Source: Candidatus Spyradenecus sp.
GTDB taxonomy: Bacteria; Verrucomicrobiota; Kiritimatiellia; RFP12; DVOR01
Assembly (NCBI GenBank): GCA_045613865.1
Contig: JAZLBT010000015.1
Coordinates: 42,913-106,912 of the forward strand
Reading direction: 5' to 3'
Length of the DNA stretch: 64,000 nt
The notes below the pieces were generated by a model. The model was not told the DNA's origin. It did not search any database and worked only from the letters and a program-made list of their open reading frames with translations. Shown piece after piece: positions 1-64,000 of this stretch. Positions within the stretch are counted from its first letter, which is position 1, and the number at the start of each line of letters is the position of its first letter. A program made the translations under genes and the position numbers.

Positions 1-1328
1 ATGGCACTGTAGATCACATCAGCTATACATGGACCGCAGAACAAATTCCTTCTGTTGCAAACGAACGTGCACTTCCTGAAGCCATCCACTATCTTCCTTC
101 CGTCGTATATGCATGGAAGAGCGCAGATGAAGCTGTTTCACTTCCTTTAATCTACAAGCAAATTGATGCGTTGATGAAGGATGCTCGCAAGAGCGATCTC
201 ATCGAATCGATTGCTGAATCGATTGAGAATAGCGTTGATTCGGATGATGATGAAGCATTATTGCGTGCAACCATTGATTTTGTTGCACAGAAGATTCGCA
301 CCGTTGGTCCTGCATGGCATTCGCTTACCACCAATACCTTCTCGAACCCTGAGACTGTTTACAACGATGGCTATGGCAATCGTATGGACGTTCTCTTGTT
401 GAAGTATGCCATCTTGCGTGAACTTGGTATTGATTGCGACATTGTCTTTGCTTGCGTCTACTCCGATATTGAGTTGAACACAAAACATAGCGCAAACTAT
501 CTTGTAAAGGAAATGCCGCGTTGGTCGATGTGGTCAACCCCCTACATTCAACTTGAAGATGGTCGTTGCATTGGCGACGAAGGCGAATTTGATATGCCTG
601 GTGTTAGCATGCTCGAAGATGGTATGCTCTACACCCGTAAAGGTCACAAGCACTTCAAGCAACTTGATCGTCTTGCAAATAATGTTGAATCCGTTCGCAC
701 CTATGTGATTAATAGCGATGGCGATGCCATCATCACTGAGCAGCGCATCCTCTCGGGTGTTGTTGCAGGTCTCATGCGTCGTACAAAGCGCGATTTCACA
801 CCTGAAACCTATCGCCGTACCGCGTTGGCAGAAGTTGAAGCTCTCGCGCCTTCTGCAAAGCCTAACTGCCTCTATTTCATTGGTTCAAGCTATCCAACGG
901 AAACGCGTGTTTCGGCAGAGGCTCTCTCCTACGCCAACATTCAGGGTGACATCATGAGCATTCCTGTTGCGAACTTCGTCGGCCAAGTCTATGGCTTGCG
1001 TGGAACAAAGCGCACCAATCCGATTTGGCAGAGCGCCTCTAAGGAAGAAAAGCACGTCCTCGAATTCTGGTTGCCTGCAGATGTTGAAATCATCTCTGGT
1101 CCAGAACCCTTCGAAATGGAACTCCCTGGCGGTGGCTTCATTACGCTCACACGCAATGTCTTCACCTCCGACAACGGTTTCACGCGCATTACCTATACCC
1201 TCACCCACAGCGCTCAGCCAGCAATGCTCGAAAATTGGCAGTTCTCCTCGCTCATTGAATTTGATCGCAATCTTATTGCACCGACGATGAGCACGTTGAA
1301 CATCCGCTTGCCGAAACAAAAGAAGTGA
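1..1328 (+). CDS. Hypothetical protein, 5'-partial (reading frame is open from nt 3, so the gene starts upstream of the window). The central segment GYGNRMDVLLLKYAILRELGIDCDIVFA resembles a transglutaminase-like core but lacks the catalytic Cys.
   Basis: Frame 3 has no stop codon from nt 3 to the TGA at 1326-1328. The ORF is long with coding-like composition. The transglutaminase-like resemblance is recall of the family pattern G.C.D.A.L..lLRa.GIpAR.V, with Cys replaced here. Confidence 0.5.
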   Translation, partial: GTVDHISYTWTAEQIPSVANERALPEAIHYLPSVVYAWKSADEAVSLPLIYKQIDALMKDARKSDLIESIAESIENSVDSDDDEALLRATIDFVAQKIRTVGPAWHSLTTNTFSNPETVYNDGYGNRMDVLLLKYAILRELGIDCDIVFACVYSDIELNTKHSANYLVKEMPRWSMWSTPYIQLEDGRCIGDEGEFDMPGVSMLEDGMLYTRKGHKHFKQLDRLANNVESVRTYVINSDGDAIITEQRILSGVVAGLMRRTKRDFTPETYRRTALAEVEALAPSAKPNCLYFIGSSYPTETRVSAEALSYANIQGDIMSIPVANFVGQVYGLRGTKRTNPIWQSASKEEKHVLEFWLPADVEIISGPEPFEMELPGGGFITLTRNVFTSDNGFTRITYTLTHSAQPAMLENWQFSSLIEFDRNLIAPTMSTLNIRLPKQKK

Positions 1329-1335
1329 GTTAATT

Positions 1336-2400
1336 ATGACACGCACCATCTTAGCGATTGAAAGTTCTTGTGATGAAACCGCCGCGGCAATTGTTCGTGG
1401 CGGGAATGAGGTACTCTCTTCCATCATCTACTCACAAGTTCCTCTTCATCAGCCCTATGGTGGTGTTGTGCCAGAAATTGCTTCTCGCTCACATATCGAG
1501 AAGATTCGTTCGATTATTGAGCAAGCTGTTCGCGAAGCCTTCCCCAACGATCCTGATCCATGGCAAAAGATTGATGCCATCGCTGCAACGCGTGGCCCAG
1601 GTCTTGCAGCCTCCTTGCTCGTTGGGTGGAGCGCGGCGAAAGGTCTTGCTCTCGCGTTGAATAAGCAACTCTTGCCCATTAATCATATTCACGCGCACTT
1701 ACATTCTGTCTATCTCGACAAACCAGAACCACCTCAACCTACGGACTATCCGCAACTTGCTCTCGCAGTTAGCGGAGGACATACGTGCATCCTTCATGCA
1801 GATGCTCCTCACCAATGGCAACTTCTCGGACAAACCATTGATGATGCCGCTGGCGAAGCGCTCGATAAGGCCGCAAAACTTCTCGATCTTGGTTATCCCG
1901 GCGGCCCAATCATCGACAAACGCGCGAAGCAGATTCCCGTTGAAGCACGTAAAACAATTCCCTTTCCCCAGGGTCGTATCAACCCTGACCACCCCCTACC
2001 CCCTGGGCTTAACGCGGACTTATGCCTCAGCTTTAGTGGTCTCAAAACCTCCCTTCTCACCTATTTGCAAAAACATCCGCCACAAGATGACGCAACGATT
2101 GACCTTATCTGCGCATGCTATCAAGAATCCATTGTGGATGCCATTGCAAAACGTCTAGAAAAAGCCATCCGCGCACGTCGATATAAGACGCTCGTCGTTG
2201 GTGGAGGCGTCTCCTTAAATAGTCGTTTACGCGAAGTTTTAACAACACTTGCAGAGAAGTATCGCGTTCGCTTACTTCTAGCAGCGCCCAAGTATTGTGG
2301 CGATAATGCGGCAATGATTGCGGGACTTGCCGCCGTCGGAGGTGCGGAACAAACCGATGCTCCGCTCTCACTCGATATTGACCCCTCAATGGAAATCTAA
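1336..2400 (+). CDS. tsaD: tRNA N6-adenosine threonylcarbamoyltransferase TsaD (Kae1/YgjD family)
   Basis: N-terminal ILAIESSCDETAAAIV and the internal HIEKIRS and LGYPGGPIIDK segments are hallmark TsaD segments, and the 354-aa length is typical. Confidence 0.9.
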   Translation: MTRTILAIESSCDETAAAIVRGGNEVLSSIIYSQVPLHQPYGGVVPEIASRSHIEKIRSIIEQAVREAFPNDPDPWQKIDAIAATRGPGLAASLLVGWSAAKGLALALNKQLLPINHIHAHLHSVYLDKPEPPQPTDYPQLALAVSGGHTCILHADAPHQWQLLGQTIDDAAGEALDKAAKLLDLGYPGGPIIDKRAKQIPVEARKTIPFPQGRINPDHPLPPGLNADLCLSFSGLKTSLLTYLQKHPPQDDATIDLICACYQESIVDAIAKRLEKAIRARRYKTLVVGGGVSLNSRLREVLTTLAEKYRVRLLLAAPKYCGDNAAMIAGLAAVGGAEQTDAPLSLDIDPSMEI

Positions 2401-2533
2401 ATTCCGCTTGTAATTTCTCGGCTAATAAGGTATCCTATTTAGTCAATGGTCACAAAAGACCAACTGTGAAGTTTTCAAAGTCGTGGATCACTTCACACCC
2501 ACAACCCTCACGACAACGTTAGGATATATCCAA

Positions 2534-3025
2534 ATGGATATTTATGTTGGCAATCTTGCCTACGCAACTACCAGCGAAACCCTTCGTGCTGCTTTTGCAG
2601 CCTTCGGCGAAGTCGCTTCGGCAGAAGTCAAAACCGATCGCATGAGCGGTCGTTCTAAAGGCTTTGGTTTCGTTGAAATGCCCAATCCAGAAGAGGCAAA
2701 TGCCGCCATTGCTGCGCTCAATGAATCCGAGCTCGATGGCCGTAACATTCGTGTGAACGAATCGAATCCCCAAGCACGTGATAGCCGTCCGCCTCGCCGT
2801 GGTGGTTTTGATCGTGGTCCTCGTCGTGAAGGTGGTCGCGGTGGCTTCGGTGGCGGCCGTGGTGGGTTTGGAGGAGAACGTCGCTCCTTTGGCGATCGTC
2901 GTGAAGGTGGTCGTGGTGGTTTCGGCGGTGGCCCTCGTCGCGAAGGTGGCCGTCCGGGTGGTCGCGGTGGCTTCGGTCGTCCGCGTCGTGAAAAGAGTGA
3001 TGTGCCTCGCGAATCGAAGTGGTAA
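2534..3025 (+). CDS. RRM-domain RNA-binding protein with a C-terminal Gly/Arg-rich (RGG) tail
   Basis: IYVGNL (RNP2) and KGFGFVEM (RNP1) motifs are present. The C-terminal 75 aa is made of GGRGGFGG and RREGG repeats. The likely start is the internal ATG at 2534 (MDIYVGNL); the ORF track starts at 2483. Confidence 0.8.
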   Translation: MDIYVGNLAYATTSETLRAAFAAFGEVASAEVKTDRMSGRSKGFGFVEMPNPEEANAAIAALNESELDGRNIRVNESNPQARDSRPPRRGGFDRGPRREGGRGGFGGGRGGFGGERRSFGDRREGGRGGFGGGPRREGGRPGGRGGFGRPRREKSDVPRESKW

Positions 3026-3054
3026 GCCCTGTAAATTCCACGATTCAAAAAGAC

Positions 3055-3090
3055 GAAAAAAGACATGCTTTCACGCATGTCTTTTTTCAT
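3055..3090 (+). terminator. Rho-independent terminator after the RRM gene
   Basis: Stem AAAAAGACATGC, loop TTTCAC, stem GCATGTCTTTTT, followed by a T-run (TTCATTT). Confidence 0.6.
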
Positions 3091-3108
3091 TTAAATCACA
3101 CCTCAATC

Positions 3109-3462
3109 TCAATAATATTTCACACGATATCGACCAAAACAGCAAAAGATTGTGAGCACTTCAAGCTCTGCATAACGGAGCGGCATTCCTTGGTCTATCT
3201 GTTTGGGAGACAAGCATTTATTGTTCCATGCAATGTCGATACGAGGCTGTGGCCAAAAGAAGTAAAAATTCTCGTTTTCTGCAATTGGAAAAGCGGTAGG
3301 ATCACACGCCTTAACGTCAAGTGTCAAAGGGACTGTATAGCTTGTTAAGAACCACCCTGTCGACGGTTTTAATGGTGCATCAAAGAAATTTGCGCACCCT
3401 GTAAAAAGGACGCAACTCAACATGCAAAGCACGATTAAAAAACATCGAGACTTATTTACCAT
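3109..3462 (-). CDS. Small lipoprotein, divergent TRL-like family member, tandem paralog of the next gene
   Basis: Signal peptide with lipobox LFTGC. The N-terminal half (FLTSYTVPLTLDVKA) parallels the neighbouring paralog, and the protein ends in an aromatic/Tyr-rich C-terminus. Confidence 0.4.
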   Translation of the reverse strand: MVNKSRCFLIVLCMLSCVLFTGCANFFDAPLKPSTGWFLTSYTVPLTLDVKACDPTAFPIAENENFYFFWPQPRIDIAWNNKCLSPKQIDQGMPLRYAELEVLTIFCCFGRYRVKYY

Positions 3463-3787
3463 AAACCCTCACGGTCGTCGATTGATAGAGACCAAAGAAG
3501 CTAAAGTTTTCGTAATCTGCAAAAACGATTGTCTTGAGGTCTCCATTTCTTGCCGCAGTGTAAAGACTACAGTCTCCAATTGCAAAAAGACCACAGATAT
3601 TGGTTGTTGATGCAGTACCAACACGCAATTCATCCACTGGCGTATCATTAAACTCTGTTGAGAGTGGCGCAACTGTTGCCGTGAGTAGCATCGCTTGCGA
3701 AGGAACAAAAGGTGCGCGAGGTCCTGTTGCACAGCCTGTAAAACCCAATGTTAGTATAAGACAAAATATCCACAATCCACATTTCAT
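3452..3787 (-). CDS. Small lipoprotein of the TRL-like family (PF13146-like pattern)
   Basis: Lipobox GFTGC. The segment LLTATVAPLS...NICGLFAIGDCSLYTAARNGDLKTIVFADYENFSFFGLYQSTTVRVYG matches my recollection of the TRL-like signature (T.V.aPL, ilGL.a.GD.S, aA.kngGI.kI, ilG.Y). It overlaps the 5' end of the 3109..3462 gene by 11 nt. Confidence 0.5.
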   Translation of the reverse strand: MKCGLWIFCLILTLGFTGCATGPRAPFVPSQAMLLTATVAPLSTEFNDTPVDELRVGTASTTNICGLFAIGDCSLYTAARNGDLKTIVFADYENFSFFGLYQSTTVRVYGK

Positions 3788-3969
3788 AGCAATCCTCTTT
3801 TCATTTCGTTAAAGTTCAATTTATTAATAACAAACCCGCGTCAATGAGTCAAGACAAATTAAACGATCATTCTCTAATCTCTCCGAAAAGTAAATCGTAA
3901 AAGCATCGTTGTTTCGCTTCCCATTCAATTTAATAAAGATTATTACAAATTCTTAACTTCAAGTTTTAA

Positions 3970-4140
3970 ACCATTTTGTACTATTTGGGGTGACGAATAA
4001 ATTATTGCGGGCAAATACTTTATTTCGACAAACTTTCGACTGAAAAAAGTATAGTACAAACGGTATTGAAATGTACTATTACCCGACCGCAAAAAGCTAT
4101 TCCCCTAAATCATTTCTGCCGCAAAATTCATAGTACAAAA
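3970..4140. promoter_or_regulatory. Cluster of four copies of the 8-mer TGTACTAT/ATAGTACA in alternating orientation in an AT-rich intergenic region
   Basis: TGTACTAT at 3977-3984 and 4072-4079; its reverse complement ATAGTACA at 4051-4058 and 4130-4137. The cluster lies between the divergent TRL-like lipoprotein operon and folP. Confidence 0.35.
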
Positions 4141-4218
4141 TAAGTTAATTTGATATCTTAACATCTCCTCAATGCTTCAAAATCAAACCACATGAAATGG
4201 CAAATAAAACATGGCACG

Positions 4219-4305
4219 TTTGGGATTCAAACAGGGCGACTTTGCGATTCAAACAGGGCGACTTTGGGATTCAAACAGGGCGAGTTTGAGATTCAAACAG
4301 AGCGC
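4219..4305. repeat. Four tandem 22-bp direct repeats (TTTGGGATTCAAACAGGGCGAC)
   Basis: Units start at 4219, 4241, 4263 and 4285, with an exact 22-bp period. Three units are near-identical and the fourth is degenerate (TTTGAGATTCAAACAGAGCGCG). The array is about 165 bp upstream of folP. Confidence 0.85.
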
Positions 4306-4469
4306 GTTTAAAACGAGGCAGTTATAAACAACTTGTCAACAAGCAAAATCTACTTGGTTTGAGTGTCTCATTTTGTTTAATTTTTATTCTTGTATCGTTA
4401 ATACCTATTTTATATTTATTATTTTTATGTTATAATTAAGATAGTTTACGACGTTTTGGAGTTTGGTTT

Positions 4470-5267
4470 ATGAAGTTATGGAAATGTGCTCATTTGACGG
4501 TAAGGCTTGATCGGCCTTTGCTGATGGGTATTATTAACGTAACACCAGATTCGTTTGTTGCAGCAAGTCGTGTTGCCGATATTGAACACGCACTTGAACG
4601 CGCGGCACAAATGGTTGCTGCAGGGGTAGACATTCTTGATGTCGGCGGTGAATCAACGCGACCTGGTGCAACACCTTTGGATGCAACGCTTGAATGTGAT
4701 CGTGTTGTACCTGTCATTGAAGCATTACATCAAACATTCCCCAATGTGCTCATCTCCGTGGATACGTACAAAACGCGTGTAGCAAAGGCGGCGCTTGAGG
4801 CAGGCGCCGTGATTGTCAACGATGTTCACGGCTGTCAACCTGATGAAGGAATGTGGGAGTTTATCGTTCAGTCAGGTGCAGGGTATGTGTTGATGCATTC
4901 GCGTGGAGATGCCCAGACAATGGATGGATGTTGTGATTATACTTCTGTTGTCGATGATGTTTATTCTACACTTGCTTCTGCCGGTGCACAGTTAGAGGCT
5001 TTAGGGGCTGCGCGTGAACAGATCGTTGTAGATGTCGGATTTGGATTTGCGAAAACGGCAAAGGATTGTATTGCATTGATGGAGGCAACGGAGCGTTTTG
5101 CAACGTTACCTTATGGTCTCTTGGCGGGCGTCTCAAAGAAGCGTTTCTTATCATTGGTCGACACGGATGAGGATGCAACGGTGTGGGCGTCAAAGCGTTT
5201 GATTGCTTTGGGAACGAATATTGTTCGCGTGCATGATGTTGAGGCGATGGCTCGAGTTTTGGGATGA
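4470..5267 (+). CDS. folP: Dihydropteroate synthase
   Basis: MGIINVTPDSF, DILDVGGESTRPGA and the pterin-binding fold pattern are typical of FolP; the length is 265 aa. Confidence 0.85.
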   Translation: MKLWKCAHLTVRLDRPLLMGIINVTPDSFVAASRVADIEHALERAAQMVAAGVDILDVGGESTRPGATPLDATLECDRVVPVIEALHQTFPNVLISVDTYKTRVAKAALEAGAVIVNDVHGCQPDEGMWEFIVQSGAGYVLMHSRGDAQTMDGCCDYTSVVDDVYSTLASAGAQLEALGAAREQIVVDVGFGFAKTAKDCIALMEATERFATLPYGLLAGVSKKRFLSLVDTDEDATVWASKRLIALGTNIVRVHDVEAMARVLG

Positions 5268-6118
5268 TTGGAAGGATTGATGGGATGTTTGATTCATGGG
5301 TAACGAATGTTCTTGATATTTTTCAAGTTTACTTGTTGACGATGGGCGTCTATTGGGTGCTCAAGTTTTTACGTGGCACACGCGCTGCGCAAATGTTAAT
5401 TGGCGTTGGCGGTCTCTTTTTATCGATTTACTTTTTAACCATCGTTTTGGATCTCGATGTATTACGCGAAATTTTGCGTTGGTCATCGATTTTCTTCTTG
5501 TTAGCACTTTTGGTGGTCTTCCATCCAGAGATTCGTCGCGCGTTGTCAATCTTAGGGCGTAACACAACCATTCAATTGCTTCAGGGAAATATTCCTGAAA
5601 CACCAATTGAACGTATTATTCGCATTGCCCGTTCATTAGCCAATGCGCGTTTAGGTGCATTGATTGCCTTGGAACGAACAGTATCGCTAGAACGTTGGGC
5701 GGAATCAGGGATTGCGCTTGATGCATTAGTCAGCGAGGAGTTGTTAACAACAATCTTTACGCCGCCTTTACCATTGCATGATGGTGGCGCAATTATTCGT
5801 GGTGAACGTTTGGTCGCAGCACATTGTATTTTCCCTATCGACAACGAGGAGTCTGTTCACGGTGCGGGGATGCGCCACCGTGCGGCACTCTCGCTTTCAA
5901 CAGAGTGTGATGCCATTATTCTTGTTGTTTCTGAAGAGCGTGGTCAAGTTTCAATCGCGCGTGAAGGCGCACTCTTAAGAAATTTATCAGACCATCAATT
6001 ACGGAGTATTCTTGAAACACATTTGGCGCCTCAGCATTCAAAGTATTATCACTTGCCGTGGTATTTGCGCCCTATTGCATTTTTGATTCGTCGCCCAAAG
6101 AAGGAGGGTGATAAATGA
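5264..6118 (+). CDS. cdaA: Diadenylate cyclase CdaA (c-di-AMP synthase, DAC domain) with an N-terminal membrane anchor
   Basis: Three predicted N-terminal TM helices. DAC-domain motifs GALIALER and PLHDGGAIIRG, and RHRAALSLS, are present. The start overlaps the folP stop (ATGA). Confidence 0.85.
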   Translation: MIGRIDGMFDSWVTNVLDIFQVYLLTMGVYWVLKFLRGTRAAQMLIGVGGLFLSIYFLTIVLDLDVLREILRWSSIFFLLALLVVFHPEIRRALSILGRNTTIQLLQGNIPETPIERIIRIARSLANARLGALIALERTVSLERWAESGIALDALVSEELLTTIFTPPLPLHDGGAIIRGERLVAAHCIFPIDNEESVHGAGMRHRAALSLSTECDAIILVVSEERGQVSIAREGALLRNLSDHQLRSILETHLAPQHSKYYHLPWYLRPIAFLIRRPKKEGDK

Positions 6119-7215
6119 GTTTTTCAACATTCTTTTCTCACAGCTATCAAGCGAGCGTGCGGTTTTTACGTTGGCTTCTTAGAGATTGGCCGTGGAAGCT
6201 TGTAGCCTTGGGGATTGGACTTTTTCTCTTTTTCAGTATCCGTCAAACAGTGAGCCATACACAAACCTTAAGTTTGATGGTTGAGGCGGATTTAACGGAT
6301 GGTGCACACGCATTACGCGGATTCTCGCCAGCGGCAGTGCGCGTAACGTTTCGTGGTTCTGAATCTGAAATTCGCCGTTTATCGTTGCGAGGGAGTGAAC
6401 CGCCTCGTGTAACCGTGCGTTTGCAACAACCCCCCGCAGGGCAAACGCAAGTGCCCGTAACCTTAACGCGTCGAAACGTATTGGTTGATGGAGATTTGCA
6501 TATTGTCTCGGTTGAGCCAGCACAGGTGGTTGCCGAATATGACACAAGTGAAACGCGTTATTTCAATGTCGAAACGCCGCTTGTTCACGGCGAAACAGAA
6601 ACAACAAAGTTTAGTGTCACGCTTGATCCTGGTTATGTTGAGGTTACAGGTCCACGCGAACGCCTTGATGAGCTTGTCGAACAGTCGATTGAATTACCCA
6701 CAGAACCCATTGAAGCGATTGGCCGCACGGAAGATTTCTCGGTTGTATTACGCGTTCAACCGCCAGATTCTCGTTCGAGTTGGACGGTGAGTCCAGCAAC
6801 GGTTCGTGCAGATGTGAAGGTTTTACGCGATGCAAGTAAACGAGACTTTGATCGTGTGGGCGTGCGCGTCTTACAATCTGCAGAGGGGCAGACGTATCAA
6901 TTAAAGCCTGAAACAATTAAGCTCACAATCGAAGGCGTTAAAGAAGAGTTAGACGCCATTCTTGCTGAATCGCTGCTCGCGGTCGTTGAGCCACCGCAAA
7001 TTGCTAACACCACGGAGCAAGATGATGCGCCCATTTATGTTAAGCCGAACCTGATTTTCCCTTATAATCGTCGTGTGAAGTCCATTGAGATGACGCCAAG
7101 CGTTGTACAGTTGATTCCAGATAAACCTCGCGAGCAGCCCAAAGGCGCGCAGGAGGATGTAAGTCCCGTTGCGGAATCGACCAATGAGACAAGCGAGAGG
7201 AGTGATGTAAAATGA
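6115..7215 (+). CDS. cdaR: CdaR-like regulator of CdaA (YbbR-repeat protein), membrane-anchored
   Basis: One N-terminal TM helix followed by repeated beta-rich modules of about 90 aa. It sits immediately downstream of cdaA with an ATGA start/stop overlap, the conserved cdaA-cdaR arrangement. Confidence 0.5.
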   Translation: MSFSTFFSHSYQASVRFLRWLLRDWPWKLVALGIGLFLFFSIRQTVSHTQTLSLMVEADLTDGAHALRGFSPAAVRVTFRGSESEIRRLSLRGSEPPRVTVRLQQPPAGQTQVPVTLTRRNVLVDGDLHIVSVEPAQVVAEYDTSETRYFNVETPLVHGETETTKFSVTLDPGYVEVTGPRERLDELVEQSIELPTEPIEAIGRTEDFSVVLRVQPPDSRSSWTVSPATVRADVKVLRDASKRDFDRVGVRVLQSAEGQTYQLKPETIKLTIEGVKEELDAILAESLLAVVEPPQIANTTEQDDAPIYVKPNLIFPYNRRVKSIEMTPSVVQLIPDKPREQPKGAQEDVSPVAESTNETSERSDVK

Positions 7216-8582
7216 AAATGTTACCAATGAAATATCGTTGGTTTACTTGTGCATTTTTTGCATGTGTGCTCGCAATTGTTGCTGCGATTTTGACAGATGC
7301 ATTTCTTGCACATTGGATTCCTAATCCCGATTTCTCTCATTGGGGTGAAGCCCCTTTAACAGAGCGTAGTCAACATATTCTTGATACAACACAGGGACAT
7401 GTTCAGGCGACGGCAATCTTTTCGAAAGATTCACCCATTAGCATTCCCGCAGGTCGTCTTCTTCGCACCTTTGCACAGGTGGCAAAAAAAGGCGGCTCGA
7501 TGGAGATGCAATTAAGTTATATTGATCCGCGTATTGATCTTGCCGGAGCTGCGCGCCTTAAAACGTTAGGCGCAAAGGGCGAAGGCGTCTTTTTGCAGCA
7601 CGCTGGTCAATCAACGTTTATCCCCTCTGAACATCTTTGTAATGGCGAAGGCTTATTCCATCTCGCAGAGGCAGAAGAATCGATCGCCGCAGGCATTCAT
7701 CGTTTGACACGTGGGTCTATTAAGGTCGGTTGGTTAACAGGTCATAATGAACCCTCTTACACAAATGCGGATTTGCTCAGTGGTCTCTCTGGCTTTGCTC
7801 GACTTTTACAAAACCAAGGCTATGTCATTGAGCCAGTGACCATTGACACACTCAATGCTGAAGCACCCATTCCACACGACATTCGCATTCTCTTTGTTGT
7901 TGCACCACAACTTCCACTTACCACAGATGAAAGTGCAATTCTTTTTGACTGGGTAAATGATGGCGGTCGTTTATTCTGTGCGTTACCAGCAAAGGATGAT
8001 GGTGGCATTGCTCCGCTTGCAGAACGTTGGGGAATTGAAATTGGGCATCAACCGATTCAACCTGTTCAAATCGACATGAATGGCGCAGGTCTCACGCGTT
8101 CACTTTCCAAAACACATCCTATTACACACGAATTTGACGATTCCGTAATAATGACATTTGTTGCGCCTCGCGCACTCGTCTATTCGCAAATCCAACAGAT
8201 GACGATTGAATCCATTGTTCAGATGCCCGATCGTCGCCAAGAAAAGGATGCGCGTTTACAAACAATTATGGCCGCCATTGAACGTGACGCCACGATGGGT
8301 GATGATTTAACATTGCGCACTGGCCGTATTCTCTTGTGCGGCGATGCACACTTCCTCGAAAATCGTTATCTCACACATTACGCAACGGCAAATCGCGAGC
8401 TTGTTGTTAATGCAATTTCTTGGTTGGGAGGCATTTCTACAGAAGGACAACAAAATGTGCTCAACATCCTTCGTGTTGCTCAAGACTCCAGAAGTTGGAG
8501 ATTGGACTTTCTTATGTTAGTGGGTGTTTATCCCCCTGTCTTTATCGTTCTTGTATGGTTGATTTTCCGGAGGCGCAAATGA
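7212..8582 (+). CDS. GldG-like protein (ABC-type uncharacterised transport system auxiliary component family)
   Basis: N-terminal and C-terminal TM helices flank a large extracytoplasmic domain. The C-terminal segment LLCGDAHFLENRYL...ANRELVVNAISWL resembles the GldG family signature (GDSDF..N). ATGA overlap with cdaR. Confidence 0.4.
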   Translation: MKMLPMKYRWFTCAFFACVLAIVAAILTDAFLAHWIPNPDFSHWGEAPLTERSQHILDTTQGHVQATAIFSKDSPISIPAGRLLRTFAQVAKKGGSMEMQLSYIDPRIDLAGAARLKTLGAKGEGVFLQHAGQSTFIPSEHLCNGEGLFHLAEAEESIAAGIHRLTRGSIKVGWLTGHNEPSYTNADLLSGLSGFARLLQNQGYVIEPVTIDTLNAEAPIPHDIRILFVVAPQLPLTTDESAILFDWVNDGGRLFCALPAKDDGGIAPLAERWGIEIGHQPIQPVQIDMNGAGLTRSLSKTHPITHEFDDSVIMTFVAPRALVYSQIQQMTIESIVQMPDRRQEKDARLQTIMAAIERDATMGDDLTLRTGRILLCGDAHFLENRYLTHYATANRELVVNAISWLGGISTEGQQNVLNILRVAQDSRSWRLDFLMLVGVYPPVFIVLVWLIFRRRK

Positions 8583-10417
8583 ATTTCAAGCATAGCATCA
8601 TCCTTTTCATTATTATTTCTATCTTTTCTGGTGTGGGTCTCTTCTTAACAAAGACCTATGCTCGGATTGAAGATTCTCTCATTGGAAAGCCTCTTTTCCC
8701 AGTACAATCTCAGTATGTCACCTCTATCTCGTGGCATGTCAGCACGTTAAATGGCACTATGCCTGTTGTCGTTAAGCGAACTGGGCAACGTTGGTCTTTT
8801 GTCAAGCCCTTTCCGGGAAGTGACTGTGACGAACGCACCATCTCTGCCATTCTTGATGCCGCAAGCGCAATGCGTGTAACCGCCCCCCAAGGTCGCCTTG
8901 AAGAAAGCGAGTTTATCCCAACACGTGAGCTCATTCTTTCAACAACCGATCAACGATATAGTGCAAGTTTCGGCAATGAACAGCCGTTTGTAAATGAATC
9001 CACTATCGCAGAACAAAATGGTGAACTTGTCGCCATCCCTTCGAATTACTTTGCAAAACTGCCACGTACAATTAATGACTTCAGAACAAAAAGTTTGCTC
9101 GCATTTATTCGACCAAGTCAAATCAATGCACTCGAGTGGCATGTTAAAGGATCTCCCTTTACTCGTATTCAACGCAAGTCAAATACAAGCAACTGGGAAC
9201 TTACGCAACCCTTTACATTAACGCTTTCAAGAGAAAAAGTGCGCCTTCTTTTAGAACGATTGACGCAGTCTAACTTGATTGACTCTTATTTAACTCCTGA
9301 TGACTACTCTGTTAAAATGACACCGACACAATTCACAAGTACCGAACTTATTCAATATGGTCTTGATGAAGAGCACGCGATTCGCTTGAGTGTTTATGTT
9401 CGTGGTCTTAAGGACCCGCTAAAACTTCGTTTCGGCAAGAATGACCCCATCCGAGCAAACCATGTCTTTTGTTTACTTTCGAATGACCAAGCCATTGTCT
9501 CAATTCCAAAAGATATCGCTGATGCATTTACAAACAATGAAAATTCTATTGTGAATGCGACAGATATCCCTGTTATCGCAGATGTTAAGAATCCGACAAA
9601 GATTCTTCTCCGTCAAAAAAATGAAGCGCTCCACACAACCTACACATTAAATCAAGGCAAGTGGATGCAACAATCGTATGAATGCGAGACCGATGTTGAT
9701 GCAATGGCGGCTTTTCAAGCAGCACTGCTTGGTCTTCGAGGAGATCTTGTTAACACAGGTGTTGCACCGACCGAGGAGCCATTATGTGTTATTACAATTG
9801 AAGAAGATGATCTAACAAAAACGCCAATTAAACTCACCTTCTATCGCAATAAGACCACACAAAAGACAGAAGTCTATCGTGAAGACAATCACTACAGTTA
9901 TGCATTGAAAAACGAGAGTTTCCTACTCCCTCTTCTCGCAAACGATGTGACCTATGCCCTGTTAAGCAAACAGCTTCTTTCTATTCCAAAAGAAAACATT
10001 CAAACAATTACATTGCAACGGCCAGGCTTGGCAAATGTTGTACTTACACACAATCCATCTGTCGAAACCGAATGGCAGACAATTAGTCCTGCAGGTGCAT
10101 TTGTAAATCCCGAAATCATCACGACATGGCTTGAGATTTTCGGCGATTTACGTGCGACAAAAGTGATTGGACCAGCAGACGATCCAAATGCACCATGGGG
10201 TGCTGATATTGTGGGAAATGTCAACTTCTCTCATCGTATGATTCTTGATCTCAAGAACGACAACAATAGCCTTCGAAAGATTCTTCTTTTTGAAAAGCCT
10301 CAGCCAGGAAAAACGTCCATTCAAGTCCTTGTGCATGGTTCCCCTATCTTGTATGAAATTCCACTTTCTCTCTTTGAGACACTTCAACAATCGCCACTTA
10401 TTTACGAAATGAAGTAA
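8579..10417 (+). CDS. Membrane-anchored periplasmic protein, possibly DUF4340-type (the usual partner of GldG-like proteins)
   Basis: The internal ATG at 8579 (MNFKHSIILFIIISIF...) gives an N-terminal TM anchor and overlaps the upstream stop (ATGA). The ORF track start at 8420 would overlap the preceding gene by 160 nt. The family assignment rests on context and architecture only. Confidence 0.3.
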   Translation: MNFKHSIILFIIISIFSGVGLFLTKTYARIEDSLIGKPLFPVQSQYVTSISWHVSTLNGTMPVVVKRTGQRWSFVKPFPGSDCDERTISAILDAASAMRVTAPQGRLEESEFIPTRELILSTTDQRYSASFGNEQPFVNESTIAEQNGELVAIPSNYFAKLPRTINDFRTKSLLAFIRPSQINALEWHVKGSPFTRIQRKSNTSNWELTQPFTLTLSREKVRLLLERLTQSNLIDSYLTPDDYSVKMTPTQFTSTELIQYGLDEEHAIRLSVYVRGLKDPLKLRFGKNDPIRANHVFCLLSNDQAIVSIPKDIADAFTNNENSIVNATDIPVIADVKNPTKILLRQKNEALHTTYTLNQGKWMQQSYECETDVDAMAAFQAALLGLRGDLVNTGVAPTEEPLCVITIEEDDLTKTPIKLTFYRNKTTQKTEVYREDNHYSYALKNESFLLPLLANDVTYALLSKQLLSIPKENIQTITLQRPGLANVVLTHNPSVETEWQTISPAGAFVNPEIITTWLEIFGDLRATKVIGPADDPNAPWGADIVGNVNFSHRMILDLKNDNNSLRKILLFEKPQPGKTSIQVLVHGSPILYEIPLSLFETLQQSPLIYEMK

Positions 10418-11838
10418 TGCTTTCTCACGGAATTCCGCTCGATGCCCTTTATGAGGCCGTCTTTATTTTAGACGTGCATGGATCTATTCAAGCGTGTAAT
10501 CAACGCGCAATTGATCTCTTTCACGCGGCGTCCGAAGCGGATTTTATTGGTCAACCCGCAACGACGCTCTTTGCATCCCAGCAACAAGCGCATAACGTAT
10601 TATATAATAATGGCTTAACTACAGAAGGCGAATCTTCCTTTTTCGTTCAAGAAGCGCGTGTCGTTCGTATCAACGGCGCAACATTTACCGCAGAGGTCAC
10701 ATTGCACCCGCTCTCTGATACAACGCGTATGCTCTCAATACGTGATATAAGTATTCGTGTCAAAGCGTTACGCGATCTTGAAGAGGCAAATGAACGTCTT
10801 CGCATCATTGATCGTGAACGAATGAACTTTGTTTCTAATGTTTCTCACGAGTTGCGAACTCCTCTTACATCAATGTCATATGCGTTAGCAAATATGCACC
10901 GTGGAATTTGCGGACAACTCCCCGAGAAAGCCACGGACTATATTGCACGATTACAAACAGATGTACGTCGGCTTCTCTTGACAGTGAACGACATTCTTGA
11001 TTTAAGACAACTTGAACGAGGAACGCTTGTTTTACAAAAAACTACGCACTCTCTTACACGACTTCTCGCGAGTGCTATTGATTCCCTTCGACTCCAAGCC
11101 GAAGCAAAAAACCAAACACTTCGTTTTGAGGAAATTAGTGATGGTTGTTATGCCTTAATCGACCCTCATAAGATAGAACGCGTATTTGTTAATATTATTG
11201 CAAATGCAATCAAATATACACAGGAAAAAGGCACAATTACACTCTCGATTCAACGAGAAGGTGAAGATGCGATTCTCCTTTTTGATGATAATGGCGTCGG
11301 TATTCCACAAGAAGCAATTCATCAAGTTTCTCTCCCCTATTATCGCGTTGGAAGTCACGTAACAGGAACTGGGCTAGGTCTTGCAATTGTCAAAGAACTC
11401 ACAGAAATGCATCAAGGTTCGTTCTCCATCCAATCCCCAGTCCCTATGACAACAACAGGAACGCGTGTTAAATTAAGAATCCCTTTAACACTCGGCCCCT
11501 TGTGGATGGTTATTTCTGGAGATGAATCCTTTATTTCCCTCATTAACGAAGTCGCACAAGTGTTAGGTTGTCGAACAATCGTAGACCGCGCGGCATTAGA
11601 TATTGCATCTCTTTCTCAACCAACAACGCCTAAATATTTTATTATTGATGGGGATTTGCCAGAGAGTTCTCTTGAAGACATCATCTTTCAAATTCGAAGC
11701 ACGCCCGCTCTCGCACAAAGTAAAATTATGATTGTCTCTGATCAAACATTTGACGCCTCACGACGTTATACCTATGCACGTATGCATGTAACCCTTTGTC
11801 AAAAAGACAAGAATCAGCTTCGTTTTTGCTTTCGTTAA
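10417..11838 (+). CDS. PAS-domain sensor histidine kinase (HisKA + HATPase_c) with an extra C-terminal extension of about 110 aa
   Basis: H-box SHELRTPLTSM, N-box IIANAIKYT, G-boxes DDNGVGI and GTGLGLAIVKEL. The start overlaps the upstream stop (TAATG). Confidence 0.8.
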   Translation: MLSHGIPLDALYEAVFILDVHGSIQACNQRAIDLFHAASEADFIGQPATTLFASQQQAHNVLYNNGLTTEGESSFFVQEARVVRINGATFTAEVTLHPLSDTTRMLSIRDISIRVKALRDLEEANERLRIIDRERMNFVSNVSHELRTPLTSMSYALANMHRGICGQLPEKATDYIARLQTDVRRLLLTVNDILDLRQLERGTLVLQKTTHSLTRLLASAIDSLRLQAEAKNQTLRFEEISDGCYALIDPHKIERVFVNIIANAIKYTQEKGTITLSIQREGEDAILLFDDNGVGIPQEAIHQVSLPYYRVGSHVTGTGLGLAIVKELTEMHQGSFSIQSPVPMTTTGTRVKLRIPLTLGPLWMVISGDESFISLINEVAQVLGCRTIVDRAALDIASLSQPTTPKYFIIDGDLPESSLEDIIFQIRSTPALAQSKIMIVSDQTFDASRRYTYARMHVTLCQKDKNQLRFCFR

Positions 11839-11962
11839 TCCACCCAACAATATTATATAAGAAAAGAAAAGTTGTAACACTTTCTTCTTTTTGGTATTAT
11901 ATATGAGATTATGTGGAGTGTAAAGACACATACAATGTTGATGTCTCAACGAACACCCCAAT

Positions 11963-14407
11963 ATGGGGTTGAAAGGATTTAAAATGTCCGATTCTGGAAA
12001 AACAAAAGGACGTAGCCTTTATTATCACCGATATTCTCCTCAGCTCCTCGGCTCAGGGGGAACATCCTATGGAGCCCCAGCCTATGGTGGAAGTTCTTAT
12101 GGCACCAACGCTTACGGCGGAAACGCATATGGCGGCAATGCTTATGGAGCAAATCCAGACGAAGGGATTGGTTCTTTAAGTATTGGTCGTATCTTCCGGG
12201 TTTGCTCAACGCACTGGATGACCATCTTTGTTTTTCTTATTTTAGGTCTCCTTGCATCGTTTGTCATCTTCCAACTCCTTCCTGAAAAGTTTGAAGCTGA
12301 AGCATATTACGAAATGCGCGTTCAAGGCCAAACACTCGTTGAAGGGCGCGTTTATGCAGATGAAGGTCTCGGTGGTGGCGTTTCACCCTTGAAGGAAGTT
12401 TTCAATACGCGTCGCGAACTGTTTAACACGAAAGCAGTTCAAAAAGCCGTTATTGATAAATATCGTGCAAAGAATGTTAGCTCGCAAGTTTCCACAGACG
12501 AACTTGAACGTTGTCTTAAGGAAAACACAGAGATGGAGCTTATGCCGATGTCGCGTTTGGTTCGCGTTTCGGTTGTTGCAAGTAATCCTATTCTCGCCTC
12601 TGAACTTGCAAATATTTACATTGATGTCTGCCGCATTTACATGGAAGATCTCAATCGCGCACAAGCGGAATCTGCTGTTGCATGGTTGATGACCATGGTT
12701 GATAATGAAGAGCACATTTTGCGCGACCTTGATCGCCAGCTTCTTGAAGCTCGCCAAGGCCGTCAAATCGACTCCTCAAAGCGTGAACGCGAAAATGTCC
12801 AACAGCGACTTTCCTCTCTTGATTCGCGTCGTATTGAACTCGATACCGCAATCTTGAATGCAACCGAACTTCTCTCTGCTCTCGCCATTGTTAAAGATGA
12901 TCCCACGCGTTTCGGCACTTTGCCCGAATCTATTCCGCGCTCAACTGAAATCGCTGAAACTTATCAGCGTTGGCAACAAGCATCTACCGAAAAATTAACA
13001 CTTCTTACGCGTCTTACAGAAAACCACCCCGATGTAAAGTTAAAGGTGCGCGAAGAAGAGCTTTATCGTACACAATTTGCAGAAACAGCTTTACGCGCCT
13101 ATGAAACAGGTGAAGCTCAACTTGAACTTCTTAAGCGTCAGCGTGACCCCATTCTTGAGGATGCAAACAATCTCCGTACTCGCCTCATCGCTCTTGACAC
13201 AGAGATTATTGCCTCGGAAATGGCGGTTCAACAGTTGGAACGTGCGCGTGAACTCGAAGTTGAAAAAGCCGCCGACCTCCGTGCTCGTGCTCGCGTTGCA
13301 CAGTTAAAGGCTGACGAAAATGCTGCAACAATCAAACTCGTTCGTGAAGCCTTGCCGCCAGAAGAACAGTCAAGTCCAAATCCTTACATTGTTTTCCCTG
13401 CAGGTATTATTCTCGGTATTGTCATTGGCACTATTTTCGTTCTTCTTCTTGACCATATGGAAGACAAACTCGTTGGTGTCTCTGATATTGAACAGCGCCT
13501 TCGTCTTAAAGCACTTGCCGTCTTCCCGCACTTACGTCGTAAGCAACGTTCGCAAGTTGCTCTTACGATGCACGATGCTCCATTCTCGCAATATGCAGAG
13601 TCAATGGCAGGCCTTCGCAACCTTCTCGACTCTCCACGTTATCATGATTTAACACGTGTTATTCTCTGTATGTCAACCCAGCCTGCAGAAGGTAAGACGT
13701 GTACATCAACCAACCTTGCTATCGCCTATGCACAATCGGGTCAGCGCACATTGCTCGTTGACTTTGATATGCGTCGTCCGCGTTTGGCGGGTATCTTTGG
13801 TCGTACAAATGATAACTTCCCCTCTTTGCCACATATTCTTGCTCGCAATGATAAGGCTCTCTTTGATACCCTTCCGCAAGAAACCCAGGTTCCTAACCTC
13901 CACGTGGTCATGTCTCGTGCATCCAACTCCATCAGTCCCTCGGTTCTTATGGGTACAAATGTGATTACAGAGTTCTTTGATTGGGCTCGTTCCAATTATG
14001 ATCACATCATTATCGACTCTCCGCCGTTTGGTTTAGTTGGTGACGTTATTGTGCTTGCGAACCTTGTGGATGCCGTTCTTCTTGTGGCCACTCCCGATAA
14101 AACCCGCTTTGGGCCAATCCAATTTGCAGCTCGTCGCTTGACTGAAGTTGGCGCTCGTATTCTTGGTGTTATCGTCAACAATGTTGACTTCGGTCGTTGG
14201 GCCGGATTCGGAAAGTACGAAACCCGTTATGGCTACGCAACCGCAACTTATGTTCCTCGCGAGCGAACAAAAGACAACCCTGATGAACTTAAAAAGGCAG
14301 TCTTTACGGTTGACCCCAATGCGGCGCCAATGCCAACAGAAAGCGACTCAATCTTCTCTCCAGAAGATCAACCCATCAGCGATGAACTTGCCTCTGATGA
14401 TGATTAA
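11963..14407 (+). CDS. Polysaccharide co-polymerase / Wzc-type tyrosine autokinase (chain-length determinant + P-loop BY-kinase domain)
   Basis: There is a TM helix after residue ~80, a long coiled-coil periplasmic region and a second TM. The cytoplasmic part carries Walker A (PAEGKTCTSTNLA), Walker B (HIIIDSPP) and a C-terminal Tyr cluster (YETRYGYATATY). The N-terminus carries AYGG(N/S) repeats. Confidence 0.75.
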   Translation: MGLKGFKMSDSGKTKGRSLYYHRYSPQLLGSGGTSYGAPAYGGSSYGTNAYGGNAYGGNAYGANPDEGIGSLSIGRIFRVCSTHWMTIFVFLILGLLASFVIFQLLPEKFEAEAYYEMRVQGQTLVEGRVYADEGLGGGVSPLKEVFNTRRELFNTKAVQKAVIDKYRAKNVSSQVSTDELERCLKENTEMELMPMSRLVRVSVVASNPILASELANIYIDVCRIYMEDLNRAQAESAVAWLMTMVDNEEHILRDLDRQLLEARQGRQIDSSKRERENVQQRLSSLDSRRIELDTAILNATELLSALAIVKDDPTRFGTLPESIPRSTEIAETYQRWQQASTEKLTLLTRLTENHPDVKLKVREEELYRTQFAETALRAYETGEAQLELLKRQRDPILEDANNLRTRLIALDTEIIASEMAVQQLERARELEVEKAADLRARARVAQLKADENAATIKLVREALPPEEQSSPNPYIVFPAGIILGIVIGTIFVLLLDHMEDKLVGVSDIEQRLRLKALAVFPHLRRKQRSQVALTMHDAPFSQYAESMAGLRNLLDSPRYHDLTRVILCMSTQPAEGKTCTSTNLAIAYAQSGQRTLLVDFDMRRPRLAGIFGRTNDNFPSLPHILARNDKALFDTLPQETQVPNLHVVMSRASNSISPSVLMGTNVITEFFDWARSNYDHIIIDSPPFGLVGDVIVLANLVDAVLLVATPDKTRFGPIQFAARRLTEVGARILGVIVNNVDFGRWAGFGKYETRYGYATATYVPRERTKDNPDELKKAVFTVDPNAAPMPTESDSIFSPEDQPISDELASDDD

Positions 14408-14413
14408 ACGAAT

Positions 14414-14438
14414 GGCGCCTTCGGGCGCCTTTTGTTTT
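14414..14438 (+). terminator. Rho-independent terminator (GGCGCC-TTCG-GGCGCC + T-run)
   Basis: Perfect 6-bp GC stem with a UUCG tetraloop, followed by TTTTGTTTT, 7 nt after the Wzc-like stop. Confidence 0.7.
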
Positions 14439-14557
14439 ACCTCTTGTCTTTCAGATTGTATCTATAACGCATCTTGCTTTTTTAAGGATTAATTTTTGTC
14501 TTTTAATTGTATTTATGATAAAATATATCATATTATATATCTAATGAAGGATAAGGT

Positions 14558-15865
14558 ATGCGACCAACACGGCAAACTTTAGCGGTTAACCTTTTGCTCG
14601 AAGGGCAAAAGGCGCTTGTTGTTGGCGGTGGCCGCGTTGGCTTGCGAAAAACCCACACCCTGCTCGCTGCGGGGATGAGTGTCCGACTCGTTTGCCCGAA
14701 GGCAGTTCCTGAATTTAAAGATATGGCAATTGAATGGAATCAAAAGAAATTTGATCCCTCAGATTTGGATGATTGCGCGCTTGTTATTGCATGTACAGAT
14801 GACAAATTCGTTAATCGTTCAGTTCTTGAAGCTGCCAAAAAGGCAAATATCCTTTGTTGTTGTGCGGATGGAAATTGGGCTGAAGGTGATTTTATTGTTC
14901 CCGCAACCTTCTCCACGAATGATGCCAAAATTTCTGTTTCTACAAATGGACGTAGTTGTCGATCCGCAAAACGAATAATGGAATCGCTTCAACGCTTTAT
15001 GACTCAACAAACGGATGGTTGTTTATTTATTCTTGGTGTCAACGAATCAATTCCCCTCCCCCTTTCAAAAGAGCTTCTCTCTCAACGACTCAACTTCCTT
15101 TCTGGTCTTTATGAATGGGTCTTTTTAACAACGTGCCATCGAACAATGTTTATTGCATGGGCAACACATGCATTAATTGAAAGTAAACTCTTACACCACA
15201 TCTTCAACTTCCCTGCATCCTACACCCATGAAAGCGAAGATGCGATGCGCCACCTAACCTATTTACTCGCTGGTCTAGAATCTCGCATGATTGGAGAATT
15301 TCATATTGTAGGTCAAGTTAGAGATGCATTTGACCATGCACGAGAAGCTGGCTGGGCACGAGCAGCATTACCAGAAGTTTATGCAGAAGCCTATCAACGC
15401 GCACAAAAACTTCGTAATGCCATTGCGCCCCACCTCCCAAACATTGAAGTTGAAGCCTTGGCATTAGAGGGTGCAACTGGCCGTGTTGTTATTGCAGGGA
15501 CTGGCTCGCTCGGCATGGCCACAGCACATCACGCGCGTAAAATGGGTCTTGACGTTACACTTCTCTACCATTCTCGCCCTGCGCAAGACGATTGGGATTG
15601 TCGACCGCTCAACGAATGGGAGTCCGCCATTAAAGGCGCCTCGCGTTTTATCTCTGCATGCACAATGGACACCCCCTATTTTGTTGCAGAAAAAATCCCC
15701 ATTCCAATGGTTGATCTTGGCGCTCCACGAAACATTGTAGGAGATAATAATGTACGAGATCTTGACGCCCTCCGTTGCGACTATCTTAAGCGAACAAATA
15801 GCGTAAATACTATTTTATCCATTGCCAACACCGTCTATCAAACGGGAGATTATCGTCATGTCTAA
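14558..15865 (+). CDS. hemA: Fusion protein. The N-terminal ~150 aa is precorrin-2 dehydrogenase / sirohydrochlorin ferrochelatase (SirC / CysG-N / Met8-like); the C-terminal ~285 aa is glutamyl-tRNA reductase (HemA catalytic + NADPH domains).
   Basis: The N-terminus shows LVVGGGRVGLRK, IACTDDKFVN and ISVSTNGRSCRSAKRI, matching the CysG-N pattern. The C-terminus shows LTTCHRTMF (HemA active-site Cys region), GEFHIVGQVRDAF, VVIAGTGSLGM (NADPH site) and MVDLGAPRNI. Confidence 0.65.
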   Translation: MRPTRQTLAVNLLLEGQKALVVGGGRVGLRKTHTLLAAGMSVRLVCPKAVPEFKDMAIEWNQKKFDPSDLDDCALVIACTDDKFVNRSVLEAAKKANILCCCADGNWAEGDFIVPATFSTNDAKISVSTNGRSCRSAKRIMESLQRFMTQQTDGCLFILGVNESIPLPLSKELLSQRLNFLSGLYEWVFLTTCHRTMFIAWATHALIESKLLHHIFNFPASYTHESEDAMRHLTYLLAGLESRMIGEFHIVGQVRDAFDHAREAGWARAALPEVYAEAYQRAQKLRNAIAPHLPNIEVEALALEGATGRVVIAGTGSLGMATAHHARKMGLDVTLLYHSRPAQDDWDCRPLNEWESAIKGASRFISACTMDTPYFVAEKIPIPMVDLGAPRNIVGDNNVRDLDALRCDYLKRTNSVNTILSIANTVYQTGDYRHV

Positions 15866-17846
15866 CACGTTTCGTGTCGGAGCTCGTGACTCTCAACTTT
15901 CACTCTTACAAGCACAAGAAGCCCTCCAACAAATAACGGCGTGCACAGGTGTAACATTTACACTAATTCCATTTTCTTCTCCTGGAGACCGAGACCAAAC
16001 CACAGATTTATCCATAAGTGATGACGATTTCTTTACCCGGGATCTTGACCATGCATTAATTTGTGGAGATATTGATTTTGCGATTCACTCGGCAAAGGAT
16101 CTTCCGCCTAACGGCTATACTCACGATATAGATTGGTTCTGGCTTCCGTGGCGAGAAGATCCGCGGGATAGTCTTATTTGTCGTTGTGAAAATCCAAAGG
16201 TGATTGGAGTCAGTAGCATTAGAAGAATTAACTGGGTTAAACAAAATCTTCCTAATGCAACATGTAAATCCCTAAGAGGAACAATTCCGTTACGCCTTGA
16301 AAAGCTTGATCGTGGCGAATATGATGCTATTCTTGTTGCAGCGGCAGCACTTCATCGCTTGGGGTTGCAACATCGAATTACACGCTATCTTTCATTAGAA
16401 GAGCTTCCCGTTCCAGAAGGTCAAGGTGTTTTAGCCATTACCCATCGTAAAGACGACAAGCGGATTCAGCAATTACGTAATTTGTGGCTTAAAAGTGTAC
16501 GTTTTATTGGTGCAGGGGTTGGTTCTGCAGAATTATGTACACTTGCAGGACTTCGAGAAATCCGACAAGCAGATACAATTATTTATGATGCTCTTATGGA
16601 TGCAACCCTTCTTAATGAAGCTCCATCCGCAAGAAAAATCTATGTTGGTAAACGAAATGGTGTTCATACACTTAAACAGCCAGAAATAACGAAACTCATC
16701 GAAACACATGTTCGTCGAGGAGAACGCGTTGTTCGACTTAAAGGTGGAGACCCTGGGCTCTTTGGCCGCCTAACAGAAGAAACCGATGCGCTCATTCATG
16801 CAAACATTCCATTCCGAGTTTGGCCTGGCGTTTCTGCTCTTACTGCGGCAACGACCGCCACAGGCCTCTTACTCACAGCAAGAGGCGAGAGTCGTGGCTT
16901 TACAGTCTCAACACCACGTAGTGAAAGCGATGCCATAAATGCCGTTTACTTTATGGCGCTTGGTATTGTTGAAACCATTACCGCTCAACACGCTTCTGAT
17001 ACACCTTGTGCCATCGTTACAGATGCAGCAACACCCAATCAAACAATTGAACTGATGACGGTTGGCCAGCTTCATAATCGTTCTACCAATCGCCCAGCAC
17101 TTCTTATTGTTGGACCAGCAGCAAAACACCTTTTCCAGCCATTAGGACCGCTCGCAGGAAGACGCATTTGGGTCACAGGAAGCAACTCTATTGCAGAAAA
17201 GGCTCACCGCATAATCACCGATCTTGGTGGCATACCAATTCTCTCCCCATTGGTTCAATTTAACCCCATTGATCGTATTAAAATCCGACCGAGTAAAGGC
17301 TATAATCTCCTCGTTTGCACCTCCCCCACTGCGGCAAAACTCTTTTTTAGCGAAATGGTCTCTCCTATCGTTTATATGCCAAAGAAAGTTGCTGTTACAG
17401 GTCCAGGAACCGCATCATACTTCCAACCATATAACATCGATGTTATATGTCCAGAAAAAGACTTCTCCGCAAAGGGGCTTCTCGCAACTCTTCCAAACGA
17501 TCTCAGCGGTATGAAAATCCTTCGTATCCGTAGCGTTGAAGCAGGAACAGCATTGTCAGAGGCTCTCAAAAAACGAGGGGCAAAAGTAAAAGATCTACCA
17601 TTTTACGAAACGATTGCATTGCCAGAGCCTCTCATTCCTCCGCACGACACAGTCTTTCTTGCTTCGTCCTCTGCTGCAAAAGCATGGCTAGCAAGTGGAG
17701 CTCCCCGAAGTGTCTCTATCATCGTAATGGGAGAACCAACAGCAAAACCTTTACGTGAGGCGGGGATTGAACCAACCTTTATTGCTCAATGTTCTGCCGT
17801 TGAGGACCTTTTTAATGCTTATAGCGCAAAGTTTATTTATGGATAA
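15858..17846 (+). CDS. Tri-domain fusion of truncated porphobilinogen deaminase (HemC domains 1-2), uroporphyrinogen-III C-methyltransferase (CobA/SUMT) and uroporphyrinogen-III synthase (HemD)
   Basis: HemC-like segment: [61 protein letters not shown] segment: [39 protein letters not shown]. The C-terminal ~230 aa is HemD-like. Start MSNTFRVG at 15858 overlaps the upstream stop. Confidence 0.6.
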
Positions 17847-19170
17847 TCGTTACGAAACCATCGCTGCACTTGCAACCGCACCAGGTCTAGGTGGCGTTGC
17901 AATTATTCGTTTAAGTGGTCCAGAGGCATACCCCATCGCAGACCAAATAACATCGCTCAAAACGCCTCCAAGCAAACGCCACGCAAATACCTTTGTACAC
18001 ACTTCCCTCTATAACTCGAACAATGACATTCTTGATGATGCTCTCGTGCTTTTTTTCCGCGCGCCCCACAGTTATACAGGAGAAGATACTGTTGAATTCC
18101 AAACACATGGTGGTGCAGTTGTTGCACAGTTAGTGCTTGAGCGACTCTATGAACTCGGTGCGCGACCTGCGGCACCAGGAGAATATACACGTAGAGCTTT
18201 CCTTAACGGGCGCTTAGATCTTACCCAAGCAGAAGCCGTTGCCGATCTTATTTCTGCACGTACACCTCGCGCAGAGCGAGCGGCACGTGCGAACTTACAA
18301 GGACGTCTAGGGGCAACGCTCCTTCCACTATACGATGATACGCTTCGCCTTTCCGTTGAAACAGAACACCTCTTAGACTTTGACGAAGGCGAACTCCCCG
18401 AAGACTTTTATTCCGAAGCACACAATCGCCTCAATGCACTCTCTCAACGTGTAGAAAAAATTCTCTCGACGTGGCACGAAGGACGGCTCGTTCGACAAGG
18501 TGCACTTGTTGTTCTTGCAGGAAAACCTAATGCGGGAAAATCAACACTTCTAAATCTTTTGCTTGGATACAACCGTGCAATCGTAAGTGATGAAGCAGGA
18601 ACAACACGAGACTCTTTAGAAGAGACGTTTATTCTCGATGGTGTGCCCATCCGTCTTACAGATACAGCAGGCCTACGTGATGCACCCACAGCAATTGAAC
18701 GCGAAGGCGTTGCCCGTGCACGCGATTTGGTTGAACAAGCCGATGCAGTCCTCTATCTCATTGCAACAGGAACAGAAGATACCCCGCCACAAGGCGCAAT
18801 CTGCATTCAAACAAAAGCTGATCTTCTCGATAACGCCACACCGTGCTCAAATGCGATCTCTATTTCTGCAAAAATTAAACCGGAAGAAGCTCGTAAAACA
18901 ATCTGTAACGCGCTTCGCGAAAAGCTGCAACTCTCCGCTGGCGAAACGACTCACGCAACGCTTGCAAATGCACGTCAATATGCCGGTCTTACAGAAGCTT
19001 ATAACGCCCTCCTCTCTGCACATCACGAATTCTCCCGAGGAGAAATGGGCTATGTCACAGCAGCACAACAACTCCGTTGTGCTGCACAATCTCTTGGACA
19101 ACTCCTTGGACGTGTTTGGAGCGAAGACCTTCTTGATAATGTCTTTTCTTCTTTTTGTGTTGGTAAATAA
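17839..19170 (+). CDS. mnmE: tRNA modification GTPase MnmE (TrmE)
   Basis: N-terminal [21 protein letters not shown]; G-domain [12 protein letters not shown] and DTAGLR; C-terminal CVGK tetrapeptide. The start at 17839 overlaps the upstream stop. Confidence 0.9.
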
Positions 19171-19197
19171 TTCCAATTTATTCCACTAGATTAAAAT

Positions 19198-19228
19198 AAG
19201 AAGAGCACCCCACAGGGATGCTCTTCTT
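19198..19228. terminator. Bidirectional rho-independent terminator between mnmE (+) and the NYN gene (-)
   Basis: Perfect 10-bp stem AAGAAGAGCA / TGCTCTTCTT with an 11-nt loop. It is flanked by A-runs on the 5' side and T-runs on the 3' side, so it works in both directions. Confidence 0.7.
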
Positions 19229-19246
19229 ATTTTAAAAATTAACCAC

Positions 19247-20128
19247 TTATTCTGACGGACTGAGGAATGTACGTAAGGGACGGGCATCTTCATCTGTCGT
19301 AGTTGGCTCCGTCGACATTTCATCTGTTCGGTTCTCATTACGATACTTTGAGCGACATTCCGAACAATAGAAGAAATCCTTATCCCAAGACGTTTCTTCT
19401 TCCTTTCCGCAATTATCACATGTGCGAATTTTACGAGAGCGCTTTACACGACATTCCGCACAGAAGAATTCTTCTCCTGCCCACGTGGTTTCTTCTTCCT
19501 TTTCACAACACATGCAAACTCGCTTTTGAACTTCTCGTTGCAAGCGAAAATCCTTTGCGTGTTCATCCATATAAATATGTGGATAATCAAAACAACCAGG
19601 AGCGGTCAATAAAATCTTACTCGTAATCGAAATGTTACGCTGAGAAGTCATTGCAACCAACTGTACTCGTTTCCCAAGGCGACGAATACGACGAAGTACA
19701 GGCACATAATCAGCATCGCCTGCGACAAGTACTGCAACATCATAAACACCTGGAACAGTTGCATACCATGTCATTTCAGAAGCAAGGTTAGCATTCACCC
19801 ACTTCGTTTCAGGTGTTACACTCGGATCGCAACGAAAATCAATTTCCGTAATATCCATTTCATAACCACACTGTTCGCCCAAGAAATCATAAAAGATTTT
19901 TTGTTTCGTTGGATTATAGCCAACCTTATTAACTGGAATTGTTCCATAATAACACGTACGAACAATATCCACCTCTTGTCCACTAATCTCTGCTAAAGAC
20001 TGTGCAATAATATCAGGGATTCGTTTATAATCTACTTCAAAACCCTTTTCGCCTAATCGGTTAAAGAGCGCTTGTCGACCTTTATAAAGCCAACATCCAT
20101 CAATGAAAATCATCGCACGTATGGCCAT
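19247..20128 (-). CDS. NYN-domain (LabA-like) putative RNase fused to two C-terminal zinc-ribbon repeats
   Basis: N-terminal IFIDGCW...VAGDADYVP fits the NYN/PIN-like pattern. The C-terminus carries two copies of C..C.KEEET.W....FFC.ECR. Confidence 0.55.
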   Translation of the reverse strand: MAIRAMIFIDGCWLYKGRQALFNRLGEKGFEVDYKRIPDIIAQSLAEISGQEVDIVRTCYYGTIPVNKVGYNPTKQKIFYDFLGEQCGYEMDITEIDFRCDPSVTPETKWVNANLASEMTWYATVPGVYDVAVLVAGDADYVPVLRRIRRLGKRVQLVAMTSQRNISITSKILLTAPGCFDYPHIYMDEHAKDFRLQREVQKRVCMCCEKEEETTWAGEEFFCAECRVKRSRKIRTCDNCGKEEETSWDKDFFYCSECRSKYRNENRTDEMSTEPTTTDEDARPLRTFLSPSE

Positions 20129-20152
20129 GATATAATTCCTTTATTTTCTTTG

Positions 20153-20166
20153 GTCACGTATGTGAC
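20153..20166. promoter_or_regulatory. Perfect palindrome GTCACGTATGTGAC in the NYN-gene promoter region, plus an 8-bp inverted repeat AATGGTGC/GCACCATT at 20184-20206
   Basis: Read directly from the sequence. Both elements lie 25-80 bp upstream of the NYN start (minus strand), and CACGTATG is also directly repeated. Confidence 0.35.
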
Positions 20167-20410
20167 ACGTATGTTTATATAAAATGGTGCTAATTGTGCA
20201 CCATTACAAAGCACTTCATAGGGCTACTTTGATATTAATATAAAAACAAAAAAAGCGCAAAAACGCAAGCATTCTTTTTTGAAAAGAAGGAATATCACAA
20301 AAAACACTCTAAAGATGCTATTTTCTATCCCTCCAAGGCGATTTTAAGCATCTCAAACCAAGCTTTCTATCGCACTAAAACGTTATAAAAAATAGACTCG
20401 CGTTAATTTT

Positions 20411-20442
20411 ATAAAAAACCGAAACGAAGGACTTCGTTTCGG
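20411..20442 (-). terminator. Rho-independent terminator of the tRNA-Gly/tRNA-Val transcript (minus strand)
   Basis: Perfect 10-bp stem CCGAAACGAA / TTCGTTTCGG with a 4-nt loop, followed on the minus strand by UUUUUUAU. Confidence 0.75.
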
Positions 20443-20497
20443 TGGTGAGTTCTTTTCGTGTGTGTATGTATAAACTGCAATGCAGTTATACAAAGAA

Positions 20498-20574
20498 TGG
20501 TGGGCTGTGCTGGACTCGAACCAGCGACCCCTACCGTGTGAAGGTAGTGCTCTAACCAACTGAGCTAACAGCCC
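20498..20574 (-). tRNA. tRNA-Val (anticodon CAC)
   Basis: Reverse complement GGGCTGTTAGCTCAGTTGGTTAGAGCACTACCTTCACACGGTAGGGGTCGCTGGTTCGAGTCCAGCACAGCCCACCA folds as a 77-nt cloverleaf. The anticodon loop TTCACAC and T-loop TTCGAGT are readable, and CCA is encoded. Confidence 0.9.
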
Positions 20575-20578
20575 TAAA

Positions 20579-20652
20579 TGGAGCGGGCGAAGGGAATCGA
20601 ACCCTCGTAAGAAGCATGGGAAGCTCCTATTCTGCCATTGAATTACGCCCGC
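20579..20652 (-). tRNA. tRNA-Gly (anticodon CCC)
   Basis: Reverse complement GCGGGCGTAATTCAATGGCAGAATAGGAGCTTCCCATGCTTCTTACGAGGGTTCGATTCCCTTCGCCCGCTCCA folds as a 74-nt cloverleaf. Anticodon loop TTCCCAT; CCA is encoded. Confidence 0.9.
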
Positions 20653-20819
20653 AAAACGCAATGAAGAATACCAAAACTCCAAATAAATAGCAAGATTTTT
20701 CTTTCTTCAAAAAGAGAATTCACAAATATTTCTCTCGTTTCTCTCATACAAAACAACCTTCTTCACCCCCCGATTCTCTGCTCTTACCCTCATCAAAGAC
20801 GCGTAAAAAGTCCCTTTTT

Positions 20820-20885
20820 CAAACAGGTGCTATTTAACGAACAAACAGCACCTATTTAACGGGCAAACAGCACCTGTTTGAGACA
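20820..20885. repeat. Three tandem 22-bp repeats of the CAAACAG family (CAAACAGGTGCTATTTAACGAA / CAAACAGCACCTATTTAACGGG / CAAACAGCACCTGTTTGAGACA)
   Basis: The period is exactly 22 bp. The GGTGC core is inverted to GCACC between units 1 and 2. Unit 3 forms the imperfect palindrome CAAACAGCACCTGTTTG. Confidence 0.8.
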
Positions 20886-20980
20886 CAAAGCAATACGGTT
20901 TCATTTAGAGAATAAAGCTCCCTTTTATAACGCATAGGGTTCACTCACTTAAAACATCTCTTCACATAGGGTGTAGAAAT

Positions 20981-21010
20981 TAAAAAGGCGGGTTTTCACC
21001 CGCCCTTTTG
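20981..21010 (-). terminator. Rho-independent terminator directly after the giant gene 1 stop
   Basis: On the minus strand: GGGCGGGU-GAAA-ACCCGCCU followed by UUUUUAAUUU. The hairpin starts 2 nt after the TAA stop. Confidence 0.75.
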
Positions 21011-21011
21011 A

Positions 21012-24000
21012 TTATTTCTTACGTTCAAGTTTTTTAACGTCTTCTTGCGACATCAAGACAACTTGGAAGTATTTACAATCCGTTGCGATATTGAGAATAC
21101 GTGGCGCGCCGCCAGAGGTATTCACATCCGAAGCGACATCCAACGTTTGGACAAAATACCATGCAGGATCAGAAAGTGTCTCCTTTCCAACAAGAACAAG
21201 TGTACCATCTGCATAGAGTTGCTTAATCTCTGTTGCACCATTCATAAGTGTAACCGATGCCTGAACACTCTTTTCTGCATTGTTTTCGATTATACCGAAA
21301 GCCGAGAAGCAGAGCGAGACATTGTCACCATTATCCGTAAGTGCGTCATCAAAGCCAAGCCAATACTTTTCTGACAAATCAATCGTACCACTGTTCATTG
21401 CTTGAGCAACGTCAGATGGTGTACCAGAGGCGATTAACCATGCTTCATAGCCAGCATCTTGAGGAGCAGAGTCCTTCAACTTTACAAGGATCTTTTGCGC
21501 TTCCTTATTCGGCACCAACATAACAACATAATTCTTGTCTGTATCAAGGAGCGCCGAATCATAAGAAGACGTCGATACCGAGCGTAAGCCAAGGCCATTA
21601 TCATCCTTTGACGGATCAAAGTCAATACAGTAGCGTCTTAACGTCATTGTCTTCTTTGTCGTGTTCAACGTTGTGACAAGATCCGTTGCGACCTTCACCT
21701 GACTAGAAGCAGCATTACTTAATGCTACATCAACATCAAACCACTCATCCGCAACCGGCTCAAGTGTCAAACGATAACGTGTATTCACTGGGAGATTTGC
21801 CACCGTAAACGACGAAGCTCGAGTCTTCAACGCCGTCAAAATGTCATTTCCTTCTGCATCTGTATAAACACGAGCAAGATCAAAGGTTGGCGTTGGCATC
21901 TTTGCTTCAAGCGCATTCAAGCCCAACGTTCCACCCATATAGCTTGCGCTAATTCGATACGTCCGCGAGATGAAGGCTATAAATTCATCCAACGACATCG
22001 AGGAATAAGGCTGCTTGAAATAATCGCCAGAGAAAGTCGCACTTGTATTATTATTGGGGCCAGGAATTGTAGAAACACCCGAACTTATTAAATAATCCAT
22101 GGGGTACCACACGCGCTGTTGATTTGCAATCGCCTCAAGACCAGATCCATTCTTCTTATAAACATCTACAAAGAGAATAGACGTATTACCCGCTAATCTA
22201 CCAATTGCGATGTTGACATAACGAATAATATTAGAAGAAGCAAAAGACTGCGTCTCAAGGGTTGCAATCTCCGACAAACGCGCATCAAGCGTCAACATCT
22301 CACCCAACGAATCAACTGCATTTTCGTTATTATGCGAGAAGAGAATCTCATCGGCAACAACACCATTATTACGCACGAGCTCAATACCAAAAACAAGTCC
22401 ATCCTTAGCATAATCTACGCCAAGTTCACTGTTAAGATACTTCACCAATGCGTCATAATTCGGGAAGATTTCCATCGTACCAATAGTAGCATCATCACCA
22501 AATTTCGTCTTTTTACCATTCTCTTCAGTCAACAATTCCACCGGGATTGTTGGCGTCTTCAAATAGACGAATTGATCAACATCCATTGCAGGGACAAGTG
22601 TACCCGTTCCCGAGCCATCGTCAACATATTCTCCCGATTGCTTAAGGCATGTAGCATAATCCAAACGCGACAACTCTGCCGTTAACGGATTATATGCTTC
22701 ATCAAACTTAAGATTCGTGATTTCATTATGACTTGTAGCAATTGCATAATAATCAATGCTATCTGCACTTGCATCCGTCGAAACAATACGCTTACCAGGA
22801 ATCCAAGACTTCAACTCAATCGTACGATTATAAAGCGGATGATCCATTGCAAGCATATCGGTCGAACGCGTCCAATTAAGTTTTGTTTTAGCATCCATTG
22901 TCGTTACATCTGGCATCGGTGCATACTTCACAACAATCTTCCAACCATCCAAGGATTGTGCCGGACGATAAAGTTTCTTAGATCCGAAATCAACTTCTGT
23001 AACCGTCGTTGCACGCATTGCAAGTTCAATCGCAGAACCATAACTATCTGTGTGGAAAGGACGAATTTCGTTAATCCAGACATCATTATAACCGATGGAA
23101 TAAATCCATGCATAAGGTGCCACGCCAGCCTTTTGACTCGTTGCCACATAGTTCACATCCGCACGATCTTCAGGAACATACCACGGGCAGTAAACAGGAA
23201 GATTGTCAGACGAGAAATTCGAAACGCCCTGGCAATCAATAATTTCACCCGTTGTTACATCCACGAGAACAACTGCGAAACGAAGAATGGCGCCTTCCGA
23301 CCACACACTTTCATTTTCAGCATTCTTCATCGATAACGTTGCCGTCAACGGAACAAGCGAGTCCTCATTCTGGATCATTGCCAACGCGCCATCATCGTCT
23401 GTTGTCGACGGATCACCCGCATTCAATGCCGCTGTAAGTTCGTCATTCGTCATCACTCGGAAGGCAAGATACGGTGCTTCCGAATCCTTCTTCAAGGCTT
23501 CAACCTCTTGTAATGTCAGCGAGGTCTTATTTTCGAAATCCTCTGTTTCAACTTGATCATCAATCGAACCGCGAATACCCTGAAGCGTCATCGGCAAAAT
23601 ACCACCCTTAACATAAGGCAAGCTCATCGACTTACCACTGTTAGCAAGTTGAAGATTGGTGCGCAACTTCTTGAAATCTGCCGTTACACCATCTCCAATT
23701 GCAGGCATTGCGCCAAACAACTTTGAAATATCCCAGTTTGCAAGGAAAGTTGTTGCACTTTGAGAAGCTGCCCCCGTAAAGAGATCGGAAGGCACTTTAT
23801 TTTTATCGGTCAATGCCCAAACAAGCATCGGAACAACCGTTGGCTTTTCAGAGGTCATCTCTTCAATAATGGTCTCACGAGCATACAAACCATTATCAGG
23901 GCGAATCACTGCCGACATCGACAAGGTATCACCAATCAACGGCTGATAAATCCAACCATGCTTATCACAATGTTCGCCTTCACCATTACCGATTTCATCA

Positions 24001-27000
24001 TCCCAAATAGGATTGGTTACAACCTCACCACCCTTTGTTAAGTCAGGAGCACCAGTGCTATCCAATCCATAGAAGCTCTGAGATACAAGCCATGCACCAA
24101 ATTCAATGCTACCAGGACGCATTGCCATAACAAGATTATTTGTTGCAGACGCCGGTTCTGCAATGAGAAGAACTGCAACCACATAATCATCTGTATCTTG
24201 GAAGAGCAATCCCGAGGTTTCATCAACCACCGCATCGCCATTAAAGATAATACGACCCGTAAAGGATTCTTCACCCGCGACCTCTGCAGTTGCAAAACCT
24301 CCGAGCTCAACATATATGCGAGCCTTTTCTGCATTTGACGTGGCAGTCTCTGCACGATAATAGGTTTCCCGTGCAAGCATCAACAAATCACCCTGCGAGA
24401 ATTCTTCACCCTTTGCAAGACGTTTGCCAACAAGAAGTACTTTACCCATCCATTCTGCAGGAAGCGTCAAGTAATCATAGGTATATCCCACGCGAGGACG
24501 ATAGGTAATCACACGCTGAATTTGATTCTTTGTGATATCAGAAACCCACGAATTCGCAGCAAACGATTCTTCTGCTGTAGCGCCAATAACTGTCGTTTCC
24601 GTTGGCACATAACCAAAGGCTTGCCAACCACAAGGCGATCCACCATAAACCGTATTCAACAATGTTGATGTCACACGAATGCGATTCCATTCGGGATTCG
24701 AATCAAGACCAACATCACCATTGGCGCCATTCTCTGTGCCGTTAGTTTCAGAGGCAACAAAACGCCACAAGGTTCGCTCTGCGCGGGTTTCACGCAAGAT
24801 GTCACCAAACTCATCGGTCGTTGTACCACCGACCAACTGAATCGAACCTGCTGTATTCAAGGCATCCGTTTGCCCCTCTACAATGTAGTGGCCAAGCGTA
24901 GTAGAAACATCGGTGGTAGCAGGAATACTACTTCCACCATTAGCTGTAACACCCGTCCAAACGCCACCCTCGCCTGCACCACACGGACGAATCAATGCAA
25001 CGGCAACAGCATCTTCATTTACATCAGTTGCCGTCTTAGCAACAAACTTGTAAGAGAAAGATGAAATCGCATCAAGCGCTTGAGCATCGCTCATATCCAC
25101 CCAGTCCATCGCTGTTCCACCTGGAACAGTATATTGGACCTTCCATCCATCTGTTGTAACTTCTGGTACACCTTCACCAAGACCTGCCCCAAGAATACCC
25201 TGACGCAACTTTGGAATAACCACTTCAACAAATGGCTCCGTTCCCGTACCTTTAACAAGGTTAACCTCATTCAACCACACCGATTCCGGAGGTGTGCTAT
25301 AGAGGTAGAAGTAAGGGATTTCTCCTTCTTGCTTTAATGGCGCATACCACTCTGGCCATGCATAACGAGGACTGGAAGTATCCTGAGGAATCAAATACTG
25401 AATTGTCTCTGTCGATGCACCCGATTGTACCGTAACGGCATAAACACCCCAGGCAAGATAGGGAATCTTTGGCTCCTTAATTATTATATTGCCATTAAGA
25501 TCCTTTTTCATATAGCTATCACCCAAGACCGTTACACACGTTGGGCTATAAATCTCACTTAAAGTGTCATTCACTTTACGCGTCAAGTCTAATACCGCAG
25601 AGCGCAAATAACCAGCGTCTCCCAACGCATTCATCTCGGCTTTAGCTTTGTCAAAGGTAAGACCCGTTAACGCAAGAATCTTATTCTTCCACTCCGTCCA
25701 CATTGTATCATCAAGATATGCAGTGGGATACGTGATAATCGCCCCAACAAGGCGTGCATTCTTTGCCGCTAATTCCGCGGTATTATATTTCACACTAAAT
25801 CCGAAGGCGCTACCACACCACGGTTGATACTTCGCATCACCCGTAAGCGCATCACCACAGAATGGCGAAACCTCCGTAATAATATCCTCTGCACCCTCTG
25901 CTGCAACAATATAATTTGCAGATAAGGTAAAGGAATACTTCGTTCCATCATTAAGCTCTGGAATCAATTGTAGGACAAGACGATCCACATTCTTTGGCTC
26001 AAAGGTTGCGACCATCGTGTTCGGTTGATTGACATCCGAAGCAAACGTTACACTAAACGAAGTCTCATCTTCAACGATTAAGTTTTTAAGCGCTTCTTCT
26101 GTTGCAACGGCCACACCATCTTCTGTACTTGTCGCAGTTAATGTAACCTTTTCAAGTTTATTAAACGGGAAGGCGGTATAGGTAACTTTAACCTTTGATC
26201 CATCAGGAATCGTACGATAAATCATATCACGACCACCAAAGATCGTTGTTGTACTAATCCCATTTTCATCAAGGAAGTCAACCATATGCTGACCAAGACC
26301 ATTAACTTGAGAAGAGATTGTATTACCATTTGGATCTGCATAGTAAATCAACCACTGATCAAGGTTAATTTGACGAGGTGTAACTTGAACCTCTTTATTC
26401 GTATCTCCTGGACGAGCCTGTTCTGTCAAATTGAGCGTTATATTAAACGGAGAGGCAAAAAGGTGGCTAACATCTAGCTGCCCCTTTTCCTCATTTTCCG
26501 TTCCAAGGGGTGTATTCGCATTGGTACGCATAACCCAAGCACCACCCATGTCGATCGTTGCAATCGAGTTTACGCGCTCCTTGCTTGAAGAACGAGCATC
26601 ACCAATAAAATTCTCTGTTGTGCCATTCTTGTCATAAATGCCATCGGCATTTGTCTTAAATGTCTTCACAACAGCGAGACGACGTGCATGATCTGCAGAT
26701 GTATAATTCGCATCGGGCTTATTCGTCGAGGAATCCCAATCTTCCTCACGGAAACTTTGGAACCATTCTGTACCGAAGCCTTCTTGTTTATAAGCAGTAC
26801 GATACTTTGTTGCTAATGCATCCAGACGAGACTCGGCATTGACAGATGATCCTTGACCATCTTGCCACAAGCTGTAAAGCACAATATGCTCTGCACCACC
26901 CGTTGGACGATAGAGGCGAAGCGCAACAGCAGCACTGTTCGTTCTTTCATAACCAGAATAAAGCCCCGTTTGTGCACGACCCGCATTTTTATGAGGTTCA

Positions 27001-30000
27001 CTCGTAACATTCTCATTATTTGCGAGAAGATTCGAATTCGCATTAATGATGGTATAAAATGTTCGATTCGAAAGCGGAGTTGCACCGCCCTGTGCAGGAA
27101 CTGCACCTGGATCAGGAACAAGCGGAGTCCCTTCATCTCTAATTGCAAAGGTCTCAACTGTAGAGAGTAAATTTGCATCGGAGATATCCGCGAACCAACC
27201 ATTCATGGAGTTCTTTGCCGGTGTACAGAATTCAATAAATCGTTTCATCAATGTTCTTGATGCATCGTTCATATTAAATTCATTAATAAAGACTTCTCCA
27301 GGAACGGTGTCATAAAGCCAAAAATAAGGCGTAAAGAAGCTTGAACCCTTTGTGTCAAAGGCGCCAACACCTGCATTTTCCGCATTTGAAGCAAGCTCAT
27401 TACAACGTGTACGCATTTCCGTATTAAGATTGCGCGGGAAATACCATGGGAAATCGGTATACGAGCCAGCATCAATAATCGAATATCCATAGCGTGGATT
27501 ATCCTCTGTACTATCCTCTGTTTCAAAAACCGCCCATACGGCATAACGCACAAGTCCATTTACTTTCAACTTCTTTATTTCATCAAACGCATCCGCATCA
27601 TCAGAGATTGTCCTAAAGGTTTGCTTTTCCGACGGCTCATCCTGACGCGTAAGCAAGATGGTATTTCCTTGCAAACTTGTCAAACTCTCAAGACCAGAAG
27701 CGGTTAACGCATCGTAATTTGCTTTATTCTCTGCTGCATCCAAACGCATGAAGGTGTCTTCAATTGCAGCACGCTTTGTTGCAAACCATGTTTCGAGCCC
27801 CCAAGCATCCAATGCTTGGGCAGCCTCTTCAAAGCTTGCCTTTGTGTCGCCAAGATTTTCAGTAATAGAAACATTCGATTCTATCGTAGGATCCCATGCA
27901 TAAATCGGTGTTGTTGCAGCTTCAACCGTTGTATCCAAAGCATTTCGGTAAGAATAATCCGAAGTAACACGTTTCATCTCCGTTGGAACATTCCACGTAA
28001 AGAAGACCTTAATTGAATCTTTCTTCACTTGCTGCAACCGATCCACTGTCACTTTTACCGCAAGAGGAGAACCCGCAAGTGGTTGAGAAAGCGGCGAATT
28101 ACGACCATCGGCAACGTCAAAAATACCACTGGCGCCATCCAACACTTTCGTATGCTTTTCAAAATTGTCTCCCGGAAGCGTTGAGAAACAAACATTACTC
28201 AAGCGTACAGAGGGAGCAATTGGTTCTGTGATAGAAAGTTTATCCAACCAAATGCGACCATACGCCTCAACTTGAGGTACACCATTACGACCATCAACAA
28301 CTCCACCCTCTACAGGAACATGAAGGCGAATGCGCTTCAAACTCTTATAATTCGGAATTATTTTAGTCAAATCAACATCATATTGACGATAAAGCGTATC
28401 CTCGATTTTTACACGTGTAAGATACGTATAATCATCTGGGAAGGACAATGATTCATGAGCATCAATGGTTTCACTCTCATAACCATAGACATAAACATAA
28501 TGATTTTCCAAAGAAGGCTCGTCAAGACGTGCAGCAAAACTAATAATCCCCGCACCCTTTTCCAAAATCGGAGACTCTACATAAGACTGAAGCAAAGGAT
28601 TTTCAATGCCACCAACAACATCCTCTGTGATGTGGTCATTAAAAAGTACGGCGCGCGTAAGACGACTCTTCCATGCGAACGTCTTTTCATTAATATTTTT
28701 CGCAAGACGATCCTTCCAATAAAGAGATGCTATTGGCTCTTCGCTTAATCGAATGTTACCTGCACTCCAAAGCGCCACCTCGCCAGAACTTGACGTAATA
28801 CGGAAATCATCAAGATAAACATAGGGGTCATCAGTACTATCAATCGGAGAAACCATGACGAGTCGAAGAATACCACGTTCCATCGAAACATATTTCGAAT
28901 TTTCTAATAGACGCGGTGTGATTGACATCGTTCGCCATTCACCATTGGTTATAGGAAGCTCAATTTCTGTCGAAACATTTTCCCAACTCGACAATGGATA
29001 AGAATCATTCAAATTATCAGTATGAGAGCTTCGGGCATTTGTGTATTGAAGCAACAAACTCACCGAAGGATTCTGTACATTGTCTTTAAATTCACTTTGT
29101 AAAGGAATACGATAACGGAAAGAAATCGTTCCAAAGTTATCGCTCGAATAAGGCGTATAAAGCGCCAATGTACTTGCTGTATGATGAATATTATTCGTCG
29201 ATCCTGCAGAAAGTCCGTTAGAAGTGTTACGTCGAGAATACTGCATCAAGAGACACTGCTCACCCGTGTATTCCGTTGGCTGCGCACTATTTTGCGATTC
29301 GTCTACTGGCTGTACCCAAACACCAACAGCAGAGAAACCATCCGTTTCCGACTCATTCCAATGTGTATTGGTATAAAGAGGAACTTTCGTTCCATTACGA
29401 TTCGTATCATCACCCTGCCACGAGCTAACCGTCAAATCATCAATGAAGACTTCGTTCCCATCTGTTGCCACAAGCGAGAGCGAAAGATCTGCTCGACCCA
29501 CCGTGATAGAATACTCTTGCTCTGTATCTCCCGCGGTAAACACGGCTAATTGCTCCGATTTGCCCTCCGAAGCAGAATATCCATCTAACCGAACCTGAGC
29601 AGAGGTGTCCGCGGGGCGTTTGCCACGTTGAAGTTGTAACTGTGAACCACTTGCGCTATTCACGACCCACTTCGCGTCTGACGTAAGAAGTTCCACTTTT
29701 GTTGTGTCTGGGGTATATGTTAAACCCTCAAATGCGCCATTGGTCGCATTCATATAAACAATAGAGTTAAAGATCGGCCAACATTCCGCCGAACCAAATG
29801 CAATATGCGTTAATGTTGTTTGGGGAACTGTACTCGTTGATTTAATTGTTTTATTCGCAAAGGATGCATTCAAGAAGCCCGCATCATCAATCCAAAGTCG
29901 CGCTTCTTTATTTTGCATCGAATCCTGATTCGTTACATGATAGTCCTTAGTGCCATTATCAACCTCGAACGACTTACGTGTAGCAACGCCCCCTGTCCAT

Positions 30001-33000
30001 TGCCATAACTCCATGACAACACGTTCTTGAGGACGTTCGCGACCATCTTGATAAATGAAAATCTGCGACAATCGTAATTCGTAATAAGTGGAAGTAAGTC
30101 CAACATTACAAAGATAAAGCGAAGTTGAATAACCAGACTTTGTTTTATCATTAATAGCAATTGTTGTACCAACACCCTTAAACGTCTTTGACGAATCACT
30201 GCAAAAAACAATACGGTCAATCGCATAGGGTTCCGAACGACTAAGCTTAAAACGAACCTCTCCTATACCCTTAAGAAGGGAAATATCACTACGAGCATCC
30301 GTAGACTGTTTAATGGTAGCATTACCAGACAATCGAACCATCGCATCGGGTTGATATCCCGATGGCGTCTCAATCATACTATTCGCGTCAAGTTTTAATA
30401 CAACCTGATTACCGTAAGAACTGCCAAATTCAAAGCCCTCGGTCCATGTTCTCGAATCATCTTCATCTTCACGCAAATACTTATGTGACGCAGGTTCACT
30501 CGAAGCACCCCAAGATGCAAAATAGTCTGCCGCAATGTTTGCAAGATCGCCAACAAAGAACTGATACGAAATACCAATATCCCCTGACGATTGCTTATTA
30601 TCACCATAAGCACGGCCAACCGTAAAATGATCCGTAATTTCAGAGGTTGTTGCAAGTGGACCTTGATCAGGAATCCAACCTCTTGAAATCTTTCCATCAC
30701 CCGAGATGATTGCATCAAAATTCGCGACCGCCGACTTTACATTCTCATGGAATTCTGTGTCAGCAAAGAGTCCATTTGACGCAGCATCCCATGTATTAAA
30801 ATCTTGTTCATTTGCACCACAAACAGAAAGTGTCCCAGCCTGCGTTGCAATATCTTCTGGCTCCTTAAAGGTGACACACAGATGTGTCGCACTGAGCTCG
30901 GAAATGTCAACCAAAATGGGAACGATCTCTTCAGGCGTTTTACCCGCTGTTAAGATTTCACCATTTGTTAACGAAATTGTACTTCCTGGATATGCAGGCA
31001 ATGTCGTTGGCATGCCACCTTGAACAACCGTTTCATTTTGACCATACCAATATTCATTGCCGTTCGGTTGACGAACACGAACTCGGAAGTTTACAAGATT
31101 TAAATGGTATTCCGCATCCCCGTCTGTCGCATCTGTAACCCAGGCATAAATCGCATCTGAATCCTTCTTTTCGGTATCCCCAGAATATATAATATTTCCC
31201 TCTGCAGAAACTGCAATTTCTTTAGGAAGCATCACATACCAAGAGCGAGATTCACGACCATCAGGAATGAAATTAACTTCTGCATCCTTCATCACATAGC
31301 CAAACGTTTCTCCTGCTCGCGTACGATATGTTAACACCATATCGATTTGCGTAGCATTCGTAAGTTGCTCTCGAACTTCAAGTGTTAAAGGATAGAAGCC
31401 CTTTGTTGAATCATTGTCATCTACTGGCAATTCCTTCACAAGAAGTGTTGTTTGCTCACGCTTATCCAAAACATCTCGGCCAGCCTCAAACGAACCAAGT
31501 AACTTACAATCTAATGTAAGATTATACACGCCTGGCAAAAGCGAAACTACATTGCCTTTTTCATCACGGCAAAAGGAGTTCTCTGCCACATTTGTAAATG
31601 CACCAAGACCATTTTTTGTAAGACGCTTAGAGTCTACGCCCATAAATGATGCAACAAGGGACTCACTATCAACCTCCATTGCCGCACTGTATGTTCCGCA
31701 AGCCTCATCACTGTCTGCTCGACGCGACAGCCCAAGAGATGCCTCATATCCTCGTGGCACCCGATTTACATTAGGGGTAACCTTAAAGTTAACCGTATAA
31801 CGTTCGCCCTCGTTCTTTTCTACATTATAGACATTACATGCTGCACCAATAAGATTTGCATCATTATCCTTAATTTGTGGTGCACCAATTGTTGCCATTG
31901 GTGTAGCTGATGAGACACGCAACTCTCGAATAAGAATCGTTGTCGCATACGCGTCATCAATCGTAACCTCGTTGCCAAATGATGTTACACGTAAAATACG
32001 GAATTGAGCCCCTGCATTCCCTGTAGCCTCTTCGTCCACCTTCACCGTAACAGATGTAAGACTTTGTGTTGGTGTAATAAGTGTTGCTGTAGGGTTACCT
32101 AAATCTTGCTTTACAAACGTACCATTTGCCCCTTTAACAGAAACACCTTCTGTCGTCCAAACACCTCCAACTTTCACCTGTACATAAAGATACTGTGGAG
32201 ATTCTGTTGCATCCGTAACAATCTTCGTCTTAAAGACAATCTTACTAATACCATCGGGGTAGGTTGGAGAGACAACCATCGGACAATCTTCAAACGTCTG
32301 TAAATTCTTGATGTTTTCAAGAGTCACGTCCACATCATTTAACAACAATGCACCCTCGTCTACGTAATTGCCTCCCGCAGAACCCAATGCAACTTTCTTT
32401 AATTCCCACGAAGTCCCAGAAATAGCCATGGAATCAAGCATATAAGCATTGTACTTCTCACGACCAAAATAAGAATCGCTCCAAACGTTATCTGTATTAT
32501 CATCACGATTAACCCCACGCCAAATACGCGGGTCTGTGAAATCCATCTTACGGCCATGGTCTTGAATATCAGAAACAATCGTGAAGAGGCCTAAACCGTA
32601 CCGCGATGCCGCATACCACTCATACGTTGCACGACCATTAATCAACGAATCCAAAAGCGGATTCATATTTTCAGGATTATTCCAATCAATCACAAGCACA
32701 TTACTATAAAAACGGCGTTCCCAACGCGCAGGATCGCGCACTGTTCCCACAGTCAAGGAGGTCAATGTGTCAGGAATCGAAGCGCCAGAAGAAACCACAT
32801 CTCGATTAATATCCCCCTGCTGAGGCATGGGATAATAACCCGAATCTTCTGCGGTTAAATAGATTGCACCAGACCACGCAGAGCCTTCGCCTCCATGCGG
32901 ACGATACATAAGGGTTGCAGGAATAGCTCGAAGTGTAGTCGCAATTCCCTTTGTTCCCGTACGAGGAACCGACACCGTTAAGCAAACCTGTGCGCTTGTT

Positions 33001-33182
33001 GAATTCTCCGTCAAAGGATCCTTTGTATCAGCATCAACAAGTGTTAATGCATAAAGCACCGGCTCTTCTTGAGAAACTCCAACAGGCACAGATGTTGTTG
33101 CCGAAAAAACAGGTTCGGCGGACCCGAAAATAAAGCCCGCCACAAGTGCTGAAAGCACGTTTGAAAAGGATAAGCGTTTCAT
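21012..33182 (-). CDS. Giant secreted protein 1 (4,056 aa from the ATG at 33182), probably a multi-domain beta-sandwich / jelly-roll surface protein or adhesin
   Basis: One uninterrupted ORF with a Sec signal peptide (MKRLSFSNVLSALVAGFIFGSAEPVFSA). It is Thr/Ser/Asn/Asp/Gly-rich and Cys-poor, with recurring (I/L)DD(F/L).(I/V) motifs (YVYLDDFRITS, EVFIDDLTVSS) of the kind that close ConA/LamG-like jelly rolls. The ORF track start at 33191 is a TTG; the ATG three codons later was preferred. Confidence 0.85.
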   Translation of the reverse strand: MKRLSFSNVLSALVAGFIFGSAEPVFSATTSVPVGVSQEEPVLYALTLVDADTKDPLTENSTSAQVCLTVSVPRTGTKGIATTLRAIPATLMYRPHGGEGSAWSGAIYLTAEDSGYYPMPQQGDINRDVVSSGASIPDTLTSLTVGTVRDPARWERRFYSNVLVIDWNNPENMNPLLDSLINGRATYEWYAASRYGLGLFTIVSDIQDHGRKMDFTDPRIWRGVNRDDNTDNVWSDSYFGREKYNAYMLDSMAISGTSWELKKVALGSAGGNYVDEGALLLNDVDVTLENIKNLQTFEDCPMVVSPTYPDGISKIVFKTKIVTDATESPQYLYVQVKVGGVWTTEGVSVKGANGTFVKQDLGNPTATLITPTQSLTSVTVKVDEEATGNAGAQFRILRVTSFGNEVTIDDAYATTILIRELRVSSATPMATIGAPQIKDNDANLIGAACNVYNVEKNEGERYTVNFKVTPNVNRVPRGYEASLGLSRRADSDEACGTYSAAMEVDSESLVASFMGVDSKRLTKNGLGAFTNVAENSFCRDEKGNVVSLLPGVYNLTLDCKLLGSFEAGRDVLDKREQTTLLVKELPVDDNDSTKGFYPLTLEVREQLTNATQIDMVLTYRTRAGETFGYVMKDAEVNFIPDGRESRSWYVMLPKEIAVSAEGNIIYSGDTEKKDSDAIYAWVTDATDGDAEYHLNLVNFRVRVRQPNGNEYWYGQNETVVQGGMPTTLPAYPGSTISLTNGEILTAGKTPEEIVPILVDISELSATHLCVTFKEPEDIATQAGTLSVCGANEQDFNTWDAASNGLFADTEFHENVKSAVANFDAIISGDGKISRGWIPDQGPLATTSEITDHFTVGRAYGDNKQSSGDIGISYQFFVGDLANIAADYFASWGASSEPASHKYLREDEDDSRTWTEGFEFGSSYGNQVVLKLDANSMIETPSGYQPDAMVRLSGNATIKQSTDARSDISLLKGIGEVRFKLSRSEPYAIDRIVFCSDSSKTFKGVGTTIAINDKTKSGYSTSLYLCNVGLTSTYYELRLSQIFIYQDGRERPQERVVMELWQWTGGVATRKSFEVDNGTKDYHVTNQDSMQNKEARLWIDDAGFLNASFANKTIKSTSTVPQTTLTHIAFGSAECWPIFNSIVYMNATNGAFEGLTYTPDTTKVELLTSDAKWVVNSASGSQLQLQRGKRPADTSAQVRLDGYSASEGKSEQLAVFTAGDTEQEYSITVGRADLSLSLVATDGNEVFIDDLTVSSWQGDDTNRNGTKVPLYTNTHWNESETDGFSAVGVWVQPVDESQNSAQPTEYTGEQCLLMQYSRRNTSNGLSAGSTNNIHHTASTLALYTPYSSDNFGTISFRYRIPLQSEFKDNVQNPSVSLLLQYTNARSSHTDNLNDSYPLSSWENVSTEIELPITNGEWRTMSITPRLLENSKYVSMERGILRLVMVSPIDSTDDPYVYLDDFRITSSSGEVALWSAGNIRLSEEPIASLYWKDRLAKNINEKTFAWKSRLTRAVLFNDHITEDVVGGIENPLLQSYVESPILEKGAGIISFAARLDEPSLENHYVYVYGYESETIDAHESLSFPDDYTYLTRVKIEDTLYRQYDVDLTKIIPNYKSLKRIRLHVPVEGGVVDGRNGVPQVEAYGRIWLDKLSITEPIAPSVRLSNVCFSTLPGDNFEKHTKVLDGASGIFDVADGRNSPLSQPLAGSPLAVKVTVDRLQQVKKDSIKVFFTWNVPTEMKRVTSDYSYRNALDTTVEAATTPIYAWDPTIESNVSITENLGDTKASFEEAAQALDAWGLETWFATKRAAIEDTFMRLDAAENKANYDALTASGLESLTSLQGNTILLTRQDEPSEKQTFRTISDDADAFDEIKKLKVNGLVRYAVWAVFETEDSTEDNPRYGYSIIDAGSYTDFPWYFPRNLNTEMRTRCNELASNAENAGVGAFDTKGSSFFTPYFWLYDTVPGEVFINEFNMNDASRTLMKRFIEFCTPAKNSMNGWFADISDANLLSTVETFAIRDEGTPLVPDPGAVPAQGGATPLSNRTFYTIINANSNLLANNENVTSEPHKNAGRAQTGLYSGYERTNSAAVALRLYRPTGGAEHIVLYSLWQDGQGSSVNAESRLDALATKYRTAYKQEGFGTEWFQSFREEDWDSSTNKPDANYTSADHARRLAVVKTFKTNADGIYDKNGTTENFIGDARSSSKERVNSIATIDMGGAWVMRTNANTPLGTENEEKGQLDVSHLFASPFNITLNLTEQARPGDTNKEVQVTPRQINLDQWLIYYADPNGNTISSQVNGLGQHMVDFLDENGISTTTIFGGRDMIYRTIPDGSKVKVTYTAFPFNKLEKVTLTATSTEDGVAVATEEALKNLIVEDETSFSVTFASDVNQPNTMVATFEPKNVDRLVLQLIPELNDGTKYSFTLSANYIVAAEGAEDIITEVSPFCGDALTGDAKYQPWCGSAFGFSVKYNTAELAAKNARLVGAIITYPTAYLDDTMWTEWKNKILALTGLTFDKAKAEMNALGDAGYLRSAVLDLTRKVNDTLSEIYSPTCVTVLGDSYMKKDLNGNIIIKEPKIPYLAWGVYAVTVQSGASTETIQYLIPQDTSSPRYAWPEWYAPLKQEGEIPYFYLYSTPPESVWLNEVNLVKGTGTEPFVEVVIPKLRQGILGAGLGEGVPEVTTDGWKVQYTVPGGTAMDWVDMSDAQALDAISSFSYKFVAKTATDVNEDAVAVALIRPCGAGEGGVWTGVTANGGSSIPATTDVSTTLGHYIVEGQTDALNTAGSIQLVGGTTTDEFGDILRETRAERTLWRFVASETNGTENGANGDVGLDSNPEWNRIRVTSTLLNTVYGGSPCGWQAFGYVPTETTVIGATAEESFAANSWVSDITKNQIQRVITYRPRVGYTYDYLTLPAEWMGKVLLVGKRLAKGEEFSQGDLLMLARETYYRAETATSNAEKARIYVELGGFATAEVAGEESFTGRIIFNGDAVVDETSGLLFQDTDDYVVAVLLIAEPASATNNLVMAMRPGSIEFGAWLVSQSFYGLDSTGAPDLTKGGEVVTNPIWDDEIGNGEGEHCDKHGWIYQPLIGDTLSMSAVIRPDNGLYARETIIEEMTSEKPTVVPMLVWALTDKNKVPSDLFTGAASQSATTFLANWDISKLFGAMPAIGDGVTADFKKLRTNLQLANSGKSMSLPYVKGGILPMTLQGIRGSIDDQVETEDFENKTSLTLQEVEALKKDSEAPYLAFRVMTNDELTAALNAGDPSTTDDDGALAMIQNEDSLVPLTATLSMKNAENESVWSEGAILRFAVVLVDVTTGEIIDCQGVSNFSSDNLPVYCPWYVPEDRADVNYVATSQKAGVAPYAWIYSIGYNDVWINEIRPFHTDSYGSAIELAMRATTVTEVDFGSKKLYRPAQSLDGWKIVVKYAPMPDVTTMDAKTKLNWTRSTDMLAMDHPLYNRTIELKSWIPGKRIVSTDASADSIDYYAIATSHNEITNLKFDEAYNPLTAELSRLDYATCLKQSGEYVDDGSGTGTLVPAMDVDQFVYLKTPTIPVELLTEENGKKTKFGDDATIGTMEIFPNYDALVKYLNSELGVDYAKDGLVFGIELVRNNGVVADEILFSHNNENAVDSLGEMLTLDARLSEIATLETQSFASSNIIRYVNIAIGRLAGNTSILFVDVYKKNGSGLEAIANQQRVWYPMDYLISSGVSTIPGPNNNTSATFSGDYFKQPYSSMSLDEFIAFISRTYRISASYMGGTLGLNALEAKMPTPTFDLARVYTDAEGNDILTALKTRASSFTVANLPVNTRYRLTLEPVADEWFDVDVALSNAASSQVKVATDLVTTLNTTKKTMTLRRYCIDFDPSKDDNGLGLRSVSTSSYDSALLDTDKNYVVMLVPNKEAQKILVKLKDSAPQDAGYEAWLIASGTPSDVAQAMNSGTIDLSEKYWLGFDDALTDNGDNVSLCFSAFGIIENNAEKSVQASVTLMNGATEIKQLYADGTLVLVGKETLSDPAWYFVQTLDVASDVNTSGGAPRILNIATDCKYFQVVLMSQEDVKKLERKK

Positions 33183-33183
33183 A

Positions 33184-34272
33184 TCAGTCAATCTTCTCCC
33201 CGTCTACATTGACGCCGCCAGAACCATACCACTTGGAAAGTTTCTTGCGTTTATTCATATCGGGTTTAGAGGAATCCGTTGATGGATCGTCAATTGCTTC
33301 AACACGTCCATCGCCAAAACAAACAAATGCTTGCATCTTGCCATCATTGTCATAATTGAAACCGAGACATTCGTCTTGGGCATCCCAATCCCAAACTTGG
33401 TCTCCTGCAAGAGGTTCTGTCTTCACCTTGTCATTATCCAAATCAAGCTCGACAAAGAGAACCGTTCGAGATGGCAATGCTTCAGCCGTTTCATTACCAC
33501 TTCCAGTTCGAGCCTTTAACGTATTCGCACCGTAATTGATAGAGGACGAAAAACCACGATTAAATTGCATCCCTGTACAATATTCCCGTTCTGTTCCGTA
33601 AAGATCTTCGTCTGCACCTGCAACAACATTCATTGCATACGAACGCATAACATGTTCTTCTCGACGAACATGACGTAAGCGGAATGCACGCTTCGCAAAG
33701 TTTTTATTCACATAGGAGGCGAAATCACTATTCATCAACTCGAAAAGTGCACCAACACGAATTGTATTCAATGCACCAGTCTTCATAGAACTTGTTGAAG
33801 ATTCGTCAAACCAAGTCGCGGGTTGCGCATTAATACCACCCTCTTTTTGAGAGGTATTAAAGCAACGGCAAAGACCTTCCTCATTGACGTAATCATCTGG
33901 ATTAGCATCATCCGACGAGCTAAAGCCATACCCATTACCACCGCCATCGCCAATTTCAAAAGAACATTCATGGCCAAAATAAACCCATCCTGCAGCACGG
34001 CCATAACGTTCTTCATAACCACTAGACTTCCGAAGGCGATACTCATTAAACCAACCACCCGCAGCAGGAAAATGACCATCATGGCGCATCTTGTAGAGAA
34101 GTGTAGATTGCCCCAAACGGCGTAAATCTTCACGCGCATCTGCAGACTCTGCAGAAGAAAATGCTTTACCAATAGTTGCTGTCAACGTTGCGCCAAGGAT
34201 GCCAATAATCATAATGACAACCAACAACTCAATCATTGTAAAACCGAGTGAAAAATTCTTTCGCGTCTTCAT
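33184..34272 (-). CDS. Prepilin-type N-terminal cleavage/methylation domain protein, DUF1559 (H-X9-DG-like) pseudopilin family
   Basis: MKTRKNFSLGFTMIELLVVIMIIGILGATL is a canonical type IV pilin / T2SS pseudopilin leader with the G|FTxxE methylation site. The C-terminal FVCFGDGRVEAIDD resembles the DUF1559 C-terminal box. Its stop TGA (33186-33184) lies 1 nt before the giant gene ATG (33182). Confidence 0.75.
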   Translation of the reverse strand: MKTRKNFSLGFTMIELLVVIMIIGILGATLTATIGKAFSSAESADAREDLRRLGQSTLLYKMRHDGHFPAAGGWFNEYRLRKSSGYEERYGRAAGWVYFGHECSFEIGDGGGNGYGFSSSDDANPDDYVNEEGLCRCFNTSQKEGGINAQPATWFDESSTSSMKTGALNTIRVGALFELMNSDFASYVNKNFAKRAFRLRHVRREEHVMRSYAMNVVAGADEDLYGTEREYCTGMQFNRGFSSSINYGANTLKARTGSGNETAEALPSRTVLFVELDLDNDKVKTEPLAGDQVWDWDAQDECLGFNYDNDGKMQAFVCFGDGRVEAIDDPSTDSSKPDMNKRKKLSKWYGSGGVNVDGEKID

Positions 34273-34486
34273 AAACGGTCCTCTCATACTTAACTATATT
34301 ATATGTCAAAAAACAGTCAAAAGCAACTGTTAATCAATGTGTCAAAAAAAATATTTCAAAAATGCGCTTAAAGTGCCTTTTTTATGCATCTTCTTTTTTA
34401 AAAAGATTTCTTAAATAAAAAATTAACTCTTTTTTTTCAATTTTCGCGTACTTTCTCCATCTTATCCCCCCTACTCTTCTTAACAA

Positions 34487-34534
34487 TACAAAACAAAAAA
34501 ATAAGAAGGCACCCAAGATGTTGGATGCCTTCTT
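34487..34534 (-). terminator. Rho-independent terminator after glgP (minus strand)
   Basis: 9-bp stem AAGAAGGCA / TGCCTTCTT followed on the minus strand by AUUUUUUUGUUUUGU. Confidence 0.55.
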
Positions 34535-34551
34535 GTTTGATTCAATATCCC

Positions 34552-37053
34552 TTACTTCGCAATAAAGGAATCAAGATGCCAAATATCCTTAGCATACTCA
34601 GCAATCGTACGGTCAGAGGAGAACTTACCTGCACATGCAGTATTCATCACAGAGGCCTTTGTCCATGCGGTCGGCTTACGATAGAGTGCTTCCACCTTGT
34701 CTTGAGCCTTAATAAAGGCAGGAAGGTCCTTGAGCAACATGTAGTAGTCATTGAAGTCAATGAGACTCTTCAAAAGCGGCTCAAAGATGCCAGGCGTCAT
34801 CAAGGAGAAGACGTTACGACGAATCATATCAAGAGCACGCTTAATCTCTGGATCAGACTCATAGATAGCACGAGAGTTATACGTCGGGCGGAGCTTCTCC
34901 ACTTCTTCCGTCTTAAGACCGAAGATGAAGATATTATCCTTACCCACTTCTTCTGCGATTTCAACATTTGCACCATCAAGCGTTCCGAGCGTAAGCGCAC
35001 CATTGAGCATAAGCTTCATGTTGCCTGTACCAGAGGCTTCTGTGCCCGCAAGCGAAATCTGTTCAGAAACGTTTGCAGCAGGAATAATCTTTTCTGCAAG
35101 AGAGACGCGATAATCTGGGAGGAATGCCACCGTAATGCGACCCTTAACAAGCGGGTGATTATTGACCACATCTGCAACGCCATGAATAAGACGAATAATA
35201 AGCTTCGCGATCCAATAACCAGGAGCAGCCTTTGCACCAAAGATAAAGACGCGAGGATGAATATCCATATCAGGCTTTTCAATCAAGCGATTAAAGAGAA
35301 CAATGATATAAAGCACGAGCAAGAGCTGACGCTTATATTCATGAAGACGCTTAACCTGAACGTCAAAGATTGCATCTGGGTTTGCCTGGAAACCAAGCGT
35401 ATTAAAGATTGTATTCGAAAGAATTTGCTTATTTGCACGCTTGATATCTGCGAACTCTTCCAAGAAAGAAGCGTCATTCACAAATTCCTTCAACTTAGAG
35501 AGTTCAGAGAGATCCGTAATCCACTTGTCGCCAATGCTATCTGTGATAAGATTTGCAAGACGGGGGTTAGCCTTAAGCAACCAACGACGTTGAGTAATAC
35601 CATTCGTCTTATTCGAGAAGTGATCCGGCATTAATTCAAAGAAGTCGCGGAAGATCGTCTTCTTCAAAATTTCAGAGTGGAGCGCGGCCACACCGTTAAC
35701 AGCGGAAGTACCCACAAGACAAAGATTTGCCATACGGACATACTTTTCGCCAGCTTCATCGATAAGCGACATACGACCAAGGCGTGCAATATCACCCGGA
35801 TAAAGATTTGTCACCTGCTGCAAGAAGCGTGCATTGATCTCATAAATGATTTGCATATGACGAGGAAGCACACGCTCCATCAACGGCACAGGCCACTTTT
35901 CAAGCGCTTCGGGAAGCACTGTGTGGTTTGTATAACCCGTGCAAGCACGAACATACTTCCACGCTTCATCCCAAGAAATGCCTTCAACGTCAACAAGAAC
36001 GCGCATCAACTCAGGAATAACAAGCGTTGGGTGCGTGTCATTTAACTGGATAAAGACATACTTCGGCAAGTGTTTCCAATCGTGACCTTCATCACGGAAA
36101 CGACGGAGGATATCATGCACCGATGCTGCAACAAAGAGATACTGCTGGCGGAGACGGAGTTCTTTACCCTGCGTGGTCGAATCATTTGGATAAAGAACCT
36201 TAGTCAAGTTTTCTGCAAGCACCTTCGATTCCACAGCTTCAATGTACGAACCGCGATTAAATTCTTCAAGAGAGAATTCATTTGTTGCATGTGCAGACCA
36301 AAGGCGAAGTGTACCAATGGTTGTACCCTTATAACCAACAACTGGCAAATCATACGGCACGGCTTGAACCTGCTGCGCAGGCACCCAAACCCATTCATCA
36401 TGACCCGTACGACCCTTGTAATGTTCAACATGACCACCAAAGCCAACAAGGCAGGTATATTCAGGACGTTGAATTTCCCAAGGATAACCATACTTCAACC
36501 AGTTATCCGGTTCTTCACGTTGTTCACCCTGAACGATACGCTGACGGAAGATACCATAGTCATAACGAAGACCATAACCCATTGCAGGGAGATTAAGCGT
36601 TGCGAGCGAATCAAGGAAGCAAGCGGCAAGACGACCAAGACCGCCATTACCAAGACCTGCGTCCATTTCGTAGTCGCGAAGACGATTCCAATCAAGACCA
36701 AGGGAATCCATTGCTTCACGGCACTGATCTTCAAGCCCCAAGTTGATCACATTATTGCCTAAGAGACGGCCAATAAGGAATTCGAGAGAAAGATAATAAA
36801 CACGACGAACTTTAGCGCTACGATAAGCGTCTTGTGTCGCCATCCAACGATCAACAATACGATCGCGAACAGCATAGGCAAGTGCATTATAACAATCGCG
36901 TTCAGTTGCACGATCATTGCTCTTTGCCATCGAAAAACGCATATTCCAAAGGAAGTCCTGTGCAAGACCCTTTGCGGTTAAATCAATGGAAGGATTTTCA
37001 GAGGGAAGTTTTACAGGCTGAATAGGTGCCGTTTTATTTTTTGATGTAGGCAT
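34552..37053 (-). CDS. glgP: Alpha-glucan (glycogen/maltodextrin) phosphorylase, GT35
   Basis: Family hallmarks YYLSLEFLIGRLLGNN, NGGLGRLAACFLDS, the PLP-site region TSAVNGVAALHSEILK and EASGTGNMK are present; the length is 833 aa. Confidence 0.9.
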   Translation of the reverse strand: MPTSKNKTAPIQPVKLPSENPSIDLTAKGLAQDFLWNMRFSMAKSNDRATERDCYNALAYAVRDRIVDRWMATQDAYRSAKVRRVYYLSLEFLIGRLLGNNVINLGLEDQCREAMDSLGLDWNRLRDYEMDAGLGNGGLGRLAACFLDSLATLNLPAMGYGLRYDYGIFRQRIVQGEQREEPDNWLKYGYPWEIQRPEYTCLVGFGGHVEHYKGRTGHDEWVWVPAQQVQAVPYDLPVVGYKGTTIGTLRLWSAHATNEFSLEEFNRGSYIEAVESKVLAENLTKVLYPNDSTTQGKELRLRQQYLFVAASVHDILRRFRDEGHDWKHLPKYVFIQLNDTHPTLVIPELMRVLVDVEGISWDEAWKYVRACTGYTNHTVLPEALEKWPVPLMERVLPRHMQIIYEINARFLQQVTNLYPGDIARLGRMSLIDEAGEKYVRMANLCLVGTSAVNGVAALHSEILKKTIFRDFFELMPDHFSNKTNGITQRRWLLKANPRLANLITDSIGDKWITDLSELSKLKEFVNDASFLEEFADIKRANKQILSNTIFNTLGFQANPDAIFDVQVKRLHEYKRQLLLVLYIIVLFNRLIEKPDMDIHPRVFIFGAKAAPGYWIAKLIIRLIHGVADVVNNHPLVKGRITVAFLPDYRVSLAEKIIPAANVSEQISLAGTEASGTGNMKLMLNGALTLGTLDGANVEIAEEVGKDNIFIFGLKTEEVEKLRPTYNSRAIYESDPEIKRALDMIRRNVFSLMTPGIFEPLLKSLIDFNDYYMLLKDLPAFIKAQDKVEALYRKPTAWTKASVMNTACAGKFSSDRTIAEYAKDIWHLDSFIAK

Positions 37054-37070
37054 GATATAAATCCTCGTTC

Positions 37071-37391
37071 TTACTCTTTAATTTTATTCTTTGCCTCGTT
37101 TACGCGCAAACGACGGCCCATGACATTTTTATCATGTAAAGCCTTGATTGCAGCTTCTGCTTCAGAGCGATAGATCATTTCAACAAATCCAAAGCCCTTG
37201 CTCTTATGATTATAACGATTTTCAATCACGCGTGCACTCTTCACTGTGCCATACTTTGCGAACGCCTTACGTAATTGTTCGCCAGTCATGTCATAGCTAA
37301 GATTGCCGACATAGATTTCGATCAGTTCCTTTTGCCCTTTATCGGCGGGTGCTTTCTTGCCAAAGGGCCAGAAGATGGAGAACCAACTCAT
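37071..37391 (-). CDS. RRM-domain RNA-binding protein
   Basis: IYVGNLSY (RNP2) and KGFGFVEM (RNP1). It has a short N-terminal basic extension and no RGG tail. Confidence 0.75.
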   Translation of the reverse strand: MSWFSIFWPFGKKAPADKGQKELIEIYVGNLSYDMTGEQLRKAFAKYGTVKSARVIENRYNHKSKGFGFVEMIYRSEAEAAIKALHDKNVMGRRLRVNEAKNKIKE

Positions 37392-37457
37392 CTCTGCATT
37401 TCCTCTTTTCTTTTTGGGTCAACGCGGCCGTTGCGGGCCCGCGCCACCATAAATCCC

Positions 37458-39827
37458 TTAATGTTGTTCACCAAGGAATCCATGGAGTTTCTTTATACGT
37501 GTGGGATGGCGAAGCTTACGCAACGCCTTGGATTCTATTTGACGAATACGTTCGCGAGTAACGGAAAAAAGTTTTCCGACCTCTTCGAGCGTACGGGAGT
37601 AACCATCGGTCAAGCCGAAACGATAATCAAGGACCTGGCGCTCACGTTCACTTAAAGAATAGAGCACCTCACGGAGACGTTCCTTGAGCAAGGTAAATGC
37701 AGCAACGTCTTCAGGACGTTCTGCAGCCTTGTCCTCAATAAAGTCTCCAAAGTGAGCGTCATCACTGTCGCCCACAGGGCTTTGGAGGGAAATGGGCTGC
37801 TGGGCCATGCGATAAACAGTCTTCACACGATCCACAGGCAAGTTCATTTCATCGGCGGTTTCTTCCATTGTCGGTTCGCGGCCCAACTCCTGAAGGAGTT
37901 TTTTCTGGACACGCAAAAGTTTATTAATGGTTTCAATCATATGCACAGGAATACGAATCGTTCGAGCCTGATCCGCGATTGCACGCGTTGCAGCTTGACG
38001 AATCCACCATGTTGCATACGTAGAGAATTTATAACCACGCTGATACTCAAATTTCTCAACAGCTTTCATCAAGCCTGTGTTGCCCTCTTGAATCAAATCC
38101 AAGAAGCTCAACCCGCGGTTCATATACTTCTTTACAATTGAAATCACCAAACGGAGATTGGCTTCCACCATCTCCTTTCTTGCTTGCGCTCCTGCGCGGA
38201 GTGCACAGCGAAGCTCTTCAAAAGCGTTCATAAACATCTTTGCAGGCATACCGAATTGCTTCTCTGCAACCGACATACGGCCTTCTAATTCTGCAAGCTT
38301 TTGTGTACGCTTTTTACTGAAACCTTGACGTTTCAGTTTCTTATGCACCACCATCATTTCCTTATAAGGCTTATAATAGGTTTCTTCGGCGTGCATACAA
38401 ATTGTTTCAAGCATCTTTTGCTTGAACTGCAAAGATTCATACTTTGCGCGCATTTTCTTACAATACTCTTCTAAACGGCGGTTAATCCCAGACAACGTCT
38501 CGGTATCATTCTTTGCCGTCGCAGCGATTTCATTATAAATCGCTTCCATCTCAATGCGCATTTCTTTAAGACGTGCTTGCTCTGGACGCATTGTTTCTAC
38601 ATACGTGTCGCGACTTTCCGAATACTTATCCGTCACAACACGATCAAAGCGTTCCTTGCCGCAATCCAACCCATTTAAAACATAGGCATACAAATCTGGA
38701 GCAATAGGCAAACGATTAAAGACATTAACAATCGTTGCTTCACTCTTTTCAATACGCTTACAAATAGAAACTTCCTGTTCGCGTGTAAGCAACGAGACTT
38801 GACCCATTTGATGCAAATACATACGAATCGGGTCATCAATAAAATCAACACGACCAGACGCGAATTCCTCACGTTGCTCTGCCATTGCATCTTCAAGATC
38901 TTCCTCTGCAACAACACGAACAGACATCGTTGCAAGTAAGTTCAAGAAACGCTCAATCGAGGTGTCTTTAATGATATCAGCAGGAAGATATTCATTCACC
39001 TGCTTAAGCGATAATACACGACTCTGTGTTTCAGAAAGCTTCAACAAATCTTTCAAACGTTCACGACATTCTTCACGCTCTTCAAGCTCTTCAATATCTT
39101 GTAACGCTTGTTGCTTCTTTGCATCCTCTTCAGAATTCGTAAAGACAACGCGAACATCAGAACCTTGAGCTAATCCACCCCATTCACCTTCATGAGCATA
39201 CATATCCGATTCGTCGTCAGGACGAATCGTACGCTCTGCCGGACGAACAAGACCCGAGTGTTCATGTTCGTTATATTCAACACCACCTACATTCTCAGAA
39301 TCCTGTTCTGACACACCGGCCAAAAGCTTTTCATCAGACAACTCTTCTGCATCTGGTACATCATCTTCATCATTTGAAAATTCACCAGGAGCATCAATAA
39401 GGAAATCATCCTCTCCAAGTGTAATCGTCACAAAGCCTTCTTCATCAACAGGCAAATTCACCAAACGAGGATCAAGCTCCTCTTTCTCCTTGGTTGTCTT
39501 CTTGGAGGAGGTCGATTCTACACCTTTCTTATTTTTCACAGGCTTCTCAGCAACCTCTGCAGTTTTTTTCTTAGAACCCTTTGGCGCTGCCGCAACCTTT
39601 TCAACACCCTTTTTAGAAACCTCTTGCGACGGCTTTGCTTTCTCAACACCCTTCTTACTCACAGTTTTTGATGGCATTGATACCTTTTTTGCTTCGTCTA
39701 CCTTAGAAGACTTCTTCTCGCTCTTCTTCTGAGGCTCCTCTGCTTTCACCGAACGCTTTGCAGACCCAGCTGTTGCTTGTGTTTTTTTCTTCTGCACAGG
39801 GGTTTCTTTTTTCGTTGCCTTCGCCAT
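37458..39827 (-). CDS. rpoD: RNA polymerase primary sigma factor sigma-70 (RpoD) with an extended Lys-rich/acidic N-terminal region of about 370 aa
   Basis: Region 2 [36 protein letters not shown], region 3 and region 4 ([30 protein letters not shown]) are all canonical. The start is assigned to [10 protein letters not shown] (ATG at 39827) rather than the ORF-track start at 39971. The N-terminus carries KKxS/KKGVEK repeats followed by an acidic block. Confidence 0.9.
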
Positions 39828-40073
39828 GAAACATTCTCTCCTGATTTTAGGGCGCAATGCACCTTCGCATAATATTGCCCGCGTACCATTATAACAAAAA
39901 ATATCACACTCTTCTAAAAAAGTCAAGTATTTTAAAGAACTTTTATTTTTCCACCTCCTTTTCCTATGCAAAGCAAAAGCATCACATACGCTTAAACAAT
40001 TTCTTGACTTTGGGGATTCAAATCCTCTACAATAAGTGAAGTTCTAACAATTTAATCATTAAGGTCTACGATA

Positions 40074-40523
40074 ATGCATACATTAACACCGATTCTTTCC
40101 TGCATCACACTCCTTTTTCTCATTGGATGTAACACAAAAGTGTCACAAAAACAAACAACAAATATCCATGCTGAGGAAAACTTTGTTCGCCAATTAACCA
40201 ATTCCGCGCATCTCGAAACAATTGCAAAAACAAATGAAAACTGGATTTTGCGTGAAATTGCTACACAAAAGATTTCTGATGAATCCGTCCTTTATGAGAT
40301 TGCACAAACCGATGAAAAAACCATGGTTCGTTGTGCAGCAATCGAAAATATTTCCAACCCTACCCTTCTTAAAGACATCGCCTTGTCAAACAACCATTGG
40401 CCTGCACGTCTCGCCGCGCTCAAGAAAATCGACGATTGCGATGTTCTAAAAACAATTGCACAATCCGATAAAGATCCTGATGTTCGTAATGCCGCGAACG
40501 AACGCCTTAATAAACAAAAATAA
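40074..40523 (+). CDS. Small lipoprotein with HEAT/PBS-lyase-like repeats
   Basis: Lipobox LFLIGC, then repeated modules of about 30 aa (...VRCAAIENISNPTLLKDIALSNNHWPARLAALKKIDD...DPDVRNAA) typical of HEAT-like repeats. Confidence 0.45.
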   Translation: MHTLTPILSCITLLFLIGCNTKVSQKQTTNIHAEENFVRQLTNSAHLETIAKTNENWILREIATQKISDESVLYEIAQTDEKTMVRCAAIENISNPTLLKDIALSNNHWPARLAALKKIDDCDVLKTIAQSDKDPDVRNAANERLNKQK

Positions 40524-40635
40524 ACCGCCTCTACTTTCATGCACCTTTTAAAACCGTTCTTACGAAACGCTCCCTCGCACAATAAAACGTAACTTCTAAA
40601 TTTAATCTACACAAATTTTCAATTATTTTAAAATA

Positions 40636-40672
40636 AAAAGAACCCCCAGCAAATGCTGAGGGTCTTTTTGTT
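40636..40672. terminator. Bidirectional rho-independent terminator between the lipoprotein gene (+) and giant gene 2 (-)
   Basis: Stem ACCCUCAGC / GCUGGGGGU with one G-U pair, flanked by A-runs and T-runs. It lies 15 nt past the giant gene 2 stop. Confidence 0.7.
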
Positions 40673-40686
40673 TCCTTAAGGATTTC

Positions 40687-43600
40687 TTACTTCGTCTTTA
40701 CTTCAAGAACAACCTTAAAGAACTTAGGAGCCGTTTCATTAAGCTTGACGGATGCGCCCTTAAGCACCTGACCATCTGCAAGAGAAACCTCAATAGCATT
40801 GATCAACGTCCATTCATCAGAAAGGGTTTCCTTTCCGTAGAAGTTATAGACAGCATTCGTCTTTGCAATGATGTCTGTAATGTCTTCTTCTGTGATGGTT
40901 TCTGTCGTACCCGTGGCCTCAGTCTTCGAAGCTTCAACACTCCACTGAAGTGCAACATTGTTACCATCAAAGACAACCGACTTAATGGCTACGCTATAAT
41001 CGGTGTAACCCTTAGCAGCGAGTTCAAGCCAATTTGCAGCAGGCATAATCGAACCAAAGTTCGACATCGTATTCTGATAGGCCTCAGCAGGAATACCGAC
41101 ATCAACAATTCCATCGTTATTCACAGAGAGAACGTTGAAGCCAAAGACCTGTGCACCAAGGGAGGTGAGACCCGCTTCCGTCCAAAGCACACCGGCCTTC
41201 GTGTATGCATTAGCACCACCAACAACCGTATTGCACCAATCAGCAAAGAGCGTGCTCGGACGACCAGACTGGATCCATTCCCATGCATCAGCAAGCTTGT
41301 CGCCATCAACATCCACATCCTGGATATAGAAGGTTGCATCAATGCTCGTGCCCGAACGCTTCGGCGTGACCAACATCGGATCATAGTAGAAGTTATCAGA
41401 GGATGTTGCACCCTTTGCAAGATAACCCCACGGTTCCCATGTATCGCGCTTACCATTCATGTTAAGGTCGAAGTAGGCCACCAAATAGACGGGCTCATCG
41501 CTTGCAAGACCGCGAAGTTCTGCACGGATAAGCGTCGAATGGAAGATTTCTTCATTACCATCAACATAAGTCTTATCCTTTTCCATAATAACCGTGTGGT
41601 TGAGGTTATCAAGTGCAGGATTCGTACCATCATAATTGAGGTAGTCAGACGTCGAGGCAACAGGCGTACCATTGAAGGAGGCCGAGTAGTGAGCTTCGAT
41701 ACGAACAAGACCCTGCGAGAAGTCGTCGTCAGTGTTAAGAACACCGTTGTAACGAATGTTCGCACGGACATAGTAAGAATTCAACGCATTGAATGTTGTA
41801 TCCTTTGCACCTGCAGTATACTTGCCATCAGATCCCTTATAGGTTTCAACCGTTCCAATACCATCGACCAAATCACGAGAGTCGGTCAACTGAACCTGGA
41901 AGTAACCAACGAGTTCTACAGGGGTACCCGTATAAGGATGTAACGTAAGGACATACTTATAGGAACCATTACCGAAGAGAGCGGTTGCATCGCTGTTCAA
42001 ATCGCCGATTGCATTTGGCATTTCGTAGCGATAGTAGAACTTCGAGCTCGACTCATTGCTACGAGCAATTGCAGAGACGCCACGGATTGCCGTCTTTTCA
42101 AAGACCGTCTGTTCCTTGGCAAGGGCAATACCTGCAGCATCCATTGTCTTCACAATCTTAACATCAAAGCTCGGCAATTGAGTTGTCGAAGCCCATTCAA
42201 AGGCAAGATCCGTATTGGTGATAATCTTACCACCATTCGGATTGGCCGATTCAGGATCGCGAAGATGCGTCTGTTCAACACTGAAGCGACCGAAGTTGTT
42301 GATCGCAGTTGCAATACCATAGGTACGTGCAACATATTCCGGATCCGCCAACTTCGCAACAGGTGCGTAACAGACGAGATACTTCATTGCAGTCACATTT
42401 GGAGACAATGCCACAGAGAGACCCGTCGGGTTTGCAGCAAAGATTTCATCTTCTGTGATATAAGGCTTTGCGGTATTATAATCCTGCTCATAAGCACGCG
42501 TGAGCGTTGCCGTTGCACCCGAATGAATCGTGTTCGAGATGGTTTCCCAATCGTAGAAGATAATCTTGAAGTTTTCGGTCATCTCTTCACCCACTTCCCC
42601 GAGGAAGTTCGACCACTTCAAATTATCTCCCGTAAGCGGGTTCTTAATCTTCGATTCAAGCGAAGCTTCTTGTTCAGCAGCCTGATTATTATCATCTTCG
42701 CCTTCAGCATCACCTGTGCCATTGTTTTCCATTGCCTCAGCAGCCTTCTTTTCTGCAATGAAGGTGTCAAGGATTGTCTTCATTTCGACGCGGACAGCAC
42801 CAGGAGGCGCATTCTTTGTCAATGCAACATGGAGTTCACGATTAATGGTGTCATAACCGATGTCAACATCATGCTGATCGGGTACACCGGCAGGTTCACC
42901 TTCGTTCCACATGTTATTACCATTGAGGTCAAGGAAGACGAAGAAGTTATTCTTGCCTTCACGGATATGACCACCTTCAAGCGGCTGCGAGAAGGTGTAA
43001 GTTGCAGGGAAGCTTTCCACAGGCGACATTTCATATGCGGCCTTAAGATAGATGTCCTTGAAGTAGGCAACGAACTTTCCTTCGTCATTGTAGAGCTCAT
43101 CAGTGATGTAATCCTTTTCACTAATCGTGTAAGAATATTCACCTGTGATGTAATTAATCGTACCAATTGCGCGTTCAGACCATACAGCCTTAAGAACAGG
43201 CTTTCCGTCTTCATCAAGCACGGGTTCTCCCGTGGTTTCATCAACAGAGACAACCTCTGTCTTGAAGAAGCCCTTCAATAAGCCATTACCGTCGTCACGA
43301 ATCGTCACACCTTCACCATCGGTGTAGCCATTCAACGTACCGTCTTCGCCAATTTCTTGATAGTAAGAAGTCTTGACTTCAACAGAACCAGCCTTGATAT
43401 TACCGGGTTCGAGATAACCCGTTGTCGTGCCATAATTCATGCGACCGATAATTTGCGTCAAACCTTCTGCATTATCACCTTCAGCTGCTTCACCGAAAGG
43501 AAGCACGAAGATTGCATCAGGAGCGGACATATTACCCTTCACCGTAAAGGCATGAACGACAACCTTAGCCGACATTGCAACATTTTCGCCTTCGTCATTA

Positions 43601-46600
43601 TTGCCAGAATTAAGGATAGAATCCAAATCTTCAAAGCAATCCACACGAATGCTCAAAGCAGGCGTCGGATAAGCAGCGACCTTACCATTGATGGTCTGTT
43701 CAACATCCACCAAGGGGTTCGTCGAGTGAACACCACGTGTAGAGACGCGAGCTTCTGCGAAGTTCGACCAACCATCATGATCTGGGTCAGCATACATATC
43801 GAAGGAATCAACAGAAGGATTCGAAGACTTGAATGTCGCTTCCCAATGATCTTCCATGAAGTCTGCATCGGAGTAGAGCAAGCCCATTACTGGCGCACCA
43901 CGACGATAATAGAGCGGCACATGGAAGTCAGGAATATCATTACCAGCCGTCGAGTAGAGACCCGGATTGGAGTTTGCAAGATATTCTGCATAGTTCGTCA
44001 AGAAGTCACCGTCATTATCATAGTACGGACCATTCTTGCCAATCGGATCTTCATAATCGAGACCATAATATGTTTCCCACCAGTCAGGCATCTTATCGCC
44101 ATCGGTGTCGCGCGTTGCACCCTTACGAACTTCGGTTTCCAAGATTTGACCACCAACAGAAAGCTGGATGTCATTCATCTTATCACCCGTGTCAACTCCA
44201 TCCTTATTATGGAGGAACCATTCCGGGGTACCTTCTGTACCTTCAGTCGGAGCTTCCTTCTGATCAGGCGAAGAGAAGGAGCCTTCGGGTTCCCAACAAA
44301 TAGCAGAGTACTTCGTGAAGGCATCGCCATAAACCATAAGGTCTGTATCACGAATCACGGTGAAAGGTTCTTGTACCGTCTGCTTATCCTGATCGTAGGT
44401 CGGGAAGATCTCATAACGATAAGCATAGGGGTTAGCATTCACCTTCAAAAATACCGTTGCGTCAACCGTGTCTCCAGCCTTGTTCTTACGCCAGAAGCAA
44501 GTATCCCACATACGATATTGACCGAGTTCCGGCAATGCCGACATCTTCGGATTAATCGGTTCAAGGACCGAGGTCTCCATCTTGTGAAGACGAGGATTAC
44601 CTTCCTTGTCAAGCACCTCAATATCGAAGATTGGCAAACGAGAAACCAAGTTAATTGCCTTCGGCACATATTCATAGAACTTCTTCGTTGTCGTTGTTGC
44701 GATAGGCTTACCCGTTGTAGGATTATAAACCTTATCACCAAACGCATCAACCATCGGAACACGAGCAGTACGTTCTTCGCCATACTTCGTAGACTTCAAG
44801 TAGTCAGGCGTGTTGATGTCATAATACGAGCAGAAGAGATCTGTTGCTTGAGGCTTTTCATCACCTACGTAAGAGCTACGACGATAGGTGAAGGAACCAG
44901 GAATAGTTTCATCACCAATCAACTTCTGACCAGGATAGACTTCATAGACGTTATCTGCGTCTTCTTCCGTTGAAGAAGGAAGATTGTTGAAGGTGTAAAC
45001 CGCAACAGGATAGGTTGTAAGCGTATTCTCATAAATACCTTCACCGTCCTCATGCAAGTATTCTTCAACATCACCATTATTCAAACGATCAATCATCGAG
45101 GTCAAACGATAGGTGAGAAGTTCGTCCTTCGTCAATGTACGCTTGCTATCCTGAGCAATTTCAGTCTCAGTGCGGGCGCCATTCCAAATGCGAACTTCAT
45201 CCATGTAGCCCTTATAGCACTTGGTGAAGACTTCGCCAAAGGTATTGATACCAACAACGTTAGCCTCTTCTTCCTTAGACAAATAGTCAGAGGTATCAGC
45301 AATCCAGTTGTTCGTAGGTGTTGCACCCAAGATAAACGGTGCTTGATAGACATTGTAATATCTCCAATCACCATCATAAGAGTTAACAACCACACCAGTA
45401 GCCGGCAAGAGCGAGCTCAAAACGCTATTCGTCTCTTTACCATTGACATAAATTCGCAACGAGTTGCCATCATACGTTGCAGCAACGTGCGTCCATTCCG
45501 CATTTGGATCAATAGTGACAGAACCATTATCCTGCTTAACTTCCTTACCAATTGGCGTCTTCGAAACGGCGCGAGCCGACATTGCAGGCACGCTTGTTCC
45601 GCCATCAACCGAGCCACCAGTTGCAGTGAAGCAGGCATAAGGATAAAGCTTGTCACCCTTCACTTCCAAACCAAGAATGAAGTTGTGACGCAAGTGTTGC
45701 GTAGAGAGGCTATTCGTCGAGAACGACCACGGACGATCCACGAGAACAACATCAGTTTCATTCTGAACATCATCGGGGAGAATCCAGCATTCCACCGTAA
45801 AGCGACGAAGTGCCGTCGGACCAAAGTCAATCAAGGCCGGCGTTTGCATCGCGCCTTCGCCACCAAAGTAAGCGGCAAAGTTACGGGTCGGCGAGAAGGG
45901 ATCTTGAGGATCACCATTGTAATATGCATAAGGCGTAGAAACTTCTGTGCCATCTGCAATACCATCGCCATCGGTATCAAAACCTTCGTTCACTTCAAAC
46001 GGATAGAAGGGCATATCCTCAACGGCTTGACGAGAAGCGTCAGGATACTTCACAATAAATCCAGGATAGGACGTAAAGTATTCCTTCACATTGAGACCAT
46101 TTTCATCGGTCAATCCAGCAAGATTGTTACCATAGAAACGGAGCGTGAAAGAGTTCATATTGCTTGGATCTGTCATCCACAACGGCGACGGGTCTGTGCC
46201 ATGGTGAACTGCAGCATCTTCCCCGTTCGGAGCTTCATCAGAGTTCACAAGACCATCACCATCCGGATCTGCAAACGGCACACCCGTAAACCAAGGATAC
46301 GAGTAATAATCAAAGCCCGTTGCCTGCGTTGCAAAGTCACCAATGATGGCATTCTTCATCACAGGATTATAGGTAGCAGAGATATCCGTCTTCTTATAGT
46401 TACTAGCCAAATAAGCAGCTTGCAACATATCAATATGACGACCCGTAGCATTGTCCTTTACCTCTTCGCGGTAATCACCCAAAAGCGGGTTAAGGCCGTG
46501 GACAATTTCCCAATAGTCATCCATGCCATCCAAATCCGAATCCGAGGAAATCGGGCTTGTCGCAAAGAGCGGAACCTTGGAACGTTTAGCATCATTATTC

Positions 46601-49600
46601 GTTGTCGAGATTGTCGGGAAGGTGAGGAATTCTTCCTTGATCTGAAGCATATCACCCAAGCGGTTAGCAGAATTCTCTAAATAACCCGGCTTGATATAAC
46701 CAAGAGGACCAAAGTAAAGATTTCCATCTTCACGCCAAAGGCCACCATTGTAACCACGATAAGCCATCCGGACTTGAGCCTGCAAGAGCGGACACGTCGT
46801 CTCTGCAATGGTTGTTGCATAGTTGCCTGCACCACCATTACCAACACGTGCAACCGTCGGTGCATCAGGTTCTGTACCCGTCTGCTCCTTCACCCATGCA
46901 CGAATGTTATCAACCGAGCGATACGTATCTTCAGCACGCTTGAGTGCGTCCTTGTACTTCGCAACAATCTGATCACGACGTGCAGCCCAAATCTTTTGGC
47001 CTTCTTCAAAGGTCTTGATAAAGGCATAACCATTCACCTTTTGATCAATTGCCTTAAGGCTTGTGATCATGTCATTGTCATCGCTAAAGAATTCATCGAC
47101 CTTATGAATTGCCGTTACAGCCATCCAATAATCCTCATCCGAAGGATCAATAAAGGCCAAACGGTCAATTGCAGCCAAATACGTTGCAGTTTCCTTAACC
47201 TTCGTTGCATACTCCATCATGACACTATCATGAGAGACGCCAGGAATTGTTGTAATATCCACAGGATTACGTTCTGCAGAGCCCTGCGTCAAGAGACCCT
47301 TGCGAGCATCAATTTGCGACTCCGTGGGAAGCGCAATCGTACGAGCAAAGAGATAATTCACCAAACGCAATGCAGCATCTTCTTCACCATCTGCAGATGC
47401 ACGTGCAACCTTAATCGGATTGACTTCTGTATCCATCACATAATCCAAAGAGATCATCATGTCTGGATTCATCAAATCTTCATAAACGTTATAAGTGTCA
47501 GGGAAGGACTTCCAAATTACACCATACGTCCGCTTACCATCCATATCGATTTCAGAGACCCACTGTGCAACACCCTTCGCATTATCAAGCGACTTCGTGT
47601 AAAGACGAGAGACACTCGGAGAAAGGTCATAGCGGAAGTGACGGAAGGCACTTGTCATGTATTCCTGATAGTTCGTAAGACCATCATGATCAACGTCAAT
47701 ATCAACATCACCTTCATAGGTCGGGTCGATATTTTCAGGAATAGCAACCACTTCTGTCTCTGCTTCAGGGTCTTCACCCTCTACATTTTCTTCGTCTTCA
47801 GTAGTATCTTCTGCAACCTGCGGTGCGGTACCCCAGTAGAATTCATAACCATCCGACATACCATCACAGTCGGTATCCATTGAGCAGGGGTTCAAACCGC
47901 GACCTTCCCAGATCGATTTACGTGTACCATCTGCCGTGTAGATAAAGGTTGCCGAACCTTCCTGACCATCTTCAATACCATCAAAGTCGGTATCACTATT
48001 ATTCGGATCGGTCGGATAAAGTTTGTTCGTCCAACCAGGATTCGACAATCCACCGAGATCAGGATAGGAGTAAACCGATGCCTGACAAATAAACTCATCC
48101 TTTGTTGTAAGACCGTCTTCGTCAGTATCTTGTTCTCGTGCAGTTGCTGCAGGACCCGTAGGATCAAGATCCACATAGAGCGACCAACCATCTGGGATGC
48201 CATCGCCATTCGTATCCATGCTAACAGGAGACAACTGATTTACGAGCGGAAGAAGACGTGCGGTATTGTATTCTTCCATATTCGTGAAGGCGGTTGTATT
48301 TTCCGAGGTGTATTGGAAACGTGCATCACCAATCATGCCGCCCGATGCGGAAACAGCCCATGCTGTATACGGCGAGAAGCCAACCGTCGTGTAGACGTCA
48401 TGGTGCTTCAAGATGACCGCTTCGTTCGTTTCCATCTGATAGGACTTATCCGTCACAATGTTGGTGAGATTAATCTTTTCAGTCTCATCATCCAAATCAT
48501 CCCATGCAAAGGTTGTCTTGGAGAAACGTTCCAACGTTACAACTTCACCCTCTTCCAACGGATTTGCTGTGCCGTTCGCGGGCAAGGTGAAACGAATTTC
48601 CTTCGTTGCAGCATCATAGTAAGCACAGCACTTCACGAGCTGAATCGGCATACCATCTGCATCATACGTATTCACATAATAACGTGCATCTGCGGGAGCT
48701 GCCGTACCATTGAATTCCACTTCATAGAGATCGTGCACCACGCCAAACTTCTTCACTTCCAAACGTGCATAGAAGTCATTATCAGGGTTTTCATTTGCAT
48801 CGTCAAGGAAGGGATTCACGTAAGGAATACCATTATCATCGGCACCCCAGCCAGCTTCCCAACCATCGGGCATCCAGTCATTATCCGTATCGCAGTCGAG
48901 CGGATTGGTACCCAATGCAAGTTCTTCAATCGTGTTGTAACCGTCATTATCAGGGTCACCAGCAATACCACCATAGATATCGTTAGCTGTGATAACATCC
49001 CAGTAATTACCCATTGCAGACTTGTGGTTCGGGCGTGCATTTGCAGCAGGCGAACCAACTTCTGCATCAGGATTATAATCATTACGCAAACGACGACCCA
49101 TCACAAAACGGTTCGGCATGCCAAAGTGATTACCAACACCACCACGACGCTTGCCATTCATATTGATCTTAGCAACACTGGTTGTATCCATCGACTCAAG
49201 GTCACGAATATCGATTGCCGGCCAAATTGAAGTATTGATTTGCGTATAAGTTACGTCATCAGAGGTATCTTCAACCGTTTCCTTCTCATCCGTCCACTGG
49301 AAGGCGGAAGCAAAACGCATACGCGATGCATAGTACCAGAAGTAGTACTTCACACCATTAACGATATCACCACCATTGGTTTCACCGCCGAAACGATCCA
49401 ACCAACACGTCTGAAGCGGATCCCACGCATTTGTAAAGTACTCATCAAGGACAATACCCGCGGGCACCAACCAGTCATGGAAGGCAAACATTTCTGTTGT
49501 TGCATATGTCTTCGTGTCAACCTTCACCGTTGCATCTGCACCATTTTCGTCTACATATTCTTGCGTGTAAACAGGAGCGAGATACATCTTCTGCTTATAA

Positions 49601-52600
49601 GCCTTGATGTCAGCCGTCGTCTTGGTGCAATAGAGCAAACCATTGTCACCAATTTCGAAGACAAAGTCTGTCGAAGCAGGTTCCATGTCCGTAACAAGCT
49701 GAAGGATAACATCCTTTACAGTGATGCCCGTAGCCTTAATGAGTGCATCCATCTGCTCTGCGTAATCCTCTGCGGTCTTATCAAGCGCTTCAATATCTGC
49801 CATCGAGAGGGCGGCGAGCTTGCCTTCGCCAACCTTAATCGGCGTGGCGGTCGAATGCATCTCAACCTGATCATTGATACCAATGTAATTAGGTTGTGCA
49901 AGTTCGTAGCAAAGGAAACGTTCACCTTGAGGAATCGTTTCGTAAATTACAGCATCCTTTACCGTCGGAGCATCTGGATCAAAGAGCGGAATCCATGCAC
50001 GCTTTGCATTGCCCGCTTCATCTACCATCGGAATATGAACCATTGTATCAACAGTCTTTTCCTCTGCCGATGGAGTCGCTGAGTCAAACGATGTCGTCAA
50101 GAAAACCTGACACATATTGGGAATTTTTATTTCCTCAATTGCAACAGTCGTAACCAAATTGCCTTCGCTATCTGTCATCTGTGCATAGGTATCAACCGGC
50201 TTTTTCTTCGTTGTGACAGGGTCTGTGGTGCTGTCAGTGACATACTCAATCTCAACTGTTCCCGTCTTCACCCAAACAGGATAAGACTCGCCCGCCTTCA
50301 CGGTCTTCGATGTTTCTGTTTCAGCAACACCATCCAAGTCAGGATCAAGCTGACGCATCATTGCTTCCGTCTTCACCGCGGAGATAAGCATCATCTTACC
50401 GCCTAATTCACGAATGTCGAGATGTTTAAGCGTACCTGCCTGCTTGGCATCATCCTTACCCGGCATTTCATCAGACGAGGTGAAAGGATAGACAAGATTT
50501 GCCCCCGTTGCTTCATCGTAAACAGGAATGAAGTGTCGAACCTTCCGCGTTGCCGTATAGAGACCCGTCTCTTCCGACACAGAGGTCTTATCAACAAAGG
50601 TCTCTTCTGCATTGTAAGCCCACGTAACCTTTTGGTTACCATGATAGTCTAGCGCATAATTGTAAAGGTCAACAATTTGTTCGTAGTCTACACTATCCTT
50701 ATCCGTACAAACGAGCACCATGTGACCTTCTGGGCGACCATGAAGATGATTCCATCCTAAGGGGAAACCACGAACCTTCGATTCGTCATTACCATCGCCA
50801 AGCACCCAACGCCAACCAGCCTCATGCCATTCCTGAGGAATATTCCACCATTGGGGTTCATCTGGATTATTGATGTGTTTGCTTACGAAATCTGTTTTTT
50901 CTTCATTGAGATAGGGAATTTGATGACGTTCTGTACGAGCGACACGAATACCCGTGTCTTCCCAATCGGCAATCGTATCTTCAACCTTACGATAAACGAT
51001 TTCAGAGCCCATGTAAAGCTTGTGCTTTTCAAGCTGAGAAGGAACGAAAGAACCATCATTACGAAGCGTACCAGCATTAATAAAGGTTTCTTTATCATGT
51101 CCGTTAGGAGCAGTCTTTTCTGTATAAGCCCCACCAAAACTATCCAACTTTGCCTGCGTCACAGCAGGACGAAGCGCAACAACCCATGCAGGAGCAGAGA
51201 GCCAATTACCATGACCATCACCAGCATTCAATGCATCATCACGACCACGAATACGCTGCTTATAGGTGAACTGTTCACCTGTAACCGAGCAAGGTCCTTG
51301 AGGATTATTACGCGTCCAATGAATGGGCAACGAAAGGTTAACCGTATCATTGGCACCAGCATTATCAAGCGTATTGTTTACAAAGTTAGCGGCATAAACA
51401 GTATCACCGCCATTCCAACCTGCGAAAGGAAGACGATCACCTTCAGCAACCGTTGCTGCAACATTGGTTTCGACAAGTTCACGACCATTGGTGAAGTTTG
51501 CAATCAACCAACCATCGGGAACGCCGTCCATATTGTAGTCGCCGAGATCAAAGAGACCATTACGATCGCTCGTCTCCATCGAGTAAGCGCGCAAAGCATC
51601 GCCTTCGTCATATTCAAGCGTAAAGATTGCAGAGAGCACAATATCTGCCCATGTTTCCGATTCCTTCGGATCAACTTCTGCATCACCAGGCGCAAACATA
51701 CGATTAATTTGCAAGGTAGGCGAATAGATCGACTGCAAGGGGTCGGTCGACTCAAGTGGAAGCAAGCCAATGTAATCTTCCGATGCTGCCCACTTGTAGA
51801 AGAAGGAGTCCTTCGTCGGATTTACACCGATAAAGGAGTCAAACTTCTTACCCGCATGGGTCTTCTTGTTTGTACCTGCAGAAAAAGGAATTGCAACAAC
51901 CGCTGCGGTTGTACCCGTACCACGACCTAAGGTTGCGGATGTTGCCGTGCGGGTAAAGGTCCACTTCGACTGGCCACCTTCAGCAACTGTACCATTCTTC
52001 GCAACGTCTTCAGCCCACGCAATGAAACCAGAAGCCGACATTGCACCATAGGTGTTATAAACATTAAACGTGAACTTCTGTGCAGAAGAGATATCAACAA
52101 GGCCCGAAGGACGATTTTCGGAAGCAACATAGGCACCCGACGAGTCATAGGCCGTCATGCTCCAGTTGTGTTGACCAGCTGCATCGTAGGAATAAGTAAA
52201 GGCAACTTGCGATTCATAGCCTTCGCGTTCAATGCGGCAAGCTCCACCCTTTGCGAAGGAACCGACGGCGTCGGCTTTTTCACCATAATACTTCTTTTCG
52301 AGTTCGCGAACCTTATCATTCCACTTGGCTTCGCCCATTTGCTGAATCATATCTTCATCATTTGCAATCAAACGATATTCACGAGCATCAGCGACAGCTT
52401 CATCGAAATTCATTTCAACAACGATATAATCGGTCTTTGCATCTGCGATGGAGAAGGCAAAGGGAATCGTTGCACCAACAGAAGAAGTTTGTGCTGCGGT
52501 TGCACCCGTCACAAACGGAGCACGGTTAGCAATTGTCGGCGCTGCAATCGGAGAGCAAATATCTGCATTGCCAGTGATACGACCCGTTGCGGTACCAGCG

Positions 52601-54675
52601 CGAACAGCAAAGAGCGGCATCTTGATGGCAACATCGGTAGCATCATAGGTACCAAGTTTATTATCCTTCTTATAAACGGGAGCATTGAGAAGCTTGCTTG
52701 CAAAATCGTTCAATGCAGCAACATAGAAAGACTTTGCCGTTTCACCAGGGGCAAAGGTCATCACAAGGCGCAAGGGATCCGTTGCAAGGTTACTTACACC
52801 CGAACCCGTCGACTGTACCTGAAGCATCGTCTTCAAGAGATCAACTACAGGCGTATAAATCGTCTCGATTATAGCATCATTCTCATCGCGGATCTCTTCC
52901 TTATAATAGTAGTCTTCCGTAATTTCCGTTGTGCCATTAGAGAAGACGGGGTGCACAACGAAGTAGCGTTTCGCCGTCGAAACGGACTCAACACTTGCAG
53001 TATACGTTGCAATCGAGAGCGCGGTCGTTGCGTCGCCCGCCATCGCAGGACGATATTCCTGCAAATAGTCACCTGTTTCGGCAACGCTAATGGTGATATT
53101 CTCAACCTTCGTCGAAGACATCACAACGATGTACATCGGCGTATCTTGATCGTTGCTAAGACCGGGGATATGAACACGATAGAGCGCCTGGCCCGACTTC
53201 GCATTCGTCTTTGCCGTGAACTTAATCGATTCCAAGTCACCCGTTGCATTATATAAAGGAACAACATACTTGTCAGGAGAGACATTCGCATTCGATTGAG
53301 AAATCTGCTCAACGATTGCATAGAGCGTACCTGCGCCACTCAAACGATCAATATTATTCTTATCGATTTCCACCGTTGCGGTAGAACCTGCAGGCACAGA
53401 AACGAAGACAACATTGCCATCGCCTTCTTTAAATGTTGCAGGCGTTGTGACATCGTCCGAGCCACCCTGAATAAAATCAGCCAAAAGGTCTGCATCTGCA
53501 AACGTTGCGGTATCCTTATTGGGAATGTCAAGCGTTGTTGCTGTATAGCCCGAAGTTGCCGTATTGTTCACAACAGGCGAATCCAACAAGTCAAATTCTG
53601 CAGCAGCATAAACGTGCGAGTAAGTGGCATTCGTTGAGGGCATACCATAGCAGATACGCACAGGAGCCGATGTAGTAACACCCTGCGGAATGCTTACATA
53701 AAACGTCTGTGCAACAAAAGGTGCAGTGGTGCTATGACCATCCACAGAGGCGGCATACTTGCTATAACCATCTGCATCCTTTGCAACAAGTGCGGTATTA
53801 TCTGCATCAGCACCTGCAATATACGATGTTGCGTCGCGGTAAACGCTAATCTTTGCAGGGATCAAATTGCCATTTGCATCCTCCACCCAGAGCTTGCAAC
53901 CTGCAGCAACCGAAGCAGACGTGAACGCAGCAGGAATTTGATCAACATAATCAGCTGGCATTGCCACAGTAACAGGCACAAGACCCTTGTAAAGCTTGCC
54001 GGCATCGCCCACGGTAATTGCGAAGCCGTTCACTGCACAAGAAGCACCCGCTGTCACAGAAGAGCCGTCAAACGCATCCCTGTCAAGCGAGAGCTGTGTC
54101 ATTGTTGTGCCCGTAGAGGCACGTTCCTGTACCGACAACTTAATATTTTCAACCGTGCCGGACAAACGTAACGAACCATCCGCATTGCGTGCAAGGTCAA
54201 TATCGTCAACCATATCACCCGGACGCACCACATAAGCGAAGCGAAGCGTACCAGCAGCAGTCGAATCCACATAGTAAGCAACAGCCGAAGACGTCTGAGC
54301 GGGCACATCAACGTCTGCCTTGTAGCCCTGAGGATTACCATCAACCGTTGCAACCGAAGAGAGACCCTTCAATGGAATGTTCAACAACAATGCGGGGCGT
54401 GTACCAGCCTTTGCCGTATCGGCATGTTCATAGCTCGCCTTACCTAACGTTGTCGTCACTGTTGTGCTCGTTACTGTCGACTTCAACTTCACATCGAAGT
54501 AAACAATATCGCCAACAGCAAGGGTTGTCGCATCTGGACCACCACTATTACTCTCAGCGAACGAACGAGACACGCTCTCTACAGTAAGATCCGCAGAACT
54601 TACTGCATATGCATTTGTGCTCCAAAATGCGGTTACCGCTACCGCAGAAGCAATCAACATGTGTTTCATTTTCAT
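40687..54675 (-). CDS. Giant secreted protein 2 (about 4,662 aa from the ATG at 54675). It has a scattered array of Ca-binding DxDxDG (thrombospondin-type-3-like) motifs and a LamG/ConA-like domain.
   Basis: Signal peptide MKMKHMLIASAVAVTAFWSTNAYA. At least 14 D.D.DG..(D/N)..E motifs (for example DTDNDWMPDGWE, DTDCDGMSDGYE, DTDGDGIADGTE, DVDVDGDKLADAWE) lie between residues ~1910 and 4470. A LamG-like jelly roll ending in YMDEVRIWNGARTETEIAQ spans residues ~2960-3190, about nt 45120..45810. The ORF track starts at a GTG at 54687; the ATG at 54675 has GGAG 11 nt upstream. Confidence 0.85.
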   Translation of the reverse strand: MKMKHMLIASAVAVTAFWSTNAYAVSSADLTVESVSRSFAESNSGGPDATTLAVGDIVYFDVKLKSTVTSTTVTTTLGKASYEHADTAKAGTRPALLLNIPLKGLSSVATVDGNPQGYKADVDVPAQTSSAVAYYVDSTAAGTLRFAYVVRPGDMVDDIDLARNADGSLRLSGTVENIKLSVQERASTGTTMTQLSLDRDAFDGSSVTAGASCAVNGFAITVGDAGKLYKGLVPVTVAMPADYVDQIPAAFTSASVAAGCKLWVEDANGNLIPAKISVYRDATSYIAGADADNTALVAKDADGYSKYAASVDGHSTTAPFVAQTFYVSIPQGVTTSAPVRICYGMPSTNATYSHVYAAAEFDLLDSPVVNNTATSGYTATTLDIPNKDTATFADADLLADFIQGGSDDVTTPATFKEGDGNVVFVSVPAGSTATVEIDKNNIDRLSGAGTLYAIVEQISQSNANVSPDKYVVPLYNATGDLESIKFTAKTNAKSGQALYRVHIPGLSNDQDTPMYIVVMSSTKVENITISVAETGDYLQEYRPAMAGDATTALSIATYTASVESVSTAKRYFVVHPVFSNGTTEITEDYYYKEEIRDENDAIIETIYTPVVDLLKTMLQVQSTGSGVSNLATDPLRLVMTFAPGETAKSFYVAALNDFASKLLNAPVYKKDNKLGTYDATDVAIKMPLFAVRAGTATGRITGNADICSPIAAPTIANRAPFVTGATAAQTSSVGATIPFAFSIADAKTDYIVVEMNFDEAVADAREYRLIANDEDMIQQMGEAKWNDKVRELEKKYYGEKADAVGSFAKGGACRIEREGYESQVAFTYSYDAAGQHNWSMTAYDSSGAYVASENRPSGLVDISSAQKFTFNVYNTYGAMSASGFIAWAEDVAKNGTVAEGGQSKWTFTRTATSATLGRGTGTTAAVVAIPFSAGTNKKTHAGKKFDSFIGVNPTKDSFFYKWAASEDYIGLLPLESTDPLQSIYSPTLQINRMFAPGDAEVDPKESETWADIVLSAIFTLEYDEGDALRAYSMETSDRNGLFDLGDYNMDGVPDGWLIANFTNGRELVETNVAATVAEGDRLPFAGWNGGDTVYAANFVNNTLDNAGANDTVNLSLPIHWTRNNPQGPCSVTGEQFTYKQRIRGRDDALNAGDGHGNWLSAPAWVVALRPAVTQAKLDSFGGAYTEKTAPNGHDKETFINAGTLRNDGSFVPSQLEKHKLYMGSEIVYRKVEDTIADWEDTGIRVARTERHQIPYLNEEKTDFVSKHINNPDEPQWWNIPQEWHEAGWRWVLGDGNDESKVRGFPLGWNHLHGRPEGHMVLVCTDKDSVDYEQIVDLYNYALDYHGNQKVTWAYNAEETFVDKTSVSEETGLYTATRKVRHFIPVYDEATGANLVYPFTSSDEMPGKDDAKQAGTLKHLDIRELGGKMMLISAVKTEAMMRQLDPDLDGVAETETSKTVKAGESYPVWVKTGTVEIEYVTDSTTDPVTTKKKPVDTYAQMTDSEGNLVTTVAIEEIKIPNMCQVFLTTSFDSATPSAEEKTVDTMVHIPMVDEAGNAKRAWIPLFDPDAPTVKDAVIYETIPQGERFLCYELAQPNYIGINDQVEMHSTATPIKVGEGKLAALSMADIEALDKTAEDYAEQMDALIKATGITVKDVILQLVTDMEPASTDFVFEIGDNGLLYCTKTTADIKAYKQKMYLAPVYTQEYVDENGADATVKVDTKTYATTEMFAFHDWLVPAGIVLDEYFTNAWDPLQTCWLDRFGGETNGGDIVNGVKYYFWYYASRMRFASAFQWTDEKETVEDTSDDVTYTQINTSIWPAIDIRDLESMDTTSVAKINMNGKRRGGVGNHFGMPNRFVMGRRLRNDYNPDAEVGSPAANARPNHKSAMGNYWDVITANDIYGGIAGDPDNDGYNTIEELALGTNPLDCDTDNDWMPDGWEAGWGADDNGIPYVNPFLDDANENPDNDFYARLEVKKFGVVHDLYEVEFNGTAAPADARYYVNTYDADGMPIQLVKCCAYYDAATKEIRFTLPANGTANPLEEGEVVTLERFSKTTFAWDDLDDETEKINLTNIVTDKSYQMETNEAVILKHHDVYTTVGFSPYTAWAVSASGGMIGDARFQYTSENTTAFTNMEEYNTARLLPLVNQLSPVSMDTNGDGIPDGWSLYVDLDPTGPAATAREQDTDEDGLTTKDEFICQASVYSYPDLGGLSNPGWTNKLYPTDPNNSDTDFDGIEDGQEGSATFIYTADGTRKSIWEGRGLNPCSMDTDCDGMSDGYEFYWGTAPQVAEDTTEDEENVEGEDPEAETEVVAIPENIDPTYEGDVDIDVDHDGLTNYQEYMTSAFRHFRYDLSPSVSRLYTKSLDNAKGVAQWVSEIDMDGKRTYGVIWKSFPDTYNVYEDLMNPDMMISLDYVMDTEVNPIKVARASADGEEDAALRLVNYLFARTIALPTESQIDARKGLLTQGSAERNPVDITTIPGVSHDSVMMEYATKVKETATYLAAIDRLAFIDPSDEDYWMAVTAIHKVDEFFSDDNDMITSLKAIDQKVNGYAFIKTFEEGQKIWAARRDQIVAKYKDALKRAEDTYRSVDNIRAWVKEQTGTEPDAPTVARVGNGGAGNYATTIAETTCPLLQAQVRMAYRGYNGGLWREDGNLYFGPLGYIKPGYLENSANRLGDMLQIKEEFLTFPTISTTNNDAKRSKVPLFATSPISSDSDLDGMDDYWEIVHGLNPLLGDYREEVKDNATGRHIDMLQAAYLASNYKKTDISATYNPVMKNAIIGDFATQATGFDYYSYPWFTGVPFADPDGDGLVNSDEAPNGEDAAVHHGTDPSPLWMTDPSNMNSFTLRFYGNNLAGLTDENGLNVKEYFTSYPGFIVKYPDASRQAVEDMPFYPFEVNEGFDTDGDGIADGTEVSTPYAYYNGDPQDPFSPTRNFAAYFGGEGAMQTPALIDFGPTALRRFTVECWILPDDVQNETDVVLVDRPWSFSTNSLSTQHLRHNFILGLEVKGDKLYPYACFTATGGSVDGGTSVPAMSARAVSKTPIGKEVKQDNGSVTIDPNAEWTHVAATYDGNSLRIYVNGKETNSVLSSLLPATGVVVNSYDGDWRYYNVYQAPFILGATPTNNWIADTSDYLSKEEEANVVGINTFGEVFTKCYKGYMDEVRIWNGARTETEIAQDSKRTLTKDELLTYRLTSMIDRLNNGDVEEYLHEDGEGIYENTLTTYPVAVYTFNNLPSSTEEDADNVYEVYPGQKLIGDETIPGSFTYRRSSYVGDEKPQATDLFCSYYDINTPDYLKSTKYGEERTARVPMVDAFGDKVYNPTTGKPIATTTTKKFYEYVPKAINLVSRLPIFDIEVLDKEGNPRLHKMETSVLEPINPKMSALPELGQYRMWDTCFWRKNKAGDTVDATVFLKVNANPYAYRYEIFPTYDQDKQTVQEPFTVIRDTDLMVYGDAFTKYSAICWEPEGSFSSPDQKEAPTEGTEGTPEWFLHNKDGVDTGDKMNDIQLSVGGQILETEVRKGATRDTDGDKMPDWWETYYGLDYEDPIGKNGPYYDNDGDFLTNYAEYLANSNPGLYSTAGNDIPDFHVPLYYRRGAPVMGLLYSDADFMEDHWEATFKSSNPSVDSFDMYADPDHDGWSNFAEARVSTRGVHSTNPLVDVEQTINGKVAAYPTPALSIRVDCFEDLDSILNSGNNDEGENVAMSAKVVVHAFTVKGNMSAPDAIFVLPFGEAAEGDNAEGLTQIIGRMNYGTTTGYLEPGNIKAGSVEVKTSYYQEIGEDGTLNGYTDGEGVTIRDDGNGLLKGFFKTEVVSVDETTGEPVLDEDGKPVLKAVWSERAIGTINYITGEYSYTISEKDYITDELYNDEGKFVAYFKDIYLKAAYEMSPVESFPATYTFSQPLEGGHIREGKNNFFVFLDLNGNNMWNEGEPAGVPDQHDVDIGYDTINRELHVALTKNAPPGAVRVEMKTILDTFIAEKKAAEAMENNGTGDAEGEDDNNQAAEQEASLESKIKNPLTGDNLKWSNFLGEVGEEMTENFKIIFYDWETISNTIHSGATATLTRAYEQDYNTAKPYITEDEIFAANPTGLSVALSPNVTAMKYLVCYAPVAKLADPEYVARTYGIATAINNFGRFSVEQTHLRDPESANPNGGKIITNTDLAFEWASTTQLPSFDVKIVKTMDAAGIALAKEQTVFEKTAIRGVSAIARSNESSSKFYYRYEMPNAIGDLNSDATALFGNGSYKYVLTLHPYTGTPVELVGYFQVQLTDSRDLVDGIGTVETYKGSDGKYTAGAKDTTFNALNSYYVRANIRYNGVLNTDDDFSQGLVRIEAHYSASFNGTPVASTSDYLNYDGTNPALDNLNHTVIMEKDKTYVDGNEEIFHSTLIRAELRGLASDEPVYLVAYFDLNMNGKRDTWEPWGYLAKGATSSDNFYYDPMLVTPKRSGTSIDATFYIQDVDVDGDKLADAWEWIQSGRPSTLFADWCNTVVGGANAYTKAGVLWTEAGLTSLGAQVFGFNVLSVNNDGIVDVGIPAEAYQNTMSNFGSIMPAANWLELAAKGYTDYSVAIKSVVFDGNNVALQWSVEASKTEATGTTETITEEDITDIIAKTNAVYNFYGKETLSDEWTLINAIEVSLADGQVLKGASVKLNETAPKFFKVVLEVKTK

Positions 54676-54714
54676 ACCGTGTACCACTCCATTTCAAGGG
54701 GGTTTTTTATAAAA

Positions 54715-55371
54715 TTACTGAGCAACCGCCTGTGTTGCTGTTTGAGAATCCTGTTTTTGAGCATCTGCACGTGTCGGGAGCCCCGCTTCCTTCACCTGCG
54801 TCTCAACCGTCGAAAGCATTTGATCATAATCATTTTGAGCCGCATGCGTCTGCTGTTTAATACGCTGATAAACGCGACCCGTTGCCTTGCGGCTTGCCTC
54901 TTCTGCTTCAGCTACGGCCTTTAACAACGACTGATAATGTGCGTGCTGAGCAAGCTTTTCATTAATCAACGTCTGGCTCACCTTCATGCCACGAGCCTCG
55001 ACCGCAGCCGTCCAATTCTTAACCAATAATGCACGATAATCATCGGCAGCTTTTTTTGCAACAGCATAGGCATCGGCCGCCTGTGCTCGCTCATTTCCCA
55101 ACTGTTTCAAGTCAGCTTTGTAAGCCTCATCCTTAACACGCTCATCGCCCGTTGTCAAAGCGGGACGACCATTTGGATACTTCGCGTCTAAATCTGCGTA
55201 ATATTTTTCACGCGCGACAAGCCCATCTGCGCTCGTCGTCGTGGAGTCTTTTTGTGTCTCTGCCTCTGGAGGCGAATTATCGCCGCACCCCTGTAAAATC
55301 AGGCTTCCAAAGACAAATAGTAAACACGCGATGCCTCTCGACAGCACGTGTAGCTGACGCCTATAAAACAT
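54715..55371 (-). CDS. Lipoprotein with an Ala/Lys/Glu/Gln-rich, coiled-coil-like C-terminal half; first gene of the giant-2 operon
   Basis: Signal peptide + lipobox LILQGCGD. The downstream half is predicted helical (KADLKQLGNERAQAADAYAVAKKAADDYRALL...). There is a 39-nt gap to the giant gene start on the same strand. Confidence 0.6.
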   Translation of the reverse strand: MFYRRQLHVLSRGIACLLFVFGSLILQGCGDNSPPEAETQKDSTTTSADGLVAREKYYADLDAKYPNGRPALTTGDERVKDEAYKADLKQLGNERAQAADAYAVAKKAADDYRALLVKNWTAAVEARGMKVSQTLINEKLAQHAHYQSLLKAVAEAEEASRKATGRVYQRIKQQTHAAQNDYDQMLSTVETQVKEAGLPTRADAQKQDSQTATQAVAQ

Positions 55372-55750
55372 TTTTAGACCTCTTCTCTAATTCAATCATA
55401 CGGGAATAAACTATCACATCTACCCCAAATACGCAAGCATTCTTTTGAAGAAAGAGAAAAAATACACCCACCTTTTACTAACCTATAATAGAGAGCATTT
55501 TCCATCCCCTCCCACCCCCACTCTAACCACCTCTCAACACCCCTCAAAATTCCTCCTTTTTTCACTCGATTTTCGTTCTGGAAAATGATTTCCCTGCCCC
55601 CCATCCCATCATTCCCCAACAAAATTCCCAATCAAATTTCTCATTTAAAAGTGTCGCACACGTCTTCAATCTCCAATCGCCTACACCCCACGCAACGTTT
55701 CACCAACCTTTGTTATACCTGTTGATAAGCTGTGCATAACCCACGATTTT

Positions 55751-55838
55751 GAAACCGCACCTGTTTGAAGCTCAAACGTGCCGCAATTGAAGCTCAAACA
55801 GGTGCGGTTTAAGCTTCAAATAGCACCTGTTTCAAATT
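55751..55838. repeat. Four tandem 22-bp repeats of the CAAACAG family, with an embedded 17-bp perfect inverted repeat
   Basis: Units: GAAACCGCACCTGTTTGAAGCT / CAAACGTGCCGCAATTGAAGCT / CAAACAGGTGCGGTTTAAGCTT / CAAATAGCACCTGTTTCAAATT. AAACCGCACCTGTTTGA (55752-55768) is the exact reverse complement of TCAAACAGGTGCGGTTT (55794-55810). Confidence 0.8.
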
Positions 55839-56612
55839 GACATTCATAACCATTAAAATCACCCCTTTTCCTTCTTTAAATTACGCCCCCTATAATTCCA
55901 CTCTTTGCCCCCTACCCCTCCTAATCCTTCACACATCACTTCTATTTTATAACGCACGACAACACACCCACCTTAATCATCTGCAAAGAGAAAAATCGCA
56001 CTTTAACAAACCTCACGCAAATACAACAAGAACAATCGTCTTAAAATCTTTCTACTTTGACATCCACTTCGTTTAAACACCCCGTAATTTTATCAATTTA
56101 AAATAATTTCCTTCTTCGTAGTTAAATATCTCCCCCTCTCCATCGCTAGAAACAAAACTCAAATCGCATCCCATCACCATAAAGCGATTCCACCATTATC
56201 CAATACCATAAACAGACGTCTTCCCACGAATAAATGACATTCTCGAAAATTTCATCTCTTCAATATGCATTTACAATAACTTCTTTTGAACATTTTATGG
56301 TTGGCAATTTTAAGCTTAAAATCAGTACAATCTGTACTATCTGTGTAAAATTTAAATAGTACGATTTTTCGCCGGGGTCTTTTAGACCTATTTAGAAAAT
56401 TCTAGAAAATCGTACGATGGGCCGAAGAAATGAAATCGAAAAGGAACAGCTGCTTTAGACGGGCCTATCGACTAGCACAAAGTCAAACGCTCAAATCACA
56501 CAACCGCATAAAGCATGTATATCAACGTTTGAAATTCTTAACAACACGACAAATATACATCTATACTTCGACTACGTAGCAACTTCACAATCTTCCACGA
56601 GGCACATCTACT

Positions 56613-56646
56613 TTACAAAAAAACGCCCCACGAATGTGAGGCGTTT
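56613..56646 (-). terminator. Rho-independent terminator after fusA (minus strand)
   Basis: On the minus strand: AAACGCCUC ... GGGGCGUUU, a 9-bp stem with one G-U pair, followed by UUUUUUGUAAAG, 24 nt after the stop. Confidence 0.65.
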
Positions 56647-56669
56647 CTTCATTGTTCGTTTTCGAAGGA

Positions 56670-58775
56670 TTAGTCTTCGGAATCGGAGTAACCGTGGACC
56701 TTACCTGCCTTACGACGCTTTTCAACGATTTCGTCTTGGAGGTTTTTCGGTACGGGTTCGTAGTGGTCGAACACCATGGTGAAGGAGCCACGACCCTGAG
56801 TGAGGGTACGGATGGTGTTGGAGTAACCGAACATTTCACCGAGGGGAACGAAGCCGTGGACGAGACGTGCGCCACCGCGTTCTTCCATACCTTCAACACG
56901 ACCACGACGCTGAGAGAGCGAGCCGGTTGCTGCACCCATGTAATCTTCGGGAACAACGACCTCGACCTTCATGATCGGTTCGAGGAGCTGAGGCTGGCTC
57001 TTGAGGAAGACTTCCTTGAAGCACTGACGAGCAGCGGTCTGGAAGGCGAATTCCGAAGAGTCGACATCGTGGTAAGAACCGTAGAAGAGGGTTGCCTTGA
57101 GCGGGAGCACAGGATAGCCTGCGAGCGGGCCGGATTCCATTGCTGCACGAGTACCCTTTTCGACTGCGGGGATGTATTCGCCAGGGATAACACCGCCCTT
57201 GATGTCGTTGATGAATTCGAATTCCTTGCCATCTTCCTGCGGAGCGAACTTCATGCAGACATGGCCATACTGACCACGACCACCAGACTGCTTCTTGTGC
57301 TTGTATTCGCCTTCGCCTTCGACAGCGATGGATTCGCGGTAAGCAACTTCGGGGCGACCGACTTCGCATTCAACGTTGAATTCGCGCTTCAAGCGGTCAA
57401 CGATGATTTCGAGGTGAAGTTCACCCATACCCGAAATGATGGTTTCGGAGGTTTCCTGGTCGAATGCGACGGTGAAGGTGGGGTCTTCCTGAGCGAGGGT
57501 GTGGAGCGCGTTACCGAGCTTTTCATTGTCCTGGCGAGAGACGGGCTTCACTGCAATCGAGATAACCGGTGCGGGGAAGTCGATGGATTCGAGGTGAATC
57601 GGGTTTTCGATGTCGCAGAGGGTATCGCCGGTGCGGGTGTTGGGAAGGCCGATAACAGCAACGATGTCACCAGCATAAGCTTCTTCGAGCTTTTCTTGGT
57701 GGTTAGCGTGCATACGGAAGAGGCGGGAGATACGAGCCTTCTTGTTGATGGAAGAGTCGAGGATTTCTTCGCCAGCGCGGAGGGTACCGGAGTAAACGCG
57801 GGTGAAGATGATCTTACCCATGTTCTTATCAGCCATGATCTTGAATGCGAGAGCGGAGAGGGGCTCATCGTCCTTAGCATGACGAACGATGGTTTCATCT
57901 GCTTCGTCAACGACCGGCGGAATATCGAGCGGGCTGGGGAGGTAAGAAACGACTGCGTCGAGAAGGATCTGGATACCCTTGTTCTTAAATGCAGTACCGC
58001 AGAAAGCAGGCATGATCGAACGGGAGATACAACCCTTACGGATACCCTTGATGATTTCTTCCTTGGAGAGGGTGCCTTCTTCAAAGAACTTGTTCATGAG
58101 GTCTTCGTCTTGTTCAGCAGCAGCTTCGATCATTTCCTGACGCATTTCAGCGCACTTGTCAGCGAGTTCTGCGGGGATTTCAGAGTAGATCTGCTTAACA
58201 CCGTTGGAAGCCTTATCGAAGGTGACGAGGCGTTCTTCGAGCAAGTCAACAACGCCTTCGAAGGTTTCACCAGCGCCGAGAGGGCAAACCATCGGAACGG
58301 GGCGAGCCTTGAGCTGTTCGCGAGCCTGGTCCATCACGGAGAAGAAGTTTGCACCAACGCGGTCCATCTTGTTCACGAAGATGAGCTTCGGTACTTTGTA
58401 CTTTTCGGACTGACGCCACACCTGTTCGGACTGGGGCTGAACGCCACCAACTGCGCAGAACACTGCAACAGCGCCGTCGAGAACGCGGAGGGAGCGTTCC
58501 ACTTCAGCGGTGAAGTCCACGTGGCCGGGGGTGTCGATGAGGGAGATCATGTAGTCGCCCCACATAACAGCCGTTGCTGCGGAGGTAATCGTGATACCGC
58601 GTTCTTGTTCCTGGACCATCCAGTCCATCGTTGCGCCACCATCGTGCACTTCGCCGATCTTGTGGTTCTTACCAGAATAGAAAAGAATACGTTCAGACGT
58701 CGTGGTTTTACCAGCGTCAATGTGCGCCATAATACCGATGTTACGGACCTTGGCCAAGGGGATTTTGCGTGCCAT
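56670..58775 (-). CDS. fusA: Translation elongation factor G
   Basis: [36 protein letters not shown] and NKMDR, followed by the full five-domain EF-G architecture (701 aa). No rpsL/rpsG genes lie upstream and no tuf gene lies downstream. Confidence 0.95.
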
Positions 58776-58896
58776 ATCTGACTCCTAATAGTACGGGATG
58801 CAAATAAAAAAGATAGTGCAATATATCACAAACCTTGATGAAAAATCAAGCATTTATTTTATTCTTTTAAAAAAAGTCCTTGATGTATCAAAAGAA

Positions 58897-58935
58897 AAAG
58901 GCATACATCGAGGATGATGCATGCCTTTTAAAATG
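58897..58935 (-). terminator. Rho-independent terminator after the 138-aa gene (minus strand)
   Basis: On the minus strand: GGCAUGCAUC-AUCCUC-GAUGUAUGCC followed by UUUUUCUUUU. Confidence 0.55.
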
Positions 58936-58948
58936 GGGTTGACTTCTA

Positions 58949-59365
58949 TTAAAGTTGAAGTTGCGTACACGCATCGCAAAGACGATCCCAAAGGGCGGTG
59001 ATCTTCTCCGTTGTCACTTCTGAGATGGGGCACTTTATTTGGAAGGCGACAGAACCGCCATCACCAAAGTCCTTCACCACTACGCAAATCCCATTTAACC
59101 ATTCTGCAAAGGAAAGCAAGGAAACAGCTTCGTCACGCGAGGCAAGTGGGGCAATCGGTGGAAGAATCGAAATCGCAAAAACATCCTTTCCTTGCGAAAG
59201 ATCGGGATGGTTAATTAATTCCATCATACCACGGCCAAGTTTGCCACGTTGAAAAATCCAAAAATGGTAATCATTATCGCTGCATTCACACGAATGATTT
59301 TCGCAGTGTGAAGCGAGCCACTGTTCAAGCATTGGGCGAAGCGATTCAAAAGGTGCATATGCCAT
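58949..59365 (-). CDS. Hypothetical cytoplasmic protein (138 aa)
   Basis: The ORF has coding-like composition and sits 12 nt downstream of the GHL10 gene on the same strand. I recognise no family signature. Confidence 0.5.
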   Translation of the reverse strand: MAYAPFESLRPMLEQWLASHCENHSCECSDNDYHFWIFQRGKLGRGMMELINHPDLSQGKDVFAISILPPIAPLASRDEAVSLLSFAEWLNGICVVVKDFGDGGSVAFQIKCPISEVTTEKITALWDRLCDACTQLQL

Positions 59366-59377
59366 AACGTTTATCCT

Positions 59378-61297
59378 TTACTGTGCACCACGCGTCACGC
59401 CCTCACGCAAAACCGGCAAGACGTCTCGACGCAACGTTTCATCCAAATCAAAGAGCGCAAAGCCTCCACACTTTGCACGACGCGCAATGTCAATCTGATT
59501 CAACACATCAATCGGCGACAAACGACTTTCATTCGCCGTGACGCCAATACCACAAATAATCTTCTTTGCATAACGCGCTTCGGAGGTTTGCGTTCCGAGC
59601 CAATCGCGAAGAGAATTTTCATCCTCGGTGTAGTTCATCGGCAATAACGCATCCACGAGATTGAGATGAAGCCACATGCGCCAATTCTGCCCCACGGTGT
59701 AAACACACTTTGGATAGTCCCCATAGGACGCAACGGTCAACGCCTTCTGCGGATGATTCTTTTGCATCCACAAACGAATCGTTTGCAACGCATCTGTAAT
59801 CATCGAAGCACGCCATTGTGCAAAATTATTTCGTTGCGAACCCTTTGTATCAGTTACACATGCAGGCCACGCAGATTGTTTGCCATAAATTGCTTCAAAG
59901 CGCTTTCGAATCGCCAATCCGGTCGACTGCGGTAATTCGGCGAAGCGCATAAAATCGAGATGAATTCCATCCACGGAATACGTCGAAATTTCCTTCACGA
60001 GCGAAAGGAGATGCTGACGCACCTGCGGATGCGAGGGATCCAACCACGTTTGAGAGAGCGGCTGACCATTCGCATCTTGCAACAACCACCCGCGCTGAGC
60101 AAACAACTCACGCGTCGCCTTGTTACAACGTTCACCAGAGAACGCAAGAATCCACGCATGAACACGCAACTTATATTTGCGACATGCACGAATCGCCTCA
60201 GCAAGACAATTTTCTGTTGTGACCTGCGGAACAATCTTAGAAGGATAGCGCGCAAATGCCGCCCCTGCGACATTCACATAAACGTCTGTTACGCCATACC
60301 CTGCGAGCTCTTTTGCGGTTCGCTCCCAATCACCTGGATAAAGCCCCTGCCCCGAGTGATCCCAAACCCCACACTGTTCACCCGAAATTGCCCAATACGA
60401 CATCCCATACACACGCGCAGCAAGCATTTGCAAATCTGTAACCACTTGATACGCTTCATACCCCTTATTCTGCTTCAACAAGCGATCTAACTTCCGCTGC
60501 TCTGCAACCAACGTTTGAAACGTACGTTCCATTTGTTGGCGACGCGGAGAAGACGATGGCAACGTACGCATACGTGCCTCAATCGCACCCGAGGCCAACC
60601 ATTGCTTCAACGAACGATAACGAAACTCCGTTGCTGTTGTCCACGTCTGCGGAATCGACTCCCCTGCAATTGAAAGCAACAACCGACGTTTGGCATCCTC
60701 ATTGCCATCGCCCGTAAAGATATGCGTCATCCAATACGAACCCGTCGCCGTGCGCCACCATGCAATGTCCGTTTCCTTCCCTGCGCGATTCTGCCAAACC
60801 GCCATGGGCACCGTCTTCGGATCAATCGAGTGCGCGCGTAGAAGCGCTGTACTCGTTTGCAAAATCTCAACAGGAGCACCCTGTGGCTTCGGTCCACGGA
60901 AAACCATCTTGCTCCACGCTCCCGTCGAATCGCGTACATACGCCGCCGGCTTCAAACCAAACAGCTTCGCAAGCCCTGTAGAACTTGAATAGAAGACAAC
61001 AAAACGCGTCCCCTTATCCATCTTCGCTTTGACAGCAGATAAAATTTCCGCAGGCGGCTGGTCGCAATAAATCAAGATTGCCAACTTACACGGCGTACGC
61101 GCCAAAGCCTTATCCGAGATAAAATCAACCGTTATCCCTGCCTCGTTATACCACCGTTGCACATGTGAAGCAACACGTTTCGCATACGCGCGCTCGCCTT
61201 CACCAATCGACTGCTCGGCATAAACCACCGCAATCTCGGCCCCGAAAAGAAGCGAGCTCACCAAACAACAAACAGCGAAGAAAAACTTCCGAAGCAA
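59378..61297 (-). CDS. Secreted glycoside-hydrolase-like family 10 (GHL10 / DUF187, PF02638-like) TIM-barrel protein
   Basis: TTG start with a signal peptide (MLRKFFFAVCCLVSSLLFGA). The segment SVDGIHLDFMRFAELPQS matches the GHL10 hallmark DGIHLDYIRYP. There is a large N-terminal extension before the barrel. Confidence 0.5.
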   Translation of the reverse strand: MLRKFFFAVCCLVSSLLFGAEIAVVYAEQSIGEGERAYAKRVASHVQRWYNEAGITVDFISDKALARTPCKLAILIYCDQPPAEILSAVKAKMDKGTRFVVFYSSSTGLAKLFGLKPAAYVRDSTGAWSKMVFRGPKPQGAPVEILQTSTALLRAHSIDPKTVPMAVWQNRAGKETDIAWWRTATGSYWMTHIFTGDGNEDAKRRLLLSIAGESIPQTWTTATEFRYRSLKQWLASGAIEARMRTLPSSSPRRQQMERTFQTLVAEQRKLDRLLKQNKGYEAYQVVTDLQMLAARVYGMSYWAISGEQCGVWDHSGQGLYPGDWERTAKELAGYGVTDVYVNVAGAAFARYPSKIVPQVTTENCLAEAIRACRKYKLRVHAWILAFSGERCNKATRELFAQRGWLLQDANGQPLSQTWLDPSHPQVRQHLLSLVKEISTYSVDGIHLDFMRFAELPQSTGLAIRKRFEAIYGKQSAWPACVTDTKGSQRNNFAQWRASMITDALQTIRLWMQKNHPQKALTVASYGDYPKCVYTVGQNWRMWLHLNLVDALLPMNYTEDENSLRDWLGTQTSEARYAKKIICGIGVTANESRLSPIDVLNQIDIARRAKCGGFALFDLDETLRRDVLPVLREGVTRGAQ

Positions 61298-61299
61298 GG

Positions 61300-61521
61300 T
61301 TAAGCCTTGTGACGATAAATGATGCGACCCTTTGTCAAATCATAAGGAGAAATTTCAAGTGTCACCTTATCACCGGTTGCAATCTTAATGAAGAACTTAC
61401 GCATCTTGCCGGAGATATGAGCCAACACCTCGTGGCCATTCTCTAGACGGACACGATACATCGTCGCGGGAAGCACCTTCACCACAACGCCATTCACTTC
61501 AATTGCATCATCACTTGCCAT
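61300..61521 (-). CDS. infA: Translation initiation factor IF-1
   Basis: [72 protein letters not shown] is a near-consensus 74-aa IF-1 S1 fold. The start is assigned to the internal ATG at 61521. Confidence 0.9.
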
Positions 61522-61725
61522 AACATTCCTTTGCTTAACGTTTTCGGATGACAACGACATAAAAACAATAAAATACCACACCTCGCAAAAAAACGCAAGC
61601 CCTTCCCCTTCTTCCCCCAACAAAACCTTACAACAAAAATACTTATTTTCATCCTCCTCGAGACATTAAATTTGCTTTTCCATATAAATTGTGATAGAAT
61701 TAATACTAACAATGGGAGAGTATTG

Positions 61726-62508
61726 ATGAAAATATCCGTCTACATCATAACGAAAAATGAAGAAAAGCGTTTGCCATTAACCCTACAAGCCGTCGCAAAA
61801 GTCGCAGACGAAATCATCGTTGTTGACTCTGGATCGACCGACCGCACGGAAGAAATCGCAAAACGATACAACGCAAAGTTCATCTTCAACAAGTGGAAAA
61901 ACATCTCCGCCCAAAAACGCTTTGCAAGCTTCCAATGCGAAAACGAGTGGCTCCTTTCGCTTGACACAGATGAAGTTCTCTCCCCCGAACTCATCGAAGA
62001 AATCAACGCACTTAAGGCAAATCCAACGGCTGACGCCTATCAAATCTATATCCGCGATATGTATCCTGGAGACAAAAAGCCTAGACGTTTCGCAAAATCC
62101 TACAACCTCATCCGACTTTACAATAAAAACGCGGGAGAAATGCCAGACGATCTTACGCACGACCGTATCGTGATGAATGAAAATACAACCGTGCAACAAC
62201 TCAAAGCTCCCGTCCACCACTACTCCTATCTAAACATTGAACACACGGTTTACAAATTAAACAAATCCTCAACCGAACTTGTACAAACCGCGAACGCGAC
62301 AGGTCGCAGATACTCTTTATTCAGACTCTTCTTTGAATTTCCCTTCCAATTCTTCCGCTACTACTTCCTCAAACGCTACATATTTGCAGGCGTCTATGGA
62401 TTTATCCTCGCAACCATTTATGCCTTTGAGCGCTTCTTAAAAATTGCAAAATGTATCGAAAAACAAAGATACGAAAACTACATTGAGAACCAACAACCCA
62501 AAGATTAA
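61726..62508 (+). CDS. Family 2 glycosyltransferase (LPS core / KdtX-WaaE-like subgroup)
   Basis: MKISVYIITKNEEKRL and IIVVDSGSTDRTEEIA, with an LSLDTDE motif. The ATG at 61726 is preceded by GGGAGAG at -12. A hydrophobic C-terminal segment is typical of this subgroup. Confidence 0.7.
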   Translation: MKISVYIITKNEEKRLPLTLQAVAKVADEIIVVDSGSTDRTEEIAKRYNAKFIFNKWKNISAQKRFASFQCENEWLLSLDTDEVLSPELIEEINALKANPTADAYQIYIRDMYPGDKKPRRFAKSYNLIRLYNKNAGEMPDDLTHDRIVMNENTTVQQLKAPVHHYSYLNIEHTVYKLNKSSTELVQTANATGRRYSLFRLFFEFPFQFFRYYFLKRYIFAGVYGFILATIYAFERFLKIAKCIEKQRYENYIENQQPKD

Positions 62509-62520
62509 ATCTCGCCCCTT

Positions 62521-63471
62521 ATGACACCCAAAGTCTCCATTATCATCCCCGTCTACAACACAGAAGCGTATTTAGAACGCGCGCTTACGTCTGTCTTGTC
62601 GCAGACGTATCGTGACTTTGAAGCTATCTGTGTCAACGACGGCTCAACAGATAACAGCCTTGCAATCCTCGAATCCTACGCACAAAAAGACCCCCGTATT
62701 AAAGTGGTTAGCCAAGAAAACCAAGGCCTCTCAATGGCGCGTAACAACGGACTGAAAAACGCACGCGGAGAGTATATATACTTCCTTGATTCAGATGATG
62801 CTTTGCATCCCCAAATGCTCGAGATTACCATCTCAAAAATAACCGAACACCAAGCGGATTTACTTTGCTTTAGATTTAAAAAAAATACTAGCCTGACAAT
62901 CCAACCCACTCCCATTCCGTTAAATCAAATACCATTTAAAACCACACAAAAACCACTCGCCTTTACAAAAAAACATAAATTTAAAGTCACCTTTAATGCG
63001 TGGGATAAACTCTTTAAACGTACATTAATCGGTACAAGCACCTTCATCTCAGGAATCTATTTCGAAGACTATCCATTTACATACGAAATTTTGTCTAAAT
63101 CCCCCAAGACAGTCCTACTTAAAACAGCGCTTCACTACTATACTACGAATAACCAAGCTTCAATTATGCACTTAAAGCTAACCACAAGGCATTTCCATGA
63201 CTACTTGGTCGGATTGCGTCATGTCATCGACTGCTACAACAAACCCAACTTCGAGAAAGAACAAGCCTACCTCAAGCGCACCCTCGTCCCAACAATCTTA
63301 AAAACACAACTTCAAGGACTCCAACACGCAAACGTAGCGCCCGATTCCGAACTCTACCAAGCCTTCATCGCCGAGCTGAAAGAAATCCACGCTCGCGGCT
63401 GGCTCACTTGGCGCGGACACAAACTCTCCCGCTACCTACGCTACAAAAAGCTCCTCCGCCAAGGACGCTAA
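62521..63471 (+). CDS. Family 2 glycosyltransferase
   Basis: VSIIIPVYNTEAYLERALTSVLSQTY, ICVNDGSTDNSLAIL and YIYFLDSDDAL (DxD motif) form a canonical GT-A fold N-terminus. Confidence 0.8.
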   Translation: MTPKVSIIIPVYNTEAYLERALTSVLSQTYRDFEAICVNDGSTDNSLAILESYAQKDPRIKVVSQENQGLSMARNNGLKNARGEYIYFLDSDDALHPQMLEITISKITEHQADLLCFRFKKNTSLTIQPTPIPLNQIPFKTTQKPLAFTKKHKFKVTFNAWDKLFKRTLIGTSTFISGIYFEDYPFTYEILSKSPKTVLLKTALHYYTTNNQASIMHLKLTTRHFHDYLVGLRHVIDCYNKPNFEKEQAYLKRTLVPTILKTQLQGLQHANVAPDSELYQAFIAELKEIHARGWLTWRGHKLSRYLRYKKLLRQGR

Positions 63472-63530
63472 AACAAACGCGCTGCTATCGGAAAAACGAT
63501 AACAGCGCTTGTTCTATAAGGGATACGCCC

Positions 63531-63992
63531 TTAATCTTCCTTTAAATACTTTTGAAATCGCTGAAACAACCGTTCTGCGATTACCACTCGCGTAACCTCC
63601 TCCGCTTGAGACGGCTCCTTAAGATCGAGATAAGCCACCCCCTTCTCCTTACACACCGCCTTCTGCAAACGCCGATACGCCTCCCCTACGGCGCCCTCCT
63701 TCTGCGTCCCCACCATAACAAGCGGCGGTGTGCTCGGCGACTGCAACACATCGACAACCGCCGCCAACGTCTCACGCACATAATCCTCGTCAACCTTGAC
63801 TGCGCCTTCTTCCCCGAGCGTGAAACACGTCTCCTCGGGCGCATAAAGCACCCCCTTCACCTTCAACACCCGCACGGGCATAAGCCCGCGCTTATACATC
63901 ACCCCGAGTCCCCACCAACGGCCATCCTCTGCCAAACGCCGCCGATACTCCTGCTTACACCACGTCATAGGGAACGATGCATTCATATCCAT
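63531..63992 (-). CDS. Hypothetical protein (153 aa). The start codon is 8 nt from the window edge, so the true start may lie further upstream.
   Basis: The ORF has coding-like composition and is convergent with the GT2 genes. I recognise no family. Confidence 0.4.
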   Translation of the reverse strand: MDMNASFPMTWCKQEYRRRLAEDGRWWGLGVMYKRGLMPVRVLKVKGVLYAPEETCFTLGEEGAVKVDEDYVRETLAAVVDVLQSPSTPPLVMVGTQKEGAVGEAYRRLQKAVCKEKGVAYLDLKEPSQAEEVTRVVIAERLFQRFQKYLKED

Positions 63993-64000
63993 CTGCCGGC

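Follow-up and report, generated by a model that had tools for sequence, protein, structure and literature searches.

A pilin-like gene placed directly before a giant gene

Within the window, the whole 64,000-nt stretch of DNA that was analyzed, a small gene for a pilin-like protein runs directly into a gene for a secreted protein of more than 4,000 residues, referred to here as the giant, which raises the question of whether the two products act together and, if so, how. The preliminary description of this DNA had placed a single nucleotide between the two genes, in a TGAtATG junction, and reading of the sequence confirms it. The identical junction is present in the closest relative (L103), which is 79% identical. 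That description had also bracketed the pair with an AT-rich promoter region and a strong terminator, and both were recovered (Table 1). The GC content falls to 27.9% at 34273-34480 (27.9-29.4% for the region) compared with 44% in both genes, and a promoter-like sigma-70 site, TTGACT-16-TATAGT, is located at 34320-34293 with 10 of 12 matches. Upstream of the pair lies glgP, whose own terminator-like site is at 34534-34503. The hairpin that follows the giant has a folding energy of -19.5 kcal/mol (z = -5.97), a value reached by none of 200 shuffles, and was also returned by the terminator scan. Another hairpin followed by a U-run, at 33142-33116 in the region coding for the giant's signal peptide, was considered as an attenuator and rejected because it is no better than its shuffles (z = -1.3). 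An Rfam scan of the window returned two tRNAs and nothing else.

Table 1. Features of the pilin-like/giant locus, in window coordinates
Feature	Position	Strand	Description
Pilin-like gene	33184..34272	minus	362 aa; mature protein ~39 kDa; class III (prepilin) signal peptide
Giant gene	21012..33182	minus	4,056 aa; mature protein 442 kDa; pI 4.6; orphan family
Junction TGA-t-ATG	33180..33186	minus	Pilin-like stop codon, one T, giant start codon
AT-rich upstream intergenic region	34273..34551	minus	Promoter-like site, SD-like GAGAGGA, upstream terminator
Intrinsic terminator	20977..21009	minus	Hairpin GGGCGGGUGAAAACCCGCC and U-run directly 3' of the giant stop codon
Best conserved third of the giant, aa 1215-2345	26148..29540	minus	String of beta jelly-roll domains in the structure model
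Conserved C-terminal module of the giant, ~aa 3990-4045	21048..21215	minus	From family alignments

The pilin-like protein is a remote relative of DUF1559/HX9DG proteins

The product of the small gene begins MKTRKNFSLG followed by FTMIELLVV, with the cleavage site after the glycine and a glutamate at +5. The prepilin-type leader claimed for it earlier is upheld by the signal criteria and by two models, PF07963 (N_methyl, the only Pfam family matched; 24.4 bits, cut-off 21.2; E = 2e-5) and TIGR02532 (22.8 bits against 16.3). Translation most probably starts at the ATG at 34272. An in-frame ATG farther upstream, at 34287, is the less likely start because the SD-like GAGAGGA precedes the former by 6-7 nt and the leaders of homologues are ~9 residues long. 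Residues E15, L16, V18 and V19 are invariant in an alignment of 45 relatives, and the processing signature (G-1, F+1, E+5) varies little or not at all throughout the family. Hydropathy analysis shows one strongly hydrophobic segment, residues 5-38. The structure model, which has a high-confidence fold, consists of a long N-terminal helix (residues 13-63) and a 300-aa globular head in which H101, C103, C135 and C137 are conserved. The best structural matches of the protein are pilins; a Foldseek search of the model against the PDB gave zero matches.

The protein had been labeled DUF1559-like. Direct membership is unsupported: neither PF07596 (DUF1559, SBP_bac_10) nor TIGR04294 (H-X9-DG) matched it at E ≤ 0.1, and the curated thresholds, including that of Pfam, were not reached. 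Among the 45 relatives there are weak matches to PF07596 in 7 (best E = 3e-4) and to TIGR04294 in 29 (best E = 1.8e-3). Homology to the superfamily does hold at the profile level. When the family alignment was compared with seven PF07596-annotated proteins, hhalign gave a probability of 99.9% (E = 3e-31) over 224 columns; this alignment is nearly full length, with the motifs NNL..LG.A...Y, YAMN and F.DGHV(E), and reaches beyond the shared helix. These profile comparisons place the pilin-like family in the DUF1559/HX9DG superfamily, as a divergent branch whose remote relationship is recognizable at the profile level only. Both share the N-terminal prepilin signal. However, the protein in the window lacks the His of the H-X9-DG motif, and its family adds a Cys-rich insertion of ~80 aa and a conserved SKWYGSGG C terminus. 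In PVC bacteria, few families have expanded as much as the DUF1559/HX9DG prepilin-type proteins or are as poorly understood, and a full-text search returned their name in only four papers.

The giant belongs to an orphan family of predicted glycan-binding proteins

The giant had been called secreted, and it does start with a Sec-type signal peptide, MKRLSFSNVLSALVAGFIFGSAEPVFSA (residues 1-28), with no prepilin motif. Apart from this peptide and one borderline stretch, the hydropathy scan showed no transmembrane segment. The protein is non-repetitive by self-BLAST. Its homologues are collinear over the 12-kb open frame at 23-49% identity, and the family alignment contains more than 200 invariant columns, with a conservation profile that is flat along the whole length. 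The family is small: there were 22 matches among 1.84 billion representatives, amounting to ~20 clusters at 50% identity, with no relatives elsewhere. Pfam and NCBIfam families matched neither the giant nor 12 of its relatives, and a PDB sequence search with the family profile gave no match. A 901-aa piece searched against a word-indexed protein database returned one fragment only; this database apparently lacks giants. The family defined here thus comprises orphan secreted proteins of ~4,000 residues from gut and rumen Kiritimatiellae.

In the modeled third of the giant (Table 1), the jelly rolls are of the carbohydrate-binding module (CBM), lectin or galactose-binding-like type. This resemblance is one of fold, with no Pfam CBM family found in the sequence of the giant or the 12 relatives. 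The model suggests that the giant may be a glycan-binding protein, and such proteins could have a part in attachment to mucin or plant glycans in a phylum that reportedly depends on T2SS and has no TonB-type uptake (PMC5148204). Three "vWINEi...FvEl" stretches resemble lamin-tail domains by eye; this reading was rejected, as it has no Pfam support in the giant or the 12 relatives.

The two genes are inherited as a unit

In all 13 independent lineages for which DNA downstream of the pilin-like orthologue was available, a homologue collinear with the giant comes directly after that orthologue, at gaps of 1, 1, 2, 2, 2, 2, 3, 4, 6, 7, 11, 38 and 45 nt. The genes that flank the pair differ in every lineage. 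Metagenome-assembled genomes with the pair include GCA_031553315.1, GCA_964478335.1, GCA_965339495.1 and RGIG9925. In addition, the pairwise divergences of the pilin-like and giant proteins correlate (r = 0.93). The pairing is beyond chance. The comparison, which the preliminary description had set as a check beforehand, shows the pair to be a self-contained, predicted two-gene operon of gut and rumen Kiritimatiellae that is inherited as a unit. That the adjacency is accidental or the open reading frames miscalled has a negligible probability; all that speaks for it is the mechanical origin of the ORF lists, and it is refuted by the long open frame with its collinear homologues, by the high-confidence fold of the small protein and by the recurrent synteny.

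The pilin-like gene could also have been one of many scattered paralogues. By sequence clustering, it is instead a member of a discrete orthogroup of ~70 clusters (90% identity clustering) with 35-79% identity, and it is this orthogroup that is tied to the giant. A pilin-like paralogue of 27% identity (P0073) is followed by rpoD and has no giant. When contigs were scanned with the entire pilin-like alignment, generic ELLVV helix matches dominated and one true orthologue (L011) was recovered; the remaining loci served as a background set. Of the 81 prepilin-like ORFs of generic type at these other loci, most of them from PVC bacteria, none is followed by an ORF of at least 1,000 aa. Thus, the link to a giant is specific to this orthogroup, and the link suggested for DUF1559 proteins at large does not hold. 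The obligate giant neighbor sets the family apart from typical DUF1559/H-X9-DG members, and a fixed genetic partner for one sub-branch of this superfamily turns its function into a testable two-protein hypothesis.

Operon membership by itself is no proof of contact, and the two proteins might merely be coregulated, expressed from one promoter and active in one process, for instance in attaching to a glycan substrate, with no mutual binding. The C-terminal module described below, which also occurs on a giant that has no pilin-like partner, is compatible with this. We nevertheless find it quite unlikely because the adjacency kept in 13 of 13 lineages while all flanks changed, the gaps of mostly 1-11 nt and the strictly matching, narrow distribution of the two families exceed what loose coregulation would lead one to expect. 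The 13/13 pairing suggests rather that the small protein is a dedicated handle for the export or display of the giant.

A conserved C-terminal module is shared with a second giant

The C-terminal module of the giant has the consensus GDGxLVLLGKxSLxDxxW ... TDCxFF(K/R)AVLLS, beyond which there is a short tail of variable sequence. A second giant encoded in the window ends with the same module (hhalign, 95.6%, E = 1.3e-8); it is unrelated, in that comparison of the two giants revealed no global similarity, and has no pilin-like neighbor. No homologues of the second giant were found near the pair in other lineages. A search with the module profile against the word-indexed database, from which giants are apparently missing, gave nothing at E ≤ 1. 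From its sequence conservation, the module is a candidate docking or sorting element. Since a giant without a pilin-like neighbor carries it, it may be a general sorting tag and not a site for docking to the pilin-like protein.

The pilin-like protein as a putative adaptor to a type IV filament

Our preferred, though tentative, reading, to which we assign a probability of roughly 45%, is that the pilin-like protein serves as a dedicated adaptor, which would couple the giant to a type IV filament (T2SS/T4P) machinery, by analogy with PilY1/PilC and the minor pilins. The near-zero gap would provide coupled, roughly equimolar synthesis of the two proteins. Prepilin peptidase would process the pilin-like protein, which would remain in the inner membrane, its head projecting into the periplasm. 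The head would bind the giant, most plausibly via the C-terminal module, as the PilC/PilY1 "plug" binds the minor pilin PilK. The pilin-like protein would then join a type IV filament (pilus or T2SS endopilus), at its tip or close to it, and the growing filament would take the giant through the secretin for surface display or release and for binding to glycans or particles. If true, the principle by which a pilin carries a large non-pilin partner would apply to a cargo four times the size of PilY1 as well.

Several lines of evidence point to the adaptor reading: the 13/13 synteny (gaps, 1-45 nt) amid unrelated flanks, the correlated divergence, the orthogroup specificity (P0073 and the 81 generic ORFs) and the matching family sizes (~70 pilin-like clusters at 90% and ~20 giant clusters at 50% identity). 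It is also consistent with the Sec signal peptide, lack of transmembrane segments and acidic pI of the giant, with the CBM/lectin-type folds in its modeled third and with the pair's own promoter region and terminator. There is, moreover, a precedent in a large SPI-exported non-pilin adhesin, the C terminus of which attaches to a minor pilin through beta-strand augmentation (bioRxiv 10.64898/2026.09.18.752573), and the phylum's type species is reported to have a T2SS (PMC5148204).

Other observations weigh against it. At none of the loci do T2SS, T4P or prepilin peptidase genes occur within 10 kb of the pair. Classical tip complexes contain four minor pilins, compared with one pilin-like gene here, and the C-terminal module is also carried by the second giant, which has no pilin-like neighbor. 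A folded 442-kDa protein is, to our knowledge, far larger than any known secretin cargo.

The lack of adjoining filament genes, the single pilin-like gene and the great size of the giant for passage through a secretin would also suit a protein that never enters a filament, its helix serving as an anchor in the inner membrane and its head retaining the giant within the periplasm or envelope, as in a scaffold that spans the envelope or captures glycans. The one strongly hydrophobic segment and the large head, atypical for subunits of a filament body, are in keeping with such a role. However, the family retains the full prepilin processing signature. In type IV pilins E+5 makes subunit-subunit contacts in the filament, so a simple anchor would not need it. 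The predicted CBM-like modules of the giant, for their part, would fit an extracellular role better. We therefore consider anchoring alone unlikely.

Tight coupling and coevolution are also typical of chaperone-client pairs, and Acinetobacter is reported to have membrane-associated chaperones that each serve a single T2SS substrate (PMC4713064). The head could be such a dedicated folding or targeting chaperone, a periplasmic pilot, in which case the pilin-like protein would not be coexported and the giant would leave by another route or be released through lysis or in vesicles. This is improbable: no chaperone-like family or fold was detected for the pilin-like protein, its best structural matches being pilins, and a chaperone would leave the conserved E+5 and processing site unexplained.

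A further-reaching version of the adaptor reading, which we regard as doubtful, is that a DUF1559/HX9DG branch evolved, independently of PilY1/PilC, into a dedicated adaptor that plugs a 442-kDa multi-lectin giant onto a type IV filament via the C-terminal module. Because a second, unrelated giant of the same genome carries the module, the latter would be a portable "pilin-docking tag," with several giant cargos sharing filament machinery in Kiritimatiellae.

Comparison with known systems

The closest parallel is with PilY1/PilC and the type IVa minor pilins, in which the gene of a large non-pilin protein, exported by an ordinary Sec signal peptide, likewise lies beside one or more genes for prepilin-type proteins; here, one pilin-like gene lies directly upstream of such an SPI-exported protein. 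In Neisseria, the last 12 residues of this large protein dock on the minor pilin PilK by beta-strand augmentation (bioRxiv 10.64898/2026.09.18.752573). The present pair differs in that the giant is ~four times larger than PilY1, a single DUF1559/HX9DG-type pilin-like gene takes the place of four, and the pair stands outside any pilus gene cluster. For a PilY1-type C-terminal beta-propeller, there was no Pfam or NCBIfam match in the giant or its 12 relatives and no PDB sequence match, the C-terminal third being judged from its sequence alone. The pilin-like protein is also distinct from GspK, the large T2SS tip pseudopilin, which lacks the Glu+5 that is invariant here; no GspK models were among its matches, which were N-terminal and limited to GspG, H, I and J.

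In type IVb pili, TcpB-TcpF of Vibrio cholerae and CofB-CofJ of ETEC, a Sec-exported soluble protein needs a tip minor pilin for its release or display. The resemblance to the proposed partnership lies in this general description. Unlike the giant, their cargos are small (~35 kDa) and encoded inside complete pilus operons.

The giants of Omnitrophota are likewise very long, with predicted adhesion and CBM-like domains, and are associated with type II/IV filament components and small genes with class III signal peptides; their genes adjoin T2SS-like loci (bioRxiv 10.1101/2023.11.21.568195). They contain many transmembrane regions and divergent SecA DEAD-like domains and are encoded after a secretion locus that comprises more than 10 genes (bioRxiv 10.1101/2023.11.21.568195). 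The giant in the window, in contrast, has a signal peptide only, one pilin-like neighbor and no Pfam match, and does not fall into this class.

A PVC-specific parallel is the Verru_Chthon cassette (NCBIfam TIGR02596-TIGR02600), which combines several prepilin-type proteins and one large protein. The giant matched none of the NCBIfam models, those of this cassette included; for the pilin-like protein, the models of cassette proteins C and D gave N-terminal matches, all below threshold (E = 0.035-0.18).

Conserved pairing of a prepilin-type gene with a giant gene

The pilin-like and giant genes meet at a junction in which the TGA of the former, a single T, and the ATG of the latter follow one another directly. 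The intergenic region 5′ of the pair has a GC content of 28%, compared with 44% in genes, contains a promoter-like site (TTGACT-16-TATAGT) and a Shine-Dalgarno-like GAGAGGA, and is preceded by the glycogen phosphorylase gene glgP with its terminator. Immediately 3′ of the giant stop codon lies a hairpin followed by a U-run (−19.5 kcal/mol, z = −6). Rereading of the ORFs, junction, promoter region, and terminator confirmed all coordinates assigned to the pair and its flanks in the preliminary description. A second hairpin with a T-run, located within the giant gene where the signal peptide is encoded, was considered as a read-through attenuator and rejected, as it scored no better than shuffled sequence (z = −1.3).

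The genomic context of pilin-like orthologues was gathered by exact look-ups and a metagenome scan, which, after removal of duplicates, yielded 13 independent lineages: the window and loci L001, L004, L006, L008, L009, L011, L094, L096, L098, L099, L101, and L103. In all 13 lineages with downstream DNA, a collinear giant homologue lies 1 to 45 nt 3′ of the pilin-like stop codon on the same strand, such that the gene pair first proposed from the window alone is conserved in relatives. The gap is 11 nt or less in 11 of these lineages, and the TGAtATG junction is identical in a 79%-identical relative (L103). The two genes form a conserved operon, and translation of the prepilin-type protein is probably coupled to that of the Sec-exported giant. 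The neighbors differ in every lineage and include ribosomal protein genes, argJ, gyrB, lptF/G, fab genes, and genes for a glycosyltransferase and a tRNA synthetase, as well as lpoB, with glgP in the window; the pair seems to relocate as one unit. At L103, smpB, tatA, and lpoB are found 5′ of the pair, compared with glgP in the window. No transposase or integrase was seen beside the pair at L001–L011, L094–L103, or in the window. For the pilin-like protein and the giant, pairwise identities correlate with r = 0.93 over 66 pairs (two duplicate pairs included), a value that reflects common descent plus any coevolution. That the two proteins are merely coregulated appears quite improbable.

Features of the window discussed in the text
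Feature	Position	Strand	Remarks
Terminator-like hairpin	20443-20418	−	own hairpin of the tRNA genes
tRNA-Gly(CCC), tRNA-Val(CAC)	20498-20652	−	360 nt 3′ of the giant's terminator
Inverted repeat	20820-20880		flanked by the terminator of the giant and the tRNA genes
Giant gene	21012-33182	−	4,056 codons; N-terminal Sec-type signal peptide MKRLSFSNVLSALVAGFIFGSAEPVFSA
Rejected attenuator hairpin	33116-33142	−	
Pilin-like gene	33184-34272	−	362 aa; begins MKTRKNFSLG/FTMIELLVVIMIIGILGA
Cys/His residues of the insertion	about 33862-33972	−	residues 101-137 of the pilin-like protein
glgP	34552-37053		
rpoD-type gene	37458-39971	−	837 aa; long N-terminal extension; 3 kb 5′ of the pair
Giant 2	40687-54687	−	about 4,660 aa; signal peptide; Laminin_G_3 match; 6.4 kb 5′ of the pair
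C-terminal module of giant 2	about 40690-40830	−	GKETLSDEW...KFFKVVL
ORF preceding giant 2	54715-55371	−	218 aa; lipoprotein-like, Ala/Lys/Glu-rich; lipobox-like ILQGC; no pilin

The pairing is specific to one orthogroup

The window contains only one prepilin-like ORF. Elsewhere, 81 generic prepilin-like ORFs from 78 other loci, mostly of Planctomycetota and Verrucomicrobiota, are followed by no ORF above 526 aa, and the 27%-identical paralogue P0073 is followed by rpoD rather than a giant gene. The giant association thus belongs to this pilin-like orthogroup and not to DUF1559 proteins at large; the general link raised in the preliminary description found no support among the 81 ORFs. P0073 lies directly 5′ of its rpoD-type sigma factor gene (L090, 3176-6325), and an rpoD-type gene also occurs near the window pair, which may be coincidence. 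Full-text literature searches found nothing on the pilin-like/giant pairing. For a very large family without assigned function, the pairing offers a concrete starting point on one of its branches.

The pilin-like protein is a divergent DUF1559 relative

The only Pfam match of the pilin-like protein was PF07963, the N-terminal methylation motif, which scored above threshold, and DUF1559 (PF07596) was not matched; NCBIfam gave N-terminal matches only, to GspG, GspH, and PilV-type models. Full-length relatives form ~70 clusters (35-79% identity, 329-411 aa), the few named ones being from Kiritimatiellae/Kiritimatiellia MAGs. Profile–profile comparison of the family with seven PF07596-annotated proteins gave 99.9% probability (E 3e-31) over nearly the full length, and among 45 relatives, weak matches were found to PF07596 in 7 and to the H-X9-DG model in 29. 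These profile comparisons place the family in the DUF1559/HX9DG superfamily as a divergent branch, one that scores below the curated thresholds for membership. The earlier label "DUF1559-like" therefore holds only remotely, at the profile level, though not as a PF07596 match of the window protein itself.

In the family alignment the prepilin signature (G−1, F+1, E+5) is invariant, and further motifs are YAMN, GDQVWDWD, F.DG.VE, and a C-terminal SKWYGSGG. The E+5 excludes membership in GspK. The alignment also contains an insertion with H101, C103, C135, and C137, all invariant or nearly so. This conservation, together with weak matches of 13 of 45 relatives to the zinc-finger model zf-UBP_var, may point to a disulfide knot or a metal site in this part of the head, an insertion that canonical DUF1559 proteins do not have.

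The giant defines an orphan family

No Pfam or NCBIfam family was found for the window giant or 12 relatives, and its family profile matched no PDB sequence. When residues 1200-2399 were searched exhaustively with HMMER against 1.84 billion representatives, only 22 proteins were retrieved; the 20 below E 1e-30 are all homologous giants of 3,100-4,100 aa or their fragments. The giant defines a new orphan family of secreted giants in gut Kiritimatiellae. The window giant is nonrepetitive, and conservation is even over its length: an alignment of 19 sequences has >200 invariant columns. The acidic mature protein (pI 4.6) has a mass of 442 kDa, and there is no transmembrane segment besides the signal peptide; the transmembrane regions and SecA-like domain of Omnitrophota giants are absent. 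At least the modeled third (residues 1215-2345, predicted β jelly rolls) looks, at the level of fold only, like a chain of lectin/CBM-type modules. The family also shares a conserved C-terminal module, GDGxLVLLGKxSLxDxxW...TDCxFF(K/R)AVLLS.

A possible adaptor for surface passage or display

The operon joins a prepilin-type gene to the gene for a Sec-exported giant that has lectin-like folds. We infer that it resembles systems in which a minor pilin has a large nonpilin partner: the pilin-like protein would be a dedicated adaptor linking the giant to a type IV filament machinery, and this machinery would then bring the giant to the cell surface or display it there. The nearest precedent for such an adaptor is PilY1/PilC with minor pilins; the 110-kDa PilC of Neisseria docks on the minor pilin PilK through its final 12 residues, by β-strand augmentation (bioRxiv 10.64898/2026.09.18.752573). 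However, the giant matches no propeller domain, and there is one pilin-like gene in the pair compared with four pilin genes in that system. For the phylum's type species, a T2SS and a lack of TonB-dependent uptake have been reported (PMC5148204). No filament genes lie within 10 kb of the pair. That the pilin-like protein is instead a simple inner-membrane anchor for the giant seems unlikely, and a role as a dedicated periplasmic chaperone is a slightly weaker prospect, on a par with mere coregulation.

By analogy to the end of PilC, the giant's C-terminal module is a candidate docking element for the proposed adaptor. It could equally be a general sorting tag because giant 2, which is overall unrelated to the first giant, ends in the same ~50-aa module (hhalign 95.6%, E 1.3e-8), yet is preceded by a lipoprotein-like ORF and not a pilin.

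Beyond the giant's terminator, an inverted repeat, CAAACAGGTGCT ... AGCACCTGTTTG, was seen by eye. Inside it, GGTGCTGTTTG(c/t)(c/t)CGTTAAATA occurs twice in direct orientation, and the repeat may act as an operator or form a small structured element.

Follow-up and report, generated by a model that had tools for sequence, protein, structure and literature searches.

Giant proteins of the Omnitrophota are rich in TSP3 (PF18884), dockerin and LamG_3 (PF13385) repeats, and their tandem-repeat scaffolds contain up to 41 TSP3 or 36 LamG copies (West-Roberts et al., 2023, preprint, 10.1101/2023.11.21.568195; 2026 preprint, 10.64898/2026.06.07.730766). Many of them possess transmembrane anchors, C39 peptidase or SecA-like domains, and they have been suggested to function in attachment (10.1101/2023.11.21.568195; 10.64898/2026.06.07.730766). 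With regard to a lipoprotein partner, the word "lipoprotein" has 0 occurrences in both of these preprints. Here we describe a locus in a 64,000-nt stretch of DNA (the window) from a Kiritimatiellae-type bacterium of the PVC superphylum, in which a giant protein (giant 2) is encoded directly behind a small predicted lipoprotein; all features described below lie on the minus strand. The Omnitrophota proteins resemble giant 2 in their great length, in being secreted or located in the envelope, in coming from a PVC-related phylum and in combining DxDxDG-type loops with concanavalin-like lectin domains. Unlike them, giant 2 has one LamG domain, 16 unique loop sites, no internal repeats, a Sec signal and a lipoprotein partner.

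Another group of giant surface proteins are the calcium-dependent RTX adhesins of the LapA, SiiE and MpIBP types, whose export is by type I secretion. These consist of tens of near-identical Ig-like repeats, contain C-terminal GGxGxD nonapeptide repeats, lack a Sec signal and are encoded next to ABC, MFP and TolC genes. They would share with giant 2, as we infer it to function, a very large size, many stiffening calcium sites, lectin-like domains that bind ligands and retention at the surface. However, giant 2 shows none of the RTX hallmarks: it has a Sec signal and no RTX or HemolysinCabind match, and its neighbours are of the housekeeping type (EF-G, RpoD, glycogen phosphorylase, MnmE and haem biosynthesis genes).

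The gene for giant 2 spans 40687..54675 and encodes 4662 aa from the ATG at 54675. Reading from a GTG at 54687 gives an ORF at 40687..54687 with 4666 codons. The ATG is probably the actual start, since translation from it opens with a typical Sec signal peptide and yields a length equal to that of the database protein P0035 (4662 aa), which is 97% identical to giant 2 in a search with the C-terminal 1200 residues. The signal peptide, read from the translation, occupies 54604..54675 (MKMKHMLIASAVAVTAFWSTNAYA/VSS). It is followed by an N-terminal region of residues 29–1228 (51004..54603), delimited by ortholog BLAST and a coverage map, in which conservation is limited to close orthologs at 28–30% identity and no Pfam domain was found. 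A word-index search with residues 1–1200 returned zero matches, which we judged a false negative because direct BLAST against the orthologs aligns residues 5–1228 at 28–29% identity. According to the coverage map, residues 1229–1721 (49525..51003) form a lineage-specific insertion common only to giant 2 and the 97%-identical P0035; column identity within it is 7.8% in the ortholog alignment, compared with 29.5% for the whole protein.

Neither self-BLAST nor Tandem Repeats Finder detected internal repeats in giant 2 at the protein or DNA level, and its Cys content is 0.6%. NCBIfam models, including those for sorting signals, gave zero matches on the whole protein, and NCBIfam and Pfam profiles for a T9SS CTD, PEP-CTERM or LPXTG did not match its C-terminus. 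Signatures of T1SS, T9SS, two-partner or autotransporter secretion were likewise not found, so that no outer-membrane translocation route can be named. The readings as an RTX/T1SS adhesin, a T9SS cargo or a PEP-CTERM protein were dropped, as their defining features are all missing. Profile searches revealed no enzyme, phage or defence family anywhere in the protein, and sequence searches of the PDB were negative; a phage or defence origin was rejected because both PHROGs and PADLOC were negative. Classical giant adhesins are made of repeats and giant 2 is not, and known domains therefore leave about 95% of its length uncovered.

To assess the calcium-type loops we compared motif counts in giant 2 with those in shuffled sequences. 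The strict DxDxDG motif occurs 11 times, while 0.22 occurrences are expected from 2000 shuffles (about 50-fold enrichment; maximum in any shuffle, 3). The relaxed 12-residue loop D-x-[DN]-x-[DN]-x6-[DE] occurs 15 times against 1.2 +/- 1.1 expected, which is an enrichment of about 12-fold. Together with one additional conserved loop at residue 2158, which has S at its final position, this amounts to 16 loops. The eight motif strings quoted in the original prediction all occur where it had placed them. Its count of at least 14 DxDxDG motifs is too high for the strict motif (11) and holds for the wider loop (15, or 16 with 2158). Likewise, the range of about 1910–4470 that it gave is accurate for ten strict motifs and misses one at residue 1448, which is not conserved.

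The loops follow a common pattern with D at position 1, D or N at positions 3 and 5, mostly G at 6, D or N at 9 and E at 12. Across 15 orthologs, the loops occupy the same alignment positions. Identity at loop positions 1, 3, 5 and 12 is 95%, compared with 29.5% over the full length, and 941 of the 960 loop-position cells retain an acidic or amide ligand. This retention indicates strong purifying selection at the positions that bind metal in EF-hands, dockerins and TSP3 repeats. Most loops are isolated, with a spacing of 22–623 residues, and three pairs lie 22–30 residues apart (1911/1933, 2158/2187 and 3527/3557). Judged from the alignment, they are sites that occur singly or in pairs, each at a position fixed among the orthologs, and the chassis around them is non-repetitive. 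The first cluster comprises seven loops (1911, 1933, 2158, 2187, 2232, 2271 and 2331; 47662..48957) in a region common to 70–140 of the collected relatives. A second group of three (2716, 2807 and 2904; 45943..46542) is located just N-terminal of the LamG domain. The most widely conserved module, residues 3510–3990 (42718..44160), contains loop-plus-helix units at 3527, 3557 and 3634, followed by beta-sandwich domains ending in the loop at 3920. In an AF2 model of this module (pLDDT 77.7), a helix begins at loop position 9 in three of three modelled loops, as in EF-hands and in the F-hand units of dockerins. Thus, all 16 sites display a 12-residue EF-hand/dockerin-type loop by pattern, and for three of them the model adds the exiting helix.

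Next, we compared the loops with known calcium-binding repeats. TSP3 repeats are contiguous and cysteine-rich and wrap calcium in a continuous array, and those of the OmpA-like bacterial type contain an intra-repeat disulfide. The loops of giant 2 have in common with TSP3 repeats, both in the "calcium wire" of thrombospondin and COMP and in OmpA-like bacterial proteins, a DxDxDG core, alternating acidic ligands and often an aromatic residue or Glu shortly after. They differ in their wide separation, in the Glu at position 12, which is that of EF-hands, and in the absence of Cys, with no conserved Cys in any of the 16 loops. Moreover, Pfam TSP_3 (PF02412) gave no match in searches of the whole protein (E<=0.1), of six fragments (E<=10) or of ten overlapping fragments (E<=0.5). 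TSP3_bac (PF18884) reached 26.5 bits, with a cut-off of 25, on one 200-aa fragment containing loops 1911 and 1933; other fragments scored 17–22.5 bits (22.5 and 18.5 for the second loop group), and nothing was reported for the whole protein. The precomputed PF18884 matches of the orthologs are graded "weak" or "faint". The TSP3-type repeat context originally proposed is therefore not borne out: there are no internal repeats, no TSP_3 match and no loop cysteines, and TSP3_bac is borderline. With EF-hands and the dockerin F-hand the loops have in common the 12-residue length, the ligand pattern and, in the model, the run into a helix. Unlike in these families, there is no profile match (the best scores were E=0.088 for EF-hand_1 and E=1.6 for EF-hand_7), no entering helix is predicted, and the loops lie between beta-rich domains rather than in four-helix pairs. 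Pfam Dockerin_1 did not match the fragments of giant 2 at any threshold used.

The concanavalin A-like jelly roll is located at residues ~2942–3185 (45133..45864). The whole protein matched Pfam Laminin_G_3 (PF13385) at 56.3 bits (E=5e-15) and a fragment did so at 64.6 bits (E=1.5e-17), both above the gathering cut-off of 27.6 bits, and this confirms the LamG call made from the sequence. The C-terminal motif of the domain, YMDEVRIWNGARTETEIAQ, corresponds to residues 3161–3179, and the giant 2 orthologs also carry the domain. At the end of the protein, a block of residues 4395–4666 (40690..41505) consists of the loops at 4407 and 4459 and an alpha+beta terminal domain ending in FFKVVLEVKTK. 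This block is at the extreme C-terminus in every relative (29 proteins, at most ~27 residues from the end). An AF2 model of the terminal domain had a pLDDT of 67. The sole Pfam signal at the C-terminus was SnoaL_2 with 26.3 bits, below its cut-off of 27. A Foldseek search with the C-terminal ~130 residues returned a top list enriched in SnoaL/NTF2 folds, in which all hits were non-significant (E>0.1, TM<0.25).

An exhaustive search with the C-terminal 1200 residues of giant 2 retrieved 1162 relatives. About 15 are full-length orthologs of 4121–5475 aa, and these 15 are ~30% identical overall. Most parts of the chassis are shared by 70–150 of the collected relatives, with a minimum of ~18 around residues 2401–2600, while the N-terminal 1200 residues are shared by only ~18. 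This distribution indicates that the C-terminal ~2,700 residues form a chassis at least partly common to many giant proteins of PVC bacteria, and that the N-terminal ~1,900 residues are lineage-specific.

The predicted partner lipoprotein (54715..55371, 218 aa) was analysed by translation and an alignment of seven orthologs. Its N-terminus reads MFYRRQLHVLSRGIACLLFVFGSLILQGC/GD with the lipobox LILQGC. Relative to the consensus [LVI][ASTVI][GAS]C, L at -3, G at -1 and C at +1 fit, while Q at -2 falls outside the classical set. Q at this position is unusual for substrates of the lipoprotein signal peptidase. The QGCG stretch is invariant in the seven aligned orthologs and in locus L093, and a degenerate copy in L094 reads IGCD. 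The signal peptide is followed by a Pro/Ser/Thr-rich linker, a conserved YAxLDAKYPxGRP (YAxLDAKFPxGRP) motif, a helical region of ~120 residues with the motifs HYQxLL and YDxxxxxxxxxxxxAG-P-R, and a polar tail. Residues 74–196 contain zero proline and 61% helix-forming residues. The protein had been described as a coiled-coil lipoprotein with a long helical tail; the helical character stands (74–196), while a true coiled coil is not established. No Pfam, NCBIfam or PDB family was found for it: Pfam on the seven orthologs gave no match at E<=1, with Skp/OmpH, pilotin and chaperone families included, and a PDB profile search gave nothing under E=0.099. The family comprises 15 database clusters, none informatively named (one is labelled hypothetical protein of a Kiritimatiellae bacterium), and scanning metagenomes with its profile yielded just two further loci. 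Like Braun's lipoprotein (Lpp), the partner is small, with a mostly helical mature part in which Ala, Lys, Gln and Glu are abundant, and tethering is plausible. Unlike Lpp, it has no sequence similarity to that protein, is three times longer, contains conserved non-helical motifs and is coupled to one giant client.

We then analysed the organization of the two genes. As the original prediction had it, giant 2 starts 39 nt after the lipoprotein gene, and this holds for the ATG at 54675. The 39-nt spacer (54676..54714) contains GGAG and no convincing terminator, and we therefore read the two genes as one bicistronic operon. The stop codon of the lipoprotein gene is overlapped only by a weak hairpin of 6 pairs, and terminator-like sites were no more numerous than in shuffles. 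Past the giant 2 stop codon, at a distance of 23 nt, an intrinsic-terminator-like hairpin of 10 pairs (6 G-C) with a T-run (40641..40664) appears to mark the operon end. Upstream of the lipoprotein gene lies a putative promoter/leader element (55372..55440, exact core 55387..55418) with a -35-like cTTGCg, an extended -10-like TGTGnTAsTTT, a leader GTATGmTTGArTTAG and the Shine-Dalgarno sequence AAGAGG. The element of ~65 nt is ~80% identical at the nucleotide level in eight loci with a G+C content of 39–70% and with lipoproteins of only 29–38% identity. It occurs once in the window, where 0 matches are expected by chance. Rfam detected only two tRNAs far from the locus, and the 1.3 kb upstream thus contain no riboswitch or leader of a known type.

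The pairing of the two genes is conserved. A lipoprotein ortholog precedes the giant ortholog by 38–62 nt in loci L082, L083, L084, L085, L086, L087, L090–L092 and L093, and the adjacency holds whether the search starts from the giant or from the lipoprotein. The lipoprotein is kept beside the orthologs in every relative with a readable 5′ flank, as would be expected from the proposed partnership, with the degenerate L094 as the one exception; here, no giant follows the lipoprotein-like gene within 2 kb. Furthermore, two distant giants of the chassis family (7683 and 3747 aa) each have a small helical lipoprotein encoded just upstream, at distances of 17 and 44 nt, respectively, and these lipoproteins look unrelated in sequence to the partner lipoprotein. 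These results indicate that lipoprotein and giant form an uncharacterised two-gene module across the PVC superphylum rather than an ordinary repeat adhesin.

A second cassette in the window (21012..34287) consists of a pseudopilin-like gene with a GFTMIE prepilin motif (33184..34287) and giant 1 (21012..33191, 4059 aa, Sec signal), which overlap by 8 nt. The same pseudopilin-like gene recurs 3–5 kb downstream of the giant 2 ortholog in two loci, L085 and L086; a giant-1-like gene comes after it in L086, and L085 stops inside the pseudopilin-like gene. Giant 1 had been predicted to lack TSP3-like motifs, and indeed it contains zero calcium-type loops by either the strict or the relaxed pattern. 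The accompanying proposal of two cargo types with a common C-terminal module fared less well. The similarity between the two C-termini is very weak and confined to ~60 residues (BLASTP E 0.016 over 81 residues; hhalign E 8.7e-4, 23% probability, 58 columns), and we do not accept a shared module as established.

Taken together, we propose that the locus is a two-gene operon for a lipoprotein and a Sec-exported, calcium-stiffened envelope or surface giant that depends on its lipoprotein partner, and we assign this reading a probability of about 0.5. The operon would be driven by its own conserved putative promoter and closed by the terminator, and its products would be a small helical lipoprotein anchored in the membrane and a giant of 4,662 residues that leaves the cytoplasm via Sec. 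In the chassis of the giant, the LamG jelly roll is accompanied by several beta-sandwich domains and by the 16 EF-hand/dockerin-like loops, each of which would lead into a short helix. From loop conservation and the structural model we infer that Ca2+ bound by the loops fixes the interdomain segments in place, and the giant would thereby become a stiff, extended envelope or surface structure. The picture of a stiff fibre is an extrapolation, since giant 2 is not built from repeats as the well-studied giant adhesins are. The lipoprotein, probably made from the same transcript, may contact the giant and hold it on the membrane, or may be needed for its assembly or export. The variable N-terminal part and the LamG domain could contact glycans or other ligands, which would be consistent with an adhesin or matrix role. 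However, the LamG domain is located in the conserved chassis and not in the variable part, which argues against it as the specificity determinant.

The function of the lipoprotein may also be read differently. Rather than an anchor, it could be a periplasmic chaperone or export factor devoted to the giant, either a holdase or a helper of outer-membrane assembly, after whose action the giant would be released to the medium or matrix. A small helical protein co-transcribed directly upstream of its client recalls many chaperone–substrate pairs, and the partnership is conserved; the lipoproteins of the distant giants differ in look and are alike in size and helicity, as expected under client co-evolution. 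In addition, the weak hairpin over the lipoprotein stop codon could give excess lipoprotein transcript, and a 0.5-MDa non-repetitive polypeptide would need help crossing or folding at the envelope. Yet the lipoprotein resembles neither Skp/OmpH nor pilotins nor any chaperone family. Chaperone and anchor fit the present data equally. We regard release of a chaperoned giant as rather unlikely, though deserving of serious weight.

Two other explanations concern the giant itself. Giant 2 might be a cellulosome-type scaffold whose dockerin-like loop pairs recruit secreted proteins, e.g. the polysaccharide-degrading enzymes that are typical for Kiritimatiellota, and which the lipoprotein fixes to the cell. 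The three closely spaced loop pairs approach the spacing of dockerin halves, the loop-plus-exit-helix geometry in the AF2 model fits, and dockerin-type and TSP3-type giants have been described in the related Omnitrophota (10.1101/2023.11.21.568195; 10.64898/2026.06.07.730766). This explanation is improbable, as Dockerin_1 does not match, no cohesin-like genes were seen nearby, most loops are isolated rather than paired, and scaffolds normally bear cohesins, not dockerins. Alternatively, giant 2 could be a periplasmic structural protein, i.e. a lipoprotein-tied spacer or skeleton of the envelope instead of a surface adhesin. Sec signals without an outer-membrane export signature, the position among housekeeping genes, and a chromosomal cassette with a strongly conserved putative promoter are all compatible with this, and the conserved non-repetitive chassis is more like a fixed structural part than a fast-evolving adhesin. 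Against it, LamG domains and TSP3-type loops are typically found in proteins outside the cell, the strong variation of the N-terminal 1,900 residues between lineages fits environmental exposure, and the linked pseudopilin–giant cassette points to type II secretion or pilus-like export. A purely periplasmic location thus also appears improbable, and we favour the calcium-stiffened, lipoprotein-dependent giant.

More broadly, the lipoprotein–giant pair with its own conserved putative promoter and the repeatedly linked pseudopilin–giant 1 pair might together constitute an undescribed envelope or surface apparatus of PVC bacteria, with the chassis as a structural machine, the lipoprotein as a tether or export partner, exchangeable N-terminal heads and possibly type II secretion or pilus-like export. 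We offer this wider view as speculative and rather doubtful. As polysaccharide degraders, Kiritimatiellota and their PVC relatives abound in guts and sediments, and to our knowledge almost nothing is known of their cell surface. The locus defines a large unannotated protein family, with 1,162 representatives by the C-terminal 1,200 residues alone, that is characterized by a fixed set of calcium-type sites, a small lipoprotein partner and a conserved putative promoter. Should the partner turn out to act in tethering or export, this would account for the way in which these diderm bacteria deal with Sec substrates of half a megadalton.

All the aspartate-rich motif strings named in the original prediction were found in giant 2 (40687..54675, minus strand; 4662 residues) at the positions it had assigned to them. 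The protein contains 11 strict DxDxDG motifs compared with 0.22 in shuffled sequences, and 15 matches to the wider 12-residue loop D-x-[DN]-x-[DN]-x6-[DE] compared with 1.2 expected; the wider loop has no match in giant 1, the second giant protein of the window. In an alignment of giant 2 with 14 full-length orthologs and a fifteenth, split ortholog whose parts were concatenated, 16 loops occupied fixed columns, at residues 1911, 1933, 2158, 2187, 2232, 2271, 2331, 2716, 2807, 2904, 3527, 3557, 3634, 3920, 4407 and 4459. Across this alignment, identity at loop positions 1, 3, 5 and 12 was 95% compared with 29.5% for the proteins overall, and an acidic or amide side chain was retained in 941 of 960 loop cells. 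Residue 1448 marks the eleventh strict motif, which falls inside a lineage-specific insertion and is unconserved. Loops of this type are linked to calcium in the EF-hand, dockerin and TSP3 families. Judged from the sequences, the excess over shuffles and the near-invariant ligand positions thus indicate that the loops are genuine and not chance occurrences, and that selection acts on exactly those positions at which EF-hand, dockerin and TSP3 loops coordinate calcium.

The loops had been proposed to form a thrombospondin-type repeat, and this part of the proposal was not borne out. Neither protein self-comparison nor Tandem Repeats Finder on the DNA detected internal repeats in giant 2, the distances between loops range from 22 to 623 residues, the loops are without cysteines, and Pfam TSP_3 matched neither the whole protein nor its fragments. 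The related family TSP3_bac exceeded its cut-off once, in a 200-residue fragment (26.5 compared with 25 bits), and scored 17–22.5 bits elsewhere. The loops are individually placed sites and not a thrombospondin-type wire. An AlphaFold2 model of residues 3510–3990 (pLDDT 77.7, pTM 0.68) predicts that each of its three loops runs into a short helix starting at loop position 9, an arrangement of loop and helix like that in EF-hand and dockerin units, with beta-sandwich domains following.

All relatives of giant 2 that were collected were mapped onto the protein. The C-terminal 1200 residues, used as query in an exhaustive search without a profile, returned 1162 proteins at E<=1e-3, 454 of them at E<=1e-10. 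These hits include about 15 full-length orthologs of 4121–5475 aa and over 100 further giants of 3000–7700 aa. Residues 2401–3600 have matches with 36–37% identity in Kiritimatiellae metagenome-assembled genomes, and their weaker relatives carry the labels Verrucomicrobia and Lentisphaerota. On the coverage map, residues 1–1228 are common to only about 18 proteins, and an insertion of about 490 residues (1229–1721; 49525..51003, minus strand) occurs only in giant 2 and in P0035, a 97%-identical database protein. Residues 1900–2400, 2700–3200 and 3500–4000 are common to 70–150 proteins, and the final 270 residues always form the extreme C-terminus of the relatives. From this map, giant 2 is seen to consist of about 1,900 variable N-terminal residues followed by a C-terminal chassis of about 2,700 residues, the main blocks of which recur in many other giants.

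In three relatives (L081, 1..9756; L082, 2595..15189; L083, 2686..12739) two ORFs together make up the giant, with the break near the equivalents of residues 2620–2770. Of three further contigs that carry the same lipoprotein, L091 has its giant split elsewhere (1947..11890), and L090 and L092 have a single 4118-aa ORF. Depending on the relative, the two ORFs overlap by 8 nt or are 105 nt or 6 nt apart; the splits look secondary or like assembly artefacts and may reflect errors that shift the frame or a recent decay into pseudogenes. Long antisense ORFs of 360–540 aa lie inside the giant gene (42178..53256, plus strand), and a 709-aa ORF lies opposite EF-G (56652..58781, plus strand; no Pfam match). 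These are most likely shadow ORFs arising from codon bias and not genes.

Directly upstream of giant 2 lies the gene of the putative lipoprotein (54715..55371, minus strand; 218 residues). Its product has an N-terminal signal sequence ending LILQGC before GD, then a Pro/Ser/Thr-rich linker, and finally about 120 residues that lack proline and are rich in Ala, Lys, Gln and Glu. A mechanical ORF list opens the giant gene at GTG 54687, four codons before ATG 54675. The ATG is more likely the true start, since the translation from it begins with a classical Sec signal peptide, MKMKHMLIASAVAVTAFWSTNAYA followed by VSS, and since the resulting 4662 aa equal the length of P0035. From the lipoprotein stop to this ATG the spacer is 39 nt and contains GGAG. 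A strong terminator-like hairpin (10 pairs and a T-run) lies 23 nt past the giant stop codon, and no convincing terminator was found between the two genes. The pair can therefore be read as one bicistronic operon.

The lipoprotein had been put forward as a partner, and it proved to be kept beside the giant orthologs: starting from the giants, a homolog was found 38–62 nt upstream in six loci (L082, L083, L084, L085, L086 and L087). In L084 it was shortened by the gene caller, yet is at the upstream position. By profile, the family comprises 15 clusters without an informative name, the only one with a name being annotated as a hypothetical protein from a Kiritimatiellae bacterium; it matched no Pfam or PDB family. 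On 3 contigs, the most divergent member of the family precedes a 4118-aa giant with TSP3_bac and LamG by 56 nt. A metagenome scan added one further pair (L093) and a degenerate lipoprotein-like gene (L094, 10001..10447) with an altered lipobox, IGCD, and a C-terminal part diverging into a Lys/Arg-rich tail. No giant gene follows it within 2 kb; the gene may have decayed, or the contig may be chimeric. Among the orthologs, QGCG, YAxLDAxFPxGxP, HYQxL and AG-P-R are invariant or nearly so at an overall identity of 29–38%. Distant giants of the chassis family, of 7683 aa (L088) and 3747 aa (L089), are also preceded by small charged helical lipoproteins (5525..5983 and 1204..1710; gaps of 17 and 44 nt; lipoboxes LPGC and LSGC) that resemble the one of the window little or not at all in sequence. 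The pairing may thus extend past the orthologous group.

Immediately 5′ of the lipoprotein start is an element of about 65 nt (55372..55440, core 55387..55418, minus strand) that is about 80% identical in nucleotide sequence across 8 loci with a G+C content of 39–70%; the proteins encoded there are conserved far less well. The pattern of the element, GCTTGC-N17-TGTGnTACTTTA-N5-GTATGCTTGAgTTAG-AAGAGG-N6-ATG, occurs once in the window and can be parsed as a putative sigma-70-type promoter carrying an extended -10, then a short leader and then a Shine-Dalgarno sequence. In most relatives the inner ATG shares the reading frame of the lipoprotein; in the window it is out of frame and opens a 12-codon upstream ORF, MIELEKRSKNVL followed by a stop, that ends within the first lipoprotein codons beside an A5 run. 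A start codon, a short upstream ORF and a plain leader are the candidate roles. Some 380–460 nt 5′ of the lipoprotein gene, within a 1.3-kb non-coding and partly purine-rich region, imperfect copies of AAACCGCACCTGTTTGAAGCTCAA in inverted and direct orientation are clustered (55748..55836; 24-nt arms, 88% complementary); they matched no Rfam family.

The cassette sits among housekeeping genes (EF-G, RpoD, glycogen phosphorylase, MnmE, haem biosynthesis and TsaD) and is therefore part of the chromosomal core and not an island. RpoD (37458..39971, minus strand; 837 aa) carries about 300 additional N-terminal residues ahead of region 1.1, which match no family. Giant 1 (21012..33191, minus strand) carries a Sec signal, and its start overlaps the end of a pseudopilin-like gene by 8 nt (together 21012..34287, minus strand; prepilin motif GFTMIE); two adjacent tRNA genes lie just 3′ of giant 1 (20501..20652, minus strand). 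The same pseudopilin-like gene is found 3–5 kb downstream of the giant-2 ortholog in L085 (23459..24094) and L086 (25617..28423), which indicates that linkage of the two cassettes is conserved. In L086 a giant-1-like gene follows the pseudopilin-like gene, and L085 stops within the latter. Directly 3′ of the giant ortholog, L085 (18169..22586) and L087 (16241..20610) share two genes, whose products are about 277 aa and about 1190 aa long, the longer with F5/8 type C (discoidin) domains; in the window this pair is not present, and the terminator and then RpoD follow the giant. The C-terminal module that the two giants were thought to share is reduced to a weak likeness of the last ~60 residues, with no detectable common chassis.

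The nearest described relatives in kind are Omnitrophota giants rich in TSP3_bac, dockerin and LamG_3, which are repeat scaffolds (10.1101/2023.11.21.568195; 10.64898/2026.06.07.730766); neither of these papers mentions a lipoprotein partner. RTX adhesins show comparable calcium stiffening, yet differ from giant 2 in every defining feature. Within the literature searched, we found no paper on the giant-2 family or its lipoprotein pairing. The main rival to the model given below, which we regard as rather unlikely, differs from it only in the lipoprotein, which would be a chaperone or export factor and not an anchor. Giant 2 as a dockerin-like scaffold or as a periplasmic structural protein is less likely still.

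We favour, at a probability of about 0.5 for the model as a whole, a lipid-anchored partner and a calcium-stiffened giant. Sec would export both proteins, and the anchored lipoprotein would bind or handle the giant. By binding Ca2+, the 16 loops would make rigid the joints of a long molecule of many domains, placed in the envelope or at the cell surface, and the variable N-terminal part, perhaps with LamG, would contact ligands. What the analysis shows are the sequence features and their conservation, and calcium binding, location, physical partnership and adhesion are what we infer.

Follow-up and report, generated by a model that had tools for sequence, protein, structure and literature searches.

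Several groups of described systems invite comparison with the DNA that lies between fusA and the lipoprotein/giant-protein operon studied here. Long-leader antitermination systems include the ops/RfaH, JUMPstart, boxA, EAR and LoaP leaders, and tandem operator arrays built of 17-bp palindromes are known from the lambdoid OR/OL regions and from the four hipBA operators. Compositional strand bias in bacteria is usually stronger in non-coding DNA than elsewhere, and the Neisseria pilE G-quadruplex (G4) and the immunoglobulin switch regions serve as models for recombination that starts at G4 structures or R-loops. At pilE, the element consists of one 16-nt motif served by its own sRNA promoter, and not of a tract of 0.8 kb (PMC3547852). 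The rut regions are C-rich, G-poor and unstructured over ~80 nt, and are predicted by RhoTermPredict from 78-nt windows in which the C/G ratio is above 1 and C recurs every 11-13 nt (PMC6407284).

The region analysed here is the full intergenic region of 1298 nt at 55372-56669 in a window of 64 kb, which is the whole stretch of DNA that was analysed. It resembles each of these systems in part. Like the antitermination leaders, it is long non-coding DNA preceding a very long surface-protein operon; however, it contains neither ops nor boxA and no Rfam leader family, and its predicted promoter is downstream of the tract. As with the Neisseria gonorrhoeae pilE G4 and sRNA (PMC3547852, PMC13463697), a surface-protein locus that diverges fast has a G4 motif upstream of its promoter, but composition can explain the motif here, which is part of a skewed tract of 0.8 kb. 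A plus-strand RNA would be similar to rut regions in composition, C-spacing and low structure in every window of both blocks of the tract, whereas the tract has ten times the length of a rut site and lies on the strand opposite all neighbouring genes. The polarity of the skew is the same as that of the window-wide replication/transcription bias (GC skew), but its values of -0.56 to -0.62 are roughly threefold those of the background and reach -0.9 in single 100-nt windows, and the tract has sharp borders and a gain of G instead of a C-to-T shift. Finally, an island within the tract resembles tandem operators and one-face upstream activating sites, since such arrays here consist of four or five 17-bp palindromes that precede promoters and follow one another at a constant distance of 22 bp (two turns). 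In contrast to the lambdoid and hipBA operators, they are located 60-430 bp upstream of the predicted starts without overlapping the promoter, and are found at several unrelated chromosomal operons with no cognate regulator gene adjacent. The tract is most likely neither the leader RNA of the operon, nor an RNA gene, nor a dedicated G4 device.

Composition of the tract

The tract at 55440-56260 has a plus-strand composition of 31.2% A, 31.3% C, 8.8% G and 28.7% T, close to the ~8% G and ~30% C given in an initial annotation of this DNA. The exceptional skew described there was confirmed, as this is the most extreme 820-nt stretch in the window (minimum GC skew of -0.58 at 55464, against a window-wide mean of -0.11 and a standard deviation of 0.11 in non-overlapping windows), far beyond chance, and the minus strand is indeed the sense strand of the downstream operon. 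The same annotation had reported 0-4 G per 60-nt line; G is low, but the lines inside the tract contain 0-7 G, and the three central lines (55680-55859) contain 8-11 each. Therefore, the tract is not uniform, and an unskewed island divides it into two skewed blocks (Table 1). On the plus strand, G and C amount to 7.7% and 35.2% at 55440-55700 within block A and to 6.3% and 30.6% at 55830-56260 within block B, and the composition between them (55700-55830) is normal (G 19%, C 25%). In 78-nt windows, the C/G ratio of minus-strand RNA is at most 0.40 in block A and at most 0.44 in block B, and that of plus-strand RNA in block B is at least 2.25. The two blocks are the two longest minus-strand C/G-depleted runs in the window, and the skew sets in abruptly at ~56299.

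Table 1. Features of the intergenic region and of the genes bordering it (window coordinates).
Feature	Position	Strand	Description
Giant protein gene	40687..54687	-	4666 aa; signal peptide, one Laminin_G_3 domain
Lipoprotein gene	54715..55371	-	218 aa; lipobox LQGC; first gene of operon
Predicted short 5' UTR	55372..55407	-	Shine-Dalgarno-like agaagagg; ~30-35 nt
Predicted promoter P1 of lipoprotein/giant-protein operon	55408..55436	-	-35 TTGCGT, extended -10 TGaTAGTTT
Skewed block A	55434..55747	.	between array and promoter; ~310 nt
T/A-rich block ttttttctctttcttcaaaaga	55441..55462	-	directly upstream of -35, UP element position
G-run cluster	55502..55521	-	GGGGG-T-GGG-A-GGGG-AT-GG; three G3+ runs; G4Hunter 2.12
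Canonical G4 motif GGGGAATGATGGGATGGGGGGCAGGG	55592..55617	-	found by regex; G4Hunter 2.2
Unskewed island (array)	55748..55836	.	four 17-bp palindromic sites CAAAC-N7-GTTTG, <=2 mismatches
Skewed block B	55837..56299	.	~460 nt; minus strand G-rich, C-poor
Similar G-run cluster	55890-55925	-	G4Hunter 1.84
Promoter-like match	56000..56029	-	TTGTTG-N14-TGtTAAAGT; inside block B; candidate distal promoter
Distal intergenic DNA	56300..56616	.	ordinary composition, ~320 nt, short palindromes
Palindrome ATTTTAAGCTTAAAAT	56307-56322		
Palindrome AGTACA..TGTACT	56324-56338		
Palindromes ATAGTACGATTTT / AAAATCGTACGAT	56356-56368 and 56406-56418		
fusA intrinsic terminator	56617..56649	-	stem CGCCTCAC/GTGGGGCG, loop ATTC, 7-T run; inverted repeat I12; upstream boundary of intergenic region

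When the window was searched for other minus-strand tracts with a C/G ratio below 0.5, the next longest were of 267 nt (upstream of infA), 234, 201 and 184 nt (upstream of tRNA-Gly), and a tract of the same polarity was also found upstream of the giant-1 operon. In relatives with a GC content of 44-55%, the 200 nt upstream of infA are likewise G-rich and C-poor (skew +0.21 to +0.46), even though the sequences cannot be aligned. The alternative that such tracts are a common promoter-upstream feature of this genome, which would have deprived the tract of its singularity, was thus partly borne out by these shorter tracts, but not for the length of ~820 nt, which is unmatched. Sense-strand skew upstream of other minus-strand genes ranged from +0.15 to +0.46, compared with +0.62 here, and the effect upstream of the plus-strand genes of the window was only weak. 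Higher-GC relatives (50-68% GC; L083-L094, L096, L099 and L101) have upstream regions without such skew, and therefore it is not a family-wide habit.

Part of the skew can be assigned to background. Fourfold-degenerate sites gave a strand component of ~-0.20 on the plus strand, and all 2-kb bins from 8 to 64 kb except one have negative skew. Together with a promoter-upstream effect of ~0.1-0.3, this strand component of ~-0.2 would amount to ~-0.4, compared with the observed -0.56 to -0.62. The background biases leave the 820-nt length unexplained, the other tracts being of 180-270 nt, and no other array in the window has a skewed tract beyond it as block B is here. The excess consists of a gain of G (31% versus ~18-25% in other upstream regions). 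Deamination as the sole cause was rejected, because T is not elevated, G is elevated and there is no C-to-T shift. Most likely, the skew represents, at its greatest length and strength, a composition found upstream of many promoters in this low-GC Kiritimatiellia lineage, added to a replication-type strand bias, and it would have no sequence-specific function of its own.

Promoter and 5' UTR

The predicted promoter P1 is located between the tract and the lipoprotein start, with the -35 element at 55436-55431 followed by 14 nt and the extended -10 element at 55416-55408. It has the properties of a sigma-70-type extended -10 promoter, namely a TTG-type -35, TGn before TAnnnT and a 17-nt spacer. 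The same layout was found upstream of seven units (tRNA-Gly, infA, fusA, rpoD, wzz, hemA and GT2). The pattern TTGNNN-N13-15-TGnTAnnnT matched 18 times in the window, compared with 8.2 times in shuffled sequences, and 8 of the 18 matches are directly upstream of transcription units. One of these is tRNA-Gly, whose promoter must adjoin the gene. When the window and its two orthologous loci were aligned, the -35 and -10 of P1 were found to be kept in the more distant one, with a variable spacer between them. On these grounds, P1 may well be the active promoter of the operon.

Only two orthologous loci were available, one from a strain with 98.7% identity (L001) and the other with an operon of 56% identity (L002). 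The latter shares with the window only the last ~100 nt upstream of the operon, which comprise the T/A-rich block, the -35, the -10 and the UTR; the G-rich tract stops and the conservation starts at the T/A-rich block. The UTR differs at 3 of 36 positions, and its last 19 nt are identical. Further upstream, the DNA of L002 is unrelated and unskewed (C 16%, G 21%), so that the tract is missing at the nearest orthologous operon over the 309 nt that precede it on its contig.

Two further matches deserve mention. The promoter-like match inside block B is at the chance level, since ~0.2 matches of this C-free pattern are expected in a tract of such composition, and 2 of the 10 substitutions relative to L001 are located in it; the pattern scan also gave an extended -10 at 56095. 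In the plus direction, a sigma-70-like match (9 of 12 positions) was found at the array edge (55831-55859).

The palindromic array

The four sites of the island start at 55751, 55773, 55795 and 55817, spaced by exactly 22 bp and in mixed orientation, and are flanked by a 7-bp direct repeat, CATAACC (55735-55741 and 55845-55851). The same type of array occurs at 4206-4310 (5 units, starts 4206-4294) and at 20820-20902 (4 units, starts 20820-20886), so that the exact 22-bp spacing is found in three intergenic regions of the window. The motif TTCAAACAGGKS has 9 matches in the window, all of which are inside the three array regions, versus 1.5 expected. Arrays of this type are located upstream of folP and tRNA-Gly and, in related genomes, upstream of infA; in L102-L105, three GTCGCCC units with an exact 22-nt spacing precede infA. 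A fixed helical phase and recurrence upstream of promoters are what characterize a phased operator or upstream activating array, and both were observed. A dimeric DNA-binding protein on one helix face probably uses the array as an operator or upstream activating site. The initial annotation had considered the whole region as a platform for a nucleoid protein; this is partly supported, but the support comes from the unskewed island with its recurring array and not from the skewed DNA. No regulator gene is adjacent to any of the arrays. An invertible switch was considered and rejected, as the arms of the flanking inverted repeat I3 reach a complementarity of only 71% and the skew of the island is neutral, not inverted.

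Coding potential, RNA structure and G-quadruplex motifs

The region is non-coding over its length, as had been noted: each of the six frames contains 17-30 stops, and there is no credible open reading frame in the 1298 nt. Only one sizeable open reading frame is preceded by a good Shine-Dalgarno sequence. It starts with TTG at ~55546, shares its frame with the ORF at 55392-55631, and was rejected, because in L001 it is cut by a TGG-to-TAG change (read by eye).

A structured 5' UTR and an unannotated non-coding RNA had been proposed earlier for the tract, and the results favour neither. Block A (folded as 55372-55745) and block B (folded as 55840-56290) had no excess structure over shuffled sequences, with z values of -0.66 and -1.10; the array region, which folds as a hairpin (z -4.98), is the sole well-folding part. 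In addition, the predicted promoter is downstream of the tract and only ~100 nt are common to L002. Covariance-model searches against Rfam detected two tRNAs in the whole window and nothing in the tract at the gathering threshold. With the threshold relaxed to E <=10 (55200-56800), no family was recovered either, the best scores being 12-23 bits versus gathering scores of 45-72; all of these relaxed matches were at the fusA terminator except MIR2933 (17 bits). The argument against an RNA gene is further strengthened by conservation, which stops at the 98.7%-identical strain, and by the absence of the tract upstream of the 56%-identical ortholog.

Counts of GGA (CsrA-type), GGAGG (Shine-Dalgarno-like), GGTGG and other motifs in the tract were as predicted from composition, and a sponge RNA was rejected for lack of motif enrichment. 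Neither ops (GGCGGTAGnnT), nor boxA, nor the sigma-54 element GG-N10-GC was found in the region within 2-3 mismatches, the sole exception being an ops-like string with 2 mismatches at 56508, outside the tract. There are no internal duplications in the tract beyond the array, tandem repeats are of low score only, and terminator prediction gave no intrinsic terminator for the minus strand within it.

The canonical G4 annotated at 55592-55617 (minus strand GGGG-aatgat-GGG-at-GGGGGG-ca-GGG) is present, and is one of three motifs with four runs of >=3 G and loops of 1-7 nt on both strands of the 64 kb. The second one reported, at 55502-55520, is weaker, as stated, with three runs of G3 or more plus GG. 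The canonical motif had a G4Hunter score of 2.2, but was not in excess over composition. At least one canonical motif occurred in 5% of mononucleotide and 11% of first-order Markov shuffles, and therefore the G4 is not beyond chance. Runs of G3+ were not enriched (21 observed versus 17-21 expected), and runs of G4+ were modestly enriched (12 observed versus 5.4-7.3 expected). The G4 motif is most likely a by-product of the composition of the tract. A caution follows for other genomes: strongly skewed DNA yields G4 motifs by composition alone, and these should not be taken as devices.

Relatives and neighbouring genes

Cross-genome comparison, which had been suggested as a check, recovered the tract sequence only in the 98.7%-identical strain, which is too close to be informative on conservation or covariation. 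In a 100-nt profile, the two strains are 98-100% identical throughout the intergenic region and for the initial 200 nt of the lipoprotein gene. For the remainder of this gene and at the beginning of the giant gene, identity drops to 79-88%, except for a 98% stretch where the two genes meet. The possibility that 98.7% DNA identity, versus 91% protein identity, reflects intergenic constraint was rejected, because the profile is mosaic and 98.7% is the species baseline. The DNA downstream of fusA in relatives with 94% or 89% identical EF-G is unrelated, GC-rich or short, and unskewed. Neighbourhoods downstream of fusA differ completely among contigs with identical or 89%-identical EF-G, and therefore this junction is prone to rearrangement.

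A metagenome scan with a conserved 22-mer matched only an unrelated iorA/iorB junction, and blastn against phages and plasmids gave no match to the tract. The lipoprotein has no Pfam family, only two homologs among 5.8 billion proteins and no match in the genome contigs searched; the giant protein, searched with its N-terminal 600 aa, had no homolog. The search of genome contigs with fusA gave, among the matches listed, distant ones only (<=59% identity). In the literature on Kiritimatiellia promoters or on divergent transcription in bacteria, nothing specific was found.

Discussion

Our preferred reading, to which we assign about an even chance of being correct, is that the tract is a non-coding promoter-upstream spacer of the lipoprotein/giant-protein operon, with a composition that is typical of the lineage in an extreme form. 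Read along the minus strand, the fusA terminator is followed by ~320 nt of ordinary DNA, block B, the array and block A, and then by the T/A-rich block, the predicted extended -10 promoter, a predicted UTR of ~30-35 nt and the start codon. Among these parts, the array and the promoter are the best candidates for an active role. If this holds, the region is ordinary regulatory or spacer DNA, and its chief value is in the description of an uncultured Kiritimatiellia lineage of the gut/rumen type. The consensus TTGNNN-N14-TGnTAnnnT for working use on promoters, an operator-type array that recurs with 22-bp phasing and a G-rich, C-poor promoter-upstream composition could all aid the annotation of transcription units in metagenome-assembled genomes.

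The polarity of the skew could also be related to Rho. Plus-direction RNAs, divergent or antisense, that leave the promoter region or the array toward the fusA 3' end would be C-rich and unstructured, and the tract might act as a directional insulator that ends them before they collide with convergent transcription of fusA, which we take to be highly expressed, across 0.8 kb and regardless of where the RNA starts. A plus-strand RNA of both blocks would have the composition and C-spacing of rut sites, with a C/G ratio of at least 2.25 in every 78-nt window (median 4-5) and chains of C spaced by 11-13 nt (median 6 per window), and, apart from the array, it would be nearly free of structure (folding energy of -105.6 kcal/mol over 919 nt). 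The sigma-70-like plus-direction match at the array edge and the same polarity upstream of other promoters are consistent with this. We nevertheless consider such an insulator unlikely, because Rho loading needs ~80-130 nt, which leaves the 820 nt unexplained, because plus-strand genes show only the weak effect, and because the fusA terminator hairpin could already work in both directions. It is equally doubtful that the tract is transcribed in the sense direction as an untranslated leader of 0.6-0.9 kb from a distal promoter near 56000-56300, where the scarcity of C would bar Rho from the ribosome-free RNA and let the polymerase reach the 14.7-kb operon. The low C/G ratio that a minus-strand RNA would have in every 78-nt window of both blocks, which exceed all other runs of this kind in the window in length, points in this direction, as do the abrupt onset of the skew with the sense polarity typical of 5' UTRs, the pattern match at 56029-56000 with the extended -10 at 56095, and the absence of a predicted minus-strand terminator within the tract. 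In contrast, this distal match is at the chance level and varies between strains, the well-supported predicted promoter is downstream, with conservation in L002 beginning exactly at its upstream block, the L002 operon has no such leader in its 309 nt, and no ops, boxA or known antitermination RNA was found. A more general proposal, to which we give a similarly low probability, is that selection acts on the RNA via Rho and so maintains the strand-specific depletion, as a general device of this low-GC lineage for enforcing promoter directionality. Wrong-way RNAs (C/G >2) may be Rho substrates while the sense RNA (C/G <0.45) may be Rho-proof, and at this locus the selection may have produced either a shield for convergent fusA or an untranslated leader reaching the 14.7-kb operon. 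If true, such polarity would have a eukaryotic parallel in the sequence asymmetry that sets promoter directionality. It would be a composition-encoded rule of transcription directionality together with protection of long untranslated RNAs.

Two further explanations were considered. Structures on the G-rich strand (G4 or R-loop) might initiate recombination and thereby diversify the adjoining surface-protein genes. The minus strand does carry the canonical G4 motif and two G-run clusters, and the locus is mosaic and fast-evolving, with the identity junction between the two strains just downstream of the tract. This is a very improbable explanation, however, for several reasons: a G4 motif such as this one can be expected by chance in DNA of this composition, the mosaic was seen in one strain comparison only, and the giant gene has neither donor cassettes nor internal DNA repeats in the window (40687-55371 has no DNA similarity to the rest of the 64 kb that could represent silent donor copies). 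The general promoter-pattern scan gave no match next to 55592-55617, where a pilE-type system would have an sRNA promoter. Furthermore, similar tracts are located upstream of the invariant infA and tRNA. Alternatively, the tract could be a functionless compositional fossil, a remnant of foreign or rearranged DNA dating from the placement of the giant-gene operon beside fusA and unrelated to promoters. This would be in line with the differing neighbourhoods downstream of fusA and with a tract that has no homolog in any database searched. It is nonetheless improbable, since other tracts upstream of promoters, both in this genome and in relatives, have the same polarity, and we know of no class of mobile DNA that has 6-8% G over hundreds of bases. 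Moreover, the array embedded in the tract belongs to a family that is native to the genome.

Composition of the tract

The G-poor plus-strand stretch at 55440-56260, which lies between fusA and the lipoprotein/giant-gene operon, is a real anomaly. The initial annotation had described it as G-poor, C-rich and non-coding, and this was borne out: the plus strand contains 8.8% G and 31.3% C, all six reading frames are filled with stop codons, and no other 820-nt stretch of the window, whose GC content is 45%, is as skewed as the tract (GC skew -0.58, compared with -0.11 +/- 0.11 in non-overlapping windows). It consists, however, of two blocks rather than one, 55440-55700 (G 7.7%) and 55830-56260 (G 6.3%), separated by about 130 nt of normal composition.

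Part of the skew can be attributed to background. At fourfold-degenerate sites, the sense-strand skew was -0.33 for plus-strand and +0.08 for minus-strand genes, and from these two gene sets we infer that a replication-type strand effect contributes about -0.20 to the plus strand and that a preference for C on the sense strand amounts to about -0.13; skew was negative in nearly all 2-kb bins of the plus strand. Such effects cover roughly -0.4 of the observed -0.56 to -0.62 and leave the tract length unexplained. Deamination alone is insufficient, because the surplus consists of gained G (31%) and not of a C-to-T shift. Sense-strand skew upstream of minus-strand genes was +0.15 to +0.46, compared with +0.62 at the tract, and the longest minus-strand runs with C/G below 0.5 (78-nt windows) were the two blocks (509 and 333 nt), followed by runs of 267 (upstream of infA), 234, 201 and 184 nt (upstream of tRNA-Gly). 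Among relatives collected through an identical IF-1 protein, the 200 nt preceding infA are G-rich and C-poor in those of 44-55% GC (skew +0.21 to +0.46) and often include a G-run immediately ahead of the -35 element, though nothing aligns outside the coding region; such skew was absent upstream of infA in relatives of 67% GC and upstream in other, higher-GC relatives. Because shorter tracts of like polarity occur both in the window and in the 44-55% GC relatives, this polarity is a habit of the lineage's lower-GC members, of which 55440-56260 is the extreme example in both length and strength.

Locus and its relatives

All relevant genes of the locus are on the minus strand (see table). The source-named EF-G homologs were from Kiritimatiellia in all cases, and only 2 homologs of the lipoprotein were found among 5.8 billion proteins. 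Contigs encoding an identical or 89%-identical EF-G carry wholly different genes 3' of fusA, and no skewed tract is present there in any of them; the junction downstream of fusA is a rearrangement hot spot. Within the sets L083-L089 and L090-L094, contigs with the very same EF-G protein differ in what follows fusA, with genes for PEP-CTERM proteins, dynamin-like GTPases, a SpoU methylase and an IS110 transposase among the neighbours. The fusA gene is solitary and not within a str operon.

Coordinates of features in the window and in infA-bearing relative contigs
Feature	Position	Strand	Remarks
fusA	58775-56670	minus	EF-G domains
fusA terminator	56649-56617	minus	hairpin + T-run
Intergenic region	56669-55372		1298 nt; fusA terminator at its upstream end (minus-strand reading)
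Lipoprotein gene	55371-54715	minus	218 aa; lipobox LQGC; no Pfam family
Giant gene	54687-40687	minus	4666 aa; signal peptide + one Laminin_G_3 domain
Promoter-pattern starts upstream of units	11872, 14496, 20693, 39926, 55436, 58849, 61598, 61672		eight matches
Array in unskewed island	starts 55751, 55773, 55795, 55817		four 17-bp palindromic sites, CAAAC-N7-GTTTG
Second array	4206-4294		five direct units; element 4206-4310; upstream of folP
Third array	20820-20886		four units; element 20820-20902; upstream of tRNA-Gly
infA-upstream arrays	L102 5465-5530; L103 2451-2516; L104 2370-2435; L105 2261-2326		three units each

The region is 98.7% identical over 798 nt to that of a strain of the same species (L001). 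This similarity does not argue for constraint, since the intergenic region is at the species baseline and the divergence next door is mosaic. When window 54715-55371 and 53600-54687 were compared with L001 798-2515, identity was 95-100% across the intergenic region and the initial 200 nt of the lipoprotein gene and 79-88% over the remainder of that gene and the beginning of the giant gene, except for one 98% stretch at their junction. The surface-protein genes are thus a mosaic, fast-diverging block, which suggests that the surface proteins undergo allelic replacement or diversifying selection.

A predicted promoter at the end of the tract

An orthologous operon (L002) has the same gene order, a lipoprotein gene (56% identical product) followed by the giant gene. 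Of the 309 nt available upstream of it, only the last ~100 nt are similar to the window (83% identity); the remainder shows neither relatedness nor skew (C 16%, G 21%). The conserved stretch begins at a T/A-rich block, 55462-55441, exactly where the tract ends, and contains TTGCGT, a variable 14-nt spacer, TGaTAGTTT and a short UTR. The same layout precedes tRNA-Gly, where the -10 element stops 12 nt short of the mature tRNA. The pattern TTGNNN-N13-15-TGnTAnnnT, with an extended -10, matched 18 times (8.2 in shuffles), eight times directly upstream of units (wzz, hemA, GT2, infA, fusA, rpoD, tRNA-Gly and the lipoprotein gene), and we take it as a working promoter consensus for the organism. 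Because of the conservation in L002 and the recurrence of the layout, we place the predicted operon promoter, P1, at 55436-55408, downstream of the skewed tract. Another match, 56029-56000 in the distal block, is at chance level (about 0.2 expected at this composition, since the pattern contains no C), and two of ten strain differences fall within it.

Directly upstream of the infA -35 element is a G-run, whose position is kept in the relatives L097 and L100. The match at 39926-39898 falls within the first 25 codons of a sigma-70 factor ORF (37458-39971, 837 aa, with ~300 residues ahead of region 1.1), and the true start is therefore probably further downstream.

A phased array between the blocks

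The island between the blocks holds palindromic sites spaced by exactly 22 bp (two helical turns), and, because adjacent units face opposite ways, its predicted fold is a long hairpin (z -4.98 relative to shuffles). The core TTCAAACAGGKS has 9 matches in 64 kb, compared with 1.5 expected, all nine inside the three array-bearing intergenic regions. GTCGCCC units, of which the folP unit core is the reverse complement, recur in four related contigs, where they are spaced by exactly 22 nt and lie 170-216 nt ahead of infA. Since arrays of this kind occur at three window loci and in these contigs, the array recurs as an upstream element in this lineage. Judged by form only, it would suit an array of operator or activator sites for a putative dimeric DNA-binding protein, and the arrays look like a family of operators or upstream activating sites that is specific to the lineage. 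The initial annotation had interpreted the skewed DNA as a possible protein-binding platform; this is supported only in part, as an element of protein-binding type does exist, but in the unskewed island.

A 7-bp direct repeat, CATAACC (plus strand, 55735-55741 and 55845-55851), brackets the array 6-8 nt beyond its outermost half-sites; as it resembles a target-site duplication, the array may be an insertion into a pre-existing skewed tract. A candidate 14-codon ORF, MVMNVNLKQVLFEA (55809-55853, minus strand), is preceded by a good Shine-Dalgarno sequence, aaggggtga, terminates within the first array unit and is identical in L001. GTAC-containing palindromes and ATAGTAC/GTACTAT words cluster at 56307-56418, in the distal part of the intergenic region, at 3978, 4051, 4073 and 4130 (folP intergenic region) and at 58788, just ahead of the fusA start; they may represent a second regulatory motif.

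Possible roles of the tract

The structured leader and unannotated non-coding RNA that had been proposed were not supported: an Rfam search of the tract gave no match, and the minus-strand blocks showed no folding advantage over shuffled sequence (z -0.66 and -1.10). A hypothetical plus-strand RNA would be nearly structure-free. A protein-sponge RNA was rejected, as GGA, Shine-Dalgarno-like and other G-rich words occur at composition-predicted frequencies; ops, boxA and sigma-54 motifs were not found in the tract. The canonical G-quadruplex motif noted at 55592-55617 is present, but it is not an anomaly in its own right, because 5-11% of composition-matched shuffles contain at least one and G3+ runs are not enriched (G4+ runs only modestly). 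The reading we prefer, to which we give about an even chance as a whole, is that the tract would be promoter-upstream spacer DNA, the working parts of which would be the phased array and P1, with the skew an exaggerated lineage-typical composition lacking a sequence-specific role and the G-quadruplex motif incidental.

Two less probable, Rho-based explanations draw on the composition, which is exactly of the kind that matters to Rho, whose rut sites are defined in RhoTermPredict-type searches by C/G in 78-nt windows and spaced C residues (PMC6407284). In the plus direction, where C/G is at least 2.25 in every 78-nt window and C residues are regularly spaced, the tract could terminate divergent or antisense transcripts ahead of the convergent fusA, while in the minus direction, with C/G at most 0.44, any leader begun at a distal promoter would be proof against Rho. 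A recombination role involving a G-quadruplex or R-loop, like that at pilE (PMC3547852, PMC13463697), is suggested solely by the mosaic divergence of the adjoining surface-protein genes; a search of the window found no donor copies for this locus, and G-quadruplex motifs are not in excess. None of these results suggests a system of a new kind.

Other observations

Small ORFs with lipoprotein signal peptides lie at 3109-3462 (minus), 3452-3787 (minus) and 40074-40523 (plus), with lipoboxes LFTGC, GFTGC and LIGC, respectively. Two glycosyltransferase genes (61723-63471) have fourfold-site GC skews of -0.55 and -0.57 on their own sense strand and include a G-poor stretch within coding sequence (62773-63107), in which they differ from other plus-strand genes; they may be of foreign origin. 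In one relative (L098, 1-4688), infA is directly preceded by a Cas12a (Cpf1)-Cas4-Cas1-Cas2 locus.

What the first reader, a model, noticed from the sequence alone, without database searches (positions are those of the whole stretch)
55751..55838. The repeat array upstream of the giant-2 operon contains a perfect 17-bp inverted repeat able to form a long hairpin or cruciform
AAACCGCACCTGTTTGA (55752-55768) and TCAAACAGGTGCGGTTT (55794-55810) are exact reverse complements separated by 25 nt. They are embedded in the 22-bp repeat array, about 380-460 bp upstream of the lipoprotein/giant-2 operon start. A 17-bp perfect palindrome arm is well beyond chance in 64 kb. It could be a strong operator for a dimeric regulator, a transcription attenuator in the leader RNA, or a recombination site.
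Basis: seen in the sequence. Interest (0 to 1): 0.55.

Follow-up and report, generated by a model that had tools for sequence, protein, structure and literature searches.

The report
Inverted copies within a dispersed 22-bp repeat
The perfect 17-bp inverted repeat is real, but it is simply two oppositely oriented copies of a small palindromic 22-bp unit that occurs as short tandem arrays in at least three intergenic regions of this Kiritimatiellia genome, so it is a REP-like dispersed repeat and not a control element specific to the giant-gene operon.

Summary
Confirmed: AAACCGCACCTGTTTGA (55752-55768) and its exact reverse complement (55794-55810) exist. They can fold into a ~23-bp hairpin and are far beyond chance.

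They are units 1 and 3 of a four-unit, exactly 22-bp-periodic array (55750-55837). Each unit is itself a near-palindrome (TCAAACAG-N3-CTGTTTGA), and unit 3 is unit 1 flipped.

The same unit family forms two more arrays in the window. One lies upstream of folP (4205-4314). One lies between the giant-1 terminator and a tRNA pair (20819-20906), and it also has one flipped unit.

Metagenomic contigs carry arrays with the same arms, the same 22-bp spacing, variable linkers and flipped centres. These sit in tandem, divergent and convergent intergenic regions. Other Kiritimatiellia have analogous 22-23-bp arrays built from entirely different palindromes. More distant folP orthologous loci lack any array.

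Array C lies about 350-437 bp upstream of a conserved promoter-like block, so a leader attenuator is unlikely.

Best reading (about 0.5): a lineage-specific REP/BIME-like dispersed array of palindromic units, in which the inverted repeat is a by-product of unit inversion. Main rival (about 0.25): a phased operator or upstream-activating array for a dimeric DNA-binding protein. Interest is moderate to low for the finding as stated. The repeat family is a new variant of a known kind.

The parts
55750..55837 (.). Array C: four tandem 22-bp units. C1 is 55750-55771, C2 is 55772-55793 (divergent), C3 is 55794-55815 (C1 flipped) and C4 is 55816-55837. Each unit is approximately TCAAAC-N7-GTTTGA.
   Evidence: A second strain (L119) keeps the array with one substitution.
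55752..55768 (+). Left arm of the perfect 17-bp inverted repeat. It is the core of unit C1.
55794..55810 (+). Right arm of the perfect 17-bp inverted repeat. It is the core of unit C3, which is unit C1 in the opposite orientation. The reverse complement of the C3 19-mer differs from C1 at one base.
4205..4314 (.). Array A: five 22-bp units of the same family (TCAAACAGGGCGAsTTTG + GAT linker), all in one orientation. It sits in the divergent intergenic region upstream of the folP-cdaA-cdaR operon.
20819..20906 (.). Array B: three to four 22-bp units (CAAACAG-GTG/CAC-CTrTTTr). Unit 1 is flipped relative to units 2-3, giving a 17-nt inverted repeat at 94% complementarity. It lies between the giant-1 terminator and the tRNA-Gly/tRNA-Val genes.
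55408..55444 (-). Probable promoter of the lipoprotein/giant-2 operon: the box AAGAATGCTTGCGT, containing a -35-like TTGCGT (55431-55436), a 17-nt spacer, and a -10-like TAGTTT (55408-55413). It is not part of the repeat and is listed because it fixes the array's position relative to transcription.
   Evidence: The exact 14-mer recurs at 20263-20276. The block is conserved in the 56%-identical orthologous locus L120. Its function as a promoter is inferred.
54715..55371 (-). Lipoprotein gene, first gene of the giant-2 operon (giant-2 is 40687-54687, - strand). This is the nearest gene on the left of array C.
56620..56650 (-). Terminator-like hairpin with a T-run after EF-G (56670-58775, - strand). 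It separates EF-G transcription from the 1.3-kb intergenic region that holds array C.
   Evidence: Read from the sequence. EF-G is identified. The promoter/terminator scan of this region did not list it.

Best explanation
The 17-bp inverted repeat is a by-product of a lineage-specific, dispersed intergenic repeat. The repeat consists of short tandem arrays (3-5 copies, exactly 22 bp apart) of a small near-palindromic unit, TCAAACAG-N3-CTGTTTGA plus a 3-5-nt linker.

Shown:
- The two arms are units 1 and 3 of array C in opposite orientation.
- The same unit family forms three arrays in 64 kb, beside functionally unrelated genes.
- Flipped units also occur in array B and in related metagenomic arrays.

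Inferred:
- A founder palindrome is seeded in an intergenic region and then amplified locally by slippage or unequal exchange. This would explain why linkers are alike within an array but differ between arrays.
- Individual units are occasionally inverted because their arms (CAAAC/GTTTG) are themselves inverted repeats. Inversion could occur by hairpin-mediated template switching, or by insertion in either orientation.
- This behaviour resembles REP/BIME clusters of enterobacteria: palindromic, species-specific, extragenic, of mixed orientation, and probably bound by a host protein on one face of the helix, since 22 bp is two helical turns.

On this reading the array is not a dedicated switch of the giant-2 operon. 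Any effect on that operon would be indirect, through upstream nucleoprotein or DNA structure, roughly 350-437 bp from the probable promoter.
For: - Three arrays, 13 units, exact 22-bp register, and no isolated doublets elsewhere in the window. Shuffles give 0.5 doublets.
- Unit logo: positions TCAAACAG..C...TTTGA are conserved across arrays and linkers are not.
- C3 is the reverse complement of C1, and B1 is flipped relative to B2/B3.
- Metagenome contigs (L162, L163, L175, L178, L189, L190, L191, L219, L249) have arrays with the same arms (CAAACAG-SSS-CTGTTTG) and exact 22-bp spacing. Core identity is 0.80-0.95 against linker identity 0.13-0.60. Centres are flipped (CCC/GGG), often in a terminal unit.
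- Their contexts include convergent gene ends (L163 twice, L236), tandem genes and divergent genes.
- In a wider sample of 22-bp AAAC..TTT arrays from genomes, 116 of 124 lie outside ORFs. Of those with both flanks defined, 25 are convergent, 19 divergent and 33 tandem.
- The feature is lineage-specific. Orthologous folP loci at 52-55% amino-acid identity have no array, and about 125 kb from EF-G-related Kiritimatiellia have none of this unit.
- Those relatives do carry analogous 22-23-bp arrays of other palindromes. L255 has GACCACTATAGTGGTC in two inverted copies. L261 has CCTCACTGAGG with a flipped last unit.
- No ORF, no Rfam family and no plasmid match covers the element.
Against: - The defining REP features are absent or untested. 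There is no GTAG/CGTC head, and no RAYT or other transposase gene in the window.
- Genome-wide copy number is unknown, because only 64 kb could be examined.
- Units are shorter (17-19 bp) than typical REPs.
- Exact two-helical-turn phasing, and conservation of the arms while linkers drift, would equally fit selection for protein binding, which is the rival reading.
- Four arrays (A, B, and those in L255 and L261) end about 130-160 bp upstream of sigma-70-like promoters picked by eye. Two of these promoters drive tRNA operons. This hints at an upstream-element role.
- The wide genome contigs sample is heterogeneous and was selected by my own search pattern.
Confidence: 0.5

Rival explanations
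1. Phased operator or upstream-activating array. Each palindromic unit binds a dimer of a helix-turn-helix-type protein. Units spaced two helical turns apart place the dimers on one face of the DNA and allow cooperative oligomerisation. The resulting nucleoprotein complex modulates the neighbouring promoters (folP operon, tRNA-Gly/Val, lipoprotein/giant-2). The 17-bp inverted repeat is incidental, because a symmetric site works in either orientation.
For: - Units are dyad-symmetric with 7-bp arms.
- The 22-bp phasing is exact in all arrays.
- Arms are conserved between arrays while linkers differ. In the metagenomic subfamily, cores are 80-95% identical and linkers 13-60%.
- Array A ends about 130 bp upstream of the probable folP -10 (TATAAT 4432-4437, read).
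- Array B ends about 160 bp upstream of a by-eye tRNA promoter (TTGCTA-N17-TATTCT, read).
- The L261 array ends about 156 bp upstream of a predicted tRNA promoter.
- The L255 array ends about 132 bp upstream of a by-eye TTGCAA-N18-TATTCT promoter.
Against: - The neighbouring genes are functionally unrelated.
- No single or degenerate sites occur anywhere else in 64 kb.
- The asymmetric 3-nt centre is conserved (CAC/GTG here, CCC/GGG in the metagenomic set) although its orientation is random. This points to copying of a module, not independent selection of half-sites.
- Related arrays sit between convergent gene ends.
- Orthologous folP loci in relatives have no array.
- The unit sequence is entirely different in sister genera.
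- Array C is about 350 bp or more from its conserved promoter block.
- No regulator gene is adjacent.
- All but one of the promoters are by-eye calls.
Confidence: 0.25
2. Site of small DNA inversions or site-specific recombination. The flipped units would reflect an active invertase or recombinase acting on the CAAAC/GTTTG arms, giving switchable orientation upstream of a variable surface-protein operon.
For: - Whole-unit flips occur in arrays B and C and in many metagenomic arrays.
- The lipoprotein/giant-2 genes are a variable locus. Identity to strain L119 drops from 98-100% to about 83% from roughly 200 bp inside the lipoprotein coding sequence onward.
Against: - There is no recombinase or invertase gene in the window.
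- The second strain (L119) has the same unit orientations.
- The inverted segment is only about 9-13 bp and carries no promoter.
- Array A shows no flips.
- Flips are equally well explained by rare hairpin-mediated template switching.
Confidence: 0.06
3. Leader-RNA hairpin or attenuator, or mRNA-stabilising structure. The array would be transcribed as part of a long 5' UTR of the lipoprotein/giant-2 operon, and the 23-bp hairpin would control read-through or stability.
For: - The predicted hairpin is strong on both strands.
- The 800 bp upstream of the lipoprotein are 98-100% identical between two strains although the coding sequence diverges.
Against: - A promoter-like block conserved across a 56%-identical orthologue lies 37-73 bp upstream of the ATG.
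- No U-tract follows the stem.
- No promoter-like site was found on the - strand upstream of the array.
- There is no Rfam match.
- Arrays A and B are not in leaders.
- The region upstream of the promoter block is not conserved in L120.
Confidence: 0.04
4. Iteron-type replication origin or partition site, based on 22-bp tandem repeats with a neighbouring DnaA box.
For: - The 22-bp tandem repeats at helical phasing resemble plasmid iterons.
- A DnaA-box match, TTATGCACA, lies at 55731-55739, about 11 bp from the array.
- A family of IMG/VR contigs pairs TTATCCACA with CAAAC-N7-GTTTG doublets.
Against: - DnaA boxes are not enriched: 4 found against 2.7 expected.
- There are three arrays in 64 kb.
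- There is no rep, par or dnaA gene nearby.
- Cumulative GC skew declines almost steadily across the window, with no sustained reversal at the array; the only rise (57-59 kb) coincides with the EF-G gene.
- There is no plasmid similarity.
Confidence: 0.03

Closest known systems
REP / BIME / REPIN elements (repetitive extragenic palindromes of Enterobacteria and Pseudomonas; background in PMC2817692, PMC3116915, PMC3733652)
   Same: Both are short imperfect palindromes confined to extragenic DNA, with species-specific sequence, clustered at regular spacing, and with units in both orientations. Adjacent inverted units give long hairpins, as in REPINs. They are found next to unrelated genes, including between convergent genes in the related metagenomic arrays.
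   Different: The units here are shorter (17-19 bp). They are mostly in direct orientation, not strictly alternating. The 22-bp period is exact. There is no GTAG/CGTC head. No RAYT gene was seen in the DNA available. Genome-wide copy number is unknown.
BrickBuilt minisatellite/MITE of Porphyromonas gingivalis (Klein et al. 2015, PMC4596501)
   Same: Both are spacer-less tandem arrays of a ~22-23-nt unit, always intergenic, dispersed at many loci, species-restricted, and predicted to form stem-loops.
   Different: The BrickBuilt unit (AGAYCATARTATCCTCTCRTRTG) is unrelated in sequence and is not a dyad-symmetric AAAC..GTTT unit. BrickBuilt has leader and tail segments with terminal inverted repeats matching IS elements. 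No such flanks are evident around arrays A, B or C.
Tandem palindromic operator arrays (for example ARG boxes for ArgR, and phased sites for activators upstream of stable-RNA promoters)
   Same: Both have dyad-symmetric ~18-bp units repeated at about two helical turns. Several arrays lie 130-240 bp upstream of probable promoters, including tRNA promoters.
   Different: Known operator arrays have 2-3 sites, are conserved at orthologous promoters, and define a regulon. Here the arrays have 3-5 units, are absent from orthologous loci in relatives, flank unrelated genes, and have no lone sites.
Plasmid iterons (17-22-bp Rep-binding direct repeats)
   Same: Both have a 22-bp period, 3-5 tandem copies and helical phasing.
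   Different: There is no rep gene and there are multiple chromosomal loci. The units here are palindromic and are sometimes inverted.

Membership tests
REP/BIME (RAYT-associated repetitive extragenic palindromes) | Imperfect palindromic unit of about 20-40 nt able to form a stem-loop | tested here: inconclusive
   Units are near-palindromes of 17-19 nt with 5-7-bp arms. This is shorter than classical REPs.
REP/BIME (RAYT-associated repetitive extragenic palindromes) | Extragenic, dispersed, many copies per genome | tested here: inconclusive
   There are three arrays and 13 units in 64 kb, all intergenic. The rest of the genome could not be retrieved.
REP/BIME (RAYT-associated repetitive extragenic palindromes) | Conserved GTAG or CGTC tetranucleotide at one end of the palindrome (PMC3733652) | tested here: not met
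   No GTAG or CGTC occurs in the unit consensus TCAAACAG..C...TTTGA.
REP/BIME (RAYT-associated repetitive extragenic palindromes) | Cognate RAYT (Y1 transposase) gene flanked by the repeats | tested here: not met
   No transposase domain was found in the 26 window ORFs scanned against Pfam. The two giant ORFs were scanned against NCBIfam only. This covers only this 64-kb window; the genome as a whole is not testable.
REP/BIME (RAYT-associated repetitive extragenic palindromes) | Clusters with units in alternating orientation at regular spacing | tested here: inconclusive
   Spacing is regular (22 bp). Orientation is mixed and not strictly alternating: A is all direct, B has one flipped unit, and in C units C1 and C4 share one orientation, C3 is flipped and C2 is too divergent to orient.
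Iteron-type replication origin | Tandem 17-22-bp direct repeats next to a rep gene, an AT-rich unwinding element and DnaA boxes, at one locus per replicon | tested here: not met
   The repeats are present, but there is no rep gene. There are three loci. DnaA boxes are not enriched.
Transcription-factor operator array (regulon) | Sites conserved upstream of orthologous genes in related genomes | tested here: not met
   folP loci L131-L134 have no array. The lipoprotein locus L120 shows no similarity beyond the promoter block within the 309 bp available. Only the 99%-identical strain L119 keeps the array.
Transcription-factor operator array (regulon) | A cognate DNA-binding protein that recognises the unit | not testable with these tools
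   No candidate is encoded next to any array. Testing this needs pull-down or EMSA.
Intrinsic terminator / attenuator | GC-rich hairpin followed by a U-tract, located in a transcribed leader | tested here: not met
   No T-run follows the stem. The terminator scan does not call it. The element lies about 350 bp upstream of the conserved promoter block.
BrickBuilt MITE | 23-nt repeat with the published consensus, plus leader and tail with IS-like terminal inverted repeats | tested here: not met
   The published consensus AGAYCATARTATCCTCTCRTRTG is unrelated to this unit. I saw no shared flanks around arrays A, B and C on reading.
CRISPR array | Direct repeats separated by unique spacers of similar length | tested here: not met
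   Units abut with 3-5-nt linkers and there are no spacers.

The most novel reading that the evidence does not exclude
Kiritimatiellia, and possibly other gut and rumen lineages, carry a previously undescribed class of intergenic element. It consists of arrays of 3-5 small palindromes held at exactly two helical turns (22-23 bp). The palindrome sequence is replaced wholesale between genera: TCAAACAG..CTGTTTGA here, GACCACTATAGTGGTC in L255 and CCTCACTGAGG in L261. The architecture, the occasional unit inversion and a position about 130-240 bp upstream of strong promoters (tRNA operons, surface-protein genes) are retained. This would imply either a rapidly co-evolving architectural DNA-binding protein, or a new RAYT-independent way of propagating palindromic units in phase.
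Probability: 0.15. Interest if true: 0.6.

Novelty: new variant of a known kind. Interest (0 to 1): 0.35.

Why it matters
For the window itself, the result removes a tempting but probably wrong annotation, namely a dedicated operator or attenuator of the giant-2 operon. It replaces it with a repeat-family annotation covering three loci.

More generally, it documents species-specific, exactly phased arrays of palindromic units in Kiritimatiellia, a little-studied PVC class. Look-alikes occur in metagenomes. Such elements can break assemblies: two related contigs end in the same repeat at the corresponding positions. They can create spurious 'regulatory palindromes'. They may serve as strain markers or as protein-binding platforms.

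If the phased-platform reading were true, it would point to an unknown architectural DNA-binding system upstream of tRNA and surface-protein promoters.

Tried and rejected
- Rfam. The gathering search on the window and on nine loci, and the E-value search on 55300-56700, found only tRNAs and chance hits.
- oriC or iteron idea. One DnaA box lies next to the array, but boxes are not enriched and there is no sustained GC-skew reversal.
- Plasmid similarity. None was found.
- BrickBuilt homology. The published unit is unrelated.
- Literature searches for 22-bp palindromic arrays in Bacteroidales or Kiritimatiellia found nothing specific. One 2026 preprint that might be relevant could not be opened.
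- Retrieval of the source genome by exact protein look-up failed. A JGI contig carrying the identical TRL protein stops about 107 bp short of array A.
- The closest orthologous contigs (L120, L130) end 309 and 183 bp upstream of the genes. Conservation at intermediate distance therefore could not be read.
I therefore use them only for architecture and context, not for taxonomic enrichment.
- Small ORFs in the intergenic region look like noise.
- I found no convincing sigma-70 promoter within 130-160 bp of array C on either strand, either by the scan or by eye.
- Intrinsic curvature from phased A/T tracts was rejected as the shared principle, because the analogous arrays in L255 and L261 lack A-tracts.

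Full report
**Observation**

The window sequence contains AAACCGCACCTGTTTGA at 55752-55768 and its exact reverse complement at 55794-55810, with 25 nt between them. With mismatches allowed, the arms extend to 24 nt at 88% complementarity with 11 nt between.

In the whole window only four inverted repeats of 15 nt or more (exact 12-nt seed, arms within 200 nt) were found. Two of them lie in arrays of the repeat family described below. The 17-mer with up to 3 mismatches has 6 matches against 0.23 expected.

As single strands the region folds into a ~23-bp stem:
- RNA, - strand: -36.3 kcal/mol, z = -3.6.
- RNA, + strand: -36.9 kcal/mol, z = -5.9.
- DNA: -23.4 kcal/mol, z = -4.8.

**Anatomy**

The arms are not a free-standing palindrome. 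Printed in a 22-nt register, 55750-55837 reads:
- C1: TGAAACCGCACCTGTTTGAAGC
- C2: TCAAACGTGCCGCAATTGAAGC
- C3: TCAAACAGGTGCGGTTTAAGCT
- C4: TCAAATAGCACCTGTTTCAAAT

Each unit is itself a near-palindrome, best seen in array B as CAAACAG-CAC-CTGTTTG. The AAAC and GTTT blocks alternate every 11 bp. The reverse complement of the C3 19-mer differs from C1 at a single base. The 'perfect 17-bp inverted repeat' is therefore unit 1 and unit 3 of the array in opposite orientation, and C4 has the C1 orientation again.

**The element is not unique to this locus**

A search for TCAAAC-N7-GTTTGA with up to 2 mismatches gives 14 hits against 5.5 expected. Twelve of them fall in three clusters with exact 22-bp spacing:
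- Array A: 4205-4314, five units, all in direct orientation.
- Array B: 20819-20906, three to four units. Unit 1 is flipped, giving a 17-nt inverted repeat at 94% complementarity.
- Array C: the finding.

Doublets of the AAAC-N8-TTT frame at 22 bp occur only in these three places, and block shuffles give 0.5. Across the 13 units the conserved positions are TCAAACAG..C...TTTGA. Linkers are alike within an array (GAT in A, ACGxx in B, AGC in C) but differ between arrays.

**Genomic context**

EF-G homologues place the organism in the Kiritimatiellia, in the PVC group.

- Array A lies in the divergent region upstream of folP-cdaA-cdaR. It ends about 130 bp upstream of a TATAAT at 4432-4437.
- Array B lies after the giant-1 terminator and about 160-240 bp upstream of tRNA-Gly/tRNA-Val.
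- Array C lies in a 1.3-kb ORF-free region between the EF-G terminator and the lipoprotein/giant-2 operon.

The 26 window ORFs scanned against Pfam are housekeeping or cell-envelope genes or have no family match. None shows a transposase or recombinase domain, and no DNA-binding regulator gene lies next to an array. The two giant ORFs were scanned against NCBIfam only and matched nothing.

A promoter-like block (AAGAATGCTTGCGT, then a 17-nt spacer, then TAGTTT; 55408-55444, - strand) is conserved in the orthologous locus of a relative whose lipoprotein is only 56% identical. The exact 14-mer recurs upstream of the NYN-domain gene. Upstream of that block the two loci are unrelated. Array C therefore lies about 350-437 bp upstream of the probable transcription start. 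This is an inference, because no transcript data exist. The hairpin is not followed by a T-run, and no promoter-like site was found upstream of it on the sense strand. Rfam gives nothing.

**Conservation**

- A Logan contig (L119) is 98-100% identical over the 800 bp upstream of the lipoprotein. It keeps all four units with one substitution. It is too close to be informative about selection.
- Contigs from a more distant relative end 309 bp upstream of the lipoprotein (L120) and 183 bp upstream of folP (L130). Both end in the same 56-bp sequence at 86% identity. Some dispersed repeat therefore sits at both positions there too, but its nature cannot be read.
- folP loci at 52-55% amino-acid identity have short, array-free upstream regions.
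- About 125 kb around EF-G from related Kiritimatiellia contain no array of this unit.

**Relatives of the architecture**

Most hits are unrelated tandem repeats.

One group of contigs has arrays of CAAACAG-SSS-CTGTTTG (L162, L163, L175, L178, L189, L190, L191, L219, L236, L249; mostly GC 48-57%, L219 35%). These have the same arms as here and exact 22-bp spacing. Core identity is 0.80-0.95 while the 5-nt linkers are only 0.13-0.60 identical. The asymmetric centre appears as CCC or GGG, that is, as flipped units, and the flipped unit is often terminal. These arrays lie between tandem genes, divergent genes and, three times, convergent gene ends.

A broader genome scan (AAAC-N8-TTT three times) also hit its limit. 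It returned mainly Bacteroidales arrays with genome-specific units at many loci. One example is Prevotella conceptionensis, where arrays sit in a ~800-bp repeated element with at least 11 copies. In that heterogeneous sample 116 of 124 arrays lie outside ORFs. Among those with both neighbours defined, 25 are convergent, 19 divergent and 33 tandem. There is thus no bias toward promoter-containing regions.

Sister Kiritimatiellia carry the same architecture with entirely different palindromes:
- L255, L256, L259 and L260 have 23-bp arrays of GACCACTATAGTGGTC-type units between EF-G and the next gene. A second, inverted copy lies 5 kb away in L255, within intergenic regions that are mosaics of short repeats.
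- L261 and L263 have a 22-bp array of CCTCACTGAGG units, with the last unit flipped. It ends about 156 bp upstream of a predicted tRNA-operon promoter.

**Interpretation**

The element has these properties:
- palindromic units;
- a strictly extragenic location next to unrelated genes;
- several arrays per 64 kb;
- lineage-specific sequence, replaced between genera;
- absence from orthologous loci of moderately distant relatives;
- units in both orientations;
- occurrence between convergent genes in the closest architectural relatives.

Together these fit a REP/BIME-like dispersed repeat best. Linkers that are alike within an array but differ between arrays argue that arrays grow by local duplication of a seeded unit. 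The conserved but randomly oriented asymmetric centre argues that units are copies of a module, not independently selected half-sites. Unit inversion is expected where a short segment is bracketed by inverted arms. From general knowledge, the likely routes are hairpin-mediated template switching or insertion in either orientation. The long perfect inverted repeat is the consequence.

Membership in the REP family proper is not claimed. The GTAG/CGTC head is absent, no RAYT gene was found in the DNA available, and copy number cannot be measured.

**The serious rival**

The main alternative is a phased binding platform for a dimeric protein. Supporting points are the exact two-turn spacing, arms conserved while linkers drift, and four arrays ending 130-160 bp upstream of probable promoters, two of which drive tRNA operons. 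Against it:
- the neighbouring genes are unrelated;
- there are no lone sites;
- the array is not conserved at orthologous loci;
- related arrays occur between convergent genes;
- array C is far from its promoter;
- the promoter assignments are mostly by eye.

The two readings are not exclusive, since REPs are also bound by host proteins.

The leader attenuator, invertible switch and iteron-origin readings each fail specific tests, as set out above.

**Verdict**

The feature is a new variant of a known kind of element, a dispersed array of palindromic units. It is of moderate-to-low interest as a regulator of the giant-2 operon. It is of some interest as a clade-wide architectural repeat that deserves a genome-wide survey and a binding experiment.

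Noticed in passing
window 3977-4137 and 56333-56416; also 58788-58795: The 8-mer ATAGTACR is enriched: 9 copies against 1.9 expected. Copies cluster, in both orientations, in the same long intergenic regions that hold arrays A and C. One copy lies just upstream of the EF-G start. This may be a second shared cis-motif.
   Followed up: partly
window 55431-55444 (-) and 20263-20276 (-); L120 240-260: The exact 14-mer AAGAATGCTTGCGT occurs upstream of both the lipoprotein gene and the NYN-domain gene. It is conserved upstream of the 56%-identical lipoprotein orthologue. With a 17-nt spacer and TAGTTT it looks like a shared promoter type.
   Followed up: partly
window 53600-55371 compared with L119 798-2515: The boundary is sharp. 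The 800-bp upstream region and roughly the first 200 bp of the lipoprotein gene are 95-100% identical between two strains. Identity then drops to about 83% through the rest of the lipoprotein gene and to 78-98% (mostly under 90%) in the giant-2 N-terminus. This suggests allelic replacement or diversifying selection at a surface-protein locus.
   Followed up: partly
window 55372-56300: Strand asymmetry is extreme. The + strand is almost G-free (GC skew -0.395 for 55001-56000). The sense strand of the giant-2 operon is therefore G-rich and C-poor, with runs such as GGGGGTGGGAGGGGATGG. No ORF or Rfam family covers it.
   Followed up: no
L120 1-59 and L130 1-57: Two Logan contigs from a related organism end 309 bp upstream of the lipoprotein and 183 bp upstream of folP. 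Both end in the same 56-bp sequence at 86% identity. A dispersed repeat therefore sits at the positions corresponding to arrays C and A and probably breaks the assembly.
   Followed up: partly
L255 12160-12700, 9440-9830, 17860-17960 (also L256, L259, L260): In GC-rich Kiritimatiellia relatives the intergenic regions around EF-G are mosaics of short repeats. These include GGAAGCTT-type octamers, ATAGGACG nonamers, CAATCAGC octamers and 23-bp arrays of GACCACTATAGTGGTC palindromes present in two inverted copies.
   Followed up: partly
L261 7280-7360 (also L263 7287-7367): A 22-bp array of CCTCACTGAGG palindromes, with the last unit flipped, ends about 156 bp upstream of a predicted promoter of a tRNA-Gly/Lys operon. 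This mirrors the position of array B upstream of tRNA-Gly/Val in the window.
   Followed up: partly
L087 4578-5381 and ten other Prevotella conceptionensis loci: In this Prevotella the 22-bp arrays (CAAAACGCACTGCATTTAGCAC) sit inside a ~800-bp non-coding element. It is present in at least 11 copies at 67-78% identity. It also carries GAGTTGGT-type octamer repeats and is C-poor on one strand.
   Followed up: partly
L121-L129 (IMG/VR contigs of 70-175 kb): One family of 'viral' contigs has a perfect DnaA box, TTATCCACA, about 60 bp from a pair of ATCAAAC-N7-GTTTGAT units at 22-bp spacing. This may be a replication origin.
   Followed up: no
window 55731-55739 (-): A DnaA-box match, TTATGCACA, lies about 11 bp from array C. 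Boxes are not enriched in the window: 4 found against 2.7 expected.
   Followed up: yes
window 19191-19235: A 21-nt-arm inverted repeat (95% complementary, 3-nt loop) lies between the convergent trmE (17755-19170, +) and NYN-domain (19247-20128, -) genes. It is probably a bidirectional terminator.
   Followed up: no
window 21012-33191 (-) and 40687-54687 (-): The two giant ORFs (4059 and 4666 aa) match no NCBIfam model. Giant-1 is preceded by a prepilin-type N-terminal methylation-motif protein (33184-34287). RpoD (37458-39971) is unusually long at 837 aa.
   Followed up: no
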